From contig CAXXFV010000006.1 of the NCBI GenBank assembly GCA_963674595.2, forward strand, positions 32,001 through 96,000: a stretch of DNA of 64,000 bases, given 5' to 3'. Of this stretch, positions 1-64,000 are shown piece after piece. The stretch is from a bacterium (GTDB lineage: Bacteria; Zhuqueibacterota; Zhuqueibacteria; Residuimicrobiales; Krinioviventaceae). The position numbers were made by a program, and so were the translations under genes. Below the pieces are notes generated by a model. It did not search any database. It was not told the origin of the DNA and was given only the letters and a program-made list of their open reading frames with translations. The stretch's first letter is position 1. Each line of letters begins with the position of its first letter.

Positions 1-1002
1 CGTTTTCAGGTGGACTTGCGGGCCGTGAGGGCCGAAAGTTTTGGCGCTGCTTTACAATATTTTACCGGTTCACAGGCCCATAATGTACGTTTACGTGAAA
101 TCGCCAAGAAAAAGGGACTGAAAATAAACGAATATGGAATATTCAGAGAAAATGAAAAATTAGGCGGTGAAACTGAAGAGGATATTTATCGTCTTTTAAA
201 TATGCCCTGTCCCCCGGCAGAATTACGGGAGGACCGCGGCGAAATTGATGCCTTGATAAAAAATGAACTGCCGGACCTGGTACAGTTAAAAGACATTCAG
301 GCCGATCTGCATATTCATTCCACCTATAGCGACGGTCAACTGGCTTTAAAGGATATGGCAGAACATGTTCGGCAACTGGGATATTCCCACATGTCTTTTA
401 ACGATCATTCACAGTCTGTTTTTTACGCCAATGGCTGCAGCATTGACAGATTATACCAGCAGATGGAAGAAATTCGGACATTAAACAAAGAGTTTAGTGA
501 TTTTACTATTTTAACCGGAACAGAAGTTGATATTATGCCAGATGGCTCTGTTGATTTTCCGGATGATATTTTAAAACAACTGGATTTTGTTGTCGCGTCC
601 ATTCACAGCGCCTTTAAAACCAATCCGACTGAACGTATTTTATCCGCCATGGGAAATCCATACGTTGATGTCATCGGGCACCCGACCGGACGACTCATAT
701 CAAGGCGCGAGGGTTATGAGCTTGATATGGACCGTGTGATAAAAAAAGCATCTGAAACCGGTACCGCCCTGGAAGTGAATTCTTTCTGGGACCGTCTGGA
801 CATTTCTGATTTGAACATCCGTAAGGCAATAGAGAATAATGTAAAAATTTCCATTAATACCGATTCACATCATCCCAAGCACCTGACCATGATGGAACTC
901 GGAGTCGGCACGGCACGTCGGGGCTGGGCCACAAAAAACGATGTCATTAATACGTTAAGCTTGCCTGATCTGAAAAAATGGCAAAAACGTAACCGGAAAT
1001 AA
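1..1002 (+). CDS. polX: DNA polymerase/3'-5' exonuclease PolX, C-terminal part (5' end outside window)
   Basis: PolX motif YFTGSQAHNVRLR..A.KKGLKINEYG followed by PHP domain motifs DLHIHSTYSDG, NDHS, GTEVDI, GHPTGR, NTDSH; frame is open from base 1. Confidence 0.9.
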   Translation, partial: RFQVDLRAVRAESFGAALQYFTGSQAHNVRLREIAKKKGLKINEYGIFRENEKLGGETEEDIYRLLNMPCPPAELREDRGEIDALIKNELPDLVQLKDIQADLHIHSTYSDGQLALKDMAEHVRQLGYSHMSFNDHSQSVFYANGCSIDRLYQQMEEIRTLNKEFSDFTILTGTEVDIMPDGSVDFPDDILKQLDFVVASIHSAFKTNPTERILSAMGNPYVDVIGHPTGRLISRREGYELDMDRVIKKASETGTALEVNSFWDRLDISDLNIRKAIENNVKISINTDSHHPKHLTMMELGVGTARRGWATKNDVINTLSLPDLKKWQKRNRK

Positions 1003-1021
1003 ATACAGGTGTGGGTGAGTT

Positions 1022-1750
1022 ATGGCTGGTACAGGTGATATTCGTTCGCAAAGGATGTTTTCGATATATGAATACTTGAATAACAGCCGTACAATGTTAT
1101 ATAGTTTGATCAGCATTGCACCGTTGATTTTGATTTATGAAATAACAGCGCTGATTTTAGGTAAAAATTATTTTACAAATATTAGAAACCAGGCTGATTT
1201 TTTATTTAAAGAAATTTTTCAAATATGGGGCGTGCAAAAAATTTCAACGTTTTTATTATTGCTTTTATTTGTGGTTTTTTTTGCTGTTATTTTTAAGGAA
1301 AGAAAAACAACCCCGGTTGTTTTAAATTATTTTTTTATAATGATTTTGGAATCCGCATTTTATGCGGCATTTCTTGGATTTTTTATCATCCATACCACCC
1401 ATTTGCTTTTGATGATTCATCCTGTTTTGGAAATGCTGCACCTTAATGTGTTTGTGGCTGTAGGCGCCGGTATATATGAAGAGATTATTTTTCGCGCCTT
1501 TCTTTTCGCCTGTACCGGTTATACCTTAAAACGATACTTTGGCGTTCAGAGTTTTTTGGCCTATGGTATTTCGGCCCTGTTCTCTTCAGTTATTTTTTCC
1601 TGGATGCACTATCTCGGCGCAGAACCCTTTACCTGGTTTTCCGCCTTGTTCCGGTTTTTGTTCGGATTGATTTTTTGCGTCCTGTATCAGTTCAGAGGTT
1701 TGGGAATAGCCTGCTGGACCCATGTATTATATGATATTTTTGTATTATAA
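1022..1750 (+). CDS. CPBP (CAAX/Abi) family intramembrane glutamic endopeptidase
   Basis: Multi-TM protein with GIYEEIIFR, FSWMH and HVLYD motifs. Confidence 0.75.
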   Translation: MAGTGDIRSQRMFSIYEYLNNSRTMLYSLISIAPLILIYEITALILGKNYFTNIRNQADFLFKEIFQIWGVQKISTFLLLLLFVVFFAVIFKERKTTPVVLNYFFIMILESAFYAAFLGFFIIHTTHLLLMIHPVLEMLHLNVFVAVGAGIYEEIIFRAFLFACTGYTLKRYFGVQSFLAYGISALFSSVIFSWMHYLGAEPFTWFSALFRFLFGLIFCVLYQFRGLGIACWTHVLYDIFVL

Positions 1751-1754
1751 AAAG

Positions 1755-2807
1755 ATGAAAAAAGTTAAAAAGAATATATTAAAGATACTGTTAATCCTGA
1801 TTGTTGTTGTCATTATCAGCATGTCCTATTTGGCTTATATTGTTTTTTGGCCGTTACAGACAACCGGAAAAGATGTTATTATTACTGTCCGGTGGGGTGC
1901 ATCTTTTACCGAGGTTGCACAAAAATGCCGGGAAAACCAGGTCGTTAAAAGCGCAGATGATTTTCGTTTGACAGCCAAAATTTTTAATAAAACCCTGGCG
2001 CTCAAGGCCGGCAGGTTTACCCTGAAACAGGGGATGTCAAATTATGAGGCGTTAAAAGGATTGACTGAAGGCAGACAAAGTTTTATACAAGTAACAATTC
2101 CGGAAGGCCTACCGGCCCAAAAAATTGCCGGTATTGTAGCAAAAAAAATGGATGTGGATTCGGCGATTTTTATGAGCCTGGTAAACGATTCGGCTTTTAT
2201 TGCCGGTCAGAATATCGACAGTCCGTCTTTGCAGGGATACTTGTATCCTGAGACATATTTTTTTACCTTTGGTCTGGGTGAAAAACAGATTATTCAAACT
2301 TTGCTTGACATGTTTCACAAACAATATTCTGACAGTTTGCAACAACAGGCAAAACGAATAAATTTTACTGATATTCAGGTTTTGACCCTGGCTTCCATTA
2401 TTGAAGGTGAAGCCATGATCGACATTGAAATGGCGGCCATTTCATCTGTTTATCATAACCGGCTTCGAAAAGGAATGCTGTTACAGGCTGATCCGACCAT
2501 TCAGTATATTATCCCGAATGGTCCGCGCCGGCTTTTATTCAGGGACTTGGAAATCGATTCTCCCTATAATACCTATAAATATCCGGGACTACCGCCCGGC
2601 CCCATAAGTAATCCCGGTATAAAAGCGATACGTGCTGCGCTTTTTCCGGATGAAACCCCATATTTGTATTTTGTAGCAAATGGTGACGGCAGCCATACGT
2701 TCAGCACCTCTTTAAATCAGCATTTACGCGCTAAACGCGAATTTGATAAATACAGACGCAAGATTAAACAGAAACAACGATTGGAGAAGCTTTCGAGTGG
2801 ACAATAA
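1755..2807 (+). CDS. mltG: Endolytic transglycosylase MltG (YceG family)
   Basis: N-terminal TM; VTIPEG, GYLYPETY, LASIIEGE, LQADPT, SPYNTY..PGLPPGPISNPG, YLYFVA; start placed at ATG 1755 (ORF track starts 1722). Confidence 0.92.
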   Translation: MKKVKKNILKILLILIVVVIISMSYLAYIVFWPLQTTGKDVIITVRWGASFTEVAQKCRENQVVKSADDFRLTAKIFNKTLALKAGRFTLKQGMSNYEALKGLTEGRQSFIQVTIPEGLPAQKIAGIVAKKMDVDSAIFMSLVNDSAFIAGQNIDSPSLQGYLYPETYFFTFGLGEKQIIQTLLDMFHKQYSDSLQQQAKRINFTDIQVLTLASIIEGEAMIDIEMAAISSVYHNRLRKGMLLQADPTIQYIIPNGPRRLLFRDLEIDSPYNTYKYPGLPPGPISNPGIKAIRAALFPDETPYLYFVANGDGSHTFSTSLNQHLRAKREFDKYRRKIKQKQRLEKLSSGQ

Positions 2808-5013
2808 AGCTTTAGATACATCGCAGCTTGATTGGTTATATACGGATATTAATGACGCCCAGAGGGGCGCAGTTACGGAAACAGACGGACCTGTTTTAAT
2901 TCTGGCCGGCGCCGGCAGTGGTAAAACACGTGTATTGACTTATCGTATCGCCTATATTCTGGCAAACGGACTGGCCGAACCTCGTGAAATTTTGGCAATG
3001 ACTTTTACAAATAAAGCGGCAAATGAAATGCGGGACCGGATCAATTTACTGGTCCCTGAAATGATGTCCGGGATGTGGATCGGCACTTTTCATTCTCTTT
3101 TTGCCCGAATGCTGCGTCGTGAAGCTGACCGGTTGGGTTATACATCCAATTTTGCAATTTATGACACAGCCGACCAGGCGACGTTGATTAAAAATATTAT
3201 TAGTGACATTAAACCGCAGGTCCAGGAAATTTCACCCAAGCATGTTGCTTTTCGAATCAGCGGTGCAAAAAACCAAATGATTGATCCGGAAGATTTTGCC
3301 AAAATGGCTGAAGGACCCATGGACCGGGCTATTGCTGATATTTATAAAGAATATCAACAACGGCTTAAACGTATGAATGCGATGGATTTTGATGATTTGT
3401 TGATAAAACCTTTTGAGCTGTTCACACGTTATCCTCTGGTTAAAGAGTTTTATCAGGACCGGTTTCGTTACATATTGGTTGATGAATATCAGGACACAAA
3501 CCAGGCCCAGTATCAGGTATTGAAACTTTTTGCAGAAAAATATAAAAATATTTGTGTTGTCGGTGATGATGACCAGTCCATTTACCGATGGCGTGGCGCA
3601 GAACTGCGAAATATCCTTGAATATGAAATGGATTATCCGGGATGCAAAAAATTTCATCTGGAACAAAATTACCGGTCTACCAAAAACATACTCGCGGCAG
3701 CCCATTCGGTTGTTGAGAAAAACAGCAAACGTCATGAAAAACAATTATGGACGGAAAATGCCACCGGCGAACCGGTTACTTTAATGACGGTGGGGGACGA
3801 GAAGGATGAAGCGCGGCATGTGGTTTTGTACATTACGAGGGAACTTCGAAACAGCACCAAACAGTTTTATGATTTTGCAATTTTATACCGGACTAATGCC
3901 CAGTCGCGTGTACTAGAAGATTTTTTACGCGCCAACGGACTTCCATATATAATTATTGGGGGTGTTAAATTTTACGAACGTAAAGAAATTAAAGATATTT
4001 TGGCCTATTTGCGTTTGCTGACTAATCCTGCGGATGAAATAAGCTTGAAAAGAGTTATCAATTTCCCGGGTCGTGGAATCGGGCCGACAACTCTTGTTAA
4101 AATTGAAGAGTATGCACGGCAGAAAAGTATGACCTTTTATGAGGCTGTTGCTCAAGTTAGGGAAATTCCTTCTATTCAGAAAAAAACAGCGGAAAAAGTT
4201 TATTCTTTTTATAAATTGATAATAAAGTATACGTTATTACTTAAAGAACTTCCTTTGGGTGAATTGTCTGCTGCCATGGTTGAAGAACTTGGAATTATAC
4301 GAATGTATAATGACGAGGGAACAATTGAATCGCAGACGCGTTTGGAAAATATCAAGGAATTGCTGGTTGCTATTTCGGAATTTTCCAGTAATCATTCAAA
4401 TGGCGGAACTTTGGATGAATTTTTACAACACGTTTCATTGACCACAGACATTGATACCTGGAACGACAAAACAAATGCCATTACGCTTATGACATTACAT
4501 GCCGCCAAAGGTTTGGAATTTGATACGGTATTTTTAACCGGACTGGAAGAGGGTTTGTTTCCTCTATCACGGAGCTTGACTGATCCGGAAGCGCTGGAAG
4601 AAGAAAGACGTTTGTTTTACGTCGGTGCAACCCGTGCCAAGGAACGACTTTATATATCCTGGGCAAAAAGCCGGCGACGTTTCGGACAGGACCCGGCAAG
4701 TTTTAAATCCCGATTTCTTAAGGAATTGGATTTGACCTATGTACAGCATGTGCAAAGCCGGTATATACAAACTGAAACACGCAAAGTACCAAAAGCCAGG
4801 CCTGCTTATCAGGATGTTATGCCGAATTACGAAGATGAATCACAGGAATATAAAGAGTTTAGCATAGGCATGCGGGTTAAACACCCGACATTCGGACGCG
4901 GGACGATATTAAAGATGGAGCCATCGGCTGATCGAATAAAGATGGTGATTTTATTTGATACAACCGGAGAAAAAAGAGTTGTCTATCCATTTGCAAAATT
5001 GGAGATATTGTAG
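2797..5013 (+). CDS. pcrA: ATP-dependent DNA helicase PcrA/UvrD
   Basis: LAGAGSGKT, TFTNKAA, VDEYQDTN, VGDDDQSIY, QNYRST, TLHAAKGLEF, EERRLFYVG, C-terminal Tudor-like HPTFGRG; likely GTG start at 2797 after GGAG. Confidence 0.92.
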   Translation: MDNKALDTSQLDWLYTDINDAQRGAVTETDGPVLILAGAGSGKTRVLTYRIAYILANGLAEPREILAMTFTNKAANEMRDRINLLVPEMMSGMWIGTFHSLFARMLRREADRLGYTSNFAIYDTADQATLIKNIISDIKPQVQEISPKHVAFRISGAKNQMIDPEDFAKMAEGPMDRAIADIYKEYQQRLKRMNAMDFDDLLIKPFELFTRYPLVKEFYQDRFRYILVDEYQDTNQAQYQVLKLFAEKYKNICVVGDDDQSIYRWRGAELRNILEYEMDYPGCKKFHLEQNYRSTKNILAAAHSVVEKNSKRHEKQLWTENATGEPVTLMTVGDEKDEARHVVLYITRELRNSTKQFYDFAILYRTNAQSRVLEDFLRANGLPYIIIGGVKFYERKEIKDILAYLRLLTNPADEISLKRVINFPGRGIGPTTLVKIEEYARQKSMTFYEAVAQVREIPSIQKKTAEKVYSFYKLIIKYTLLLKELPLGELSAAMVEELGIIRMYNDEGTIESQTRLENIKELLVAISEFSSNHSNGGTLDEFLQHVSLTTDIDTWNDKTNAITLMTLHAAKGLEFDTVFLTGLEEGLFPLSRSLTDPEALEEERRLFYVGATRAKERLYISWAKSRRRFGQDPASFKSRFLKELDLTYVQHVQSRYIQTETRKVPKARPAYQDVMPNYEDESQEYKEFSIGMRVKHPTFGRGTILKMEPSADRIKMVILFDTTGEKRVVYPFAKLEIL

Positions 5014-8000
5014 TGAAAAAGAAATTATTTCAATCTGTAATTTTGATCTTTTTATTAATCAGCAGCGTATGGGCGCAAAACGATCTGTTACAGGAAGAAC
5101 AGGATTTTTTACTTGCCGGTAAACTGGCTGGAGAAAAAATGTTTGATCTGGCTGCCTTGCAATACAAGAAATTTGCCGAACTCTATCCGTCAAGTCAAAA
5201 GGCGCCGGAAGCCCTTTTTTATGCGGCTGTTAATTATGAAAAATGCGACAGCGTGAATGTTGCTGCTCAGACCTATTTAAAATTAATTCTTAAATACCCT
5301 GAATCGAGCTTTTTAGACCAGGCCCAATTCAACCGGGCGGATGTTTTGGCAAAATTTGGAATGCATAAAGAGTCGGCAATCGCCTTTTCACGATTGAAAC
5401 TTTTTTCCCCTGAAAGTAATCTCATACCCGAAGCTCAAATTCATGCTGCTGAACAATATATCAAAGCAAATGACCTGGTAAAAGCATCCGATGCCGCTAA
5501 TTATTTTATGGAAAATTTTTCTCTTCATCCCAAACGATTTGAAGCGCGGTACCTGTTGGCTAAAATACGGATTTCTCAGCAAAAGTATGATTTGGCAAAT
5601 ACTGAGCTCGAAAAATTGGAAAGCGAAAGAATAGAAGACGACCTTGTTATCCGTTCTAAAATGCTGAAAGCGGATTTGTACAAAAAAACAGGCCGTTTTG
5701 CGCTGGTCGACAGTGTTTATTATGAAATCATAAACAGCGGGTTCCAGCACGATTCTGTCGGTGTAGTGGGCATTTCCCTTGCTAATTCATTCAGAAATAA
5801 AAATATGAATGAAAAGGCCATTGAAGTTTTGAATAAAGTTTTAAAGCAGCCGTTGAATGCCCGAATCAAAACACGGGTGAATATTTTGCAAGCTGATTGT
5901 CTTTTTGAAACTAGAGATTATCAAAAAGCGCTGAATATCTATAAAGGTATTGATCTCAATCAACTATCTGAAAATGAAAAGAATAATTATTTTTTCAAAA
6001 TTGCCGTAACCTGTGAAAAACTGGATGATATTGGTGCAGCTTTAGGCTATCTCGAAAAAATCCAGGGAGAGAGTGTTTCCGGATTATTAAATCAACGTAT
6101 GCTTTTAAAAACTGCCGATCTTTTAACAAAACAGGGCAACGCAGCAAAAGCTGTTTATTTGTTGCAGCAGGACCTGCAACAACCCAATCTGTATAAAAAA
6201 GATGAGGTTTTGTACTTTTTAGCACAAATCCAGGAAAAGCAGTTAAAGGATTATACCGGTGCTAAAAATTCTTTTACCGGAATTTCTTCCATCTGTTTAA
6301 ACAGTCCCTATCTTGACGATGCACAGATTAAAACGGCACAGTTGTATGAAAAAGAAAACAATAATGTTGTGGCACTATCCGAATATAAACGGTTTTTATC
6401 CCTTTATCCCGGTTCAGAGTTTTATGACCAGGTTTTAGAAAGAGTTGAATATCTTGAAAAGTTTTCTCAAACCGGTGACACTAAAGATTCTGAGCTTATG
6501 ACTTCTTTGTTATTAAATAATTCATTTTCTGTGCAAAACTCTTCTTTGATTCAAAACTGGTTAAAAAGTTTAATCTTTGAAAAACATCAATACAGTTTAG
6601 CCATGGATTTGATTAAAAAAGTATTATCTGCCGGGGAAAATACCGGTTTAACGCGTGATGAACTTTTGTATTCTATAATCTATTGTCAAAGTGCATTGTT
6701 TGAAAAAAATCAATATTTGGGTGAAACAGCAAAGGCCAAATCCTATTTAGACAACTCGCTGGAAACTTTTGATTTATTGCGTGAGAGTTTTGTGTCATCA
6801 CAATGGACTGAAAAATCCGGTGAGTTGGTTTTAAATTCCTATTTGGAAAATATTTCTGAACCATCTATAAAAATAACCCTGCTCGATTCTGTTATTAACA
6901 CCACCAACTTTTTAAATGATAATGATAACAGCTCATGCTATAAGGTAAATTTGGCAGAATTATTATTAAAACATAAATCGGATTTTTTATCATTACAAAA
7001 AGCTGTTACTGTTTGCCAGGATGTGATATTTTCCGGAGAACAATCAGCTTGTTATCCGGAGGCGTTGTACTATACAGGAACCGCCTTGCAAAAACTGGCA
7101 TTGACTGATTCGTCTGCTGATTTCCTGGAGAGATATACACAATTAAATGATCCAAAATACATTGTACCGGCTAAATTTCAGCTTGCACAGCTTTATGAAA
7201 AGGATCGTCCGGAAAGAGCTAAACAACTTTATCAGGAAATTATAACCTATTATTTTTACAGCCAATATGCTGATCAGGCAAAATCGAGTTTGGCGCAATT
7301 ATTTATAAAAGAGAAAAAGTATAACGAAGCAGAAGAATTATTAAAGGACACGGCTCCTGATATTTTACCGGGAATGGAATCCTTTTTTTCACTAACTCTT
7401 AATGAAGATCATCTCTGGTATTTGACCCTTGCAGAAGCAAAAAGTTCTTCAAACACCACGGCCATTGAAAAGTTTAATTCTTTTTTAAAATTAACGCATG
7501 ATAAAAATTTACAGGCTAAAGCGTTATACGAAGCAGGTTCTATTGCCGATGAAATGAACCAATGGCAGGTTGCTTTGGGTTTTTGGAAGGAACTGGTAAA
7601 AAATCATCCAAGCGACACATTGGCGCAGCAGGCCCAAACCCGGTCGGCTGATATTTTTTATCGAAATGAGAAGTATGAACAGGCATCCGGATTATATAGT
7701 AAGATGATGAACGATTTATCCGGCGAGCTGCAACAGGAAGCATTTAAAAGATATGTTATCTGCGAATATAAACTCGGACATTTAGCAAAAGCGGACCAAC
7801 TGGCCAATCAGTTTAATAAACAGTATGACGATAAAAATTCGGAAGCAGAATTTGTTTATCAAGCCGGTATGTTCCAAATTGCTCAGAAAAATTTCAATAC
7901 GGCTGAAAAATTGTTAAAGAATGTCAGCGACAAATTTAAAGATACACCCGCCGGCGGACATGGTGAACTGGGTTTGGCGCGGTTATATGTTGTTCTTAAC

Positions 8001-8684
8001 AAAACCGATGAAGCCCTGAAAATTTTGACAAACATACCTGAAAAATATGAAGACCCTGAAATTGTTGCTTCGGCCTATGTGTATTTGGCTGATTTTTATT
8101 ATAAAAACCGTCAATTGGAAAGCTGTATCGCCGCTTCTCAGCGTGTTATGGACTTGCAAAAAGATGGGCCTTTAAGAGCAAAAGCAATGGATTTGTTGAT
8201 TGATGCTTTTGATGATCTGGGCCTCCGTGACCGCGCTATTGCCCTTCAACGGGCGTATATTGCCCAGTATCCTGATTCGCCTGATATTTTGGCACGTAAA
8301 GTCACTATTGGTGCTTTTCTTTACTATTTAAAAGACTATGACCGGTCTATTAAATATCTTCATGACCTGAAACCCTTTGTGTCTGCAGAGGAAGAACCCG
8401 AGGTTCAATATTGGATTGCCGAAGCTTATAATGCACGCGGTGATATTGAGCAGGCCATCGTTGAGTATCTCAAAGTCCGTTATCTGTCAAAACCGACAAA
8501 ATTGCCCTGGGGCATAACAGCGTTGTATCGGGCCGGTGAAGGATATAAAAAACTCGGTAACTTGCAAAAAGCCAGAGAACTGTTTAAAATTGTCGTGCAA
8601 GAGCGTGGTGTAACTGATAGTATTGGTCAGTCTGCAAATCGAAAAATTATGGAAATTGATGAGGAGTTGTCAAATAATTCATGA
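5013..8684 (+). CDS. Large exported tetratricopeptide-repeat protein (1223 aa)
   Basis: Signal peptide (SVWA-Q) and many TPR-like units of the type Y..F...YP.S..A.EA.F. Confidence 0.75.
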   Translation: MKKKLFQSVILIFLLISSVWAQNDLLQEEQDFLLAGKLAGEKMFDLAALQYKKFAELYPSSQKAPEALFYAAVNYEKCDSVNVAAQTYLKLILKYPESSFLDQAQFNRADVLAKFGMHKESAIAFSRLKLFSPESNLIPEAQIHAAEQYIKANDLVKASDAANYFMENFSLHPKRFEARYLLAKIRISQQKYDLANTELEKLESERIEDDLVIRSKMLKADLYKKTGRFALVDSVYYEIINSGFQHDSVGVVGISLANSFRNKNMNEKAIEVLNKVLKQPLNARIKTRVNILQADCLFETRDYQKALNIYKGIDLNQLSENEKNNYFFKIAVTCEKLDDIGAALGYLEKIQGESVSGLLNQRMLLKTADLLTKQGNAAKAVYLLQQDLQQPNLYKKDEVLYFLAQIQEKQLKDYTGAKNSFTGISSICLNSPYLDDAQIKTAQLYEKENNNVVALSEYKRFLSLYPGSEFYDQVLERVEYLEKFSQTGDTKDSELMTSLLLNNSFSVQNSSLIQNWLKSLIFEKHQYSLAMDLIKKVLSAGENTGLTRDELLYSIIYCQSALFEKNQYLGETAKAKSYLDNSLETFDLLRESFVSSQWTEKSGELVLNSYLENISEPSIKITLLDSVINTTNFLNDNDNSSCYKVNLAELLLKHKSDFLSLQKAVTVCQDVIFSGEQSACYPEALYYTGTALQKLALTDSSADFLERYTQLNDPKYIVPAKFQLAQLYEKDRPERAKQLYQEIITYYFYSQYADQAKSSLAQLFIKEKKYNEAEELLKDTAPDILPGMESFFSLTLNEDHLWYLTLAEAKSSSNTTAIEKFNSFLKLTHDKNLQAKALYEAGSIADEMNQWQVALGFWKELVKNHPSDTLAQQAQTRSADIFYRNEKYEQASGLYSKMMNDLSGELQQEAFKRYVICEYKLGHLAKADQLANQFNKQYDDKNSEAEFVYQAGMFQIAQKNFNTAEKLLKNVSDKFKDTPAGGHGELGLARLYVVLNKTDEALKILTNIPEKYEDPEIVASAYVYLADFYYKNRQLESCIAASQRVMDLQKDGPLRAKAMDLLIDAFDDLGLRDRAIALQRAYIAQYPDSPDILARKVTIGAFLYYLKDYDRSIKYLHDLKPFVSAEEEPEVQYWIAEAYNARGDIEQAIVEYLKVRYLSKPTKLPWGITALYRAGEGYKKLGNLQKARELFKIVVQERGVTDSIGQSANRKIMEIDEELSNNS

Positions 8685-9550
8685 ATAAAGAAATTTTAAA
8701 TTTTGATAAAATTACAGAGTTGATAAGATCGGCGCTGATTGAAGATTTGGGCGACAATGGTGATATTACTTCAAAAGCCGTAACTCAGGTTAAAACAACA
8801 TCAACGGCTGAAATTATTGCAAAAGACACAGGCGTTGTTGCCGGAATTTCGATTGCCAAACAGGTTTTTTTAGCTGTTGATGAAAATCTGGAAATTGAGG
8901 AAATGGTTACAGACGGTGATCATGTTGAAAAATTTCAGGTTTTATTAACATTAAAAGGAGAGTCGGATTCGATTTTAATAGCGGAAAGAACAGCCCTGAA
9001 TTTTTTAGGCCGGCTTTCCGGAATTGCGACCATGACAAACAAGTATGTGGAAAAAGTCAAAGGCACCTCTGCAAAAATACTCGATACACGTAAAACCACC
9101 CCCGGATGGCGAATGCTGGAAAAATATGCTGTTGCCTGCGGCGGTGGTGAAAACCATCGATTCGGGCTTTATGATATGGTGCTTATTAAAGACAATCACA
9201 TTGTTGCTGCCGGTGGTATAACGCCTGCTGTTGAAAGGTGTCGAACCTATTTAAAAGAAAACAACATTTCCGCAAAAATTGAAACTGAAACTCAAAGCAT
9301 GGCTGATGTTCAGGAGGCCGTCGCTCTTGACGTTGACAGGATTATGCTGGACAATATGACAGCAGATGAAATGAAAGCATGTGTTGAATATACGGACCAC
9401 CGAATTCCTATCGAAGCGTCCGGTAATGTTACCCTGGAAAATGTAAGGGCAGTTGCTGAAACGGGTGTAGATTATATTTCCATCGGCGCTTTGACACACT
9501 CTGTCACATGTTTTGATACAAGTTTGAAATTTCGTGCGTCAAAAGCCTGA
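8681..9550 (+). CDS. nadC: Nicotinate-nucleotide diphosphorylase (quinolinate phosphoribosyltransferase)
   Basis: ALIEDLG..GDIT, ERTALN, DTRKTTPG, HRFGLYD.VLIKDNH, IMLDN, EASG, ISIGALTHS. Confidence 0.95.
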   Translation: MNKEILNFDKITELIRSALIEDLGDNGDITSKAVTQVKTTSTAEIIAKDTGVVAGISIAKQVFLAVDENLEIEEMVTDGDHVEKFQVLLTLKGESDSILIAERTALNFLGRLSGIATMTNKYVEKVKGTSAKILDTRKTTPGWRMLEKYAVACGGGENHRFGLYDMVLIKDNHIVAAGGITPAVERCRTYLKENNISAKIETETQSMADVQEAVALDVDRIMLDNMTADEMKACVEYTDHRIPIEASGNVTLENVRAVAETGVDYISIGALTHSVTCFDTSLKFRASKA

Positions 9551-9693
9551 CAATTACTGTCAATATGGCATAGAATATCAAGTAGTTGATTCATTATAAT
9601 ATGATTTTTATTTAACTTAGGTTCCTTTTATTTGGAACAGATTTTGCTGTTATTGCGGTTTAGCTGATATTTGTTATTATTTTTGAGGATAAA

Positions 9694-11229
9694 ATGTCAA
9701 TTTCTAATAATATGAATAAAATTCCCACCCCTGATGAACTTCGTAAAGATGTTTCTGATTTTTTGAAAAGCCGATATGGTGATAAAGTCGTTGTCCCTCC
9801 GGAACCGGATGCTGTTGGAAATGAACCCGGAGAAAAAAAAGAAACACCTAAAAAAACGACACAGATCAACTTTGATCTCAAACCGACAGAGCTTGAAAGT
9901 TATTTAAACCAATATATTGTTGGTCAGGATGACGCTGTTGAAGTGCTTTCTACAAAAATCTGTACACATTTTAATCGAATGAAATATGAAATGTCTATAG
10001 AGGGTGATAGTGAGTTAATCGGTAATATTAAAAGTAATGTTTTGATGATCGGACCAACCGGTGTTGGTAAAACATTTTTATTAAAACTGATTGCTAAAAA
10101 ACTTGGCGTGCCATTTGTTAAGGGTGATGCTACTAAATTTAGCGAGACCGGATATGTTGGTGGTGATGTAGAAGACCTGGTGAGAAATTTAGTACATGAG
10201 GCCAACGGAGATATTCATCTGGCTGAATACGGAATCGTGTATCTTGACGAGATCGATAAAATTGCTTCCAGCGGTAACGGTTATGGACCGGATGTTTCTC
10301 GCGGTGGGGTTCAGCGAAATTTACTGAAACTCATGGAAGAGGCAGAAGTGGATTTGAAAACACCTCACGACCTTGCCTCGCAAATGGAAGCTGCCATGGA
10401 AGCCCAGCGGACCGGTAAGGTGGACCGGAAAAAGATCAATACAAAAAATATTTTGTTTGTTATGAGCGGTGCTTTTTCAAATTTGCCTGATATTATTCGT
10501 CGCCGGTTGAATCAGCAACCGATAGGTTTTAAAAATAAAACAGAGGCAACCGATTTGGATGATTCAAATATCCAGATTTTGAAAAATGTTCGTTCCGAAG
10601 ATTTGATTCGTTTTGGTTTCGAGTCCGAATTTATCGGGAGATTACCTGTTGTTGTTACTTTAAATGATCTGGATGTTGAAGGATTATATCAGATATTGAA
10701 AAATCCCAACAGTACCGTTATTTTGGGCAAAAAACGTGATTTTAAGGCCTATGGAATTGATGTCGATTTTTCCGATAAAGCTTTATATCGTGTTGCTGAA
10801 CTTGCCAATGAGGAACATACAGGAGCACGAGGGCTTGTCAGTGTTGTTGACAGGGCATTGTTGAAATATGAAAAGGTGCTTCCGGATACGACGATAGAAA
10901 AATTTACAGTAAATGATGATATGATTGAAAATCCATTGCCCGAACTTGAAAAGATAATGACAAATTTTTATATTAAAAGTTTTCAAAAACGATTTTTGGC
11001 AACAAACGGTATTGTTATTATCTTTACGGAAGAAGCTGTGCAATTGTTAAATGAGCAGGCAAAAAAGGATGGCAGAAACCTGGAAGAAGAGTGTGCGAAC
11101 CTGTTACGGGATTATGAATATGGTTTGAAATTGTTGAAATGTGATGAATTTACTGTTGACGGAGAAATTGTTAGAAATCCCAAAGAACGGCTTGAAGAAT
11201 TGATTAAAAAGAATTACGAAAAACATTAA
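9694..11229 (+). CDS. ClpX-like AAA+ ATPase lacking the N-terminal zinc finger, with a C-terminal extension
   Basis: GPTGVGKT, DATKFSETGYVG, YLDEIDK, PIGF loop, EFIGRLP, GARGL. Confidence 0.85.
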   Translation: MSISNNMNKIPTPDELRKDVSDFLKSRYGDKVVVPPEPDAVGNEPGEKKETPKKTTQINFDLKPTELESYLNQYIVGQDDAVEVLSTKICTHFNRMKYEMSIEGDSELIGNIKSNVLMIGPTGVGKTFLLKLIAKKLGVPFVKGDATKFSETGYVGGDVEDLVRNLVHEANGDIHLAEYGIVYLDEIDKIASSGNGYGPDVSRGGVQRNLLKLMEEAEVDLKTPHDLASQMEAAMEAQRTGKVDRKKINTKNILFVMSGAFSNLPDIIRRRLNQQPIGFKNKTEATDLDDSNIQILKNVRSEDLIRFGFESEFIGRLPVVVTLNDLDVEGLYQILKNPNSTVILGKKRDFKAYGIDVDFSDKALYRVAELANEEHTGARGLVSVVDRALLKYEKVLPDTTIEKFTVNDDMIENPLPELEKIMTNFYIKSFQKRFLATNGIVIIFTEEAVQLLNEQAKKDGRNLEEECANLLRDYEYGLKLLKCDEFTVDGEIVRNPKERLEELIKKNYEKH

Positions 11230-11287
11230 TTGTTACAGCCACACATAAATCAAAACATTATTTATTTTATTGACAAGGGATAATAGT

Positions 11288-11788
11288 ATGGATGTATTTG
11301 ACGCAATAAATAATAGGGCCAGTGTACGGACATTTAAAAATTTATCGGTATCCCGGGAAGATGTAAATGCCCTGATTGATGCCGGACGCCGGGCGCCTTC
11401 CGGACGTAATGTGCAGCCCTGGGAATTTGTGGTTATAACCGATGAAGAAATGCGGGTAAAAATAGCTGATATAACCAATTACGGAAAATTTATAGCTCAG
11501 GCCCCGGTTTGTATCGCTGTTTATTGTGAAGATACGAAATACTATTTGGAAGATGGTTGTGCGGCTGTTCAAAACATTTTGCTGGCAGCAACCGGTTTAG
11601 GTCTCGGCGCCTGCTGGGTTGCCGGTGATAAAAAACCGTATACGGGCGAAATCAATTCCTTGTTAAACGTTCCTGTTGTTTATAATTTGGTTGCTTTGAT
11701 TGCTGTCGGCCATCCGGATTCGCCTGTAAAAATTAAAGAGAAAAAATCTCTGGAAAACGTTTTACACTGGGAAAAATTTCGGCGCTAA
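11288..11788 (+). CDS. Nitroreductase family protein
   Basis: AI..RASVR.F, APSG.N.QPWEFVV, QNILLAA..LGLG.CW; probable ATG at 11288. Confidence 0.88.
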   Translation: MDVFDAINNRASVRTFKNLSVSREDVNALIDAGRRAPSGRNVQPWEFVVITDEEMRVKIADITNYGKFIAQAPVCIAVYCEDTKYYLEDGCAAVQNILLAATGLGLGACWVAGDKKPYTGEINSLLNVPVVYNLVALIAVGHPDSPVKIKEKKSLENVLHWEKFRR

Positions 11789-13629
11789 TGTTAATCCTGT
11801 CGAAACAACTGGAATTAAAACTGGCGCATCTTTCCACAAAACCGGGAGTTTACCAGTTTAAAGATAAAAGTGGGGGAATCATATACATCGGCAAAGCCAA
11901 GTCGCTGCGGAACAGGGTACGGTCATATTTTCAGCAGTCACGCAAAGTGGATGCAAAACTGTCTCGTTTGGTATCTAGAATACATGATCTCGAAGTCATC
12001 GTAACGGATTCCGAGGTTGAGGCTTTAATTTTGGAGGCCAATCTTGTTAAAGAGCACAAGCCCAGATATAATATTAATCTTAAAGATGATAAAAGCTTTC
12101 CCTATATTCGTGTGACCAATGAGCGGTTTCCACGCATTTTTCCAACGCGAAAAATTATCCGCGATGGATCACAATATTTTGGGCCTTATACAGATGTTCA
12201 AAGCATGCGTATGCTTTTAAAAACGATCAAGCGAATTTTTGCTGTTAGGACCTGTAACTACGATCTTGTTCAGGAAAAAATAGACCAGGGCAAGTTCAAG
12301 CTTTGTTTAAATTATCATATTAAAAGATGCTATGGGCCGTGCGAGGGTTTGATCGATGAAAAAGAGTACAATAATGTAATCGCCTATGTCATAAATTTCA
12401 TTAAAGGCCATACAAAACAAATTGAACACGATATCCGCGACCATATTGCGGAATTGGCGGCCCAGCTCCGTTTTGAGGAGGCCGCACGCTTGCGGGATCA
12501 GTTGAACTTTATTGAGATATTTCAACAAAAACAAAAGGTTGTGGACCAGTCTTTAACAGACCGAGACCTGCTTGCTGTTTCAACGGAAGCCGATGATTCC
12601 TGTTGTGTTGTGTTTAAAATACGTGATGGCAGGATTATTGCGAGACAACATTATTATTTAAACGGCGTTCAGGATGAAACCAAAGAAGCTGTTGTTACCG
12701 CTTTTTTAAAACAGTATTATTTAAAAAATGAAGAAATTCCCGGAGAAGTGATGCTGCCGGTTGAAATTGGCGATGAAATAAAAACGATAAATACCTGGCT
12801 TTTACAGAAAAGAAATGCCGAGATCAAATTTTCTCATCCTGTAAGAGGTGCAAAAGCGCATTTGTTGAAAATGTGTGAAAAAAATGCCAAGTTGTTACTG
12901 GATGAATTGAAGCTTGAAAAAATGCAATCGCCTGATTATATTACCAATTCTGTAAAAGCATTGCAAAGTGATTTAAAATTGGAACACCCGCCAAAACGAA
13001 TAGAGGGATTTGATATTTCAAATATCCAGGGAACGAACCCTGTTGCCTCTATGGTTTGTTTTGTAAACGGAGTTGCTAAAAAATCAGAATACCGGCGTTT
13101 TAAAATTCAATCAAAACAAACCCCGGACGATTTTTTAATGATGAAAGAGGCGGTATTTCGCCGGTACTCCCGTTTATTAAGGGAAAATAAATCACTACCT
13201 GATTTAATACTTATTGACGGCGGCAAAGGTCAGTTGAACGCTGCTTTACAGGGTTTGCATGAAGCCGGTGTTGAAAATATGCCGATTGCAGCCCTGGCAA
13301 AACGACTGGACGAGATTTTTGTTCCCGGATTTTCAGACCCGCAAAATATAAAACGCGGATCAGCCGGTTTGCACCTTTTACAGCGAATCCGTGATGAAGC
13401 ACACCGGTTTGCCGTTACATATCACAGGGCATTGCGAAAACAACGAACCCTGGTTTCTGTCCTGGAAAAAATACCGGGAGTCGGAGGGAAGCGAAGGGAC
13501 CTTTTATTAAAACATTTTGGTTCCGTAAAAAAAATAAAATCAGCACCAATGGAAGAAATTGAAAAAGTCGATGGCATTTCCAGTGAACTTGCTCGGGAAA
13601 TATATCTTTTTTTCAATCCAAAACAATAG
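11788..13629 (+). CDS. uvrC: Excinuclease ABC subunit C
   Basis: GIY-YIG start PGVY..K..IIYIGKAK.LR.RV, FDISN, PDLILIDGGKGQL, IRDEAHRFA, HhH motif IPGVG. Confidence 0.96.
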   Translation: MLILSKQLELKLAHLSTKPGVYQFKDKSGGIIYIGKAKSLRNRVRSYFQQSRKVDAKLSRLVSRIHDLEVIVTDSEVEALILEANLVKEHKPRYNINLKDDKSFPYIRVTNERFPRIFPTRKIIRDGSQYFGPYTDVQSMRMLLKTIKRIFAVRTCNYDLVQEKIDQGKFKLCLNYHIKRCYGPCEGLIDEKEYNNVIAYVINFIKGHTKQIEHDIRDHIAELAAQLRFEEAARLRDQLNFIEIFQQKQKVVDQSLTDRDLLAVSTEADDSCCVVFKIRDGRIIARQHYYLNGVQDETKEAVVTAFLKQYYLKNEEIPGEVMLPVEIGDEIKTINTWLLQKRNAEIKFSHPVRGAKAHLLKMCEKNAKLLLDELKLEKMQSPDYITNSVKALQSDLKLEHPPKRIEGFDISNIQGTNPVASMVCFVNGVAKKSEYRRFKIQSKQTPDDFLMMKEAVFRRYSRLLRENKSLPDLILIDGGKGQLNAALQGLHEAGVENMPIAALAKRLDEIFVPGFSDPQNIKRGSAGLHLLQRIRDEAHRFAVTYHRALRKQRTLVSVLEKIPGVGGKRRDLLLKHFGSVKKIKSAPMEEIEKVDGISSELAREIYLFFNPKQ

Positions 13630-13700
13630 ATAAAAATTCGTATTTATCATCCAAGCTGAAAATACTTTAGAAAAACTTGTTGGAGATGATTGAGGAGCAG

Positions 13701-14990
13701 ATGATGAAAAAAATACTATTTTCACTTTTACTATACCTTGTATACATGGGCTGTGCCGGAAGCGGTTCTTTCGAACAGTCATCACCTGATACCTATAAAG
13801 AAATAGAATTAGCCATTAAATTGGACCCTAAAAATGCGGACCTTTATGTTGATTTGGGAAAATTGCATCGCGAAAATTCGGATTATGAAAACGCAATAAA
13901 GAATTATAATACTGCTTTAAACTTGCATCCGGGATATAACCCGGCTTTGGTTGAAAAAGGTTATGTTTTTTGGGCACAGGAAAAATACCGGGATGCTTTA
14001 GATTGTTTTAATACCGTTTTATATAGCTACCAGGCAAAGCAATATGCCGATTCCATCGCTGCTTTTATTGGTTTGCCCTTTGAAATTAAACAAGTGAGTG
14101 ACGGCATTGGCAATAATGCTTTTCCGTCCTGTTCTCCCGGCGGTGATAAACTTTTGTTCCAATCCAACCGAAGCGGTAATTGGGAAATTTACTGGATGGA
14201 CCTGGCAAGCCGGAAGGTCAAACAATTGACGAAAAACGGGGCTCGTAATGAAACACCTGTATTTCATAAAGACGGTGAAACTTTTGCCTATACTTCAACA
14301 GTTGATGATACGGTAAATATCCGTATAGAAGATATGGTTAGAGAAATTTATATGGGTAATATTTACAATTTCAAACCGTTACGCGTAACGCACAATTTAG
14401 TGGATGACTGGAACCCAATGTTTTCGAAATACCAGGATATTTTATATTACACCTCGCGTGAAAAGGTAAATGATATGGATGAATCTATTAGTGTTCATGC
14501 TTATCAATTAGCCACTCAACAAAGCAATAAAGTGTGGCAAGACAGTATATCTCTTTCTCTTGGAGATATGGTTTGCGAAAATACTTTTTATTATTCCAAA
14601 AAGAATCCCAATAAATTTAATATTTATCACAAAGACATGCTGACCGGGACAGAACAAAAAATACCCGCAACAGACGGCGATAATGTTGGCGCCAGAGTGT
14701 TTAATAACGGTTCGAAAATGGTGTTTTTTGCCAAGGTTGATCAAAATTATGATATTTATATAAAAGATCTGACCTCGGGAACGGTAAAAAAACTGACCTG
14801 TTCACCTGATATTGATGCTTTCCCCGATGTCACGTCGAATGGAAAAATTTATTTTCACAGTAACCGTAACGGCAGTTATCAAATTTATCAAATAGACCCG
14901 GCAAAAAGAGCTTCTGTAGATAATGTTCGAAAGACATTGCGTAAGGTTGTTTTGAACATAGAAAAGAAAAAAATAGAAAGTGGTTCCTAG
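13701..14990 (+). CDS. Putative lipoprotein with TPR repeats and a TolB-like (PD40) beta-propeller
   Basis: Lipobox-like VYMGC; TPRs (LDPKNADLY, LHPGY); PD40-like motifs FQSNRSGNWEIY and FHSNRNGSYQIY. Confidence 0.7.
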   Translation: MMKKILFSLLLYLVYMGCAGSGSFEQSSPDTYKEIELAIKLDPKNADLYVDLGKLHRENSDYENAIKNYNTALNLHPGYNPALVEKGYVFWAQEKYRDALDCFNTVLYSYQAKQYADSIAAFIGLPFEIKQVSDGIGNNAFPSCSPGGDKLLFQSNRSGNWEIYWMDLASRKVKQLTKNGARNETPVFHKDGETFAYTSTVDDTVNIRIEDMVREIYMGNIYNFKPLRVTHNLVDDWNPMFSKYQDILYYTSREKVNDMDESISVHAYQLATQQSNKVWQDSISLSLGDMVCENTFYYSKKNPNKFNIYHKDMLTGTEQKIPATDGDNVGARVFNNGSKMVFFAKVDQNYDIYIKDLTSGTVKKLTCSPDIDAFPDVTSNGKIYFHSNRNGSYQIYQIDPAKRASVDNVRKTLRKVVLNIEKKKIESGS

Positions 14991-14993
14991 TAG

Positions 14994-15293
14994 CTACATT
15001 TTCATGTTCAAATCTTTTAAAATGTCTTCAAATTTTTTGGGCTGGGTTTTAAAATATTCGATTGTGGAAATAAATTCTTCTTTTGTAAAATTGTGCTGAT
15101 TTAATATAGAATCAAAAACGGTTGAGGCAAATTCTTTTTCCTGTTTATCAGTTGGTTTTGTTGTTGCTAAAAGATAATCCTGATAAACCTCTATGAATTT
15201 TTCCAGCTTTTCATCGCTAATCGTTTGTTGTTCTTGTTTTTTACCGCAATTTAAAAACAAAAAAAGAGTTAAAATAAATAATATGATTCTCAT
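14994..15293 (-). CDS. Small putative lipoprotein (DUF4296-like)
   Basis: Lipobox FLNC; SIL..HNFT.EEF..TIEYF..QP pattern. Confidence 0.5.
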   Translation of the reverse strand: MRIILFILTLFLFLNCGKKQEQQTISDEKLEKFIEVYQDYLLATTKPTDKQEKEFASTVFDSILNQHNFTKEEFISTIEYFKTQPKKFEDILKDLNMKM

Positions 15294-15453
15294 ATTTCCT
15301 CCGGGAAAATCCTCAAAAATCTAAACAAATAATCTGAGATAGTCAAGTTTGCAATTTAAAAATGGCTTGATTTTAAGTTGGAATTTTGATACTTTTTTCT
15401 GCTAAACTAAAAGTGTGAAATTTCAATTGCTTGTAAGGATCCTGTCTTAAAAG

Positions 15454-17966
<2,513 letters not shown>

Positions 17967-17998
17967 AAAATCGTTAACCAACAAAATCCGGAGGAATT

Positions 17999-18343
17999 GT
18001 GAATTCATTATTTATGTTTGTTTTAGCAATGGCTGGTTCATCTCAGCAGGGTGGACAAGGTGGAAATCCGATTGGCGCTTTATTACCTATTATTTTAATT
18101 TTCGGTATTATGTATTTGTTAATTTTCCGCCCGCAGGCAAAAAAGCAAAAAGAACACAAAAAAATGCTGGAAAGCGTTGAAAAAGGTGATAACATTGTAA
18201 CAATCGGTGGAATTTACGGAACAGTTGTCGGTTTGAAAAAAGACAATACCGTCATGATTGTAAAAATTGCCGATAATGTTAAAGTTGAAATGACACGCAG
18301 TTCAATCGCCCGTAAAATCGTGGCTGAAGAAGAAAAAAACTAG
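17999..18343 (+). CDS. yajC: Preprotein translocase subunit YajC
   Basis: YLLIFRPQ.KKQK, KGD.IVTIGGIYG; follows tgt. Confidence 0.92.
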   Translation: MNSLFMFVLAMAGSSQQGGQGGNPIGALLPIILIFGIMYLLIFRPQAKKQKEHKKMLESVEKGDNIVTIGGIYGTVVGLKKDNTVMIVKIADNVKVEMTRSSIARKIVAEEEKN

Positions 18344-18347
18344 TATT

Positions 18348-19272
18348 ATGAAAATTGTTTTTATGGGAACACCTGATTTTGCTGTTCCCTCTTTAAAAAT
18401 TCTTGCTCAACACCATCAGGTATGCGCTGTTGTCACAGTGCCGGATAAACCTGCGGGCCGCGGGCAAAAAATGCGTCAAAGCGACATTAAAAAAACGGCG
18501 ATTGCTTTAAACATTCCGGTCCTTCAGCCGGAAAGTCTCAAGGACCCGGATTTTATCGAGCAATTAAAGTCTTTTAATGCAGAACTGTTTTTTGTTGTCG
18601 CTTTTCGAATTTTACCGGCAGTTGTTTTTACGCTTCCTTCCAAAGGAACGATCAACCTGCATGCATCGCTGCTGCCTTCTTTTAGAGGAGCGGCGCCGAT
18701 TAACTGGGCTCTGATAAACGGTGAAAAGCAGACCGGTGTGACCACATTTTTCATTGAAGAAAAAGTCGATACCGGTAAAATATTGCTGCAGCAATCCCTT
18801 GACATTACACCAAATATGACGGCCGGAGAGCTGCATGATGCTTTAGCAGAGCTGGGCGCAGAGGTTGTTTTAAAACACCGTGAACGGTATTGATAATGAA
18901 ACGCTATCAGCCGTAATACAGGAAGGTACGGTTACCCAGGCCCCGAAAATTACCAAAGAGATATGTGAAATTGATTGGAGCAAATCTGCCCTTGATATTC
19001 ATAATTTTATTCGAGGATTGTCGCCTTATCCGGCTGCTTTTACCTGGTACAAAAATAAAAATCTGAAAATTACAAAGTCTTTGCTGCATAACCAAGATAA
19101 ATCCGGTCAGCCTGGTGAAATTGTAAACATTGAAAAAAATGGGCCTGTTTATATTCAAACAGGGCAGGGTATTGTTGCTGTTTTGGAAATCAAGCCTGAA
19201 GGGAAAAAAATCATGTCTGCGGCTGATTTTGTTCGGGGGTATCGTCTTGAACCCGGCGAGACTTTGGGCTGA
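18348..19272 (+). pseudogene. fmt: Methionyl-tRNA formyltransferase, split by an apparent +1 frameshift near 18876 (real or assembly error)
   Basis: N-part MKIVFMGTPDFA, INLHASLLP..RGAAPI (18348-18893); C-part APKITKE..EIDW, IRGLSPYP, PEGKK.M.A.DF.RG (18880-19272). Confidence 0.85.
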
Positions 19273-19275
19273 TTT

Positions 19276-20622
19276 ATGGTAAAACCTGCACCAAATGCGA
19301 AATCCGTACGTTTACATTCTCTTGAAATTTTAAAAAGAATAGAGTTTGATGGCGCTTATACGGACCTTGTTCTTTCACAACTGTTCAGGAATGATGAAAT
19401 ACCTGCAAAAGACCGTGCCTTTATTTCGGAACTAATTCGGGGAACGGTCCGTTGGAAGAAATATCTGGACTGGATTGTCGGTCACTTTTGGCAGGATGGC
19501 CGCAAAAAACTGGATAAAAACATTCGGCTTGTGCTTTGGATGGGTCTTTATCAGTTGGCGTTTATGCGTGTACCGGAATTTGCCGCCGTGAATGAAAGCG
19601 TTGAACTGGCGAAAAAAATAGCCGGCAAACCGTGGCCCGGTATTGTGAATGCTATTTTAAAAAATTTTCTTCGTAATAAAAGTAAAATCAAACTTCCGGA
19701 CCGTCAGCAGAAACCTGTGCAATATCTGGCTGTTAAATACAGTCATCCTGAGTGGCTGGTGGAGCACTGGTTAAAAAGAATGGAGGTTGTGCAGGTTGAG
19801 GCGCTTTGTAAAGCGAATAATGAAATTCCTCAATTAACGGTCCGTTATAATTCTTTAAATAAAAGTTGTTCAGATTTTGAAAATATTTTAAATGAGAATG
19901 GTGTTGAATTTTCTAAAGGAGATATTGACGGTTTTTATAAAGTAAAGAATTTAACCTATACTATTCAGCTTGAGTTGATGCAAAAAGGATTACTGACGGT
20001 TCAGGACCAAAGTGCGGGCATACCGGCGCTTTTGGCAGCGCCCAAACCCGGACAACGAATTTTAGATGTCTGCGCCGCACCGGGAGGCAAGTCTGTTTTC
20101 CTTGCCGAACTGTCCAATGATCAGGCTGTTATTATAGCCGGTGATTTAAATTTTTCACGCATAAAGCTGATAAAGGAAACGTCTCAACGGTTAAGTTTGA
20201 ATTCCATAAAAACTGTTCAGGCCGATGCAGCCTGTTTTCCGGCTAAACAAGCTGATATTGTTATGGTCGATGCGCCCTGTTCCGGTCTGGGAGTTCTGGC
20301 AAAAAAGCCGGATATTCGCTGGCAGCGTTCGCTTAATGATATTTACGAATTATCAAAATTACAGCTTTTATTATTGGAAAAAAATTTACAACTTGTTAAA
20401 CCAGGTGGTTTTCTAGTTTACAGCACATGTACCATTGAACCAACTGAAAATGAACATGTCATTGAAAAATTTTTAAAAAAACACCAGAATTGTGAAATCA
20501 TTCCTCCTGACAGGGATTTGGTACCATCATCATTGGTAGATTCTAAAAACATGGTACATACTTGTCCGGGAAAAAATAATATGGATGGAAGTTTTTCAGT
20601 TAAAATTAAAGTAAAAACATGA
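19276..20622 (+). CDS. rsmB: 16S rRNA (cytosine967-C5)-methyltransferase RsmB
   Basis: NusB-like N-terminus, YSHPEW, VQD, DVCAAPGGK, VDAPCSGLG, VYSTCT. Confidence 0.93.
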   Translation: MVKPAPNAKSVRLHSLEILKRIEFDGAYTDLVLSQLFRNDEIPAKDRAFISELIRGTVRWKKYLDWIVGHFWQDGRKKLDKNIRLVLWMGLYQLAFMRVPEFAAVNESVELAKKIAGKPWPGIVNAILKNFLRNKSKIKLPDRQQKPVQYLAVKYSHPEWLVEHWLKRMEVVQVEALCKANNEIPQLTVRYNSLNKSCSDFENILNENGVEFSKGDIDGFYKVKNLTYTIQLELMQKGLLTVQDQSAGIPALLAAPKPGQRILDVCAAPGGKSVFLAELSNDQAVIIAGDLNFSRIKLIKETSQRLSLNSIKTVQADAACFPAKQADIVMVDAPCSGLGVLAKKPDIRWQRSLNDIYELSKLQLLLLEKNLQLVKPGGFLVYSTCTIEPTENEHVIEKFLKKHQNCEIIPPDRDLVPSSLVDSKNMVHTCPGKNNMDGSFSVKIKVKT

Positions 20623-21398
20623 AAAAAATATCAATTAAAAAACAAGGCATTATCAAGTTTTTAAAAATATCCAGTATTACACTGGTGAGCATCATCATAC
20701 TTTTTTGTCTGTTTGATTGGTTTATAATGCCCATTTACACACGTCATTGGAATGCCGTAGATGTTCCCAATGTCACGCATTTAAGCTTTGATGCGGCTAA
20801 GAAAATTTTGAATAAAGCCGGGCTTGAGGCTGTTAAAGGCAGTGAAAAGTTTGATGAAAATTATCCGCCGGGTTTTGTATTATTTCAAAATCCGGAGGCA
20901 AGTTTTAGTGTTAAAAAAGGACGGCGTATATATTTGACCATAGGAAAAGGTCAGCGTACTTTTGAAATGCCGAAATTGGTTGGGATTTCCGAAAGAGATG
21001 CCAAATTTGTTCTTGCTCAAAACAACCTCAAAGTTGGTCAAATTACCTATGAAAGTGATGATTTTTATCCGGAAGGAGTTGTTTCCGAACAATCGGTTAA
21101 AGAAAATCATCTTGTTGCTGTCAGAGAAAAAATTTCCCTTACAGTTAGCCTGGGTGGAGAGCCGACAGAATTTATTGTGCCGGATATTATCGGCAAATCT
21201 AAAGATGATGCTGTTGTACGCATCATCAAAGCCGGTTTGACTTTGGGAGAAATTAAATTTCAGGCAACAAACAAACTATTGCCCAATACGGTCATTGATC
21301 AATCTTTGGAAGCCGGACTTGATGTACAAAAGGGAGATACGTTGGCGATTATTGTCAGTAAACTGCCCCAGTTAAAGGAGGATGAAATAAAGTGGTAA
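20619..21398 (+). CDS. Membrane-anchored protein with three PASTA domains (no kinase domain)
   Basis: One TM, then repeats beginning VPNVT, MPKLVG, VPDIIG, each with a V..Q..(G) pattern. Confidence 0.85.
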   Translation: MKKISIKKQGIIKFLKISSITLVSIIILFCLFDWFIMPIYTRHWNAVDVPNVTHLSFDAAKKILNKAGLEAVKGSEKFDENYPPGFVLFQNPEASFSVKKGRRIYLTIGKGQRTFEMPKLVGISERDAKFVLAQNNLKVGQITYESDDFYPEGVVSEQSVKENHLVAVREKISLTVSLGGEPTEFIVPDIIGKSKDDAVVRIIKAGLTLGEIKFQATNKLLPNTVIDQSLEAGLDVQKGDTLAIIVSKLPQLKEDEIKW

Positions 21399-22051
21399 AA
21401 ATAGCCCCGTCAATTTTAAGCGCTGATTTTTCGAAATTACCAGAACAGATTGATGCCATCAACAAGAGCAGCGCTGACTGGATTCATCTTGATATTATGG
21501 ATGGAAATTTTGTCCCCAATATTACTTTTGGGCCGCTTGTTGTTAAAGGTGTGCGTAAATTATCCTCCTTGCCGCTGGATGTTCACCTGATGATAGCAAA
21601 CCCGGATGATTACATTGATGACTTTTATAAGGCCGGTGCGGATATTATTACTGTCCATTATGAAACCTGTACCCATTTATGGCGGACTTTGGAGTATATA
21701 AAGAGTTTGAATATTAAAGCCGGTGTTACCTTGAATCCGGCCACACCCGTAAATTTATTGGACCCGGTCCTGGACCTGGTTGATATGGTGCTTATTATGT
21801 CTGTTGAGCCTGGATTCGGCGGACAGAAATTTATTCCAGAGATGATGGAAAAAGCCGCTTATTTACACAACAAAAAGATTGAAAAAAAATTGAATTTTGA
21901 TATTGAAATTGACGGCGGTATTGATCCGGAAACGGCTCCATTGGTAGTTGAAAAAGGTGTTAATATTCTTGTTGCCGGCAGTTTTGTTTTTAAAAATAAC
22001 CAAATTGAGCAGAATATAAAATCTCTTCGGGACTCGATTTCCGGGAGATAA
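21392..22051 (+). CDS. rpe: Ribulose-phosphate 3-epimerase
   Basis: IAPSILSADF, HLDIMDG.FVPN, DVHLM, MSVEPGFGGQ, IDGG, VAGS. Confidence 0.96.
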   Translation: MVKIAPSILSADFSKLPEQIDAINKSSADWIHLDIMDGNFVPNITFGPLVVKGVRKLSSLPLDVHLMIANPDDYIDDFYKAGADIITVHYETCTHLWRTLEYIKSLNIKAGVTLNPATPVNLLDPVLDLVDMVLIMSVEPGFGGQKFIPEMMEKAAYLHNKKIEKKLNFDIEIDGGIDPETAPLVVEKGVNILVAGSFVFKNNQIEQNIKSLRDSISGR

Positions 22052-22070
22052 GAGCCAATTTAAATATCAC

Positions 22071-22099
22071 TTGCTTAATTTACAGCGAGTTGTTATATT
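22071..22099 (+). promoter_or_regulatory. Putative sigma70 promoter of the cold-shock gene
   Basis: TTGCTT-17 nt-TATATT with a TGn extended -10. Confidence 0.5.
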
Positions 22100-22157
22100 C
22101 ATCGTGATTAAATGTAGATATTATATTTTCAAGTAAACCACCAAGAGGAGAGCCCAA

Positions 22158-22358
22158 ATGCTTCGGGGCAAAGTAAAATGGTTTGATGAAACCAAAGGAT
22201 TTGGTTTTTTAGAACAAGAAGATGGCGATGATGTATTTGTACATTATACTGCCATTGAAATGGATGGGTTTAAAACTCTTAAAGAGGGAACGGAAGTAGT
22301 ATTTGAAGTAACAACCGGCGAACGTGGATTGCAGGCAACCAAAGTTACAACCGGTTGA
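22158..22358 (+). CDS. Cold-shock protein (CspA family)
   Basis: GKVKWF..KGFGF, DVFVHY; RBS GAGGAG upstream. Confidence 0.95.
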
Positions 22359-22382
22359 CTGCTGAAAATAGAATAACACATT

Positions 22383-22410
22383 AACCCCGCACTATGATTG
22401 TGGGGTTTTT
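22383..22410 (+). terminator. Rho-independent terminator after the csp gene
   Basis: AACCCCGCA-ctatgat-TGTGGGGTT followed by a T run. Confidence 0.75.
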
Positions 22411-22532
22411 AGTGTCTGATTTTACTTGATACCTGTCCGGAATTTACATAAAACTATGAAACCTTTTTTTTATCTTGTTGTATACTGAAAGTAAAATGAT
22501 TAATTAATATTTAAACTTGTCATGGAAGTTCT

Positions 22533-22976
22533 ATGAAAAAAGTTTTTGCTGAAAAGGATATTAAAAAAATTGCCAAGGTTCTAAATGTTGAACCGAAATT
22601 CAAGGGAAATAATTACCGATTTGTGATTAATAATGAGAGTAAAAATCTCCATATTTCTCTTGAAATTTATCCCGATATTCAAATTGGCGAAAAAACCGGA
22701 AATTTAATTTCCGTATATGCGCCCAGCGCACATTTGCAGCTTCATTTTTGTACCGGATATGTTATCAGTGATATGTTGGGTGAAGTGACTTTTATTGGCG
22801 AATGCGGCGGCAAAGTGTCCGGGTTAATTATAGAAAAAGAAGCCGGCTGTTCTTTATATTCTAACGTTGACAGTTCGATTTTATCCGGAGATTTTACAAC
22901 ATTGGGACCTGAGGTTATGCTTTCCGGTGTTGCACTTTCGCTGGCTGAAGAACTTTTACCCGGCAAAGTCGAATAA
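22533..22976 (+). CDS. Hypothetical protein (147 aa)
   Basis: Clean ORF filling the gap between csp and xerD; no motif recognised. Confidence 0.65.
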   Translation: MKKVFAEKDIKKIAKVLNVEPKFKGNNYRFVINNESKNLHISLEIYPDIQIGEKTGNLISVYAPSAHLQLHFCTGYVISDMLGEVTFIGECGGKVSGLIIEKEAGCSLYSNVDSSILSGDFTTLGPEVMLSGVALSLAEELLPGKVE

Positions 22977-22994
22977 TTTTATGATTTTTGATAT

Positions 22995-23939
22995 ATGAAT
23001 CTTTGGGACCATTTAGCGAATTTTTTGGATTATCTGCATATTGAAAAACACGTTTCCAGCCATACTGCCGAAGCCTATCAACGTGATTTGGACCGATATT
23101 TAAAATTTCTTTCATTACAACAAATTACTGATCCCGAACAAATTTCCAGAACACATATTCATTCCTACCTGGAAACTCTTCATGAACTTTTTCTAAGCCC
23201 AGCAACAATTTCGAGAAACCTCTCTGCTATAAGGACTTTTCATAAATTTTTAATTGGCGAAGATTTTTTAAAAGCAGATCCTTCTTTAGATACTTCCGTA
23301 CCGAAACCCTGGATGAAACTCCCTGAAGTGCTTGATGTGTCGGAAGTGGAAAAACTGCTGGAATACCCGGATATTTCTACTCATACCGGTTTACGGGACC
23401 GTGCCCTTCTGGAATGTCTTTATGCTACAGGTATGCGTGTTTCCGAATTAGTCAATCTGAAGACCATTGATATTTTTTGGGACGATGAATTTGTTCGTGT
23501 ATTTGGCAAGGGTTCCAAAGAACGGCTCGTGCCTATCGGCAAAACCGCCCTGGACTGGATTCGGATATATATAAAAGAAATACGTTACCCATTATCCCAA
23601 CAGGGACTTTCAGGCGATATTTTATTTTTAAATCGTTTTGGGAAAAGGCTAAGCCGACAAAGCGTTTGGATTTTAATCAAAAAATATAGCCGAGATTCCG
23701 GTATAAAAAAATTCACCAGTCCACATACATTACGGCATTCCTTTGCCACTCATTTGGTGGAAGGTGGAGCCGACCTGCGTGCCGTACAGGAAATGCTGGG
23801 TCATGCTGATATTTCCACAACGCAAATTTATACCCATCTTGACAGGGAGTTTTTAAAACAAGTACACCGTAATTATCATCCTTTGGAATCCGGCAAATTG
23901 TGGCGAAAAAAGGATAAGGACAGGGGGGAAGAACTTTGA
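22995..23939 (+). CDS. xerD: Site-specific tyrosine recombinase XerD
   Basis: HT.EAY.RDL, RDRALLE.LYATGMRVSEL, GKGSKER.VP, SPHTLRHSFATHL..GGADLR.VQEMLGHADISTTQIYTH. Confidence 0.9.
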   Translation: MNLWDHLANFLDYLHIEKHVSSHTAEAYQRDLDRYLKFLSLQQITDPEQISRTHIHSYLETLHELFLSPATISRNLSAIRTFHKFLIGEDFLKADPSLDTSVPKPWMKLPEVLDVSEVEKLLEYPDISTHTGLRDRALLECLYATGMRVSELVNLKTIDIFWDDEFVRVFGKGSKERLVPIGKTALDWIRIYIKEIRYPLSQQGLSGDILFLNRFGKRLSRQSVWILIKKYSRDSGIKKFTSPHTLRHSFATHLVEGGADLRAVQEMLGHADISTTQIYTHLDREFLKQVHRNYHPLESGKLWRKKDKDRGEEL

Positions 23940-24688
23940 GCACTGTTGGTTGTCATATTCTTCGGTTCCGGTCTTTGTCCTCAACAAATGATTATGCTAA
24001 AAATTTCGCAGAACATTTATTGGATGGAACTGTTATTGTTGCCGATGAACAAACAAAAGGACGGGGACGTTTCAACAGGACCTGGACTTCCTTAAAAGAC
24101 AGGGGATTGTATTTTTCAATAGTTTTAAAACCCACAATTAGTCATTTACCATTACCGATTTTTTCACTTTTACCGACATTGGCCGTTATCAAGGCTATAA
24201 AAAAAGTTTGTGATATTGATGCCTATATTAAATGGCCGAATGATATTTATTTTGAAAAGAAAAAGGTTTCCGGTATCCTTGTGGAATCCATGTCAGGCGG
24301 GAACAATATCAAGCAAATTGTTTTGGGAATTGGAATTAATTTGTTTGACACTTTTCGATTGGAGAAAAAGTACCCTGATAAAGCTGCCTTTTTGGATAAA
24401 TTTTCAAAAACTACATTTTCAAAAGAACAACTGTTGAATGCTGTGATAAAAGAATTGGAAAATTATTATTTTTTAATTCATTCTCAAAAATTAGTTTTAA
24501 AAACAGTTATAAAAGAATGGAATTCTTTTTGCGGTCATATTGATAAATCCGTCCGGGTCATCAATAAAAAATCATGTTTTACCGGTATTTTTAAGGGAAT
24601 TAACGATTCCGGTGAGGCTGTTATTCTTCGTAACAGTGGAAAAATATTTCATTATCAGGCAGAACACATATCATTAAAGGAGATGTGA
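23936..24688 (+). CDS. birA: Biotin--[acetyl-CoA-carboxylase] ligase (no HTH)
   Basis: SSTND, ADEQT.GRGR..R.W, IKWPND, KKVSGIL, GIGIN. Confidence 0.9.
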   Translation: MSTVGCHILRFRSLSSTNDYAKNFAEHLLDGTVIVADEQTKGRGRFNRTWTSLKDRGLYFSIVLKPTISHLPLPIFSLLPTLAVIKAIKKVCDIDAYIKWPNDIYFEKKKVSGILVESMSGGNNIKQIVLGIGINLFDTFRLEKKYPDKAAFLDKFSKTTFSKEQLLNAVIKELENYYFLIHSQKLVLKTVIKEWNSFCGHIDKSVRVINKKSCFTGIFKGINDSGEAVILRNSGKIFHYQAEHISLKEM

Positions 24689-25455
24689 TGTTATTAGCTG
24701 TAGACATTGGGAACACACAAATAGCTGCCGGTTTATTCAGGGGAGATGAGCTTGTTGCGCATTGGCGATTATCCAGCACCTATGAACGTACTGAAGACGA
24801 AACCTGGGTCATTATGCAGTCTATTTGCCAGGCCCATGGATTTGATATTACCGAAACGACCGGTATGGCTGTTTCATCTGTTGTGCCGGGAATGACCCGT
24901 ACATTTGAAAAAATGGCGTCAAAATATCTAAAAACGAGTCCTGTTGTTGTGTCCCATCAGATTGATTTGGGTATTCAAATTTTATATAAAAATCCGTCAA
25001 ACGTTGGAGCAGACAGATTATGTAATGCTGTCGGCGGATTTATAAAATATGGAGGGCCGTTAATAGTTGTTGATTTTGGTACGGCAACAACCTTTGATGT
25101 TATTTCCAAAAATGCCGAATATTTGGGCGGAATTATTGCGCCGGGTATTGAAATGTCATCCATGATATTGCATCAACGTGCTGCCAAATTACCACGTGTG
25201 GAATTAAGTTTTCCTGAACATGTTATCGGGAATTGCACCGAAGACAGTATGCGATCCGGTTTGATGTATGGGACGGTTGAAATGATTGACGGAATGATAA
25301 AAAGAATTTCGAATGAATTGCAGGAAAAAGTGACGGCTATTGCAACAGGCGGGTTGGCAAGAGTGATTATTGAAAAACTGGAAACTGTGGAAATTATAGA
25401 ACCGTATCTAACCTTGGACGGTTTGTTGAATATATATAAACGAGTAAGGCATTAG
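24685..25455 (+). CDS. coaX: Type III pantothenate kinase
   Basis: VDIGNT, SSVVP, GADR, VDFGTATTFD, GGIIAPG, ATGG. Confidence 0.93.
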   Translation: MMLLAVDIGNTQIAAGLFRGDELVAHWRLSSTYERTEDETWVIMQSICQAHGFDITETTGMAVSSVVPGMTRTFEKMASKYLKTSPVVVSHQIDLGIQILYKNPSNVGADRLCNAVGGFIKYGGPLIVVDFGTATTFDVISKNAEYLGGIIAPGIEMSSMILHQRAAKLPRVELSFPEHVIGNCTEDSMRSGLMYGTVEMIDGMIKRISNELQEKVTAIATGGLARVIIEKLETVEIIEPYLTLDGLLNIYKRVRH

Positions 25456-25479
25456 AATAAATGCCTTACTCAAATATTA

Positions 25480-25710
25480 TTATACAGAAACAACCTCAAT
25501 AACTTCAGGCAACTGACGTTTCAATTCTTTTTCAATTCCCATTTTCAAGGTCAATTGGGCCATTGGACACGTTCCACAGGCGCCTTGTAGTTTTACTTTA
25601 ACAATTCCCTCTTCAACAGCGACAAGTTCTACATTGCCGCCGTCAGCCATAAGGGCCGGACGAATTGTATCTAATACGCTATCTACAGCATTAAAATCTA
25701 ATTGTGACAT
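25480..25710 (-). CDS. NifU/NfuA-like Fe-S carrier
   Basis: IRPAL.ADGGNVEL, LQGACGTCP..TLK.GIE. Confidence 0.9.
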   Translation of the reverse strand: MSQLDFNAVDSVLDTIRPALMADGGNVELVAVEEGIVKVKLQGACGTCPMAQLTLKMGIEKELKRQLPEVIEVVSV

Positions 25711-25728
25711 AATATTTTCCTGTTATTT

Positions 25729-26595
25729 TTATTGTGCATTTGTTTCGTTATTTTCTTCTACCGGTTCTTCTTCCGGAATTTCGCCGCGTACAACATAGGA
25801 CTTTGACGGGCATTTTTTAGCAGCAGCATATAATTCAATATGATTTGTATCCTGAATAACCGGAAGGTTTCCTTCCATTTGAATAGCACCGGATGGTGTT
25901 ACTTTGGGCATGGTACAAATTTTACATGCAAAACAACCTACTTTACAAACAGACTTGACGGCTTTGGCTTTTCCCTGAGAAACACATCCCAAAAATACTT
26001 TTTGACTGCGGGGTATTAAGGTCATAATACCTTTAGGACAGGTTGAAACACAAATTCCACAGGCAGTACATTTGTCTTCAATAACGACGGGCAAACCATT
26101 TTCATTCATATACATAGCATCAAAGGGGCATGCTTTAACACAGGAACCGAGTCCCAAACAGCCATATTGACAGGCTTTTAAACCGCCGCCAACCAGCATT
26201 GCCGCATGGCAATCCTGAACGCCCTGATATTCAAATTTTTCCTGAGCTTCTTCTTTTCCGCCACGACATTGTACAACAGCCACTTTGGGTTCTTCCGATT
26301 CCAGTGCTTCAAGACCCATAATTTTTGAAATTATTTCAGAAACAGCCTGGCCACCCGGTGTACATTTATTGGGCGGAACTTTGCCGGATACGACAGCCTC
26401 TGCATAAGCGGAACAGCCCGGTTGACCACAGGCGCCGCAATTGGCACCCGGCAATGATTCAATAATTTGTTCAATTTTGGGATCCACTTTAACAGCAAAT
26501 TTTTTAGCTGCATAAGCCAATCCTAATCCAAAAAATAAACCCAAAGCTCCAAGAGCAATAATAGAAGAAAGAAACATTAGATCCATAAAATTCAC
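25729..26595 (-). CDS. rnfB: RnfB-like membrane-anchored polyferredoxin
   Basis: TM then F.V..DP, LPGANCGACG.PGC..YA, CQYGCLGLGSCVKACPFDA, CTACGICVSTCP. Confidence 0.82.
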   Translation of the reverse strand: MNFMDLMFLSSIIALGALGLFFGLGLAYAAKKFAVKVDPKIEQIIESLPGANCGACGQPGCSAYAEAVVSGKVPPNKCTPGGQAVSEIISKIMGLEALESEEPKVAVVQCRGGKEEAQEKFEYQGVQDCHAAMLVGGGLKACQYGCLGLGSCVKACPFDAMYMNENGLPVVIEDKCTACGICVSTCPKGIMTLIPRSQKVFLGCVSQGKAKAVKSVCKVGCFACKICTMPKVTPSGAIQMEGNLPVIQDTNHIELYAAAKKCPSKSYVVRGEIPEEEPVEENNETNAQ

Positions 26596-26628
26596 TCGTT
26601 GATATGCGGTTAAATGTTTAAGTCAGGT

Positions 26629-26657
26629 AATATAAACATTGTGCATAATAATTGCAA
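26629..26657 (-). promoter_or_regulatory. Putative sigma70 promoter of the rnfB-nifU pair
   Basis: Minus strand TTGCAA-17 nt-TATATT, ~35 nt upstream of the ORF. Confidence 0.5.
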
Positions 26658-26762
26658 GTTGAAATAAAGGACAGGAGTTGTGTTTTTATATTTTTAAGCA
26701 GACTAGGTGCTAACTATTTTGATGTTATATGTATCACTTCACGGCCAATAACATATTTGCAT

Positions 26763-26795
26763 AAAAAACCTCAAGGGATTTGTCAGCCCTTGAGG
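26763..26795 (-). terminator. Rho-independent terminator ending the permease operon
   Basis: Perfect 9-bp stem CCTCAAGGG/CCCTTGAGG with 9-nt loop, followed by T6 on the minus strand, 28 nt past the ATPase stop. Confidence 0.8.
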
Positions 26796-26822
26796 AAAAA
26801 TATTATATTTTTTAAATTCTGA

Positions 26823-27489
26823 TTATTCTTCTTTTTCTAACCAGCCATCCAGCAAATGAATAATTCTGTCTCCGTAGGCGGCTTTTTGTTCGTCATGCGT
26901 AACCTGTATGATTGTAGTCCCTTCACTATTTAATTGTTTCAGCATATCCATTATCTCAAATCCCTGTTTCGAATTCAAATTTCCGGTCGGTTCATCAGCC
27001 AGGATCAGTTTGGGATTTATAATAAGCGCGCGCTATGGCCACCAACTGTTGCTGTCCGCCGGAAAGCTGGCTTGGAAAGAGGTCTTTTTTAGCGACCATA
27101 TTAAATCTATCCAGTATATCGGCAATCAGGCTTTTCCGTTCTGATGTTTTGACTTTTTTGTAAAGTAAGGGTGTTTCAAGGTTTTCATACACGGTCAAAT
27201 CATCGATAAGATGGTATTGTTGAAACACAAATCCGATATATTGCTGATGTAACAGGGTCCTTTTTTTCTCGTTGAGTGAATGGACCGGTTCCTCAAAAAA
27301 GTAATATTCCCCTCCCGAGGCATCATCCAGCATGCCGATAATATGCAGCAACGTCGATTTTCCGGCACCTGAAGGTCCCATAATTGTAACAAACTCGCCC
27401 TGGTTAATTGTCAGGTCTATATTTCGTAAAACCCATGTTTTTACAAATTTATTGGAATAGTATTTTTCTATTTCTTTCAACTTTATCAT
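26823..27489 (-). pseudogene. MacB/LolD-type ABC ATP-binding protein, frameshifted at a (GC)4 tract at 27026-27033
   Basis: [21 protein letters not shown] in ORF 26995-27489; [24 protein letters not shown] continues in another frame to a stop at 26823. Confidence 0.85.
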
Positions 27490-27503
27490 TTTGTTCTCCT
27501 GTG

Positions 27504-29885
27504 TTATTCGTATTTTAAAGAGTGTATAGGATTCTTTTTAACTGTTTTGATGATCTGACTGCTAATGGCAGTTAATGCTGTTATGAATGATATAACGACC
27601 GCTATAATAAAAACATTTGAATTATTATTGGATAGAAAAAGCAATCCTGTTTTTAATATACTTTGCCATATAAAATAAACGAAAATAATACCTGTAAGAT
27701 TTGCTATGAGTATAATTGTAATAAAATTTTTACTGACTGTCCATGATATTTGTAAAAACGTAGCACCCAGTACTTTTCGAATCCCGATTTCTTTTGTCCT
27801 GTGTTCTATAAGTAATGACGTTAAGCCGAACAGCCCAAGACTTGAAAATAAAATACAAACAATTCCAATAATTTGTAAAAATACAGAGATTCGTTTAATC
27901 ATACCCATGGAATCCAGAAAAGTTTCTTCTATAGAAACACATTTGCATGGTACATTTGGTATCAGGTTGTTCCAAATCTTTTCGATTTCTTTATCTATGT
28001 CCCGAAAAGGAATTTCATTTGCATGTCTGAAAAGTATATAATTTAAATTGTTTTTTTGCAAATACAAAATTGCCGGGGGTATTCCAAAACCAATATCCGC
28101 TAAAATAAAATCGTCAACAACCCCGGTAATGATTCCTGATTTTCCATCAGCGATTAGTTCTTGTCCCAAAGGATTTTTCAAACCGAGTTTTTTTACAGCG
28201 GATTTATTGATTAAAAAGCTGTTTTTTCTAGTTAAATTTTTATCGAAACGATAACCCTGTTCGAGATTGATTTTAACGGTTTTTATAAAATCCTGGTCAA
28301 CACCATACATTTCAATTAAAAGTGCGTTTTGTTTATCTGTTCCATTGACGTATACTGATTTTGGATTTGTCCACATATCCGGTAATTCTTTGCATGCTGT
28401 TATATTTTCCACAAAAGGGAGGCGGCCAAGCTCTGTTTTTACGATTTCTTTTTTTGATTCCGATAACCCGTCAACCTTAATTGCCGCAAGATTTTTACGT
28501 TCAAAACCAAAATCAGCATTGATAATATTGTTATATTGGTTTTTAGCGATTCCTGAAAAGGCAATAATCATAATCGACAAAATAAATTGAAACATGATTA
28601 AAATTTTGGTTGGTGTTTTATTGGATTTTGTTTTTGCTTTTTTATTTTCAAACAGGGCCTTGACACTCATTTTTGATAGAATAATGGAAGGATAGAAACC
28701 GGTAAAAAGTCCGACAATTACGGATGTAATAACCATATACCTGAATAAAAATGGGTAATTAGTTATTGAATAATGTGAATGGGCGATTTTTAAGGGCGCC
28801 GGCGTACCGATATATGCAAAAAGTGTCGGTGAAACAAGCTCGAACAATACCAGGGCCAGAGGAAGTGCAATGAGTGATATCAGCAGGGATTCGCCCATAA
28901 ATTGACGAAACAGAGCAAATTGTCCGGCGCCGACAATTTTTCGAACGCTGATTTCTTTTGTCCTCTGCATGTAACGGGCAATTGAAAGTGTTATAAAATT
29001 AATGCTGACGATCAAAAGAAGCAATGAACCGATCAGCAATAGAATGACAACACTTGTTTTGTTGGAACTGCTCAGGCATGATTCGATGTGAGAACCATTT
29101 AATCTGAAATCCTGTAAGGGAAATAGATAAACATTTGATTTTTCATATTCTTTTAAAAAATGTGTCTTAAAAAGAAAAGAAAGCTGGTTTTCTATTTGCT
29201 CTCTTGATATTTCAGAGTTTGTTCGAATAAAAGTTGTACAATTTAATGGTTCCTGGTCTTGCGAATTTGAGGTAAGGGCGTTCCTCGATTCAATTGGAAT
29301 CAGGAACTCAAATTTTAGTGATGATGTTTTGGGAATGTCCTGAACCACGCCGGTAACTGTCAGATCAATTTTATTTTCCAGAGAGAGTGTTTTGCCTATT
29401 GGGTTCTGTTTTCCAAAATATTTTATTGCGGCCGTTTTTGATAAAACAATAGAGTGGGGATCAATCAGTGCTGTTTCGGGCTCTCCTGTTACCATTTTAT
29501 ATGAAAAGAATGTTAAAAAGTTGGGATCAGTGAAAAGGACGTTTTGTTCAAAAAATTGTCTTGTTTTTTCTTTAAATAAAAGTCCGCTTTTGGGAATAAT
29601 ACGTACCTTTTTTAAATCGGGCCATTCGTTTTGTATCATAGGACCCGTTGTCAATGGTATAAATGTTGTATGTTTTTCTTTATTGTCCTTTTCCATGACC
29701 TGAACGATGGTATATATATCCTGAGAATTTTTATGAAATTTATCTGCGTTTAGCTTGATCCCTGATGTTAAGGCAAAAAATGCAAATCCGGCCATGCCAA
29801 CGGCCAGCCCCAAGATGTTGATAAGGGTAAATAACTTTTGCTTATAAAGATTTCGAAGAGCTATTTTTATGTAATGAATAATCAT
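27504..29885 (-). CDS. Duplicated MacB/FtsX-type ABC permease (11th in transcription order)
   Basis: Y.KIALRNL, two periplasmic+FtsX halves, RTKEISVRK and RTKEIGIRKVLGA, ends NPIHSLKYE. Confidence 0.9.
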   Translation of the reverse strand: MIIHYIKIALRNLYKQKLFTLINILGLAVGMAGFAFFALTSGIKLNADKFHKNSQDIYTIVQVMEKDNKEKHTTFIPLTTGPMIQNEWPDLKKVRIIPKSGLLFKEKTRQFFEQNVLFTDPNFLTFFSYKMVTGEPETALIDPHSIVLSKTAAIKYFGKQNPIGKTLSLENKIDLTVTGVVQDIPKTSSLKFEFLIPIESRNALTSNSQDQEPLNCTTFIRTNSEISREQIENQLSFLFKTHFLKEYEKSNVYLFPLQDFRLNGSHIESCLSSSNKTSVVILLLIGSLLLLIVSINFITLSIARYMQRTKEISVRKIVGAGQFALFRQFMGESLLISLIALPLALVLFELVSPTLFAYIGTPAPLKIAHSHYSITNYPFLFRYMVITSVIVGLFTGFYPSIILSKMSVKALFENKKAKTKSNKTPTKILIMFQFILSIMIIAFSGIAKNQYNNIINADFGFERKNLAAIKVDGLSESKKEIVKTELGRLPFVENITACKELPDMWTNPKSVYVNGTDKQNALLIEMYGVDQDFIKTVKINLEQGYRFDKNLTRKNSFLINKSAVKKLGLKNPLGQELIADGKSGIITGVVDDFILADIGFGIPPAILYLQKNNLNYILFRHANEIPFRDIDKEIEKIWNNLIPNVPCKCVSIEETFLDSMGMIKRISVFLQIIGIVCILFSSLGLFGLTSLLIEHRTKEIGIRKVLGATFLQISWTVSKNFITIILIANLTGIIFVYFIWQSILKTGLLFLSNNNSNVFIIAVVISFITALTAISSQIIKTVKKNPIHSLKYE

Positions 29886-29900
29886 TTTTTGCCTCTGGTT

Positions 29901-32321
29901 CTATTCGTATCTTAAGGACTCTACAGGGTCCATGTTTGCTGCTTTGAGCGTGTGAAAGAATATTGTAAGGCAGGCGACCAATAGAGCCGCCATACCCGGA
30001 AGAATAAACATGACCACGTTAAACTGTATGCGATAAGCATAGTTTTGTGCCCAGTTTGACATTATCCACCAGGAAAATGGAATGGCTAAAATATTGGCGG
30101 CAATAATCCAGATACCGAACTGTTTCAAAAACATAAACAGAATGTTTGCTGAGGACGCACCGACAACTTTGCGAATGCCGATTTCTTTGGTGCGTTCTAT
30201 TGTAATAAATGTTACAAGTCCGAATAGTCCCAAACACGCAATTAAGATGGATAAAAATGCAAATATTATAAAAATACGGTGCATTTGAACTTCTGAAAGG
30301 TATAAGGCTTTTAATGTGCCGTCTAAAAAATCATATTGGAACTCCTGGCCGGGAAAGGTTTTGTCCCAGGTTTTTTGTATATAGGCAATTGTTTCTGCTG
30401 TTTTTGCTGTGTTTATTTTTATGGAAATGTGTTTAATGTCCTGCGGTGATGTCAGTAAAAACACGGTCGGTTGAATTTTCAAGTGCAGGGACTGTAGGTG
30501 AAAATCTTTAAGCACACCTGTTATGCTGCTTTCCCGTTTTGTATTCGTGTCAACAGTCATAACAAGCTCGTTACCGATGACCTGTTCAGGCGTTAAATTG
30601 AGTGACCGGCAGGCCCGTTCGTTTAACAAAAATGAGGATTGTTGATCTGCTCCAAAGTCTCTTGAAAATGGCCGTCCTGCAACTGTTGCCAGATTATATG
30701 TTTTAACAAAATCATAATCAATCATCATCAGCATCAGGTTATAGGTTTCACCGGTGTCCTTTTTCCTGAAATTTGTATCCATCATTGTTTTTGTGCCCGG
30801 AACGTTTGAGGATGCCGACACGGAAACAATGTGTTGGTGCTGTAAAAGACGGTTTCTAAACGTATCAATGTTTTCACGAACGATTTTACTGTCTGCCGGG
30901 AGGGTAATTATGTTTTCTTTATCAAAGCCAAGCGACTTGTTTTGCATAAATGTCATCTGAGAGTAAATAATAATCGTGCTGATAATAATAAAAATGGAAA
31001 TTGCAAACTGCATAATCACCATGGCCTTACGAAAACCGGCTTTTCCCTTGCCTGTAATGTTGCTGCCTTTTAAAATAAGGGCCGGTTCCAGCGACGTCAA
31101 ATAAACCGCCGGAATCAAACCCGATAATATGCCGGTAGCAACTGTGATTAAGAGGAAAATAACCCAGTGAAAATCCTGAAATAACCATAGCACCGTTAGA
31201 TTTTTATCAGTGAGGTTGTTGAAAAATGGGGCCGTCAGTGCGATTAATAAAATTGCGGCCAGCAGTGATAATAAAGCGGTCAACAGCGATTCACCAAATT
31301 GTTGGATTAAAAGCTGGCTTTTATTGGCACCGATGGTTTTTCGTAAACCAACCTCTTTAGCTTTTTTAGTTGCTTTGGCCGTTTCAAGATTGGTAAAGTT
31401 TATACCGGCAATAACAAGAATCAATAAAGCAACTGCGGAAAAAATGTAAACCGTGCTCATTTTACCTTGCGGGGCGATTTCATATTCCCGGCTCGGATAC
31501 AGGTGTATGCTTGACAGCGGTTTCAACCGCAGTTTAAACACCTTGTTCACATCTTCATCGGGACCAAAGTAGGCGGCAAACTCGGCTGATATATATTTTA
31601 TCATAAACGGTGGAAATTTTTGTTCCAGTTCGTTTAAATCCGTACCCGGGCGCAACAGCAAATAAGTATATTGCTGACGGCCAAACCATTCGTTCATCAT
31701 GTCCTTTGGATAAGAGGCATTGGATAAAAGGACGTCAAAGCGAACGTGAGAATTGTCCGGTGTTTCCTGCAGTATACCGGTTATTTTAAAATCAACGTCC
31801 TCTCCAAGCCAGTTTACCGTCAAAGATTGTCCGATTGGATCTTTGGTGCCCGTGTATTTAAGGGCCATTTTTTCCGTAATAACCGTTGTGAATGGTTCTG
31901 TTAAAGCGTTTTGTATATTTCCATTTTTTAAGGTAAAATCAAATACCTTAAACAAACTATTGTCTACAATCATCACTTTTTCTTTTCGAAACAAGTTGCG
32001 ATGGTCTTTGATATCGCATTCATTCTTTTCGATCCGAACATAATTTAAAATTTCCGGATAATCTTTTTCCAGTGCCGGTCCCCAGGGCGCTGAGGCCAAA
32101 GGGGCCTGACCATGCATTTCTTTATAGTCCCATTGCCTTTCGATTCGAACAATGTTTTCCAGATTTTTATTAAAAGTGTCATAACTTAATTCGTGCTGGA
32201 CCCAATAATAGATCATAATACAAGCGGCTAATCCTATGGTTAGGCCAGATATGTTTATAAATGCATATAACTTGTTGCGCAGCAGATTTCTAAAAGCGAT
32301 TTTCAAGTAATTTTTCAACAT
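29901..32321 (-). CDS. Duplicated MacB/FtsX-type ABC permease (10th)
   Basis: MLKNYLKIAFRNL, KEVGLRK, RTKEIGIRKVVGA, DPVESLRYE. Confidence 0.92.
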   Translation of the reverse strand: MLKNYLKIAFRNLLRNKLYAFINISGLTIGLAACIMIYYWVQHELSYDTFNKNLENIVRIERQWDYKEMHGQAPLASAPWGPALEKDYPEILNYVRIEKNECDIKDHRNLFRKEKVMIVDNSLFKVFDFTLKNGNIQNALTEPFTTVITEKMALKYTGTKDPIGQSLTVNWLGEDVDFKITGILQETPDNSHVRFDVLLSNASYPKDMMNEWFGRQQYTYLLLRPGTDLNELEQKFPPFMIKYISAEFAAYFGPDEDVNKVFKLRLKPLSSIHLYPSREYEIAPQGKMSTVYIFSAVALLILVIAGINFTNLETAKATKKAKEVGLRKTIGANKSQLLIQQFGESLLTALLSLLAAILLIALTAPFFNNLTDKNLTVLWLFQDFHWVIFLLITVATGILSGLIPAVYLTSLEPALILKGSNITGKGKAGFRKAMVIMQFAISIFIIISTIIIYSQMTFMQNKSLGFDKENIITLPADSKIVRENIDTFRNRLLQHQHIVSVSASSNVPGTKTMMDTNFRKKDTGETYNLMLMMIDYDFVKTYNLATVAGRPFSRDFGADQQSSFLLNERACRSLNLTPEQVIGNELVMTVDTNTKRESSITGVLKDFHLQSLHLKIQPTVFLLTSPQDIKHISIKINTAKTAETIAYIQKTWDKTFPGQEFQYDFLDGTLKALYLSEVQMHRIFIIFAFLSILIACLGLFGLVTFITIERTKEIGIRKVVGASSANILFMFLKQFGIWIIAANILAIPFSWWIMSNWAQNYAYRIQFNVVMFILPGMAALLVACLTIFFHTLKAANMDPVESLRYE

Positions 32322-32333
32322 TGCGAATTCACC

Positions 32334-34670
32334 TTATTCATATTTTAAAGTTTGTACCGGATTTGTCATAGCTGCTTTTAATGTATGAAAGCTGATTGTA
32401 AACAAAGCCAACAGTATTGTTATCAGTCCTGTTATGAGAAATGGAGTTACTGAAAGATTTATGCGATAGGCATAGTTTTTCAGCCAGTTGTTGATAAATA
32501 ACCAGGAAACAGGCCAGGCTATTAAATTTGCTAAAAGAACCCATTTTGAAATGTTTTTGTAAAAGAGCAAAAGAATAGCCGGTACCGAGGCCCCGGCTAC
32601 TTTACGGATTCCGATTTCTTTTGTCCGTCGCTCGACCATAAAGATAGACAATCCAAAAAGTCCCATACTGGAAATAATAATAGTTAACAGAGCAAATGAT
32701 GTGAATAATTTTCCCAGTTGTTGCTCAGATTGGTAAAGTGACTCAAAATCCTGGTCCATAAAATTATAAGAAAACGGGAATCCCGGGGCAATGCTGTTTA
32801 TTGTTTTTTCGATATGTTGTAAAGATGCCTCTATTTCTGATGGTTTTATTTTTATGGCCAGATAATTATACCACCTGGGATCAAGATCAAAGGCACAGGG
32901 TTTAATTTCAGAGTGAAGAGAATTGAAATTAAAATCTTTAATAACACCGATAATGCGGCCGTTACCTGATATGGATTTCCCTACGGGATTTTCGAGTCCC
33001 ATTTGTTTAACCGCCGTTTCGTTGATAACAAAACCCAGGCTGTCTGATGCAATATCCTCTGAAAAAAATCTGCCGGCGGCCATATTTATTTGAAACGTTT
33101 CAGTAAAATCAGGAGATACCGAAATAATATTCATCAAAATTGATTTTTGCTGATCGTTTCCTTCCCATTGATTAACATCGATACTTGCAAAGGCTTTTAT
33201 ACCAATTTTGTCTGATAGAACAGCGACATGAGTTATAGATGGTTTTTTAAGCAATTCATGTTTGATGGTATTGACTTTTGATTTACTCTCTCTATTTAGA
33301 GGAACAAATACAATGTGACTTTTCTCAAATCCCGGATTTTGTGCACGAAGATAATTCAGTTGACGTGAGATAAAAAGAGTCGCAACGATTAATATAGCTG
33401 TCATTGTAAATTGGAAAATAACAAGAACAGACCGGAACAAAGATGAACCGGAGGCCTGTTTACCTTTAAAAATAGCCACTGGTTTCAGTGAAGACAAATA
33501 CAAAGCCGGATAACTACCGGAAATAATGCCGGTAAATATAGATAGTATTAAAAGAGCGCCTATGAGCGGTAAGTTGTGCAGGATATTAAAGGTCAGATAT
33601 TTACCTGAATACTGGTTAAAGACCGGTACTAACAACTTGACAATTAACAGGCTTGAAAACAGTGATAAAATTGTGATAAAAACAGCTTCCAGATAAAACT
33701 GGATTGTCAGGTCCAGTTTGTTTGCACCGACAACTTTACGCAATCCGATTTCTTTTGTTCGAACAGATGTTCTCGCCGTGGTCAGGTTCATAAAGTTAAT
33801 ACAGGCAATGAGCAAAACAAATACGGCAATAACGGTAAAAATATAAATATAGGTAATGATACCGCCGCCGTTGATATTGCGGATATGTATGTCTTTTAAG
33901 GCCTGAAGGTATAATTTCGGTTTCCACTTGAAAGTAGCGGACTGTGCGGCAAAGTCTGCAATTTTGGTGTTCAAGTCGCTCACATTCGTATTCTCATTGA
34001 GCAATACAAATGTATTATAGCCCCATTCGTGCCAATTATTTTCATCACCGCTTCCCATCAATTCTTTATAATGTTTAAAGGGAAAAAACAGTTCACATTG
34101 AAAATAACTGTTTTTCGGAATGTCTTTAATAACGGCTGTTATTTTAAAATCGGTTTTATTGTTTACCGTAATTATTTTATCCAGAGGTTCCGTATCGCCA
34201 AACAGTTTGTGCGCCATTGTCTCCGTAATAACAACAGAGTAGGGAAGTGTCAGAGCAGATTGCTTGTCTCCTTTAACAAAATCATAGGAAAAAATATCAA
34301 AAAAATCGGGATTGGCAAAACTACTCTTTGTTTCTAAAACTGATTCGTTTCGAGTGATCAGTAACCTGTCCTGCAATTTATAGGTTGTTGATTTTGTGAT
34401 TTCAGGAAATTTATTTTTTATCGCCTTTGCCAGGGCCGTCGGTGTGGAGGCATAATTGCGCATTTCTTTATATGTGGCATCTTTTAAATTGACTCTGTAA
34501 ATGGAACCTGTGTTTTTATGAAACGAGTCATAGCTTAATTCATGCTGAATCCACACCATGATAAAAACGCAAACCGACAATCCGGCTGTTAATCCGATTA
34601 TATTGATAAACGTAAATAATTTCTGTTTACGCATAATTCGTAATATTATTTTTAAATGATTGAAGAGCAT
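32334..34670 (-). CDS. Duplicated MacB/FtsX-type ABC permease (9th)
   Basis: IACINFMNL..R.KEIGLRK, RTKEIGIRK, NPVQTLKYE. Confidence 0.92.
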   Translation of the reverse strand: MLFNHLKIILRIMRKQKLFTFINIIGLTAGLSVCVFIMVWIQHELSYDSFHKNTGSIYRVNLKDATYKEMRNYASTPTALAKAIKNKFPEITKSTTYKLQDRLLITRNESVLETKSSFANPDFFDIFSYDFVKGDKQSALTLPYSVVITETMAHKLFGDTEPLDKIITVNNKTDFKITAVIKDIPKNSYFQCELFFPFKHYKELMGSGDENNWHEWGYNTFVLLNENTNVSDLNTKIADFAAQSATFKWKPKLYLQALKDIHIRNINGGGIITYIYIFTVIAVFVLLIACINFMNLTTARTSVRTKEIGLRKVVGANKLDLTIQFYLEAVFITILSLFSSLLIVKLLVPVFNQYSGKYLTFNILHNLPLIGALLILSIFTGIISGSYPALYLSSLKPVAIFKGKQASGSSLFRSVLVIFQFTMTAILIVATLFISRQLNYLRAQNPGFEKSHIVFVPLNRESKSKVNTIKHELLKKPSITHVAVLSDKIGIKAFASIDVNQWEGNDQQKSILMNIISVSPDFTETFQINMAAGRFFSEDIASDSLGFVINETAVKQMGLENPVGKSISGNGRIIGVIKDFNFNSLHSEIKPCAFDLDPRWYNYLAIKIKPSEIEASLQHIEKTINSIAPGFPFSYNFMDQDFESLYQSEQQLGKLFTSFALLTIIISSMGLFGLSIFMVERRTKEIGIRKVAGASVPAILLLFYKNISKWVLLANLIAWPVSWLFINNWLKNYAYRINLSVTPFLITGLITILLALFTISFHTLKAAMTNPVQTLKYE

Positions 34671-34691
34671 TTCGTTCTCCTGATATTTCTT

Positions 34692-36194
34692 TTAATCCTG
34701 AAAATGTGTTTGAAAAAATGAAAAAAACTCCGGGATCATTTGATACCACTCGTCATGATGATGTCCGCCATCAAAAAGGACATATTTATGATCCATGCCT
34801 TTTGTTTGTAATAACGAATGAAATTCTTCCGCCACCTTGTTTAATCCCAGTTCATCACTGTTGCCGCAGGTTATAAAAATATTTTGTTTAATTTTTTGCT
34901 GAGAATTGGAAACGATATAAAAGGGATTTTTTTCTACATATTCTTTTTGGGGTCTGTGCAGAACGCCGGAAACAGATACGACAGCTTTAAACCTGTCCGG
35001 ATACCTCAGTCCGAAACTCATGGCGGCAGTGCCACCGTTTGATAAGCCGATGATCCCGCAGGTGTTTTCGTTGACCCGATATTTACTTTCAACACAGGGT
35101 ATCAGTTCCTGGATAAAACTTTTTTCCAGATTTTTACCCGTTAAAGGCTCTACAAGAAACCTGGAACCTCGTGATCCCTGAGTGCCAATCAGGATAAAGG
35201 GTTCAACCTTTTTGGATAGGATCAAGTCATTATATATTTGATCCAGTCGACCGTTAACCAATGTTCCGTATATTTCGCTTCCGCCGCCAAAAGCGTAAAT
35301 AACCGGATATTTTTTGTTTTTATTCGTATAATAATCGGGCGGCAAGTACACACCGAAAACCCGTTCCTCGGATAAAATATCTGATTTATAATAATCCCTT
35401 ATCAAATAAAACGGCTGTTTTATTAATTCGCCATTTTGCAAAAAAAGTTCGTCAATAAAAATCCTTTTTGAAGATTGATAATCCATTTCAATTTGAAATA
35501 AATATTGACTTGTTCCGGAATTTTCTTTTTTGCCCAATGGTTGAATTTCAATGTGCCGGGGAAATTCACCGAATAATTGATAATCGTTTTTTAACTTCAA
35601 CTGTTCAAAAGAGAGGTCTGTGCTACCGGATAATTGACTGATTATATTTTCAACAAGAGGTTTCCAGGCATCTGTTTTAGGAGTATAGGGCAGGTACTGG
35701 TTGTTTTTAATAAAATCCTGTAATTTTATAATTGATGGAATTCTATTATAAAACCCGCCGCGTTTGGAATTATTTTCAATTATAAAAGAGAGCTTTACCT
35801 CTTTATTAGTATTTATAGAAGCCGGAATGTAGAATAGCGAATTCTTCCAGTTTTCAATCCGGAATAAAGGCGAAAGTGAACCGCAGGTGCCAACCAGGGA
35901 ATCGTTCCAATTGGCTTTAACAGCTTCACCAACTTTACCAATCATCAGTATTAAATCCGTGTTTACAAAATCGTCGGGAATCGTTTCGCGTATTGAAACA
36001 TTAAATTTTCCGATTTGCTCAAAGAGTAATTTGTCAGTAGGCTTTTCAATTTTAATCTGTGATTGCTGCGAGGGTGATGACTCTGCTTGAATGGTGTAAT
36101 TGCCGGTTAATTCTAACATATCCTGACTGGAAGAGATTTGACAGGTACAGAACACAATCACTAAAAATAGAAAGATATAACGTTTTTTATTCAT
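34692..36194 (-). CDS. Exported alpha/beta-hydrolase (Fes/EstA-like esterase) with an N-terminal accessory domain
   Basis: Signal peptide; VYLPPDY, KYPVIY, ELIP.VES.Y, GLSNGG nucleophile elbow, G.SD, GGH...W. Confidence 0.8.
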   Translation of the reverse strand: MNKKRYIFLFLVIVFCTCQISSSQDMLELTGNYTIQAESSPSQQSQIKIEKPTDKLLFEQIGKFNVSIRETIPDDFVNTDLILMIGKVGEAVKANWNDSLVGTCGSLSPLFRIENWKNSLFYIPASINTNKEVKLSFIIENNSKRGGFYNRIPSIIKLQDFIKNNQYLPYTPKTDAWKPLVENIISQLSGSTDLSFEQLKLKNDYQLFGEFPRHIEIQPLGKKENSGTSQYLFQIEMDYQSSKRIFIDELFLQNGELIKQPFYLIRDYYKSDILSEERVFGVYLPPDYYTNKNKKYPVIYAFGGGSEIYGTLVNGRLDQIYNDLILSKKVEPFILIGTQGSRGSRFLVEPLTGKNLEKSFIQELIPCVESKYRVNENTCGIIGLSNGGTAAMSFGLRYPDRFKAVVSVSGVLHRPQKEYVEKNPFYIVSNSQQKIKQNIFITCGNSDELGLNKVAEEFHSLLQTKGMDHKYVLFDGGHHHDEWYQMIPEFFSFFQTHFQD

Positions 36195-36243
36195 TATTTA
36201 ATACCTCGTTTTTACGTGTATTATAATTTTGTACAGGATCGTT

Positions 36244-36423
36244 TTACTCATACCTCAAACTCTCCACCGGATTGGCGGTAGCTGCACGGACCGTTTGAAA
36301 ACTGATCGTTAATAAAGCGATAACCAGTGCAGATACCCCTGCCAGCAAAAACGGCCAGATGGTTAAATCAATTCGATAGGCAAAGTTTTGCAGCCATTTG
36401 TTCATAGCGTACCAGGCAAGGGG
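36244..36423. repeat. Permease 3'-end direct repeat, copy A
   Basis: 180 nt with 4 mismatches to 41097-41276 by manual alignment. Confidence 0.95.
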
Positions 36424-38706
36424 CCAGGCGATGAGGTTGGCGATTAAAATCAATACTAATAATTCTTTGATAAGGAAATTGATGATATTTGGTATTGATG
36501 CGCCAAATATTTTTCGTATCCCAATCTCTTTTGTCCTTTTTTCAGTAGTAAATGCAATTAAACCGTATAGACCCAAACAAGCGATGATAATAGCCAGAGA
36601 GGATGAGAGATTCAAGAGCAAAATTGTTTTTAATTCGGATTTGTATATTTTTTCAAAATGTTCATCCAAAAAGAAAAATTCAAAGGGACGGTCTGGAAAA
36701 TGCTCCGGCCATTTTTTTGCCATATAGTGTAAACATTCTGAAACCTGAATTGGATTAATTTTGACTGAGAGATATTTTCCCCAGCCGATATAAAAAACAA
36801 GCGGTTGTATTTTTTTATAAACAGGCGCAAAATTAAAATCTTTAACCACACCGATGACTCTGCCAGGTTTGTTTTGTGACCATGCTGAATGAAATATTTT
36901 GTTGATCGGCTCTTCCCATCCAATTGTTTTGACGGCTGTTTCATTCACTATATAAGCATGTGTTGCATCTGTTCCATAGTCTTGAGAAAAATCTCTTCCT
37001 TTAATAATTTCAAAATTATATGTTTTTATAAAATCGTAATCTACTCTAATTGTTGGAAAACTGGTTTTATTATCATGTTGTTCCAGCATTACTGGTGCGT
37101 CACTGTACTTGTTGCCTTCCCACCAAAATCGCATTGAACGTTTACCTGTCATACCACTTGGAAAGTCTGAAGAAGCAGAAACGTTTAAAATCCCGTTATG
37201 TTGTTCCAGTTGTTTTTTATATGACAGATGTTTTTGTTTACCCCAGTTTCCCCGAAGCGGAATTACCAGAATTTGGTTTTTAAACACACCAAGTTGTTTT
37301 TTATGCATATATTTCAGTTGATTTGCAAAAATTAACGTTGTACATATTAATGCAATACAAATTACAAATTGCGAAACGACTAGAACCTTTTTAAAAGTGA
37401 ATTTGGTATGTCTATTTGAAAAGGCCTTTTGGAAAACGGAAACAGGATGAAAACCGGACAGGAACACTGCGGGGTACCATCCAGCAATTAAACCAAGAAA
37501 GAGTGTGATAATCAGAAAACCCAATATAAGGGGCCAGTTTTGAAAATAATGCAATGTCAGGTTCCGGTCCACAAGTTGACTGAAAAAGGGTAATATTAAT
37601 TCCGTTAAAAGCAAAGCGGCAATAAAAGCAAAAATCGCTGTAAATAGTGATTCGCCAAGAAATTGTATAATTAAAGATTTACGTTGTGCTCCAATGACTT
37701 TACGAACCCCTATTTCATGCGCTCGATTTTCAAAACGGGATGTTGATAAATTCATATAATTGATACAGGCAATAACAAGAATTAAAAGGGCAATAACAGA
37801 TAGCATTATTATTTGCCTGTAATTTTCATTGGTTTCAAGGCCGTTCCTCCCCATTATATAAAGATGTGTTTTGGTGAGTGGCTGGAAAGCCGGAAGCCTT
37901 GTAATTTCTTTGGGATAATCCGGGCTCGGATGTTTATTAGCAAATTCAATGAGTTTATTTTCCAATGTTGAGGGTGAATGCTTTTTATCCATTAACACAA
38001 AAGATTTAAAAGTATTTGATCTGCGCCATCTGTCCCAGGGTGAAGGAGAAATCCCAATCACCTCTTCAGCGCAGGACATGGACGCCAGAAAGTCAAATTT
38101 TATGTGTGAATTATCCGGAATATTTTTTAATACGCCTGTAATTGTAAAATCGAATTTTTTAAATTGATTGTCATATACAATAATTTTACCAACAGGGTTT
38201 TCGTCTCCGAAATATTTTTCAGCCATTTGTTCAGTCAATACGATGGAATAGGGATTGACAAGCGCTGTCCTTGGGTTACCTTGTATTAAGGGGTATGTAA
38301 ATATTTCAAATACTGTTGCATCTGCAAAAAGTATATGTTCTTCATAAAACCGATTTTCGCCGTAGGACAGTAATATTTTTTGTTCGTTTCTCAAAGGGGC
38401 ATATATTGCGCTTGTAAACCGACAATAATTTAGAATTTCCGGAATTTCATCACAAATTGCCGGTGTCATGGGTGCCGATGTTTCTGCAAAGAAAATTGAA
38501 TCTGGTCCTCGACGTATTTCTGTATGGACTTTATAAATGCAATCTGCATTTTCGTGAAACCGGTCTGAACTTGCCTCATGATACGCGTAAATAAAAATCA
38601 TAAATGCAACTGTTAATCCGACCGACATACCAAAAACATTTATTAAAGTAAATGCTTTATGTTTTAACAAGTTTCGAAGTGCAATTTTCACATAATTTTT
38701 TAACAT
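36244..38706 (-). CDS. Duplicated MacB/FtsX-type ABC permease (8th)
   Basis: MLKNYVKIALRNL, IACINYMNL, EIGVRK, NPVESLRYE. Confidence 0.92.
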   Translation of the reverse strand: MLKNYVKIALRNLLKHKAFTLINVFGMSVGLTVAFMIFIYAYHEASSDRFHENADCIYKVHTEIRRGPDSIFFAETSAPMTPAICDEIPEILNYCRFTSAIYAPLRNEQKILLSYGENRFYEEHILFADATVFEIFTYPLIQGNPRTALVNPYSIVLTEQMAEKYFGDENPVGKIIVYDNQFKKFDFTITGVLKNIPDNSHIKFDFLASMSCAEEVIGISPSPWDRWRRSNTFKSFVLMDKKHSPSTLENKLIEFANKHPSPDYPKEITRLPAFQPLTKTHLYIMGRNGLETNENYRQIIMLSVIALLILVIACINYMNLSTSRFENRAHEIGVRKVIGAQRKSLIIQFLGESLFTAIFAFIAALLLTELILPFFSQLVDRNLTLHYFQNWPLILGFLIITLFLGLIAGWYPAVFLSGFHPVSVFQKAFSNRHTKFTFKKVLVVSQFVICIALICTTLIFANQLKYMHKKQLGVFKNQILVIPLRGNWGKQKHLSYKKQLEQHNGILNVSASSDFPSGMTGKRSMRFWWEGNKYSDAPVMLEQHDNKTSFPTIRVDYDFIKTYNFEIIKGRDFSQDYGTDATHAYIVNETAVKTIGWEEPINKIFHSAWSQNKPGRVIGVVKDFNFAPVYKKIQPLVFYIGWGKYLSVKINPIQVSECLHYMAKKWPEHFPDRPFEFFFLDEHFEKIYKSELKTILLLNLSSSLAIIIACLGLYGLIAFTTEKRTKEIGIRKIFGASIPNIINFLIKELLVLILIANLIAWPLAWYAMNKWLQNFAYRIDLTIWPFLLAGVSALVIALLTISFQTVRAATANPVESLRYE

Positions 38707-38750
38707 AATTCATCCCACTTAAACAAAATTATACTTCCAGATTCTATAGT

Positions 38751-38939
38751 CTACTCATACCTTAAACTCTCCACCGGATTGGCCGTGGCTGCCCGGACCG
38801 TTTGAAAACTGATCGTCAGTAAGGCAATTACCAGCGCTGCTAATCCTGCCAGCAAAAACGGCCAGATCGTTAAATCAATTCTGTAAGCGAAACTTTGCAG
38901 CCATTTGTTCATAGCGTACCAGGCAAGGGGAGCGGCGAT
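38751..38939. repeat. Permease 3'-end direct repeat, copy C
   Basis: About 23 mismatches over ~189 nt versus the 41097 copy (manual count). Confidence 0.9.
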
Positions 38940-41078
38940 TCCAAGTGCTACGAATACACTAATGGTTATTTTTTTTGTAAATAGAACTAAAATATGTAAA
39001 ACAGAAGCTCCGTTGACACGCCGGATACCGATTTCTTTGGTTCGCTGTTCTGTAGAAATTGCGGTTATACCAATAAGTCCAAGACAGGCAAGGAAAATAG
39101 ACAGAACAGTAAATACATAAAAAAGATGTTCAAGACGAACTTCAAAACGATAGAGATTATCAATATAATTATCAAGAAATTGCCCATCCAAAGGCCATGC
39201 GGGTATAATTGATTTCCAGGTTTTTTCAATATCTTTGATTGTGCTGAAATCTGCGTGTCCATTCAACTTTACGATTATTGATAGGAACCTATTCTTTTCC
39301 ATCAATTCTATATATGTCGGGAGCTGTTTTTCGTGTAAGGAAAAATAATTAAAATCCTTTATGACGCCGACGACCTCTTTACCACCGTGAAATGTTTTTC
39401 CAACAGGATTTTTCCAGTTTAGTGTTTTAACGGTTGATTCTGTTAGAATGATCGCATTACTGTCGCTATAGCCTGGGAAGAAAAAACGTCCTTCAATGAG
39501 TTCAAAGTTCATAGTCTGTAAAAAATTGTCTCCAACTTCCAGTTCCTTAAAACTCATTTGTTCACCGGGTTCTTGTTTCCTTATTACGAGGTTACATCGT
39601 CCTCCTGCGTTTACAGGTGTTTGGCCGTAACTTATGGCCGAAATATTAGGATGTTGAAGCAATTGGTCTTTTAATGCATTATAATCACCCTCATCAAAAT
39701 TGATCCTATAATGTATGTTGATCATATATATATTATCTTTACGGAATCCCAGGTTTTTATTGTGTATAAAGTGAATTTGTGTTCGCATCAAAGCCAAAGT
39801 CGTTAATAGTATTATCGCGATTGTAAATTGAACCGTAATGAGTATTGATCGCATGATATGATTTTGTTTTGGCGGCGCTGATTTTCCAAGAATTGTCAAA
39901 GGATCTGTTCCGGCTGCAAGCCAGGCGGGGTAGAGGCCCGACAACAGTGTTGTTATCACAAGAATTATCAAAGCAAAAATATAAAAGAAAAAATTATTCC
40001 ATAGTCGTGTTTGATAATCAATACCGATAATATTTTGTAAAACCGGATTAAGAATATGCATGAGGAGAATCGCTAATAACAAACTTGTTAATGAAATAAT
40101 AAATGATTCTGTTAAAAATTGTACGATAAGGCTGCTTTTATTGGCATTGAAAATTTTTCGTATTCCTATTTGTACACGTTTTTGTACTTGTTGCGCTATA
40201 GTTATATTGATGATGTTTATACATGCAATTAAAAGTATGAGAATAGCGATTGCTGTAAAAAGAAAAATATATATCTGCGGCAAAACCTTTGCATACTCGT
40301 CTTTAACTTGCGATTGTAAATGTATGTCACTAATCTGCTGCAATTCCAGTTTCTTACAAGCATCGTTTTTTATGGTTTTTATGAATTCATTCAGGTTTAT
40401 ATTGAGTTGTGCTTTTGGAACCGTGGTCGGCTTTTTAATATAAATAATTGGTCCATAATAAGTCCAGCTATCAAGATTTTGGGACCATCTGGACCAGCTT
40501 AAAATTGCATCAAATTGCATGTGACAATTTGTTGGAATGTCTTGGATGACAGCCGTAACTGTGTAGTTTTGAGAATTATCAATTTTAACAATGTTGCCAA
40601 CAGGATTCTGTTCTCCAAACAGTCTTTTAGAAAGGCTTCTTGTAAGCACGAGACTGTTTGGAGCTTCAAGTGCACTCTCTGGATTACCCTGTATGAATTC
40701 GAACGAAAAGACGTTAAAAAAGTTTGCATCCGCTCGCCAGTTTTTAATATTCTGAAGAGTTTTATCCTTATAGGAAAATATTTCACCACCATAAATTTCC
40801 ATTCTGGTTAGAATTGTTGATTCGGGCAAGTATGTATTAATCGCATTGTATAAAAGAAATGAGGTTCGTATTTGGTCATTTTGTATTAAACGATAGATGT
40901 TATCATAATCTTTAAAAAATCTATCAAAATTTTTTTCGTGTTGAATATATGCAAAAATCGTAAAAAAACATGCTATTCCAACAGCTAAACCAATGATGCT
41001 TAAAAGTGAGTATAGTTTTTGATTTTTAATCGACCGAATTGCGTATTTTATGATGTTGAAAGTCATGTTTTCTCCCAT
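38751..41078 (-). CDS. Duplicated MacB/FtsX-type ABC permease (7th)
   Basis: IACINIIN, QIGIRK, RTKEIGIRR, NPVESLRYE; start may be ATG 41066. Confidence 0.9.
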   Translation of the reverse strand: MGENMTFNIIKYAIRSIKNQKLYSLLSIIGLAVGIACFFTIFAYIQHEKNFDRFFKDYDNIYRLIQNDQIRTSFLLYNAINTYLPESTILTRMEIYGGEIFSYKDKTLQNIKNWRADANFFNVFSFEFIQGNPESALEAPNSLVLTRSLSKRLFGEQNPVGNIVKIDNSQNYTVTAVIQDIPTNCHMQFDAILSWSRWSQNLDSWTYYGPIIYIKKPTTVPKAQLNINLNEFIKTIKNDACKKLELQQISDIHLQSQVKDEYAKVLPQIYIFLFTAIAILILLIACINIINITIAQQVQKRVQIGIRKIFNANKSSLIVQFLTESFIISLTSLLLAILLMHILNPVLQNIIGIDYQTRLWNNFFFYIFALIILVITTLLSGLYPAWLAAGTDPLTILGKSAPPKQNHIMRSILITVQFTIAIILLTTLALMRTQIHFIHNKNLGFRKDNIYMINIHYRINFDEGDYNALKDQLLQHPNISAISYGQTPVNAGGRCNLVIRKQEPGEQMSFKELEVGDNFLQTMNFELIEGRFFFPGYSDSNAIILTESTVKTLNWKNPVGKTFHGGKEVVGVIKDFNYFSLHEKQLPTYIELMEKNRFLSIIVKLNGHADFSTIKDIEKTWKSIIPAWPLDGQFLDNYIDNLYRFEVRLEHLFYVFTVLSIFLACLGLIGITAISTEQRTKEIGIRRVNGASVLHILVLFTKKITISVFVALGIAAPLAWYAMNKWLQSFAYRIDLTIWPFLLAGLAALVIALLTISFQTVRAATANPVESLRYE

Positions 41079-41096
41079 AGAACGATATTTTTAGTA

Positions 41097-41285
41097 TTAC
41101 TCATACCTCAAACTCTCCACCGGATTGGCTGTAGCTGCCCGGATTGTTTGAAAACTGATCGTTAATAAAGCGATAACCAGTGCAGATACCCCTGCCAGCA
41201 AAAACGGCCAGATGGTTAAATCAATTCGATAGGCAAAGTTTTGCAGCCATTTGTTCATAGCGTACCAGGCAAGGGGAGCGGCGAT
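41097..41285. repeat. Permease 3'-end direct repeat, copy B
   Basis: Near-identical to 36244-36423; shares a further ~9 nt with copy C. Confidence 0.95.
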
Positions 41286-43454
41286 CATACCGGCGGCAAG
41301 GACAAGTTTAATAAACGGTATGGTAAACGTCGTAAAAAGCTGTGGGAGGGAAGCGCCGACGATTTTCCTTATACCGATTTCTTTTTTACGCTGTTCAACC
41401 GTCAGTCTGGTCAAGCCAAACAGTCCTAACCCGGCCAGCAAAATTGTTAAAACAGAGGCAAAGGAAACAAGTGCCGATGTATTTTGTTCTGCCCGATAGG
41501 TACGTTCAATACTCTCATCCAAAAATCGATATTCAAAAGGATCATTGGGAGCAAGTTCGCCATAGGTTTTTTTTATAAAATCTATTGTCGCGGGTATTTG
41601 GTGTCCGTTAATTTTTATAAAAATATAATTCAGCCAATAGGAATCGATTTTCAGCACAACCGGGTTAATATTATAATGAAGCGGCTGGGCATGAAAGTCT
41701 TTAACCACGCCAACGATATATCCCGGCGAGTCCCAGAAAGAAAACCGTTTGCCGATGGGATTTTCCATTCCCATGGCTTTAACAGCCGTTTCGTTGACTA
41801 TATAAGCGGCGGAATCATCACCGGCAAAATTTTTCGAAAAAGGGCGTCCTTTAACAATGTTCATATCAAAAGTTTCAAAATAGTCATAATCCACCAGACC
41901 GGCGTTCATGCGTATATGTTGTCCCGGCTGTTTACCTTCCCAATCATAATCTCCGGGTGAAGAGCCGATATTACTCGGCAATTGAAAGGAGGCTGTTACA
42001 TTTGCAATATTTGTATTTTGTTTTAATTTGTCTTTAAATGTTGAATAGTTGTCTAAAAATTCTTTTTTCATTCTCAGGTAAATAACCTGGTCCTTTGTAA
42101 AACCCAAATCTTTGTTTTGAATAAAGGAAAGCTGTTTGGATATAATAATTGTGCCTGTAATTAGAAAAATCGAAATCATGAATTGTAAAATGATCAGACT
42201 TGCACGAAAAACAGTTTTTATCTGTTTGTTTAAAGATGTGCTCTTTAACATTAAAAAGGGCTGATAATTGGACAATACCAGTGAGGGATAGGCTCCGGCC
42301 AAAAAAGCTGTTAAAATTGTTATTGCAACACTGCCTGCCAGGATAGTATGGTTCAGGACGGATGTAAATTGAAAGGACTTGCCAGATATTTGGTTGAATG
42401 CCGGCAGAACAAAATCAATTAATAAAAGAGATAAAAGTAATGCAAATAAGGTAATAATCAGGGTTTCTAAAAAAAACTGACCGCAGAGATATCTTTTGGA
42501 ACTACCGAATATTTTCCGCATACCGATTTCATTTAGTCGACGCGAAAACTGGGCGGTGGTTAAAATGATATAGTTTATGCCGGCTATTAAAAGAATAAAA
42601 ACAGCCAGTGCCGAAAATATCCATACATATTTTATGCTGCCCCGGTTATTCATATCATAACTCAGGTTGGAGTGTAGATGGATTTTACCAAAGGGCTGCA
42701 AATAGACATAATTCTTTTTTTCAGGAATATATTTTTGCAAAAATGAGCGAATTTTTGTATTGACGGCTGCTAACGGCGCATCCGGTTGTAACTGCACGAA
42801 CGAGTAATAGGTATGGGCTCGCCAAAAGTCTATATCAACGCGTTCCCGTAAATATTCAAACGGGACCAATATATCAAATTGTAAACTGGAATTTTCAGGG
42901 ACGTTTTTAAATACACCGGTAATTTGCATAGAGTGTTTTTCTGCAAAGAGTATGGTTTTTCCAATGAGATCATCATCACCGAAATATTTTTTAGCCATGT
43001 TTTCTGACAGCATCATTGTAAAAGGTTCGACAAGCTGGGGCGAACCATTGTCTTTGACAATCGGAAAAGAAAACATGTCCAGAAAATCGGGGTCAACAAA
43101 GGCCACATTTTTTTCTTTATAAATATTATCCTCTTTTTTAATAATCCACTCACCAAAGTTATTACATCTTGTGGCTTTTATGATTTCAGGAAATTCGTTT
43201 TTCAATGCCGGTGCAAGGGGTCCCGGGGTAACGGCCTGATGAATTATCTGGTCGCTTGTTTCGTTTTGAATAACCACCCGGTAAAGGTTATCAATATTCT
43301 GATGAAAACGGTCAAAAGTCAGTTCATCATGCACCCATAAAAATACAAGGATAGCACTGGAAAGACCCAAAGTCAGTCCGATAATATTGATAAAAAAGGT
43401 GGTTTTGTTTTTTGCTGCTTGTCTGAAAAATGTTTTTATAATATTTTTCAACAT
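41097..43454 (-). CDS. Duplicated MacB/FtsX-type ABC permease (6th)
   Basis: ELTFDRFH, EIGMRK, RKKEIGIRKIVGA, NPVESLRYE. Confidence 0.92.
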   Translation of the reverse strand: MLKNIIKTFFRQAAKNKTTFFINIIGLTLGLSSAILVFLWVHDELTFDRFHQNIDNLYRVVIQNETSDQIIHQAVTPGPLAPALKNEFPEIIKATRCNNFGEWIIKKEDNIYKEKNVAFVDPDFLDMFSFPIVKDNGSPQLVEPFTMMLSENMAKKYFGDDDLIGKTILFAEKHSMQITGVFKNVPENSSLQFDILVPFEYLRERVDIDFWRAHTYYSFVQLQPDAPLAAVNTKIRSFLQKYIPEKKNYVYLQPFGKIHLHSNLSYDMNNRGSIKYVWIFSALAVFILLIAGINYIILTTAQFSRRLNEIGMRKIFGSSKRYLCGQFFLETLIITLFALLLSLLLIDFVLPAFNQISGKSFQFTSVLNHTILAGSVAITILTAFLAGAYPSLVLSNYQPFLMLKSTSLNKQIKTVFRASLIILQFMISIFLITGTIIISKQLSFIQNKDLGFTKDQVIYLRMKKEFLDNYSTFKDKLKQNTNIANVTASFQLPSNIGSSPGDYDWEGKQPGQHIRMNAGLVDYDYFETFDMNIVKGRPFSKNFAGDDSAAYIVNETAVKAMGMENPIGKRFSFWDSPGYIVGVVKDFHAQPLHYNINPVVLKIDSYWLNYIFIKINGHQIPATIDFIKKTYGELAPNDPFEYRFLDESIERTYRAEQNTSALVSFASVLTILLAGLGLFGLTRLTVEQRKKEIGIRKIVGASLPQLFTTFTIPFIKLVLAAGMIAAPLAWYAMNKWLQNFAYRIDLTIWPFLLAGVSALVIALLTISFQTIRAATANPVESLRYE

Positions 43455-43600
43455 GTTGGGGATTCCTTTTGTGTTTCTAATTTAAACTCAACTATAAAAT
43501 GGGTTCAAAGTTGGAAAGCCATCCTATCTGAGGCTATTTCGCCAGTCTATTAGCGATTATCAACGTTAGTTTTAAAATTATCCAATATTACATTTAGTGA

Positions 43601-45313
43601 TCATTTATTTTCGTTGTTGAATAGATAAGCATAGGCATTTTTAAATAGCATCAGTTTCAACATTCGTTTTGCCAGTGTGTTTCCCGGGAAAACTGTTAAA
43701 GCTTTTTTATAGTATTTTTCTGCCTGGGTATAATTTCCTGCGATTTCATTACGCTGTGCAAGCGCATACCAGCTTTCTGTCCAGTCAGGGCATTCTTTGG
43801 TATATAAAGTCAGAAAGTTTGCATAATCTTCAATACTCTTTTTGTTTGGCAGCAGCCAAAAAAGAAAATCATTTATCAACATTCCTTTATTAATTCCTGT
43901 TGCTTTGTATTGTTTTATAAAATTGTAATATACTTTTTCAAGCCCTTCATAGCCATTGTTTGTATATGCTTCTGACAGCTCTGTTTTGAATTGTTCTTTC
44001 AGGTTTTTGACGTTATCAAAATTGAAAATAAACTCAAGAACAGGGTCTTCATTGTTGCGAAAATTTTTTGATGATAGAGGGATATAAAAATCCGGTCTTG
44101 TGCAATCTGCCATCTCCCATTCAGTGGTGTCCTGATGGTAAATTTGCGATGTACGTACAGGCAATTTACTGTTCGGAAGGGTAAACATTCTTTGTGCCCC
44201 GTAGTGATTTGGCCTGCCGCCTGTATTCTCACCAACAAATGTTGCATTTGTATAAATATCAAATTGTGTTGCAAAATGTTGTGATGCAGAGCCGGTTACT
44301 CGTCCGATTATGACAAATAGTTTATCAGGTTTATCCAGGTTTGGACGAGCTATTATACCTTTAAGAAGAGGCATTTCAAAATGATCACCGCCTCCATTGT
44401 TCCTAACATCGAGGACAAGTTTTTCTGCTCCCTTTTCATCAAATTTTTCAAGCACCTCTTTATAAAATCTGTCAAAATCGCCTTCAGATTTTGGCTGCAT
44501 CTCTTTTAAATACACAAACATTGTTTTGTGCTCTGGAATGTATTGATACCAGTATGCATCTCCTGGTTTAGACAAATATAGGGGCAGCGGTTGATTCGAC
44601 ACATCATTCAACTCGAGAAACCCTTTTTTATTTTGACCGTTCCTGTAAGTGATAATTAATTTTAACACCTCCATAAATGGCATAGGTTCAATTGTGTATT
44701 CGAATTGTTCTGATAATTCATTTTGTAAAGTAAGAACAAGTTTTTTGTCCGTTATCCCAACATTACAATAATCTAATGCACCAACCAGAGAAAAATATAA
44801 ATCGCATAATGCCAATCGTCCGTTATAATTATCACCATTAATTAAATTCATTAATTTATCACGAGTATCATCGGCCGTCAGGTTTCCAAATTTTAATACC
44901 TTGCATCCCAATATTTTTTTATGCTTTGCACTTATGCCTTTTACGAATATTCCATCTGAAAATTGATACATAAAAACAGGATACATATCATAATAGCTTA
45001 GAGCTGTAGAATCTTCTGTTTGCCATAGGGCAATGCCGGTATGCATGTCTTTAATTTTTGCCATTAATTCGTGAATACCAAACACCACTTTTTGATCGGA
45101 TAAATCAGGTATACGTTTTTTTAATTTTTCTGCAGCATCGAGGAATTCGTTTTTATTTATATTTGCGTAAACATTCGGGTGCTGTGTTTCCAAACGGCCA
45201 ATAAGATAATCAATATCCTGGACCCACTTTTCTGTATTCTTGTTTATTTGTGCAAAAATTGAATGAGTCATTATTACAATTGTAAGAATAATAAATTTTA
45301 TCTGATTCATCAA
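43601..45313 (-). CDS. Exported S41-like (tail-specific) peptidase with a C-terminal TPR
   Basis: Signal peptide; W..DIDYL...L...HPN, LVLDVRNNGGG, IGRVTGSAS, VGENTGG, PD; C-terminal A..YYKKAL..FPGN..A. Confidence 0.72.
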   Translation of the reverse strand: MMNQIKFIILTIVIMTHSIFAQINKNTEKWVQDIDYLIGRLETQHPNVYANINKNEFLDAAEKLKKRIPDLSDQKVVFGIHELMAKIKDMHTGIALWQTEDSTALSYYDMYPVFMYQFSDGIFVKGISAKHKKILGCKVLKFGNLTADDTRDKLMNLINGDNYNGRLALCDLYFSLVGALDYCNVGITDKKLVLTLQNELSEQFEYTIEPMPFMEVLKLIITYRNGQNKKGFLELNDVSNQPLPLYLSKPGDAYWYQYIPEHKTMFVYLKEMQPKSEGDFDRFYKEVLEKFDEKGAEKLVLDVRNNGGGDHFEMPLLKGIIARPNLDKPDKLFVIIGRVTGSASQHFATQFDIYTNATFVGENTGGRPNHYGAQRMFTLPNSKLPVRTSQIYHQDTTEWEMADCTRPDFYIPLSSKNFRNNEDPVLEFIFNFDNVKNLKEQFKTELSEAYTNNGYEGLEKVYYNFIKQYKATGINKGMLINDFLFWLLPNKKSIEDYANFLTLYTKECPDWTESWYALAQRNEIAGNYTQAEKYYKKALTVFPGNTLAKRMLKLMLFKNAYAYLFNNENK

Positions 45314-45399
45314 GTTTCCTTGTTCTACGTTTATTTTTCTATTGTTGGTTTTAAATTCAGTTTGTTAAATACCAATATTAATTATGTCTCTTAAGATTA

Positions 45400-45552
45400 C
45401 TACTCATACCTTAAACTTTCCACCGGATTGGCCGTAGCTGCCCTTATCGTTTGAAAACTGATTGTTAATAAGGCAATTAATAACGCTGAAAATCCTGCCA
45501 GTAGAAAGGGCCAGATGGTTAAATCGATTCGATAGGCAAAGTGTTGCAGCCA
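45400..45552. repeat. Permease 3'-end direct repeat, copy D (more diverged)
   Basis: Encodes WLQHFAYRIDLTIWPFLLAG..ALLIALLTISFQTIRAATANPVESLRYE with many codons shared with copies A-C. Confidence 0.8.
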
Positions 45553-47796
45553 ATTTTGAACAAAATACCATGCGATGGGAGCAGCAAAAATTGCTGCAAG
45601 ACTCAATAAAAAGATGAATTCTTTGGAAATCATATAGAATATTTGCAAAACAGAAGCGCCTAAAACTTTTCTTACGCCGATTTCTTTGGTGCGTTGTTCC
45701 GTACTGTAGGATATCAATCCCAAAAGGCCTAAACAGGCGATAAATATTGCCAGCGTGGTAAAGGTATTTACTACTTTACGGATTGCCTGTTCTCCGCCAT
45801 ATTGATAAGCATAAATTTGATCCAAAAAACGGTATTCTAATGAGGATGACGGTGCAAATTGTTTCCATTTTTCGTTCAATAGTTCAAGTGCTTCATTTGT
45901 TTTGTCAGGTGCAACGCGTATGGTCATCCAGTTTAGGCTTTTGGGTTTAAGAAAAATTGTGAATGCATCGATTTTGTGATGGAGCGATTCTGTATGAAAG
46001 TCTTTAACAACACCGATAATTTTCCCTGGCTTTTCCATAAATGCCGGTACCCAAAATGATTTGCCGACTGCTGTTTCCCAGCCGAGTTTCTTTTTTAATG
46101 TTTCGTTTATTATATAAGCATCCTTAACATCGGTTTGCATAAGCGGTGAAAAATCCCGTCCTTCGACAAGTTTAAGATTAAAGAACTCTAAAAAATTATA
46201 ATCGACCGCTGTTAATGAGGTTATCCACGATTGATCAGGTATTTGTCCTTCGAACTGAAATGTTTGACCTTCAAAACCTGGAAAATTATTTGGACCAAAG
46301 GCCGAAACATTTTTAATCAGTGTATTGGATAAAAGTTCATGTTTAATAGCAGTCAGGTTTTTTTGTACTGTTTCCGGCATTTTAACAGTAACAACTTGTG
46401 TTTTATCAAATCCAAGGTCTTTATTTTGAATCCAATTCAGTTGTTTTTCAATAAACAGGGTACAAATGATTAATATAATTGAAATGCAAAATTGTGCAGT
46501 AACCAATATCTTTTGCAGGCTTTTGCCTTTCTTTTTATCCTTTGATGAGTTAAACACACTTAGGGGTTGTGGAAGCGACATACTCAGGGCCGGATAAATT
46601 CCTGCCAAGATACCCGTTAAACCCGATAGAATAGCCATGACCATATAAATCAATAATTTATTATTATGGTAAAAACTAAATTCATTATTAAAAGTATTAT
46701 TTGTTTGACTGATTATTGCAAAAATCAATGCAGCTAATATCATGGATATGAAAGACGTTACAACAGATTCACTTATAAATTGTATTGTTAGTTGTTTTCG
46801 ATGAGCGCCGATCATTTTTCGAATACCAACTTCTTTTGAACGTCTCAAAGAACGTGCTGTTGTCAGGTTTATATAATTTATACAGGCAATAACGAGAATT
46901 AATATGGCGATAAAAGAAAGAACATAGACAAAAACAATATCAAACTTTTTCCAGTTTATTTGATCGAACTCTAGTTTCCCGGAATAGAGGTGCATGTCTT
47001 TTAAGGATTGCAAATAAACATCGATTTCCATATCCGGATGGTATTTATTGCAAATACCGGCAATTTTTTTATCCACACTTTTGGGATCAATATTCGATTC
47101 AAGCATGACATACGTATAAAATCCGGCGTCAATTTTTTCTTTTTCTGATTTTTGTTTTTCCAATAGCCAGCTTTTGGGAAAAGGGGCCAGCATGTTGATT
47201 TGAAGATGTGAAGTGTTGGGTATTTCTTTTAATACGGCAGAAATGATATAAGAATTATTCTCTGCAATAGTTATGCTTTTTCCGACTGGATTTTCCCGGC
47301 CAAAGATTTTTTCCGATAATTGCTTTGATAAAATGAGGCTGTTTGGGTTTTTAAAAGCATTTTGGGCATTCCCATATAAAAAATCAAAATCGAAAAATTG
47401 AAAAAAGGAGGGATCTGTAAAATAGAATGAATAAACCTGTGAAATATTATCATTATATTTTACAGGGGTTGCCCCGTTTATACCATATAATCGAACAAAA
47501 TCTTTAATTTCCGGGTAATCCTGTTTTAATATTCGACCCATCCATTCAAACGAACCACAGTGCTGCAATGCGCCAATACCTTCAATATTGGCATCGAGAA
47601 TCGTTCGATAAATGTTGTCTCTGTTTTTGTGAAATCGATCAAATGAAAGATGATAGCCCATAATGATATAAATGAAAAGACAACATAAAAATCCTATTGT
47701 TAATCTCAGGATGTTTATCATTGTATAATATTTTTGTCGAACCAAATAACGTATTGTTGTTTTTAGATAATTTTTAATAATTGACATTTCGTTCAA
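45400..47796 (-). CDS. Duplicated MacB/FtsX-type ABC permease (5th)
   Basis: IACINYINL..ARS..RSKEVGIRK, RTKEIGVRKVLGA, NPVESLRYE. Confidence 0.92.
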   Translation of the reverse strand: MNEMSIIKNYLKTTIRYLVRQKYYTMINILRLTIGFLCCLFIYIIMGYHLSFDRFHKNRDNIYRTILDANIEGIGALQHCGSFEWMGRILKQDYPEIKDFVRLYGINGATPVKYNDNISQVYSFYFTDPSFFQFFDFDFLYGNAQNAFKNPNSLILSKQLSEKIFGRENPVGKSITIAENNSYIISAVLKEIPNTSHLQINMLAPFPKSWLLEKQKSEKEKIDAGFYTYVMLESNIDPKSVDKKIAGICNKYHPDMEIDVYLQSLKDMHLYSGKLEFDQINWKKFDIVFVYVLSFIAILILVIACINYINLTTARSLRRSKEVGIRKMIGAHRKQLTIQFISESVVTSFISMILAALIFAIISQTNNTFNNEFSFYHNNKLLIYMVMAILSGLTGILAGIYPALSMSLPQPLSVFNSSKDKKKGKSLQKILVTAQFCISIILIICTLFIEKQLNWIQNKDLGFDKTQVVTVKMPETVQKNLTAIKHELLSNTLIKNVSAFGPNNFPGFEGQTFQFEGQIPDQSWITSLTAVDYNFLEFFNLKLVEGRDFSPLMQTDVKDAYIINETLKKKLGWETAVGKSFWVPAFMEKPGKIIGVVKDFHTESLHHKIDAFTIFLKPKSLNWMTIRVAPDKTNEALELLNEKWKQFAPSSSLEYRFLDQIYAYQYGGEQAIRKVVNTFTTLAIFIACLGLLGLISYSTEQRTKEIGVRKVLGASVLQIFYMISKEFIFLLSLAAIFAAPIAWYFVQNWLQHFAYRIDLTIWPFLLAGFSALLIALLTISFQTIRAATANPVESLRYE

Positions 47797-47823
47797 ACCT
47801 TAATTAAGAAGGAAAAGAATTTT

Positions 47824-50205
47824 TTACTCATACCTGAGCGCTTTAATTGGATTAGCTGTAGCCGCACGAATCGCCTGCCAACTAATGGACAACATAGCAA
47901 TCATTAATGCTATCAGCCCTGCCAGTAAAAACGGCCAAAATGTAATTTGGGTCCTATATACGAAATTTTGCAGCCAATTTTTCATCACCAAATAGGCTAT
48001 GGGCCAGGCTATTAGATTTGCGAAACCAACCCATTTTAAAAAGTCTTTAGCAAGCAGAGTTATTATACCAGGTACAGAGGCACCCAAAACTTTTCTTACA
48101 CCGATCTCACGGGTTTTGCTTTCAATAATAAAAGAGGACAGGCCCAACAAACCTAAACAACTAATAATTATGGCCAGAATCGCTGCAAAAAGAGATAGTT
48201 TGCCGGTACGTTCTTCAGCCAGAAATTTTGCATTATGAATATCCTGCACGAATTCATATTCAAAGGGAATGTCCGGTAAAATATTTTTGAAAGCTGTTTC
48301 AATTTTTTGTAAAGCGATCCCTTTGTTTACATTCGGCATTAGACGGATATATGTAAAATGTAGACCGTAATCAGAAAGAAAAATTATAGTAGGCACTGTT
48401 TCCGCATAAGGAGACCCTTTGACCATATCCTTAGCAACACCTAAAATTTTATATGTATAATTGGTTTTACTTAAATGTTGACATTTTATGATTTTCCCCA
48501 CAGGTTCAATAAAACCCATCTGTTTTGCTGCTGATTCGTTAATGATAACACCTTCATAATCAGTTATACGATCACGTTGAAAGTCCCGGCCATCAATAAA
48601 CTGTAATCCGATAGTTTTTCCGTATTCCGGATTTGTTACCACCACATTATACGTCGGGTTATAGCCGGGATCTTTTCCTTGCCAGTCAATTCCGCCAATC
48701 CATCCAAAGGTGTTGGTGATGGAGTAATTGGATTCTGTTATTGCATCAACATACCCGGTGTTTAACAGAGCATTTCGCAAAACATTATATTTGTCCCTGG
48801 GAATGTCGGGACGCAGAGCTATCATACCGTCTTTTGAATATCCAACCGGACGATCTTTAACAAATTGTATGTGTTTATAAACAATCAGTGAACCAATAAT
48901 CAAGGTTATTGAAGCAGCAAATTGCAGAATGACCAATGTAGCGCGTAATTTTCGGGATAACCGGCTGCCTGTGGTTTTGGCCCCTTTTAAAGCTTTTACA
49001 GGATTAAAAGAGGACAGGTACAGAGCCGGATAACCGCCTGCAAGAAGGGACGTTAATATGGTAAACAGAATAATGACCAGCCAAAAAGAATAATTACCCC
49101 AGGGCAGGGCCAGGTTTTTGGCAATCAGCTTGTTAAAAAAGTTCAATGATAATTCAACCGTTCCCAAAGACACGGCAGCAGCAAAACAGGATATGATTAA
49201 AGATTCACTTAAAAATCTGCTGATCAGGTCTATTTTAGTCGAGCCAAGTGTTTTGCAAACTCCGATTTCTTTTACCCGTTTTTCAGAACATGCCGTGTTT
49301 AGGTTGACAAAATTTATACATGCTAATAGCACGACCATTATGGCTATTATTGTAAAAAGCCATACCATTTGTAATCGTTCACTCATTACATTGACACCGT
49401 TTTCAAATTTTGAATACAAGTGCCATTTACTCATGGGATGTAAAAAAAGTTCAGGATGATGTTTGGCTTCATCCTGATTAACGAATGGCAGGGTGGCATT
49501 TTTAATAATTGAAGACAGGCGATCCCAATCTTCTGATGACTGCCGCTGAACATACAACCACATGTTGCAGTTGTTCCATTCATTTAATCCGGACCAGCCA
49601 TCCAGATAAATATCAAGGGGAGCTAAAAACGTTGCTTCATTGAATACAGAATTTTGAGGCAGGTCTTTATAAACACCAGTAACTTTGAGGTCATAATTCA
49701 TAACCATTTGAACAATCTTGTTCACAGGATTAATATCACCAAATAGTTTTCTGGCTAGTGAATGTGATAGCAGGATTGTATGCTTATCGTCCAGGCCATT
49801 TTGTGTGCCGTGAACCATTTCGAGTGAAAACATTCGAGGGCCATCCGGCTGCATAAAATATCCGCCTTGAGTAAAGCGTGTGTTTTCATAAGCTATAACC
49901 TTTTGTTCCAATCGTTGGCGGACCAAAGCCGTATATTTAAAATATTCTCCATACTCTGATTTTAGTAAAGTCCCCAGTCCTGTAGGAACAGCATTGCTTG
50001 TCATCCCTGTGTCATCATTACGGAATACCTGGGCTATATCATTATAATTTTTATGATACCTGTTAAATGATAATTCGTCATATATCCACAAAGTGATTAA
50101 AATAGCAACCGACATGCCTAACGCAAGACCGGCAATATTTAAAAGAGTATAATTTTTATTACGAATAAAATTTCTAAATGCCATTTTAACATATTTTATA
50201 AACAT
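47824..50205 (-). CDS. Duplicated MacB/FtsX-type ABC permease (4th)
   Basis: DELSFNRYH, LACINFVNL, EIGVCK, EIGVRKVLGA, NPIKALRYE. Confidence 0.92.
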   Translation of the reverse strand: MFIKYVKMAFRNFIRNKNYTLLNIAGLALGMSVAILITLWIYDELSFNRYHKNYNDIAQVFRNDDTGMTSNAVPTGLGTLLKSEYGEYFKYTALVRQRLEQKVIAYENTRFTQGGYFMQPDGPRMFSLEMVHGTQNGLDDKHTILLSHSLARKLFGDINPVNKIVQMVMNYDLKVTGVYKDLPQNSVFNEATFLAPLDIYLDGWSGLNEWNNCNMWLYVQRQSSEDWDRLSSIIKNATLPFVNQDEAKHHPELFLHPMSKWHLYSKFENGVNVMSERLQMVWLFTIIAIMVVLLACINFVNLNTACSEKRVKEIGVCKTLGSTKIDLISRFLSESLIISCFAAAVSLGTVELSLNFFNKLIAKNLALPWGNYSFWLVIILFTILTSLLAGGYPALYLSSFNPVKALKGAKTTGSRLSRKLRATLVILQFAASITLIIGSLIVYKHIQFVKDRPVGYSKDGMIALRPDIPRDKYNVLRNALLNTGYVDAITESNYSITNTFGWIGGIDWQGKDPGYNPTYNVVVTNPEYGKTIGLQFIDGRDFQRDRITDYEGVIINESAAKQMGFIEPVGKIIKCQHLSKTNYTYKILGVAKDMVKGSPYAETVPTIIFLSDYGLHFTYIRLMPNVNKGIALQKIETAFKNILPDIPFEYEFVQDIHNAKFLAEERTGKLSLFAAILAIIISCLGLLGLSSFIIESKTREIGVRKVLGASVPGIITLLAKDFLKWVGFANLIAWPIAYLVMKNWLQNFVYRTQITFWPFLLAGLIALMIAMLSISWQAIRAATANPIKALRYE

Positions 50206-50245
50206 AGTTGCCTCATATTAACTCAAATATTGGTGATGTTTGTCA

Positions 50246-52708
50246 TTACTCGTATCGTAAACTCTCCACAGGATTGGCTGTAGCTGCGCGAATTGCTCTG
50301 GACCCAACGATACCGAGACTCGCAAAAAGCGATACAAGAGCCGCCAGAATAAAAAGCCATACACTGATATTAATTCTATAGGCCATTGAAGACAAAATCG
50401 TATTTGTTAAAAATATTGCTATCGGGCAGGCAATAATATTGGCAATGAATACCAATGTTAAAAAAGATTTTGATAACGACGTGGTAATGTTTTGAACGGA
50501 GGCACCAAGCACTTTACGAATACCGATTTCTTTTGTTTTCCTTTCAATAATAAATGATGCAAGACCCAAAATTCCCAGACAGGCAATAATTAATGCCAGT
50601 AAAGATGTAATTCGCATAATCTTATCCAACACCATCCAGATTGAAAATGTCTTTTGGATTTCATCATCAACAAAAGAATATTCCAAGCGTTGATCGAATT
50701 TAAATTCATTCCATGTTGTTTTTAAATGCTGTATTGCCTCCGTGTAAAGTGCATTATCTATTTTTATTAACAAATAATTAAAATTTCGTGTGTTTACTTT
50801 TAAGCAAAAAGGCTGAATTTTTGTATCGGCATGTGATCTGAAGTTAAAGTCTTTTACAACACCGATGATTTTGCCTTTGTACAATCTTTGAATTTGGTCT
50901 CTCCGTTTGTTGTATGATTCCATTTCTTGTCCTTCTGCGTTTTCCCAGCCAAAGGTTTTCATGGCCTCATGGTTGACGATAAAAGCTTCTCGTAAATCAC
51001 TGCTAATGTCTGATGAAAAATCACGACCGGAAATAATGTCAATACCCAATGTTTTAATAAAATCAGTATCAACATAATATGTCCCAAGCTGTATGTCAGA
51101 AAAATCTTTTGAACGATAAGTCGGATAAACTGTATTAGACCCTCCAGGTAGTCCTGATGATGAGGTTATGTTTAAAATGGACGAATGTTTTATTAGTTCG
51201 TTCTTTAATAAAGAATATTTTTTAATAACATTATAATCGTCAACAGCAATACTTATGACATGCTCTTTATCAAATCCCAAATCTTTGGTTTTAAGAAAAT
51301 CGATCTGTTTGATCATATGAAATGATGTTATGATAAAAACAATCGATGCTGCAAATTGAGTAATGACCAGTATTTTTCGAAACATGCCTGATTTTTTGCC
51401 TTTTTTATTTCCACCTTTCATTACGTCAACAGCATGAAAACGCGATAGATAAAAAGCCGGGTAGCAACCTGCCAGAAAACCGGTGACAATAGCAATAATA
51501 AGCAGATAAATCCAATATATAATATTTTGAGACGCATGCAGATCAATAATCCGATCCGGCAGTTGAGGATCCAGTTTAAATAATTTACTTATAAATGTTC
51601 CCCACATGGGCAGTAGTGCTTGAACGATACCAAGCGCAAAAATAAATGCTATCAGACTAAACAGGATGGATTCCCCTAAAAATTGTTTAATGATTTGTTT
51701 GCGAAAAGCGCCCAATGTTTTACGGATGCCGATTTCTTTGAACCTGATACTCGCCCGTGCTGTGGTTAAATTAGTGTAATTAATACAAGCGATGAACAAA
51801 ATCATAAAAGCGATTGCCATCATAAAACCGGAAATAATTGAAATACCAAAGTCTCCCATTGCTAAGCCAATTTTAAGTGTATTATAATACATGTCTTGTA
51901 GCGGCATCAACTTGTAGTTTATTTCCTCATACCTTCCTTTATCGACAAATTTTTCAACAAATGGCGGAAAAAGTTTTTCGAGTTCACGGGGTGTTTGCCC
52001 GTTTTGCAGCATAACATAATTCCATGTGGGGCCTTCCCATTTTTGGGTAAGAAATTCATTACCCAAGATGGAATTTAAACTGCTGTATGAAGCAAGAAAA
52101 TTGAATTTTAAATGAGAATTGGCAGGTGTTTCTTTTAATATTCCCGTTACTGTAAAAGGTAGTTTTTTTTTCATAAATTGCGTTTGAACATTGATTGTTT
52201 GACCGACGGGGTTCTGGTCGCTAAACAATTTTTGGGCTGTTTTAGGCGTCAATACAACGGTAAAAGGCTCTTGCAAGGCAGTATTTTTATTGCCTGTTTT
52301 TAATGGAAAAGAAAATATATCAAAAACAGAAGGATCTGCAAACATGAATTCTTTTTCTGTAAAATAAGGACCGCCAACATCCACCTTGTATTGCAATAAA
52401 TTTGTAAAACGGACTGCATTTTTTATGGAAGGAAATTCCTGTAGCAGTAACGGCTGCAGGGGAGCGCCGATTTTTGCACTCTTTCTTGATCTACCCTCAA
52501 TGGTTTGTTCTTTATAAATACAATAAATATTATCTTTGTTTTTGTGAAAATTGTCATAGCTTTTTTCATAGTTAATAAATGAGAAAATGAGAAAAAAACA
52601 TACCATACCCACGGAAAGCCCAAAAATACTAATCAATGAAAACATTTTATTTTTCGTCAAGTTTCGTAGAGCTGTTTTTATATAATTTCTAAACATCATT
52701 CCTCCCAA
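50246..52708 (-). CDS. Duplicated MacB/FtsX-type ABC permease (3rd)
   Basis: FRNYIKTALRNL, IACINYTNL, KEIGIRK twice, NPVESLRYE; start probably ATG ~52696-52699. Confidence 0.92.
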   Translation of the reverse strand: MGGMMFRNYIKTALRNLTKNKMFSLISIFGLSVGMVCFFLIFSFINYEKSYDNFHKNKDNIYCIYKEQTIEGRSRKSAKIGAPLQPLLLQEFPSIKNAVRFTNLLQYKVDVGGPYFTEKEFMFADPSVFDIFSFPLKTGNKNTALQEPFTVVLTPKTAQKLFSDQNPVGQTINVQTQFMKKKLPFTVTGILKETPANSHLKFNFLASYSSLNSILGNEFLTQKWEGPTWNYVMLQNGQTPRELEKLFPPFVEKFVDKGRYEEINYKLMPLQDMYYNTLKIGLAMGDFGISIISGFMMAIAFMILFIACINYTNLTTARASIRFKEIGIRKTLGAFRKQIIKQFLGESILFSLIAFIFALGIVQALLPMWGTFISKLFKLDPQLPDRIIDLHASQNIIYWIYLLIIAIVTGFLAGCYPAFYLSRFHAVDVMKGGNKKGKKSGMFRKILVITQFAASIVFIITSFHMIKQIDFLKTKDLGFDKEHVISIAVDDYNVIKKYSLLKNELIKHSSILNITSSSGLPGGSNTVYPTYRSKDFSDIQLGTYYVDTDFIKTLGIDIISGRDFSSDISSDLREAFIVNHEAMKTFGWENAEGQEMESYNKRRDQIQRLYKGKIIGVVKDFNFRSHADTKIQPFCLKVNTRNFNYLLIKIDNALYTEAIQHLKTTWNEFKFDQRLEYSFVDDEIQKTFSIWMVLDKIMRITSLLALIIACLGILGLASFIIERKTKEIGIRKVLGASVQNITTSLSKSFLTLVFIANIIACPIAIFLTNTILSSMAYRINISVWLFILAALVSLFASLGIVGSRAIRAATANPVESLRYE

Positions 52709-52802
52709 ATTTTTAATCCAGCCAAGATTGTTTAAAATTCATTTTTATCTCTCAAGTTCTCATTTTGATATTCTGTAAACATCTTTTTTATTTTAGAAAT
52801 TT

Positions 52803-55187
52803 TTATTCATACCTTAAGCTTTCCACAGGATTTATTGAAGCAGCCCTGTAACTGATAAATCCGGTTATTACAAATGCAACGGTAAGAACAATAAAACCCG
52901 CAAACAGAAAAATTGAGAATGAAACATTCGTCTGGTATGCATAGGTATGCAGCCATTTTTCAATTATCCATAATCCAGCTACGCCGGATAATATCGTTGT
53001 GATAAATAAAAGTTTAACCTGAGACCCAAGTAACAATTTAGCAATATCATTATTGGTGGCACCTATTGTTTTGCGAATACCGATTTCTTTAGTGCGTTGC
53101 TTAACGGTAATTGCAGTAATTGAACCCAATCCTAAAACTGTAAGGATAAGCGCCAATAATGAACCGGACTGTACCAACTGAATAAGTTTATGTTCTCCAT
53201 TATACATTGCCTCAAAAGCTTCCTGGATAAAAACAAAATCCGGGATGTAATTTGGATCGTGCTTTTGAAAAGTATGTGCGATCCGTTCTAAAGTTGCCTT
53301 TGTATCGGTTGTGGCAATTTTAATAGATATAGTAAAAATATCATCTTTGTAATATGTAAACATTTCCGGCATAATTGGTTCACGTAAGGACGCATAATGA
53401 TAATTTTTAACGACACCAATAACTTTAAATGGCTTTTTAAATATTTCGACTTGTGCACCAATGGGTTCTGATAGTCCCAATTCTCTGACCGCTGCTTCAT
53501 TCAAAACGACAGCGTTTCGGTCGACACTTCGGTTGGCATCAAAGTTTCGGCCTGCATTTAATTGCATTCCAAAAGTTTCCAAATAGTCTGGTTGAATCCG
53601 CACTTCACGAATTGTTATACGAGAGTCATAGGGCGCTCCATAAGGTACAATATACTGATAACTGGCACCTTTCCCGGGCCTCGAATGAGAACCTGTAACC
53701 GATTTAATATCTGTATATTGGTTTAATTCACTTTTGATAACATTGTACTTGTTTTGTATTTTTGGTGTAAGATTTTCAAACGCTACAATGTTTTTTGATT
53801 CAAAGCCCAATGATTTGTTATTCATGAAATTAAACTGTTTTTGTAGAACAAATAAATTTGTCAATAATAACATGCAAATTGAAAATTGAAAGACAACAAC
53901 ACCTTTTCGTAATCTATGTTTGGGTTGTTTGGAAACACTACTTCCTTTTAATATTTGTACCGGGTTGAATTTTGATAGATAGTATGCCGGATAGATGCCG
54001 GATAAAATACCGATGAAAAAAACAAAAGCTAATATACCCAATGCCATACCAGGTTCAAGTAATGCGGCAAGTTGAAGCTCCCTGCCTACAAGATTACCAA
54101 ACGGTTTTATTAATAACAGCGAACATTGAATTGCAATTAAAAAAGAGATAACTGTTATTGATAAAGATTCGTATAAAAATTGTTTGATTAAACTAAATCG
54201 GGTTGCACCCACTGTTTTTCGGATACCTGTTTCGCGGGACTTTTTAGTGCTTTGTACTAAAAATAGATTAACAAAGTTTGCAATGGCAATTATTAAAATT
54301 AAAACTGTTAAAACAATTAAAATTCGTAACGTGTTTAAATCTCCCTTTTCCCCAATTTCATATTTTGTATTCGAATGCAGATAGATATCTTTTAAAGATA
54401 TCATTCTCCCTTTCATGGTTGTTTCTGTTGGTTTTCCAACTGCAAGCATTCGGTTATATTCTGATTCGATATTAGTGACAGATGCATCTAATGATGCGTT
54501 TTCATTTATTAAATAATAAGTATAAAATTCAAAACCGCCCATTCGGGGGAGATAGGAATTTGCTTCTATAGGAAGTAGAATGTCAAAATCAAAATGTGTT
54601 CTTTTAGATAAATTAGGAACAACGGCCGTTACGCGAAAAAGCTGTTCCTGCCCCGCTAAACAATATTCATTAACCTGTACCATTTTACCGATTGGGTTTT
54701 CAGAACCAAACAATTTTTCTGCAGTCCGTTGATTTATGACCAATCCATCTGAAGATTGTAATGCTTTATTTATATCTCCTGCCAGGACATCCATTTGGAA
54801 CACTTTAAAAAATGTCGAATCAGTATAGAAAAATTTTTGATTACGAAAACTACGATTAGCATATACTATTTCAGGATTATGTGTACGATAAATTTGAACG
54901 GTCGCTTTTATTTCGGGTACTTTTGAAGGTAGTTCAATAACAGCATTACGTGGACAAATTGGAAATTCGTTAATTTTATTGTTTTCCTTGAATAAAGTAT
55001 TCATGCGAAATATACGATCCGCATGAGTCCAATGCCGGTCATAACTTAATTCATGCTGAATAAAAATTAATAATAACAGGACTGCTGTTAGACCTGTCGA
55101 AAAACCGAATACATTTACAAATGAAATCCATTTATTCTTTTTAAAAATTCGTAATATGTTTTTCATATTTTCCTCTTGATTCGGCAT
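52803..55187 (-). CDS. Duplicated MacB/FtsX-type ABC permease (2nd)
   Basis: HELSYD, ETGIRK, RTKEIGIRK, NPVESLRYE; start may be ATG 55166. Confidence 0.9.
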   Translation of the reverse strand: MPNQEENMKNILRIFKKNKWISFVNVFGFSTGLTAVLLLLIFIQHELSYDRHWTHADRIFRMNTLFKENNKINEFPICPRNAVIELPSKVPEIKATVQIYRTHNPEIVYANRSFRNQKFFYTDSTFFKVFQMDVLAGDINKALQSSDGLVINQRTAEKLFGSENPIGKMVQVNEYCLAGQEQLFRVTAVVPNLSKRTHFDFDILLPIEANSYLPRMGGFEFYTYYLINENASLDASVTNIESEYNRMLAVGKPTETTMKGRMISLKDIYLHSNTKYEIGEKGDLNTLRILIVLTVLILIIAIANFVNLFLVQSTKKSRETGIRKTVGATRFSLIKQFLYESLSITVISFLIAIQCSLLLIKPFGNLVGRELQLAALLEPGMALGILAFVFFIGILSGIYPAYYLSKFNPVQILKGSSVSKQPKHRLRKGVVVFQFSICMLLLTNLFVLQKQFNFMNNKSLGFESKNIVAFENLTPKIQNKYNVIKSELNQYTDIKSVTGSHSRPGKGASYQYIVPYGAPYDSRITIREVRIQPDYLETFGMQLNAGRNFDANRSVDRNAVVLNEAAVRELGLSEPIGAQVEIFKKPFKVIGVVKNYHYASLREPIMPEMFTYYKDDIFTISIKIATTDTKATLERIAHTFQKHDPNYIPDFVFIQEAFEAMYNGEHKLIQLVQSGSLLALILTVLGLGSITAITVKQRTKEIGIRKTIGATNNDIAKLLLGSQVKLLFITTILSGVAGLWIIEKWLHTYAYQTNVSFSIFLFAGFIVLTVAFVITGFISYRAASINPVESLRYE

Positions 55188-55285
55188 TCACTCAATTTTT
55201 GTGAACAGCCTATTTGATTAACTCAATAATTGATTTTATGTTAGACTCTGAAATAGTATGATTTTATAATTCATTTAATTCATAA

Positions 55286-57697
55286 CTATTCATATCTCAA
55301 CGTCTCCACCGGATTGGTTGTGGCCGCTTTGAGCGAACGGGAGTTGACTGTGAGCAACGTTATAAATGCAATAACGAGCAGAGGAATAATAAACAACCAC
55401 GGATTTATATGCATAGGAAAGGCAAAAGTGTTCAGCCATTGTTTTATCGCCAGGTAGGAGAGAGGTATGGAGATAATAAATGACAAACTCATCAACAGAA
55501 TAAATTCTTTGGACAGCAGAAACAATATACCTGAAACATCCGCACCAAGCACTTTGCGGATACCGATCTCTTTGATTCGCCTGGATGCCATAAAAGAAGC
55601 CAGACCAAAAATACCAAGTCCGGTAACAAACAGGGCAAGAAATGAAAACAAGCCGACAACCTGTCCCAAAAGTTCATCTGCCTGGTATTGTTGATTGTAA
55701 TAGTCATCCAGAAAAAAGAAATCAAATGGATTGCCGGGAAAGAATTTTTTATAGTTTTGTTCAAGCGTTTTTATGGTATTTTGAATGTCTGCTGTTCCGA
55801 CTTTAACGGCAAACTGGCCCCGCACATCGCGTCCACCCGGTAAAAAACGATATATATGCGGTTCAAAAGCTTGTTTTAGGGACTGTTGATGAAAGTCTTT
55901 CAGAACACCGATGAGTGTATAGGTTTTTCCCCAATAACTGATTTCCTTGTTTAGTGCCTGTTCTTTATTTTCAAATCCAATCCACTTTACCGCTGTTTCA
56001 TTAAAAATAAGGGCGTCTTTGTCTGTTGCAAACTCTTTGGAAAAATTGCGGCCGCCGGCCAGTTTCAAATCGAAAAAATCAATATAGTCGTAATCAATAC
56101 CCACAATCTGATAGTTCTTCCCCTGACTGACGTCCTGACCTTTGATGAAAATACCGCCGTTGTCCCAGTAAATTTGCCGTCCCGGTACTTCGGTACAGAC
56201 ACAGAATTTTTTTATGTCTGTTTGCCGCAGCAATTCTTGTTTAAAGGTTTCCAGTTTGTTGTTAAAATTGTCATCCCGAACCCGTGGCGCTTTGATAACA
56301 ACGACCTGTTCCATATTAAAGCCAAGGTCCTGTTTTTTCATAAAGGCTATTTGTTGTGAAATGGTCAAGGTCCCTGTAATCAAAACAAAGGCCATGATAA
56401 ATTGAAAGATAACCAATGCTTTTCGCAAATTGAATTTACAACCTGCTTTACCGGAAAATCCTTTGAGTGTTTTTATCGGTTCAAAAGAGGTCATTACTAT
56501 TACAGGATAAATTCCCGAAAAAAGCACGCCGGCCAGAAAGAACAGCGCCAGGTATGGGAAAAACCATGTTTGACTCCACAAGGGCCATGAAACCGGGAGA
56601 CCTGTCAGGTTACAAAAGAGCGGGTTCAGCAGTTTGATTGCTCCCAGGGCTAGAACGACTGCAAAAATATTTATCAGCACGGTTTCCAAAAGAAACTGGA
56701 TTAATAGCTGACTTTTGGTCGCACCGATAACTTTGCGCAGGCCCACTTCCCGTGCCCGTGTCAAAGACTGTGAGGTGGAAAGATTGATATAATTTACCCA
56801 TGCAATAACAATAATAATCAGAGCAATGATATATAGATATTTTATAGTTTCATTGTTGCCGTTGGCCTCATATTCCTGCATATAGTGCGAGGTCAGGTGG
56901 ATGTCGGTTACCGGCTGAAAAACGAGATCAATGGTCATTTTATAATCTACCAGCCAGGGACAATTAGCTGTGACAAGATCGGCAAATCCCTGCTTTAAAT
57001 CAGCAGGTGTGGTTCCTTGCTGCAAACGCAGGTAGGTATAGGCGCCTGTGTGACCCCAGGCTTCCTCATAGGAGGGGCCGTATTTGGCGGCAAGGTTTTT
57101 CCATGGAAGAACGATGTCGAATTTTAAATGCGAGTTTTCCGGAGTGTCTTTAAATGTCCCGATTATCTGATAATCATCTTTCTTATCCACGCTCAATACC
57201 TTGCCGATGGGGGAGAGATCACCGAAATATTTTCGTGCCGTTGATTCGGATACATAAGCTTTATTCGGTTCTTTTAAACCGTCCACCGGATTTCCTTCCA
57301 GGAATGGAAACTCAAATATTTCAAAAAATTCCGGTTCCATAAAATACATACGTTCTTCAGGAAACATTATATCGCCAAAGGAAACCGAAGCACGGTATCT
57401 GAAAATTTTGGCTATTTTTTCGACATTGGAAAATTGTTCGCGAATTAGCGGCGCAGCCGGAGGGCAACATGATGCAAACCGGACTGTTTTGCCTTCTGAA
57501 CTGGTCCGTTCATAGCGTAATCTGTAAATGCGGTCAGTGTCTGCGTGAAATTTATCATAACTCTGTTCGAATTTGATGTAATGAAGGATCAGTAAACACG
57601 CTGTTATACCCACGGCCAGGCCAAGAATATTGATAGATGAAAAAAGAGTATTTTTTTTCAGGTTCCGAAAAGCAGATTTCAGATAATTAAAAAACAT
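55286..57697 (-). CDS. Duplicated MacB/FtsX-type ABC permease (1st)
   Basis: MFFNYLKSAFRNL, IAWVNYINL..RAREVGLRK, KEIGIRKVLGA, NPVETLRYE. Confidence 0.92.
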   Translation of the reverse strand: MFFNYLKSAFRNLKKNTLFSSINILGLAVGITACLLILHYIKFEQSYDKFHADTDRIYRLRYERTSSEGKTVRFASCCPPAAPLIREQFSNVEKIAKIFRYRASVSFGDIMFPEERMYFMEPEFFEIFEFPFLEGNPVDGLKEPNKAYVSESTARKYFGDLSPIGKVLSVDKKDDYQIIGTFKDTPENSHLKFDIVLPWKNLAAKYGPSYEEAWGHTGAYTYLRLQQGTTPADLKQGFADLVTANCPWLVDYKMTIDLVFQPVTDIHLTSHYMQEYEANGNNETIKYLYIIALIIIVIAWVNYINLSTSQSLTRAREVGLRKVIGATKSQLLIQFLLETVLINIFAVVLALGAIKLLNPLFCNLTGLPVSWPLWSQTWFFPYLALFFLAGVLFSGIYPVIVMTSFEPIKTLKGFSGKAGCKFNLRKALVIFQFIMAFVLITGTLTISQQIAFMKKQDLGFNMEQVVVIKAPRVRDDNFNNKLETFKQELLRQTDIKKFCVCTEVPGRQIYWDNGGIFIKGQDVSQGKNYQIVGIDYDYIDFFDLKLAGGRNFSKEFATDKDALIFNETAVKWIGFENKEQALNKEISYWGKTYTLIGVLKDFHQQSLKQAFEPHIYRFLPGGRDVRGQFAVKVGTADIQNTIKTLEQNYKKFFPGNPFDFFFLDDYYNQQYQADELLGQVVGLFSFLALFVTGLGIFGLASFMASRRIKEIGIRKVLGADVSGILFLLSKEFILLMSLSFIISIPLSYLAIKQWLNTFAFPMHINPWLFIIPLLVIAFITLLTVNSRSLKAATTNPVETLRYE

Positions 57698-57736
57698 ACC
57701 GGCTCCGTTGATGTTTTAGTTAGGTGTTATACAGAA

Positions 57737-58426
57737 CTAGATATGGAACTGACTGTTGAGGTTTTCGGTAACAACATGACCGTCAAACAAGTGAATCGTC
57801 CGGTTTCCATATTCGGCATAGGTTGGTGAGTGAGTTACCATGATAATCGTGGTGCCGTTATTGTTTAACTCGGTCAGAATGTTCATCACTTCGTCACCAT
57901 GCGCAGAATCGAGATTACCGGTCGGTTCATCAGCGAGAATAATTTTAGGTTTGGCGACAACGGCCCGTGCAACGGCAACACGCTGCTGCTGTCCTCCTGA
58001 TAGCTGTTGTGGAAAATGGTTGCGGCGGTGCATAATTTGCATGTGTTCCAACGCTTCCTCAACACGTTTTTTACGATCGGACGTGTTTACTTTGAGGTAT
58101 AATAACGGCAGTTCAACATTTTCAAAAACAGTCAATTCGTCGATCAGATTAAAACTCTGGAAAACAAACCCGATATTTGATTTTCGCATATTGGCCCGTT
58201 GGCGTTCCGTATATTTTGCCACTTCTTCATCCAGAAAAAAATATTCGCCGTCAGATGGATTGTCCAGCAATCCAAGCAGGTTCAGCAGGGTTGATTTTCC
58301 GCAGCCTGAAGGCCCCATAATGGATACGAATTCTTTTTCTCTTATTTCAATGTTGATATTATTTAACGCTGTTGTTTCAACCTCTTCGGTGGTATAAATT
58401 TTCTTTAAATTTTTAGTCTTAATCAT
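57737..58426 (-). CDS. MacB/LolD-type ABC transporter ATP-binding protein
   Basis: [35 protein letters not shown]. Confidence 0.96.
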
Positions 58427-58449
58427 ATGACTGCTCCTTTAAACTGTTT

Positions 58450-58794
58450 TTATGCGGCGAGCTGTTTTATTTTTGAAAATTTTTTTAATTTTATCAGATG
58501 ATTATTGAAAAAATAATATTGCGCGTCTGTTATTGTTTTATTTTGATAGATTTTTTCTACGAGATGCAGCAGTTTTTGAGATGTTGATTCGATCTCTTTT
58601 AATATTGAAACTGTATTTTTATCATGATGGTGAAAAATGTATTTTTGCACCATTGTTAAAATTTTTATTGTCAAACATTGTATGGCACAACGATACGCTT
58701 GTGCCGGTTCTGCTGGAAATGAATCTGCTGTTTTCAGCAAAACCACGGAAAAAAGCCGGCATTGCTGCCATATTTTCTGATCGTTCTTTTCCAT
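58450..58794 (-). CDS. Divergent four-helix-bundle-like protein (23S rRNA IVS protein/Avd-like superfamily, tentative)
   Basis: N-terminus QKIWQQCRLFSVVLLKTADSFPAE resembles the L.VWQ.A..L...IY..T..FP.EE family start; 114 aa, helical; 2 nt from the upstream stop. Confidence 0.5.
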   Translation of the reverse strand: MEKNDQKIWQQCRLFSVVLLKTADSFPAEPAQAYRCAIQCLTIKILTMVQKYIFHHHDKNTVSILKEIESTSQKLLHLVEKIYQNKTITDAQYYFFNNHLIKLKKFSKIKQLAA

Positions 58795-58796
58795 TT

Positions 58797-60047
58797 TTAT
58801 TTCAATAACAGCTTTTCAATATCACCAAAATTATCATAAGAGGACGTAATGACTTTTTCACCCACTTTTAGGCCTTCCAGAACTTCATAAACATTCAGGT
58901 TTTGTCGTCCCAAACGAATGGGGCGTTTCACGGCAAAATTACCGGATTCATCCACCACATAAACCCACTGACCGCCGGTTTTCTGGTAAAAACCGCCTCT
59001 GGGTAAAAGCGTTGCAACAGTTAAATCGCCCAGTTCCAGTTGAATATGCAGGGTTTGCCCACGTCTTATGCCCTCCGGTTCCTTGTCGGCAAATTCAAGG
59101 TCTACTTCAAAGCGGCCTTCCAAAACTTCAGGGAATATTTTTTTAACAATCATTTTATAGTTTTCTCCGGCGAATTCGAAACGGCCTGTGCGTCCCAATT
59201 CAATTCGGGCAATGTAATGTTCATCAACCTTTGCCCTGACTTTAAATCCATCCAGTACATCAACCTGTCCCAGTCGTTGTCCTGTTGATTTTGATTCGCC
59301 TACTTCGGCATTCAACGATGTAAGCTGACCGGTGACCGGTGCTTTAAGGACAAGATTTTCCATATTTTGTTTTACTATTTCAAGGTTGCTTTCCATGCGA
59401 TTCAGCGAGATTTCCAGATTTGTAATCTGTATCTCACGGAACAATGAATCCTGTTTATGCGAAGTCAATGTTAATTCACGTTTTTTAAGAGAATACTCGT
59501 AATTATCCCGTGCCAGTTCAAATTCTTCCTGTGAAATAAGGTTTTTATCTAAAAGTTGCTGCGCTCTTTCAAAAGCCCTTTTCTGCTTTTTAATGGTAAA
59601 ATTTAATTCAATTAACTGGCCCTGAAGAGACAATTTGTTTTGTTCCATCTGCAGCCGTGTGTTACGAAGATTGTTACTTTGTGCAAACAATTCGGCTTCC
59701 CGGTACATAATTTCCATTACCAAATTTGTATTGGTGAGTTTTAAAATTTTATCACCTTTTTGTACAAAGTTTCCGGCTTCAAGATACAATGTGTCAACCC
59801 GTCCGCCTTCAATGGCATCCAGATAGATAGTTTTTATGGGGATAACATTGCCTATTATCGGAATAAACTCTTGGAAATCGCCTTCCGTGACGGTGGAAAT
59901 GGTTATCCGTTCGGTTTGCACGTTTAGTTTGCTGCTGTGGTCGCCGAATAAAATGTTATAAAATACGATAATAACAAATAAAGCAGCAATAGAGTAAATG
60001 AGAATATTTTTCAGGGTCCATTTTTTTTTCTTGATCTGTCTGTCCAT
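58797..60047 (-). CDS. Efflux periplasmic adaptor (HlyD/MacA-like membrane fusion protein)
   Basis: MDRQI.KKKW then TM, EGGRV...G..V.KGD lipoyl half, long coiled coil, KAPVTGQL, VLEGL..GEKVI. Confidence 0.92.
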   Translation of the reverse strand: MDRQIKKKKWTLKNILIYSIAALFVIIVFYNILFGDHSSKLNVQTERITISTVTEGDFQEFIPIIGNVIPIKTIYLDAIEGGRVDTLYLEAGNFVQKGDKILKLTNTNLVMEIMYREAELFAQSNNLRNTRLQMEQNKLSLQGQLIELNFTIKKQKRAFERAQQLLDKNLISQEEFELARDNYEYSLKKRELTLTSHKQDSLFREIQITNLEISLNRMESNLEIVKQNMENLVLKAPVTGQLTSLNAEVGESKSTGQRLGQVDVLDGFKVRAKVDEHYIARIELGRTGRFEFAGENYKMIVKKIFPEVLEGRFEVDLEFADKEPEGIRRGQTLHIQLELGDLTVATLLPRGGFYQKTGGQWVYVVDESGNFAVKRPIRLGRQNLNVYEVLEGLKVGEKVITSSYDNFGDIEKLLLK

Positions 60048-60083
60048 ATTAGCATCTCGGATTAGGTTTTTATTTTCAACTAG

Positions 60084-60099
60084 AGCACAAAATGTGCCA
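60084..60099 (-). promoter_or_regulatory. Sigma54 (-24/-12) promoter of the permease operon
   Basis: Minus strand TGGCACATTTTGTGCT has exact GG-N10-GC spacing, 36 nt upstream of the adaptor ATG, next to a sigma54 activator gene. Confidence 0.8.
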
Positions 60100-60171
60100 A
60101 TGGATTTTAAGCTTATACAAGCTTGAATTTTTAGCTGTAAAAAAATCAGGTATACGGTTTCATTACAAAGG

Positions 60172-60189
60172 GTGTGCGAATTCGCACAC
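60172..60189. promoter_or_regulatory. Perfect 18-bp palindrome, candidate enhancer (UAS)
   Basis: GTGTGCGAATTCGCACAC, ~75-90 nt upstream of the -24 element. Confidence 0.7.
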
Positions 60190-60286
60190 TTTAATCCAAT
60201 TTATAAAAATTTTATGGAATAAACGCTTGATTTCTTGGTACAAATTTTGTAATTCTAAGATGCGAATTTAATATAAGGACGCATGC

Positions 60287-61660
60287 ATGAGTATATCACT
60301 AGGTAAAATTTTAATCGTTGATGATAATGAAGACATTTTATTCGCGGGTCGGCTGTTGTTAAAAGAGTATGCCTCATTGATACATACGGAAAAAGACCCG
60401 GAAATGATACCAACTTTATTAAAAAATGAAAACTATGATCTGGTTTTGCTGGATATGAATTTCACCCAGGACGTGACAAGCGGCTCTGAGGGATTTTTTT
60501 GGTTAAAGAAAATTTTAGAACTGGACCCTGGTATTGTTGTAATTTTGATAACAGCCTATGGTGATGTTGAAATGGCGGTTCGGGCCATTAAAGAAGGGGC
60601 AACTGATTTTGTTTTAAAACCCTGGCAAAATGAAAAACTGCTGGCAACCTTGTCTGCAGCCATGAATTTACGCAGGTCCATGGTAGAAGTGGACCGGTTG
60701 AAAAATCGTCAAAAACAGTTTTATGACGACATGGACCAGCGTTATCATGATATGATCGGTGTTAGTCCCGGTATGCAGCAGGTGTTTAATAGCATCGACA
60801 AGGTGGCAGAAACGGACGCCAATGTTCTTATTCTTGGAGAAAACGGCACCGGCAAAGAACTGGTTGCCAGGGCATTGCACCGGCAATCGGGCCGTTCTAA
60901 TGAAGCTTTTATTAGTGTGGATATGGGGGCTATTACCGAAACCCTGTTTGAGAGTGAACTGTTCGGGCATGTAAAAGGAGCTTATACGGACGCCCGGCAG
61001 GACCGCATCGGCCGTTTTGAACTGGCAGCCGGCGGTACGTTGTTTTTGGATGAAATTGGTAATTTATCCATGGCCCAACAGGCCAAATTATTAAGGGTCC
61101 TGGAAGAGCGTCAGGTTACTCGTATCGGTTCGAACAAATCCATTCCCATTGACATTCGTTTGATTTGTGCGACAAACATGCCCATTTATGAAATGGTCGC
61201 CCAAAAAGAGTTCCGCCAGGATTTGCTGTATCGTATCAATACCGTTGAAATTCATTTGCCGCCGCTTCGGGAACGCGTTCAGGACATTCCCTTGCTTGTA
61301 GACCACTTTTTGCAGATTAATAGTAAAAAATATAAAAAGAACATTTCAGGAACAAGTCCGGCTACCTTGAAGAAATTACAAACCTATCAATGGCCGGGAA
61401 ATATCCGGGAACTGCGGCATTCGATAGAGCGGGCTGTTATAATGAGTGATTCTGTGATTTTACAACCCCCGGATTTTTTGCTGACGGATGTTTCCGAAGA
61501 AGAAGGTATTGTTCTTGACGGTTATGATTTGGAAAAAGTAGAAAAAACCGTTATTCGTAAAGTATTGCTGGCAAACCATGATAATATTTCCCATGCCGCC
61601 AAAGAACTGGGAATTACCCGGACCGCATTATACCGACGGATGAAAAAATATGGGCTTTAA
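60287..61660 (+). CDS. Sigma54-dependent (NtrC-family) response regulator
   Basis: Receiver domain (VDD, LLDMN, TAYG, KPW), GENGTGKE, ESELFGH.KGAYTDA, FLDEIG, WPGNIREL, Fis-type HTH. Confidence 0.96.
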   Translation: MSISLGKILIVDDNEDILFAGRLLLKEYASLIHTEKDPEMIPTLLKNENYDLVLLDMNFTQDVTSGSEGFFWLKKILELDPGIVVILITAYGDVEMAVRAIKEGATDFVLKPWQNEKLLATLSAAMNLRRSMVEVDRLKNRQKQFYDDMDQRYHDMIGVSPGMQQVFNSIDKVAETDANVLILGENGTGKELVARALHRQSGRSNEAFISVDMGAITETLFESELFGHVKGAYTDARQDRIGRFELAAGGTLFLDEIGNLSMAQQAKLLRVLEERQVTRIGSNKSIPIDIRLICATNMPIYEMVAQKEFRQDLLYRINTVEIHLPPLRERVQDIPLLVDHFLQINSKKYKKNISGTSPATLKKLQTYQWPGNIRELRHSIERAVIMSDSVILQPPDFLLTDVSEEEGIVLDGYDLEKVEKTVIRKVLLANHDNISHAAKELGITRTALYRRMKKYGL

Positions 61661-63002
61661 AAACTTTCGTTTTCAATGTTTGTGGCGTTTGTTTTTCATT
61701 TTTTTGTCCCTGACGGCAACCACCTATTTTTTAACCCAGACAAAACTTTATGCCACGGTCATTATATTTGTGTTTATTATTGCTCTGCAGCTTTATAACC
61801 TGTTTTTATATGTTCAAAAAACAAATATTGAGTTGAAACGTTTTCTGGAATCAATTCGTCATTCAGATTTTTCAACCAGCTTTACACGGTATGAATCCGA
61901 TGTCGGTTTCGGGGATTTGTATGATGAATTTAATCTGGTCATCAAACAGTTTCAAAAGGCACGTTCCGAAAAGGAAGAACAATACCGCTACCTGCAAACC
62001 GTGGTTCAACATATCGGCACCGGACTTTTTGCCTTTAAAGCCACCGGCGAAATCGATCTGATCAACAATGCTGCCAGACGTCTGCTGAAAATTCCTCATG
62101 CCCGGCACATTAAACAATTGCAGCAATCCTGTCCTGAACTGGCGGAAAAAATTTTGCAGCTCCGTTCCGGGCAAAAAACTCTTGTAAAGCTTTATATTGA
62201 AAACGAATTTTTACAGCTCACTGTTTATGCAACAGAATTTGTTTTACATCAGCAAAAATATAAACTGGTTTCCCTTTCCAATATTCAAAGTGAACTGGAA
62301 GAGAAGGAAATGGAAGCCTGGCAAAACCTGATCCGGGTACTGACACATGAAATTATGAACTCGATTACGCCCATATCTTCACTGGCGTCAACCACCACTA
62401 AAATTGTCGGCAAACATTTGGATAAATTCGATCATCCCAGCGATGCTGCTGAGGATTTTCAGGATGTCTTACAGGCTATCCAAACCATTGAAAAGCGAAG
62501 TAATAACCTGCTGCACTTTGTACAAAATTATCGCAAGCTTACCAAAATACCGGCGCCTGATTTTAAAATATTTCAGATTTCAGAACTGTTTGCCCAGGTG
62601 AATCAGCTTGTACGTGCGCAGATGCAGCAGTTTGGAATTCAGTACCAATGCTCCATCGATCCCGAATCTTTGGAACTGACGGCTGATCCGGGTTTGCTGG
62701 AACAGGTATTGTTAAATTTGTTGAAAAATGCCGTCGAAGCTGTTCAGGGACAAACGGCGCCTGTTGTTGAACTAGATGCCGGTCTTGATGGCACAGGCAG
62801 ACCCTTTATTCGTGTTTCCGACAATGGTTATGGCATTCAAAAAGACGCCATGAAAAATATGTTTATTCCGTTTTTTACCACCAAAAAGGAAGGCTCCGGT
62901 ATCGGTCTTTCGTTATCCCGGCAGATCATGCGCCAGCATGGCGGTGCTATTCAGGTGGTTTCTGTTCCCAATGAAAAGACTGTTTTTACCCTGCGGTTTT
63001 GA
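61650..63002 (+). CDS. Sensor histidine kinase (2 TM, PAS-like, HisKA, HATPase)
   Basis: LTHEIMNS H-box, NLLKNA, DNGYGI, FIPFFTTK, GSGIGL; overlaps the regulator stop. Confidence 0.95.
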   Translation: MGFKNFRFQCLWRLFFIFLSLTATTYFLTQTKLYATVIIFVFIIALQLYNLFLYVQKTNIELKRFLESIRHSDFSTSFTRYESDVGFGDLYDEFNLVIKQFQKARSEKEEQYRYLQTVVQHIGTGLFAFKATGEIDLINNAARRLLKIPHARHIKQLQQSCPELAEKILQLRSGQKTLVKLYIENEFLQLTVYATEFVLHQQKYKLVSLSNIQSELEEKEMEAWQNLIRVLTHEIMNSITPISSLASTTTKIVGKHLDKFDHPSDAAEDFQDVLQAIQTIEKRSNNLLHFVQNYRKLTKIPAPDFKIFQISELFAQVNQLVRAQMQQFGIQYQCSIDPESLELTADPGLLEQVLLNLLKNAVEAVQGQTAPVVELDAGLDGTGRPFIRVSDNGYGIQKDAMKNMFIPFFTTKKEGSGIGLSLSRQIMRQHGGAIQVVSVPNEKTVFTLRF

Positions 63003-63074
63003 ATTTTAGATTTTGATTTAAATTAAATTTGATGAGGAATTTAATCCAGATTCCTTTGTAACGTACCTAATTAT

Positions 63075-63461
63075 TTATTCTCCTGTATTAAAAAGCCAAT
63101 TCCTGGCATCCTCTTCATTATCAAATATTTTAACCGGAAAACCGCGATTCGATGCCACTGTTGCAGCAAAAACATTATCCTGCCGTGATTGTTCGTTAAG
63201 GTCTACGACAGCCAGTTGAAATTTACGACTCCAACCGACTGCATCGGGATTTTTTGCGCCATAATATGCTTTCATGATAGGCAACCGTCCCGTAAGGTTT
63301 AAAATAGCCAATATTTTATGGATTGACTTTTCATGGCACATTTTCATTACACGTATCCAGACGTTGGTCATAATTTCTGTTTCCTGCCCTGGTATTCGGT
63401 CCCCTGATACTTTAACCAGAATATAATTTTCTTCTTCCTGTATGATAACATTGTCCGTCAT
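63075..63461 (-). CDS. Hypothetical protein, STAS/SEC14 (SpoIIAA-like) type
   Basis: C-terminal A.NRG..VKIF.NEEDA.NWL pattern; GGAG RBS. Confidence 0.6.
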   Translation of the reverse strand: MTDNVIIQEEENYILVKVSGDRIPGQETEIMTNVWIRVMKMCHEKSIHKILAILNLTGRLPIMKAYYGAKNPDAVGWSRKFQLAVVDLNEQSRQDNVFAATVASNRGFPVKIFDNEEDARNWLFNTGE

Positions 63462-63784
63462 TGAAACTCCTCATATATTTCACAAACATTGACAGGAAAT
63501 AATATACATAATTTGTTATCTTGTACATGCCGACTTTTTTTTCTGCCAAATTTAATATGCATTATTTAAATCATTATCTTTATACAGTTATTTCACAAAC
63601 CTCCGGCTTGATAAAATCCCTGAAATTATTTCAATACCGACGATAATATTGACAACCCGATAACTTTTAATATTCAATTTTATTATCTGTTACATAGAAC
63701 TTTATTCTTTAAAGATATATTTCAAAAATATTAATGACTGTTAAGAAAGTTTTGTGGCTTTTTTACCAGTAAAGCCATTTAATT

Positions 63785-64000
63785 TTATTTCTTTTTCTTA
63801 TACTTGTTTATTATTAACAGTGTGAGGCAGGTAAATAGCAGAATCCCAAGGTAGCTAAAGAGTAAATCGATTATAGAAAAATTTCGTGTTTTTATAAAAT
63901 ATTGAGAAATTTCTTCAATCGTTATTAAAATAGTTATGATAAAGGCAGCTCTAGATGCCCGTTTCTTTTGTATATCAAAAGATTGTTTTATAATCAATAT
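63785..64000 (-). CDS. VanZ-like membrane protein, C-terminal part (start beyond window end)
   Basis: IEEISQYFI.TRNFS..DLL..YLG motif. Confidence 0.65.
   Translation of the reverse strand: MLIIKQSFDIQKKRASRAAFIITILITIEEISQYFIKTRNFSIIDLLFSYLGILLFTCLTLLIINKYKKKK

Follow-up and report, generated by a model that had tools for sequence, protein, structure and literature searches.

Gene conversion as a probable source of shared 3' ends, and turnover of whole units, in a tandem array of MacB/FtsX-like permease genes

Why do permease genes that share little beyond the motifs of their family end in almost the same nucleotides? This question is raised by a 64,000-nt stretch (here, the window) of contig CAXXFV010000006.1 from a bacterium of the Krinioviventaceae, whose source assembly is a draft of 37 contigs at 5% contamination. 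The original prediction, made from the sequence of the window, attributed the shared ends to recent gene conversion or homologous recombination, and went on to propose a recombinase-free, integron-like array in which permease units, with variable periplasmic domains on a constant C-terminal module, could be excised, duplicated, or imported. Here, we describe the locus, compare it with related strains and genera, and weigh these and other explanations.

A permease array with a shared 3' tail

Type VII (MacB/FtsX-like) ABC permeases form a long tandem family at this locus, behind one fusion-protein gene and one intact ATPase gene (Table 1). The 11 members are p27504, p29901, p32334, p36244, p38751, p41097, p45400, p47824, p50246, p52803, and p55286. 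Each consists of two MacB_PCD plus FtsX units (in all 11 genes, both Pfam domains score above their cut-offs and FtsX matches two stretches), and pairwise protein identity among them is 23 to 40%. A 12th full-length paralogue lies elsewhere in the same genome (C16:721887-724352). Two non-permease genes interrupt the array, one of the esterase family and one encoding a peptidase S41/TPR protein; the former was found in all three strains on record, and the latter also on a 78,531-nt contig of a related strain. The cognate ATPase gene and the HlyD-family gene are directly upstream of the permeases on the same strand, and the divergent sigma-54-dependent response regulator and histidine kinase are, by position, candidate regulators of the locus. 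The second ATPase gene is frameshifted, with profile positions 1 to 126 of 137 matched in a 164-aa ORF and the remainder in another frame.

Table 1. Coordinates of the array, its tails, and neighboring genes within the window
Feature	Position	Strand	Evidence or remark
Second ABC ATPase gene, frameshifted, downstream end of array	26823..27489	-	Pfam ABC_tran
Tandem paralogous permease genes (11; 775-820 aa)	27504..57697	-	ORF list, Pfam
Esterase-family gene (500 aa), between p36244 and p32334	34692..36194	-	Pfam Esterase 8.6e-26
p36244 tail (last 189 nt)	36244..36432	-	96.3% identical to p41097 tail
p38751 tail	38751..38939	-	87-88% identical to p36244 and p41097 tails
p41097 tail	41097..41285	-	
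Peptidase S41/TPR gene, between p45400 and p41097	43601..45313	-	Pfam Peptidase_S41 4e-13
p45400 tail	45400..45588	-	78-81% identical to p36244, p38751, and p41097 tails
p47824 tail	47824..48012	-	weak resemblance to other tails in the window strain
ABC ATPase gene (229 aa), sole intact one of the locus	57737..58426	-	Pfam ABC_tran 4.2e-35
ORF (114 aa) without known family	58450-58794		conserved in three strains
HlyD-family membrane-fusion protein gene, head of locus	58797..60047	-	Pfam HlyD_3, HlyD_D23
Sigma-54-dependent response regulator and histidine kinase genes, divergently transcribed	60287..63002	+	Pfam Sigma54_activat, Response_reg, HTH_8, HATPase_c

The array resembles MacB, LolCDE, FtsEX, and YbbP in its MacB_PCD and FtsX domains, its matches to solved MacB chains, and its separate ATPase and HlyD-type partner adjoining the permeases, but differs from all of them in having eleven alternative fused permeases per one ATPase. 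Domain order suggests a four-helix topology for each unit and eight helices in the fused chain. According to a published review (PMC5985334), YbbP likewise holds two permease units in one chain, with two linking helices. Residues 6 to 265 of the last 267 aligned with residues 392 to 662 of 664 of the solved MacB chain 5lil_A (E = 6.8e-12), an alignment that includes TM3, TM4, and the C terminus. The tail itself aligned with MacB residues 595 to 662; its predicted product spans the last transmembrane helix and the C-terminal coupling helix, preceded by the final part of TM3 and the "shoulder" loop.

The tails belong to a family of direct repeats with copies at 36241, 38748, 41094, and 45397 (spaced 2507, 2346, and 4303 nt, as originally noted) and weaker copies at 47821 and 32331. 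The p36244 and p41097 tails differ at 4 positions in the last 180 nt and at 7 in 189 nt. Between offsets 49 and 179 from the stop codon, they match without interruption for 131 nt (36293-36423 = 41146-41276), a run flanked by four differences at offsets 33 to 48 and three at 180 to 182, where the 189-nt tract has its 5' edge. The p38751 tail has 23 mismatches to p41097, with a 46-nt perfect run at its 5' edge, and 25 to p36244. More diverged are the tails of p45400 (38 to 42 mismatches in 189 to the other tails) and p47824 (62 to 69), and the likeness at 50246 is limited to the last ~50 nt (86%). All of this agrees with the similarities first reported.

The boundaries of the tail are abrupt: identity ends at the stop codon, with the next 60 nt downstream matching at 15 to 21 positions, and has a sharp 5' edge, with the adjoining 120 nt matching at 59 to 68. 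Over the rest of their length, these genes are 46 to 51% identical in nucleotides (p36244/p41097, 51%), in keeping with the earlier remark that little is shared upstream. A search of the genome found the tail sequence only in the array. It is common to only 3 to 4 of the 11 array genes, and the p27504 tail, for example, is 39 to 49% identical in nucleotides; the notion of a constant module for the array therefore did not hold.

Synonymous identity and tail polymorphism among strains

We compared the use of identical codons at identical degenerate residues between the tail and the rest of each gene (Fisher test). For p36244/p41097, codons were identical at 52 of 55 such residues in the tail and at 121 of 252 elsewhere (P = 8e-12). 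The effect was also clear for p38751 (38/53 in the tail versus 92/208 and 100/214 elsewhere; P = 3e-4 and 8e-4) and weak for p45400 (31 of 48 to 50; P = 0.006 to 0.06). Synonymous identity in the p36244/p41097 tract is thus far above that in the rest of the gene. The p45400-type tail is 79 to 87% identical in protein to a tail from another genus (G002_12801), so the similarity across the four genes is in part plain conservation.

The same genes end in different tail alleles in related strains. The closest recorded strain (98,328-nt contig) is one residue off the window in each of p41097 and p38751, whereas its p36244 has 10 residue differences, 4 of them within the last 62 (GSA..TIK versus GVS..TVR in the window). 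At the protein level, the p41097 tail is the same in this strain save for one residue and the p36244 tail is different. Among contigs assembled from public runs, those of X2 and X10 have an indel pair at 36334/36340, the same site as this p36244 difference; X2 record 19 has 28 mismatches. In the strain of the 78,531-nt contig, six clustered tail residues of p47824 differ from the window, and all six match p45400 (P0126 versus P0125), including an H otherwise found only in p45400. Of the 88 amino-acid differences between strains in the five tail-related genes, 16 fell within the last 62 residues, compared to 1 of 94 in the six other paralogues (Fisher test, P = 4.8e-5).

An independent conversion was observed in another genus. 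In genome G015 (3 contigs), genes A and B have a common 186-nt tail at 96% identity. A departs from its G008 orthologue at 17 tail sites; B agrees with A at 14 of them and with the orthologue at 1. Paralogues therefore share derived states that are absent from orthologues, both here and in the p47824 patch. The strain polymorphism and the G015 case back the reading of synonymous identity as gene conversion, a part of the original prediction that was borne out. Such tails are not general in arrays of this kind: a tail tract of at least 80% identity over at least 80 nt was found in 0 of 534 within-locus gene pairs in 80 other arrays, and, among 7 relatives at the family level (58 genes), in one pair.

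Gain and loss of whole units

Whole units were gained or lost with junctions at conserved gene ends. X5 record 27, a contig of one relative, spans 41229-49382 with 2,430 extra nt, including a tail-like stretch, at 45400/45401, the p45400 stop codon. Relative to G015, G008 is without a 4,895-bp two-gene block; the flanks join within the last ~20 nt of the tail, where only about 14 to 20 identical nt are shared. This is short for a classical RecA crossover. G008 is also without a 2,575-bp unit, but this indel joins within the first ~40 nt of the genes. G015 genes C and X have protein matches in G002 at 60% and 54%. The 78,531-nt contig holds the 9 other array genes along with the esterase and S41 genes, and orthologues of p36244 and p38751 are not on record for its strain as judged by protein look-ups and absence from clusters, which miss split products of <424 aa. 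At all three tail positions that differ, the p41097 of this strain has the p36244-type residue. The expectation that relatives would gain or lose in-frame units with breakpoints in the tail was thus realized in three comparisons (X5 record 27, the two-gene block, and the 78,531-nt contig), although the 5' junction of the second G008 indel speaks against the tail as a special recombination site. Each of these indels may be read as a gain or a loss.

Among unconverted pairs, conservation over 36-nt windows is second highest in the C-terminal ATANPVESLRYE block (66%, versus a median of 48%) and sixth highest in the N-terminal motif (61%). Conservation of the tract interior among unconverted paralogues is not unusual (46 to 57%). 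We infer that conserved anchor motifs, not a dedicated site, decide where events happen.

Weighing the explanations

The draft state and contamination of the assembly, together with the breaks inside the tails in contigs from short-read runs, could suggest that an assembler collapsed or copied a repeat, the artefact named at the outset as a possible refutation. We consider this very improbable. The X1 contigs, with 0 mismatches, end at 36272, 36394, 41125, and 41256, where 31-mers become common to two true copies; X2 contigs cross both tails, as expected if the X2 copies differ, so that the states are distinguishable; and the p41097 tail protein is the same in other assemblies, while the three-contig G015 shows the same phenomenon. 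A recent duplication of a whole gene, with the heads then diverging very fast, has nothing in its favor beyond the shared tail itself, and we regard it as extremely unlikely: codon identity at conserved residues of the heads is at background (44 to 51%), and several heads are closer to those of other genera than to same-genome paralogues (p29901, 46% versus 34%; p45400, 42% versus 34%; p55286, 59% versus 36%). Just as improbable is a nucleic-acid element in the tail, whether an RNA structure, an internal promoter, or a binding site, that is conserved as nucleotide sequence. It would account for identity at synonymous sites, but there was no Rfam match in 26000-61000, folding of the tail with its downstream region was no better than that of shuffles (z = +1.18), and promoter-like and terminator-like sites were at chance level; moreover, the tract is missing from 7 of 11 paralogues, and the patches in strains copy a neighbor's sequence.

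Selection may also keep the tails alike, if permeases that use one common ATPase gain from copying a well-fitting tail. This would add to gene conversion instead of excluding it, and we view it as a doubtful, if conceivable, contribution. The alignment of the tail with the end of MacB favors it, as does the presence of one intact ATPase gene, the second being frameshifted, for 11 permeases; according to the review PMC5985334, the C-terminal minor coupling helix touches the nucleotide-binding domain. However, the same source reports that deleting this helix in E. coli MacB had only a modest effect, 7 of the 11 permeases keep quite different tails, and selection on protein does not demand synonymous identity. 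We find it less likely still that the tail is a maintained constant module, the joint of an integron-like system that excises, duplicates, and imports permease units adaptively without a recombinase. The indels joined at the tail end, the interchangeability of tails between heads that the conversions reveal, and the single ATPase and fusion protein for 11 permeases would all fit such a system, and the array, as an integron does, lines up its units on one strand, in numbers that differ from strain to strain. Its units are paralogues, though, not unrelated cassettes. Neither a hairpin or known RNA/DNA element nor an attC-like structure was found, and Pfam matches in the window placed no integrase gene at the array: the window's only tyrosine recombinase (22995-23939) is surrounded by housekeeping genes, ~3 kb past the frameshifted ATPase gene. 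There were no duplicated heads, and nothing points to import: p36244 and p38751 have a GC content within the array range. Given also that the tail is present in only 3 to 4 of 11 genes and that none of the 534 pairs elsewhere has a homogenized tail, we conclude that this is not a dedicated integron-like system.

Rhs, CdiA, and MafB exchange C-terminal cassettes through recombination at a conserved block adjoining a variable part. The geometry here is the inverse, as originally pointed out. Pfam found no toxin or immunity domains in the array units, which have permease domains only, with the esterase and S41 genes between them, and there are no orphan fragments.

These data are best explained by recent, repeated gene conversion between paralogues, a form of concerted evolution, combined with birth-and-death in a tandem array (probability of about 0.8). 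The paralogues would be old, with homologous recombination between neighbors continuing to act. Non-reciprocal conversion would copy short 3'-end tracts of about 30 to at least 131 nt; in the latest such event, later than the split from the closest relative on record, p41097 sequence would have been written over offsets 49 to 179 of the p36244 tail, making p41097 the probable donor and p36244 the probable recipient. The p38751 tail may be an older conversion product, earlier events accounting for the 78 to 88% similarity to p38751 and p45400, and p45400 may have donated the six-residue patch to p47824 in the strain of the 78,531-nt contig. Unequal recombination or slippage between short conserved termini (the last ~20 to 40 nt and the first ~40 nt) would delete or add whole in-frame units. 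RecA-type recombination and replication slippage are both candidate enzymologies, and the direction given to each event is likewise our interpretation.

Segmental gene conversion in bacterial paralogues (the subject of PMC6053082, PMC5485169, and PMC8256042) similarly yields tracts more alike between paralogues than between orthologues, with identical synonymous sites, sharp edges, and recurring events. The present case differs in that the tract occupies only the last 63 codons of very divergent genes and that strains at different stages are on record. As in other birth-and-death arrays, direct repeats bound the units that are lost or gained, frames are kept, and junctions lie in the most conserved stretches; unlike birth-and-death by long repeats, the junctions here are in very short conserved termini of about 14 to 40 nt.

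The array behaves like any tandem gene family that is subject to gene conversion and unequal recombination, and is a clear example of a known process. A further proposal, that gene termini and above all the tail are kept alike since likeness makes the array evolvable as a recombinase-free shuffling system, appears to us improbable. If it were true, the tail would dock on the single common ATPase, so that any head could take any tail, and substrate-specific permease units would turn over on one ATPase and fusion-protein chassis at population-relevant rates.

Layout of the array and extent of the shared tails

The source genome is a 6.6-Mb draft in 37 contigs. Its 11 tandem permease genes (p27504, p29901, p32334, p36244, p38751, p41097, p45400, p47824, p50246, p52803, and p55286) encode type VII ABC permeases in fused, double-unit form, each with two FtsX permease stretches and a MacB-like periplasmic core domain. 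Spacers between array genes measure 12 to 146 nt and terminator-like sites at the locus are not commoner than in shuffles, so the row may form one or a few long operons. The genome carries 12 full-length paralogues, namely the 11 of the array and one on another contig (C16:721887-724352). Among the neighboring features, all three strains on record have kept the small ORF between the membrane-fusion and ATPase genes. The frameshift in the second ATPase gene falls after ..VAIARA.., with the remainder of the domain continuing in another frame; this gene could be a pseudogene or reflect a sequencing error. The split formyltransferase points to a frameshifted fmt-like gene or to an assembly error.

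Features of the permease locus and its surroundings (window coordinates)
Feature	Position	Strand	Remarks
Formyltransferase N- and C-terminal domains	18348-18893 and 18880-19272	+	two overlapping ORFs
Xer-like tyrosine recombinase (Phage_integrase + SAM_1)	22995-23939	+	314 aa; among housekeeping genes
Second ABC ATPase gene, frameshifted	26823-27489	-	downstream end of array
11 permease ORFs	27504-57697	-	775-820 aa each
p29901	29901-32321	-	
p38751	38751-41066	-	
p52803	52803-55166	-	
Esterase	34692-36194	-	unrelated gene interrupting array
S41 peptidase with TPR repeats	43601-45313	-	unrelated gene interrupting array
ABC ATPase gene	57737-58426	-	upstream of array; only intact one of the locus
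114-aa ORF	58450-58794	-	no Pfam family; between HlyD-family and ATPase genes
HlyD-family membrane-fusion gene	58797-60047	-	directly upstream of array
Sigma-54-type response regulator and histidine kinase	60287-63002	+	divergently transcribed

We define the tail as the last 189 nt (63 codons) of a permease gene and count offsets from the stop codon. Every figure in the original prediction held on recheck: p36244 and p41097 differ at 4 positions in the last 180 nt (7 in the last 189) and share a perfect run of 131 nt (offsets 49 to 179), p38751 mismatches p41097 at 23 of 189 positions, the p45400 tail is more diverged (38 to 42 mismatches), p47824 retains a weak echo (62 to 69 mismatches), and successive copies lie 2507, 2346, and 4303 nt apart. 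Outside the tail the same genes are 46 to 51% identical in nucleotides, and protein identity across the whole array is 23 to 40%. The identity stops at the stop codon (15 to 21 matches in the downstream 60 nt) and has a sharp 5′ edge at a ..PLAWY.. motif, beyond which the adjoining 120 nt match at 59 to 68. In an all-against-all blastn of the paralogues (37 aligned pairs), these tails were the top four and no other tract came near their level. The tail sequence is confined to the array, with no other copy in the genome. The shared tail type, carried between 36244 and 45588, lies near the family consensus (79 to 87% protein identity to the tail of G002_12801_15146, a gene from another genus).

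Synonymous sites were compared by counting identical codons at identical, degenerate residues in the tail versus elsewhere (Fisher test). For p36244 and p41097, 52 of 55 codons were identical in the tail compared to 121 of 252 elsewhere (P = 8 × 10−12). The excess was smaller for p38751 against p36244 or p41097 (38/53 versus 92/208 and 100/214; P = 3 × 10−4 and 8 × 10−4) and for p45400 against these three genes (31 of 48 to 50 versus 43 to 51%; P = 0.006 to 0.06); the remaining 49 paralogue pairs were at background. Because strongly conserved motifs outside the tract, such as TKEIGIRK, the protein's best conserved block, show ordinary synonymous scatter, protein-level selection does not explain the identity, in agreement with the original prediction.

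Two further explanations for the identity were rejected using contigs of four public sequencing runs (X1, X2, X5, and X10) aligned to positions 30001 to 50000, together with RNA predictions. An assembly artefact is made very unlikely by X1, which holds 0.98 of sampled words and whose zero-mismatch contigs terminate at 36272, 36394, 41125, and 41256, the points where 31-mers become common to two true copies, and by X2, whose contigs pass through both the p36244 and p41097 tails. A nucleic-acid element is made very unlikely by the lack of any Rfam match in 26000 to 61000 and of a folding signal (tail RNA no better than shuffles; z = +1.18); promoters, terminators, and known RNA families at the tail also gave nothing over chance.

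Conversion and unit turnover among strains and relatives

By exact look-up, the window proteins were found to cluster with orthologues encoded in two further assemblies, a 98,328-nt contig (closest strain) and a 78,531-nt contig (second strain; ~0.5 to 4% divergent in protein). In the closest strain, p41097 and p38751 are each one residue off the window. Its p36244 (36244-38706 in the window) differs at 10 residues, 4 of them within the last 62 (..AGSAAL..TIK.. versus ..AGVSAL..TVR.. in the window); 5 of the 10 cluster at residues 549 to 591 (43 residues, second periplasmic domain) and fit no single paralogue of the window. The V-S-A/S-A-A difference is the expected outcome of two indels separated by a few bases, and such a pair is present at 36334/36340 in X2 and X10 contigs. 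The 843-nt X2 contig that links the esterase gene to the p36244 tail has 28 mismatches, at sites that were not located, and 2 gaps, both at this position within the tail; neighboring X2 contigs have 8 mismatches in 2403 nt and 10 in 3044. The excess is a hint, not a count, of a differing p36244 tail. In the simplest reading, the esterase-adjacent tail would originally have been of the GSA type, and p41097 sequence would have overwritten offsets 49 to 179, GSA site included, in the window's lineage, leaving untouched the TVR codons at offsets 33 to 48, which would account for the 4 remaining differences in the last 180 nt.

The second strain carries a different patch. Six clustered changes in its p47824 tail (N747H, V749A, T752I, Q753D, I754L, and F756I) all match the state of p45400, the next gene downstream; the H is unique to p45400 among the 11 paralogues, and the second strain's own p45400 also has the patch sequence. 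When the strain comparisons are pooled, the last 62 residues contain 16 of the 88 amino acid differences found in the five genes with related tails (p36244, p38751, p41097, p45400, and p47824), compared to 1 of 94 in the other six (Fisher P = 4.8 × 10−5). Elsewhere in the array, 11 of 30 between-strain amino acid differences in p52803 lie in the first 24 residues, which may be a 5′ recombination patch or an alternative start region, and the second-strain orthologue of p29901 is broken into two products of 277 and 550 amino acids.

Whole units also differ between strains. The orthologues encoded on the second strain's contig are those of p27504, p29901 (split), p32334, the esterase, p41097, the S41 gene, p45400, p47824, p50246, p52803, and p55286; none was found in the protein clusters for p36244 or p38751. 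At the three tail positions where its p41097 departs from that of the window, the residues are ones seen in p36244 orthologues (S and A match the closest strain, V matches the window). Judged from proteins and cluster absence, this is the pattern expected from a crossover between the p36244 and p41097 tails, which lie 4,853 bp apart. The whole protein collection held nothing between 45% and 100% identity to p36244, and at E values of 1e-150 or better p38751 matched only its own two-member cluster in a 5.8-billion-protein collection, unlike p36244, which has thousands of such matches. In X5, a relative ~3% diverged, one 10,587-nt contig includes 41229 to 45400, 2,430 extra nt, and 45401 to 49382. 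Within the added segment, 78 of 90 nt (87%) agree with the 5′ portion of the tail, at the offset where a gene end is expected, so X5 probably carries an additional permease unit exactly at the p45400 stop codon; X2 and X10 contigs traverse 45400/45401 without it. X5 depth is none or almost none over 39339 to 40672, and X10 has no piece listed between 36307 and 41200, with no contig joining across in either run; these gaps could be missing genes, and we draw no conclusion from either. Listed contig joints with 20- to 35-nt sides and high depth were set aside, as they look like paralogues of other organisms.

The species-representative set held no same-genus genomes. The 13.3-kb array region gave only tail-sized matches (65 to 91%) in 13 of 40 other genomes, and a metagenome scan with a 23-nt tail word returned two contigs, both distant (74 to 81% over the tail only). 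In 7 genomes of family-level relatives, 58 full-length array genes are spread over 8 stretches, the longest with 13 consecutive genes; one further homogenized pair occurs among them, genes A (27731-30100) and B (25375-27738) of G015. Their tails are 96% identical over 186 nt with a matching 5′ edge at ..WPIAW.., whereas 337 of 647 aligned positions match in the adjoining 600 nt. G008 is of the same genus as G015 (86 to 93% nucleotide identity). Because B shares A's state at 14 of the 17 tail sites separating A from its G008 orthologue, and the orthologue's at 1, the A/B tails evolved in concert after the species split. A 4,895-bp block (B and a further gene, C) is present in G015 and absent from G008, whose gene tracks A through the tail and, from the last ~20 nt (GCGTTGAGGTATGA followed by GAATAA and the spacer beyond), tracks the sequence after C. 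Loss in G008 is the likelier direction, given a 60% protein match to C in another genus. A second G015 unit absent from G008 (gene X; 2,575 bp; 54% match in G002, another relative) has its junction in the first ~40 nt, at a conserved N-terminal motif.

Gene conversion at the tail, as originally inferred, is thus supported by synonymous sites, strain polymorphism, and the G015 case. The predicted gain and loss of units with tail breakpoints in relatives likewise finds support in the G008/G015 block, the X5 insertion, and the second strain.

Junction sites and the role of the tail

We ranked conservation in 36-nt windows over pairs outside the four-gene group (median, 48%). The best conserved window was TKEIGIRKVLGA (71%), followed by the C-terminal ATANPVESLRYE (66%), with the N-terminal motif sixth (61%). 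Indel junctions fall in the C-terminal and N-terminal windows, and conservation inside the conversion tract is unremarkable (46 to 57%). The tract may have ..AWY..WLQ.. and the C-terminal block as its anchors, one at either edge, and tails once alike would ease later events.

When aligned with solved MacB (5lil), the final 67 residues of p41097 correspond to positions 595 to 662 of 664. A review describes TMH3 and TMH4 as joined through a short "shoulder" loop and a C-terminal "minor coupling helix" as touching the nucleotide-binding domain, its deletion having a modest effect in E. coli MacB (PMC5985334). The tail is a self-contained part, probably interchangeable, facing the shared ATPase, and so may keep converted genes viable. 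Selection for a common ATPase interface is possible; 7 of the 11 paralogues retain other tails.

Generality and implications of the array

The proposal of an integron-like cassette system with a constant tail found no support. The tail is common to only 3 or 4 of the 11 genes, and unit junctions occur at 5′ ends too (G015 gene X). The recombination sites and recombinase of an integron have no counterpart here: nothing like either was found at the locus, and the one tyrosine recombinase of the window sits among housekeeping genes ~3 kb past the frameshifted ATPase gene at the end of the locus, with no link to the array seen. Import of units is unsupported as well, with no duplicated permease heads in the blastn of paralogues and no compositional outliers, p36244 and p38751 included (GC, 0.34 to 0.42 in array genes; 0.39 in the genome).

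We surveyed 80 loci in other species of Bacteroidota, Aminicenantes, Ignavibacteria, and others (265 full-length genes; 534 within-locus pairs), of which 50 hold at least two permease genes. Since no pair has a tail tract of ≥80% identity over ≥80 nt, tail homogenization occurs sporadically and does not characterize this kind of locus. The short tracts that did appear numbered five: two lay at the 5′ end, two fell within the first FtsX domain, and the EIGIRK block held the fifth. An ORF overlap accounted for an additional hit. At loci L066 (15578-20802) and L094 (7572-12379), of two other species, adjacent permease paralogues share an 83 to 88% identical tract over their first ~95 nt, which is conversion at the 5′ end, not the tail.

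Arrays are known to grow and shrink through unequal recombination. That bacterial paralogues undergo gene conversion and concerted evolution is also established (PMC6053082, PMC5485169, and PMC8256042). The array is an unusually well-documented new instance of these known processes of conversion and unit turnover; no paper on such permease arrays turned up in the open-access library searched. The 131-nt repeats break short-read assemblies within these genes and can create or hide chimeric gene models, and the tails will mislead trees from whole permease sequences. The locus type is widespread; it pairs one ATPase and one membrane-fusion protein with many alternative MacB-like fused permeases set behind them. 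With strains on record before and after individual events, the present array offers a well-resolved natural case of segmental conversion between genes and of unit turnover within a bacterial tandem family.
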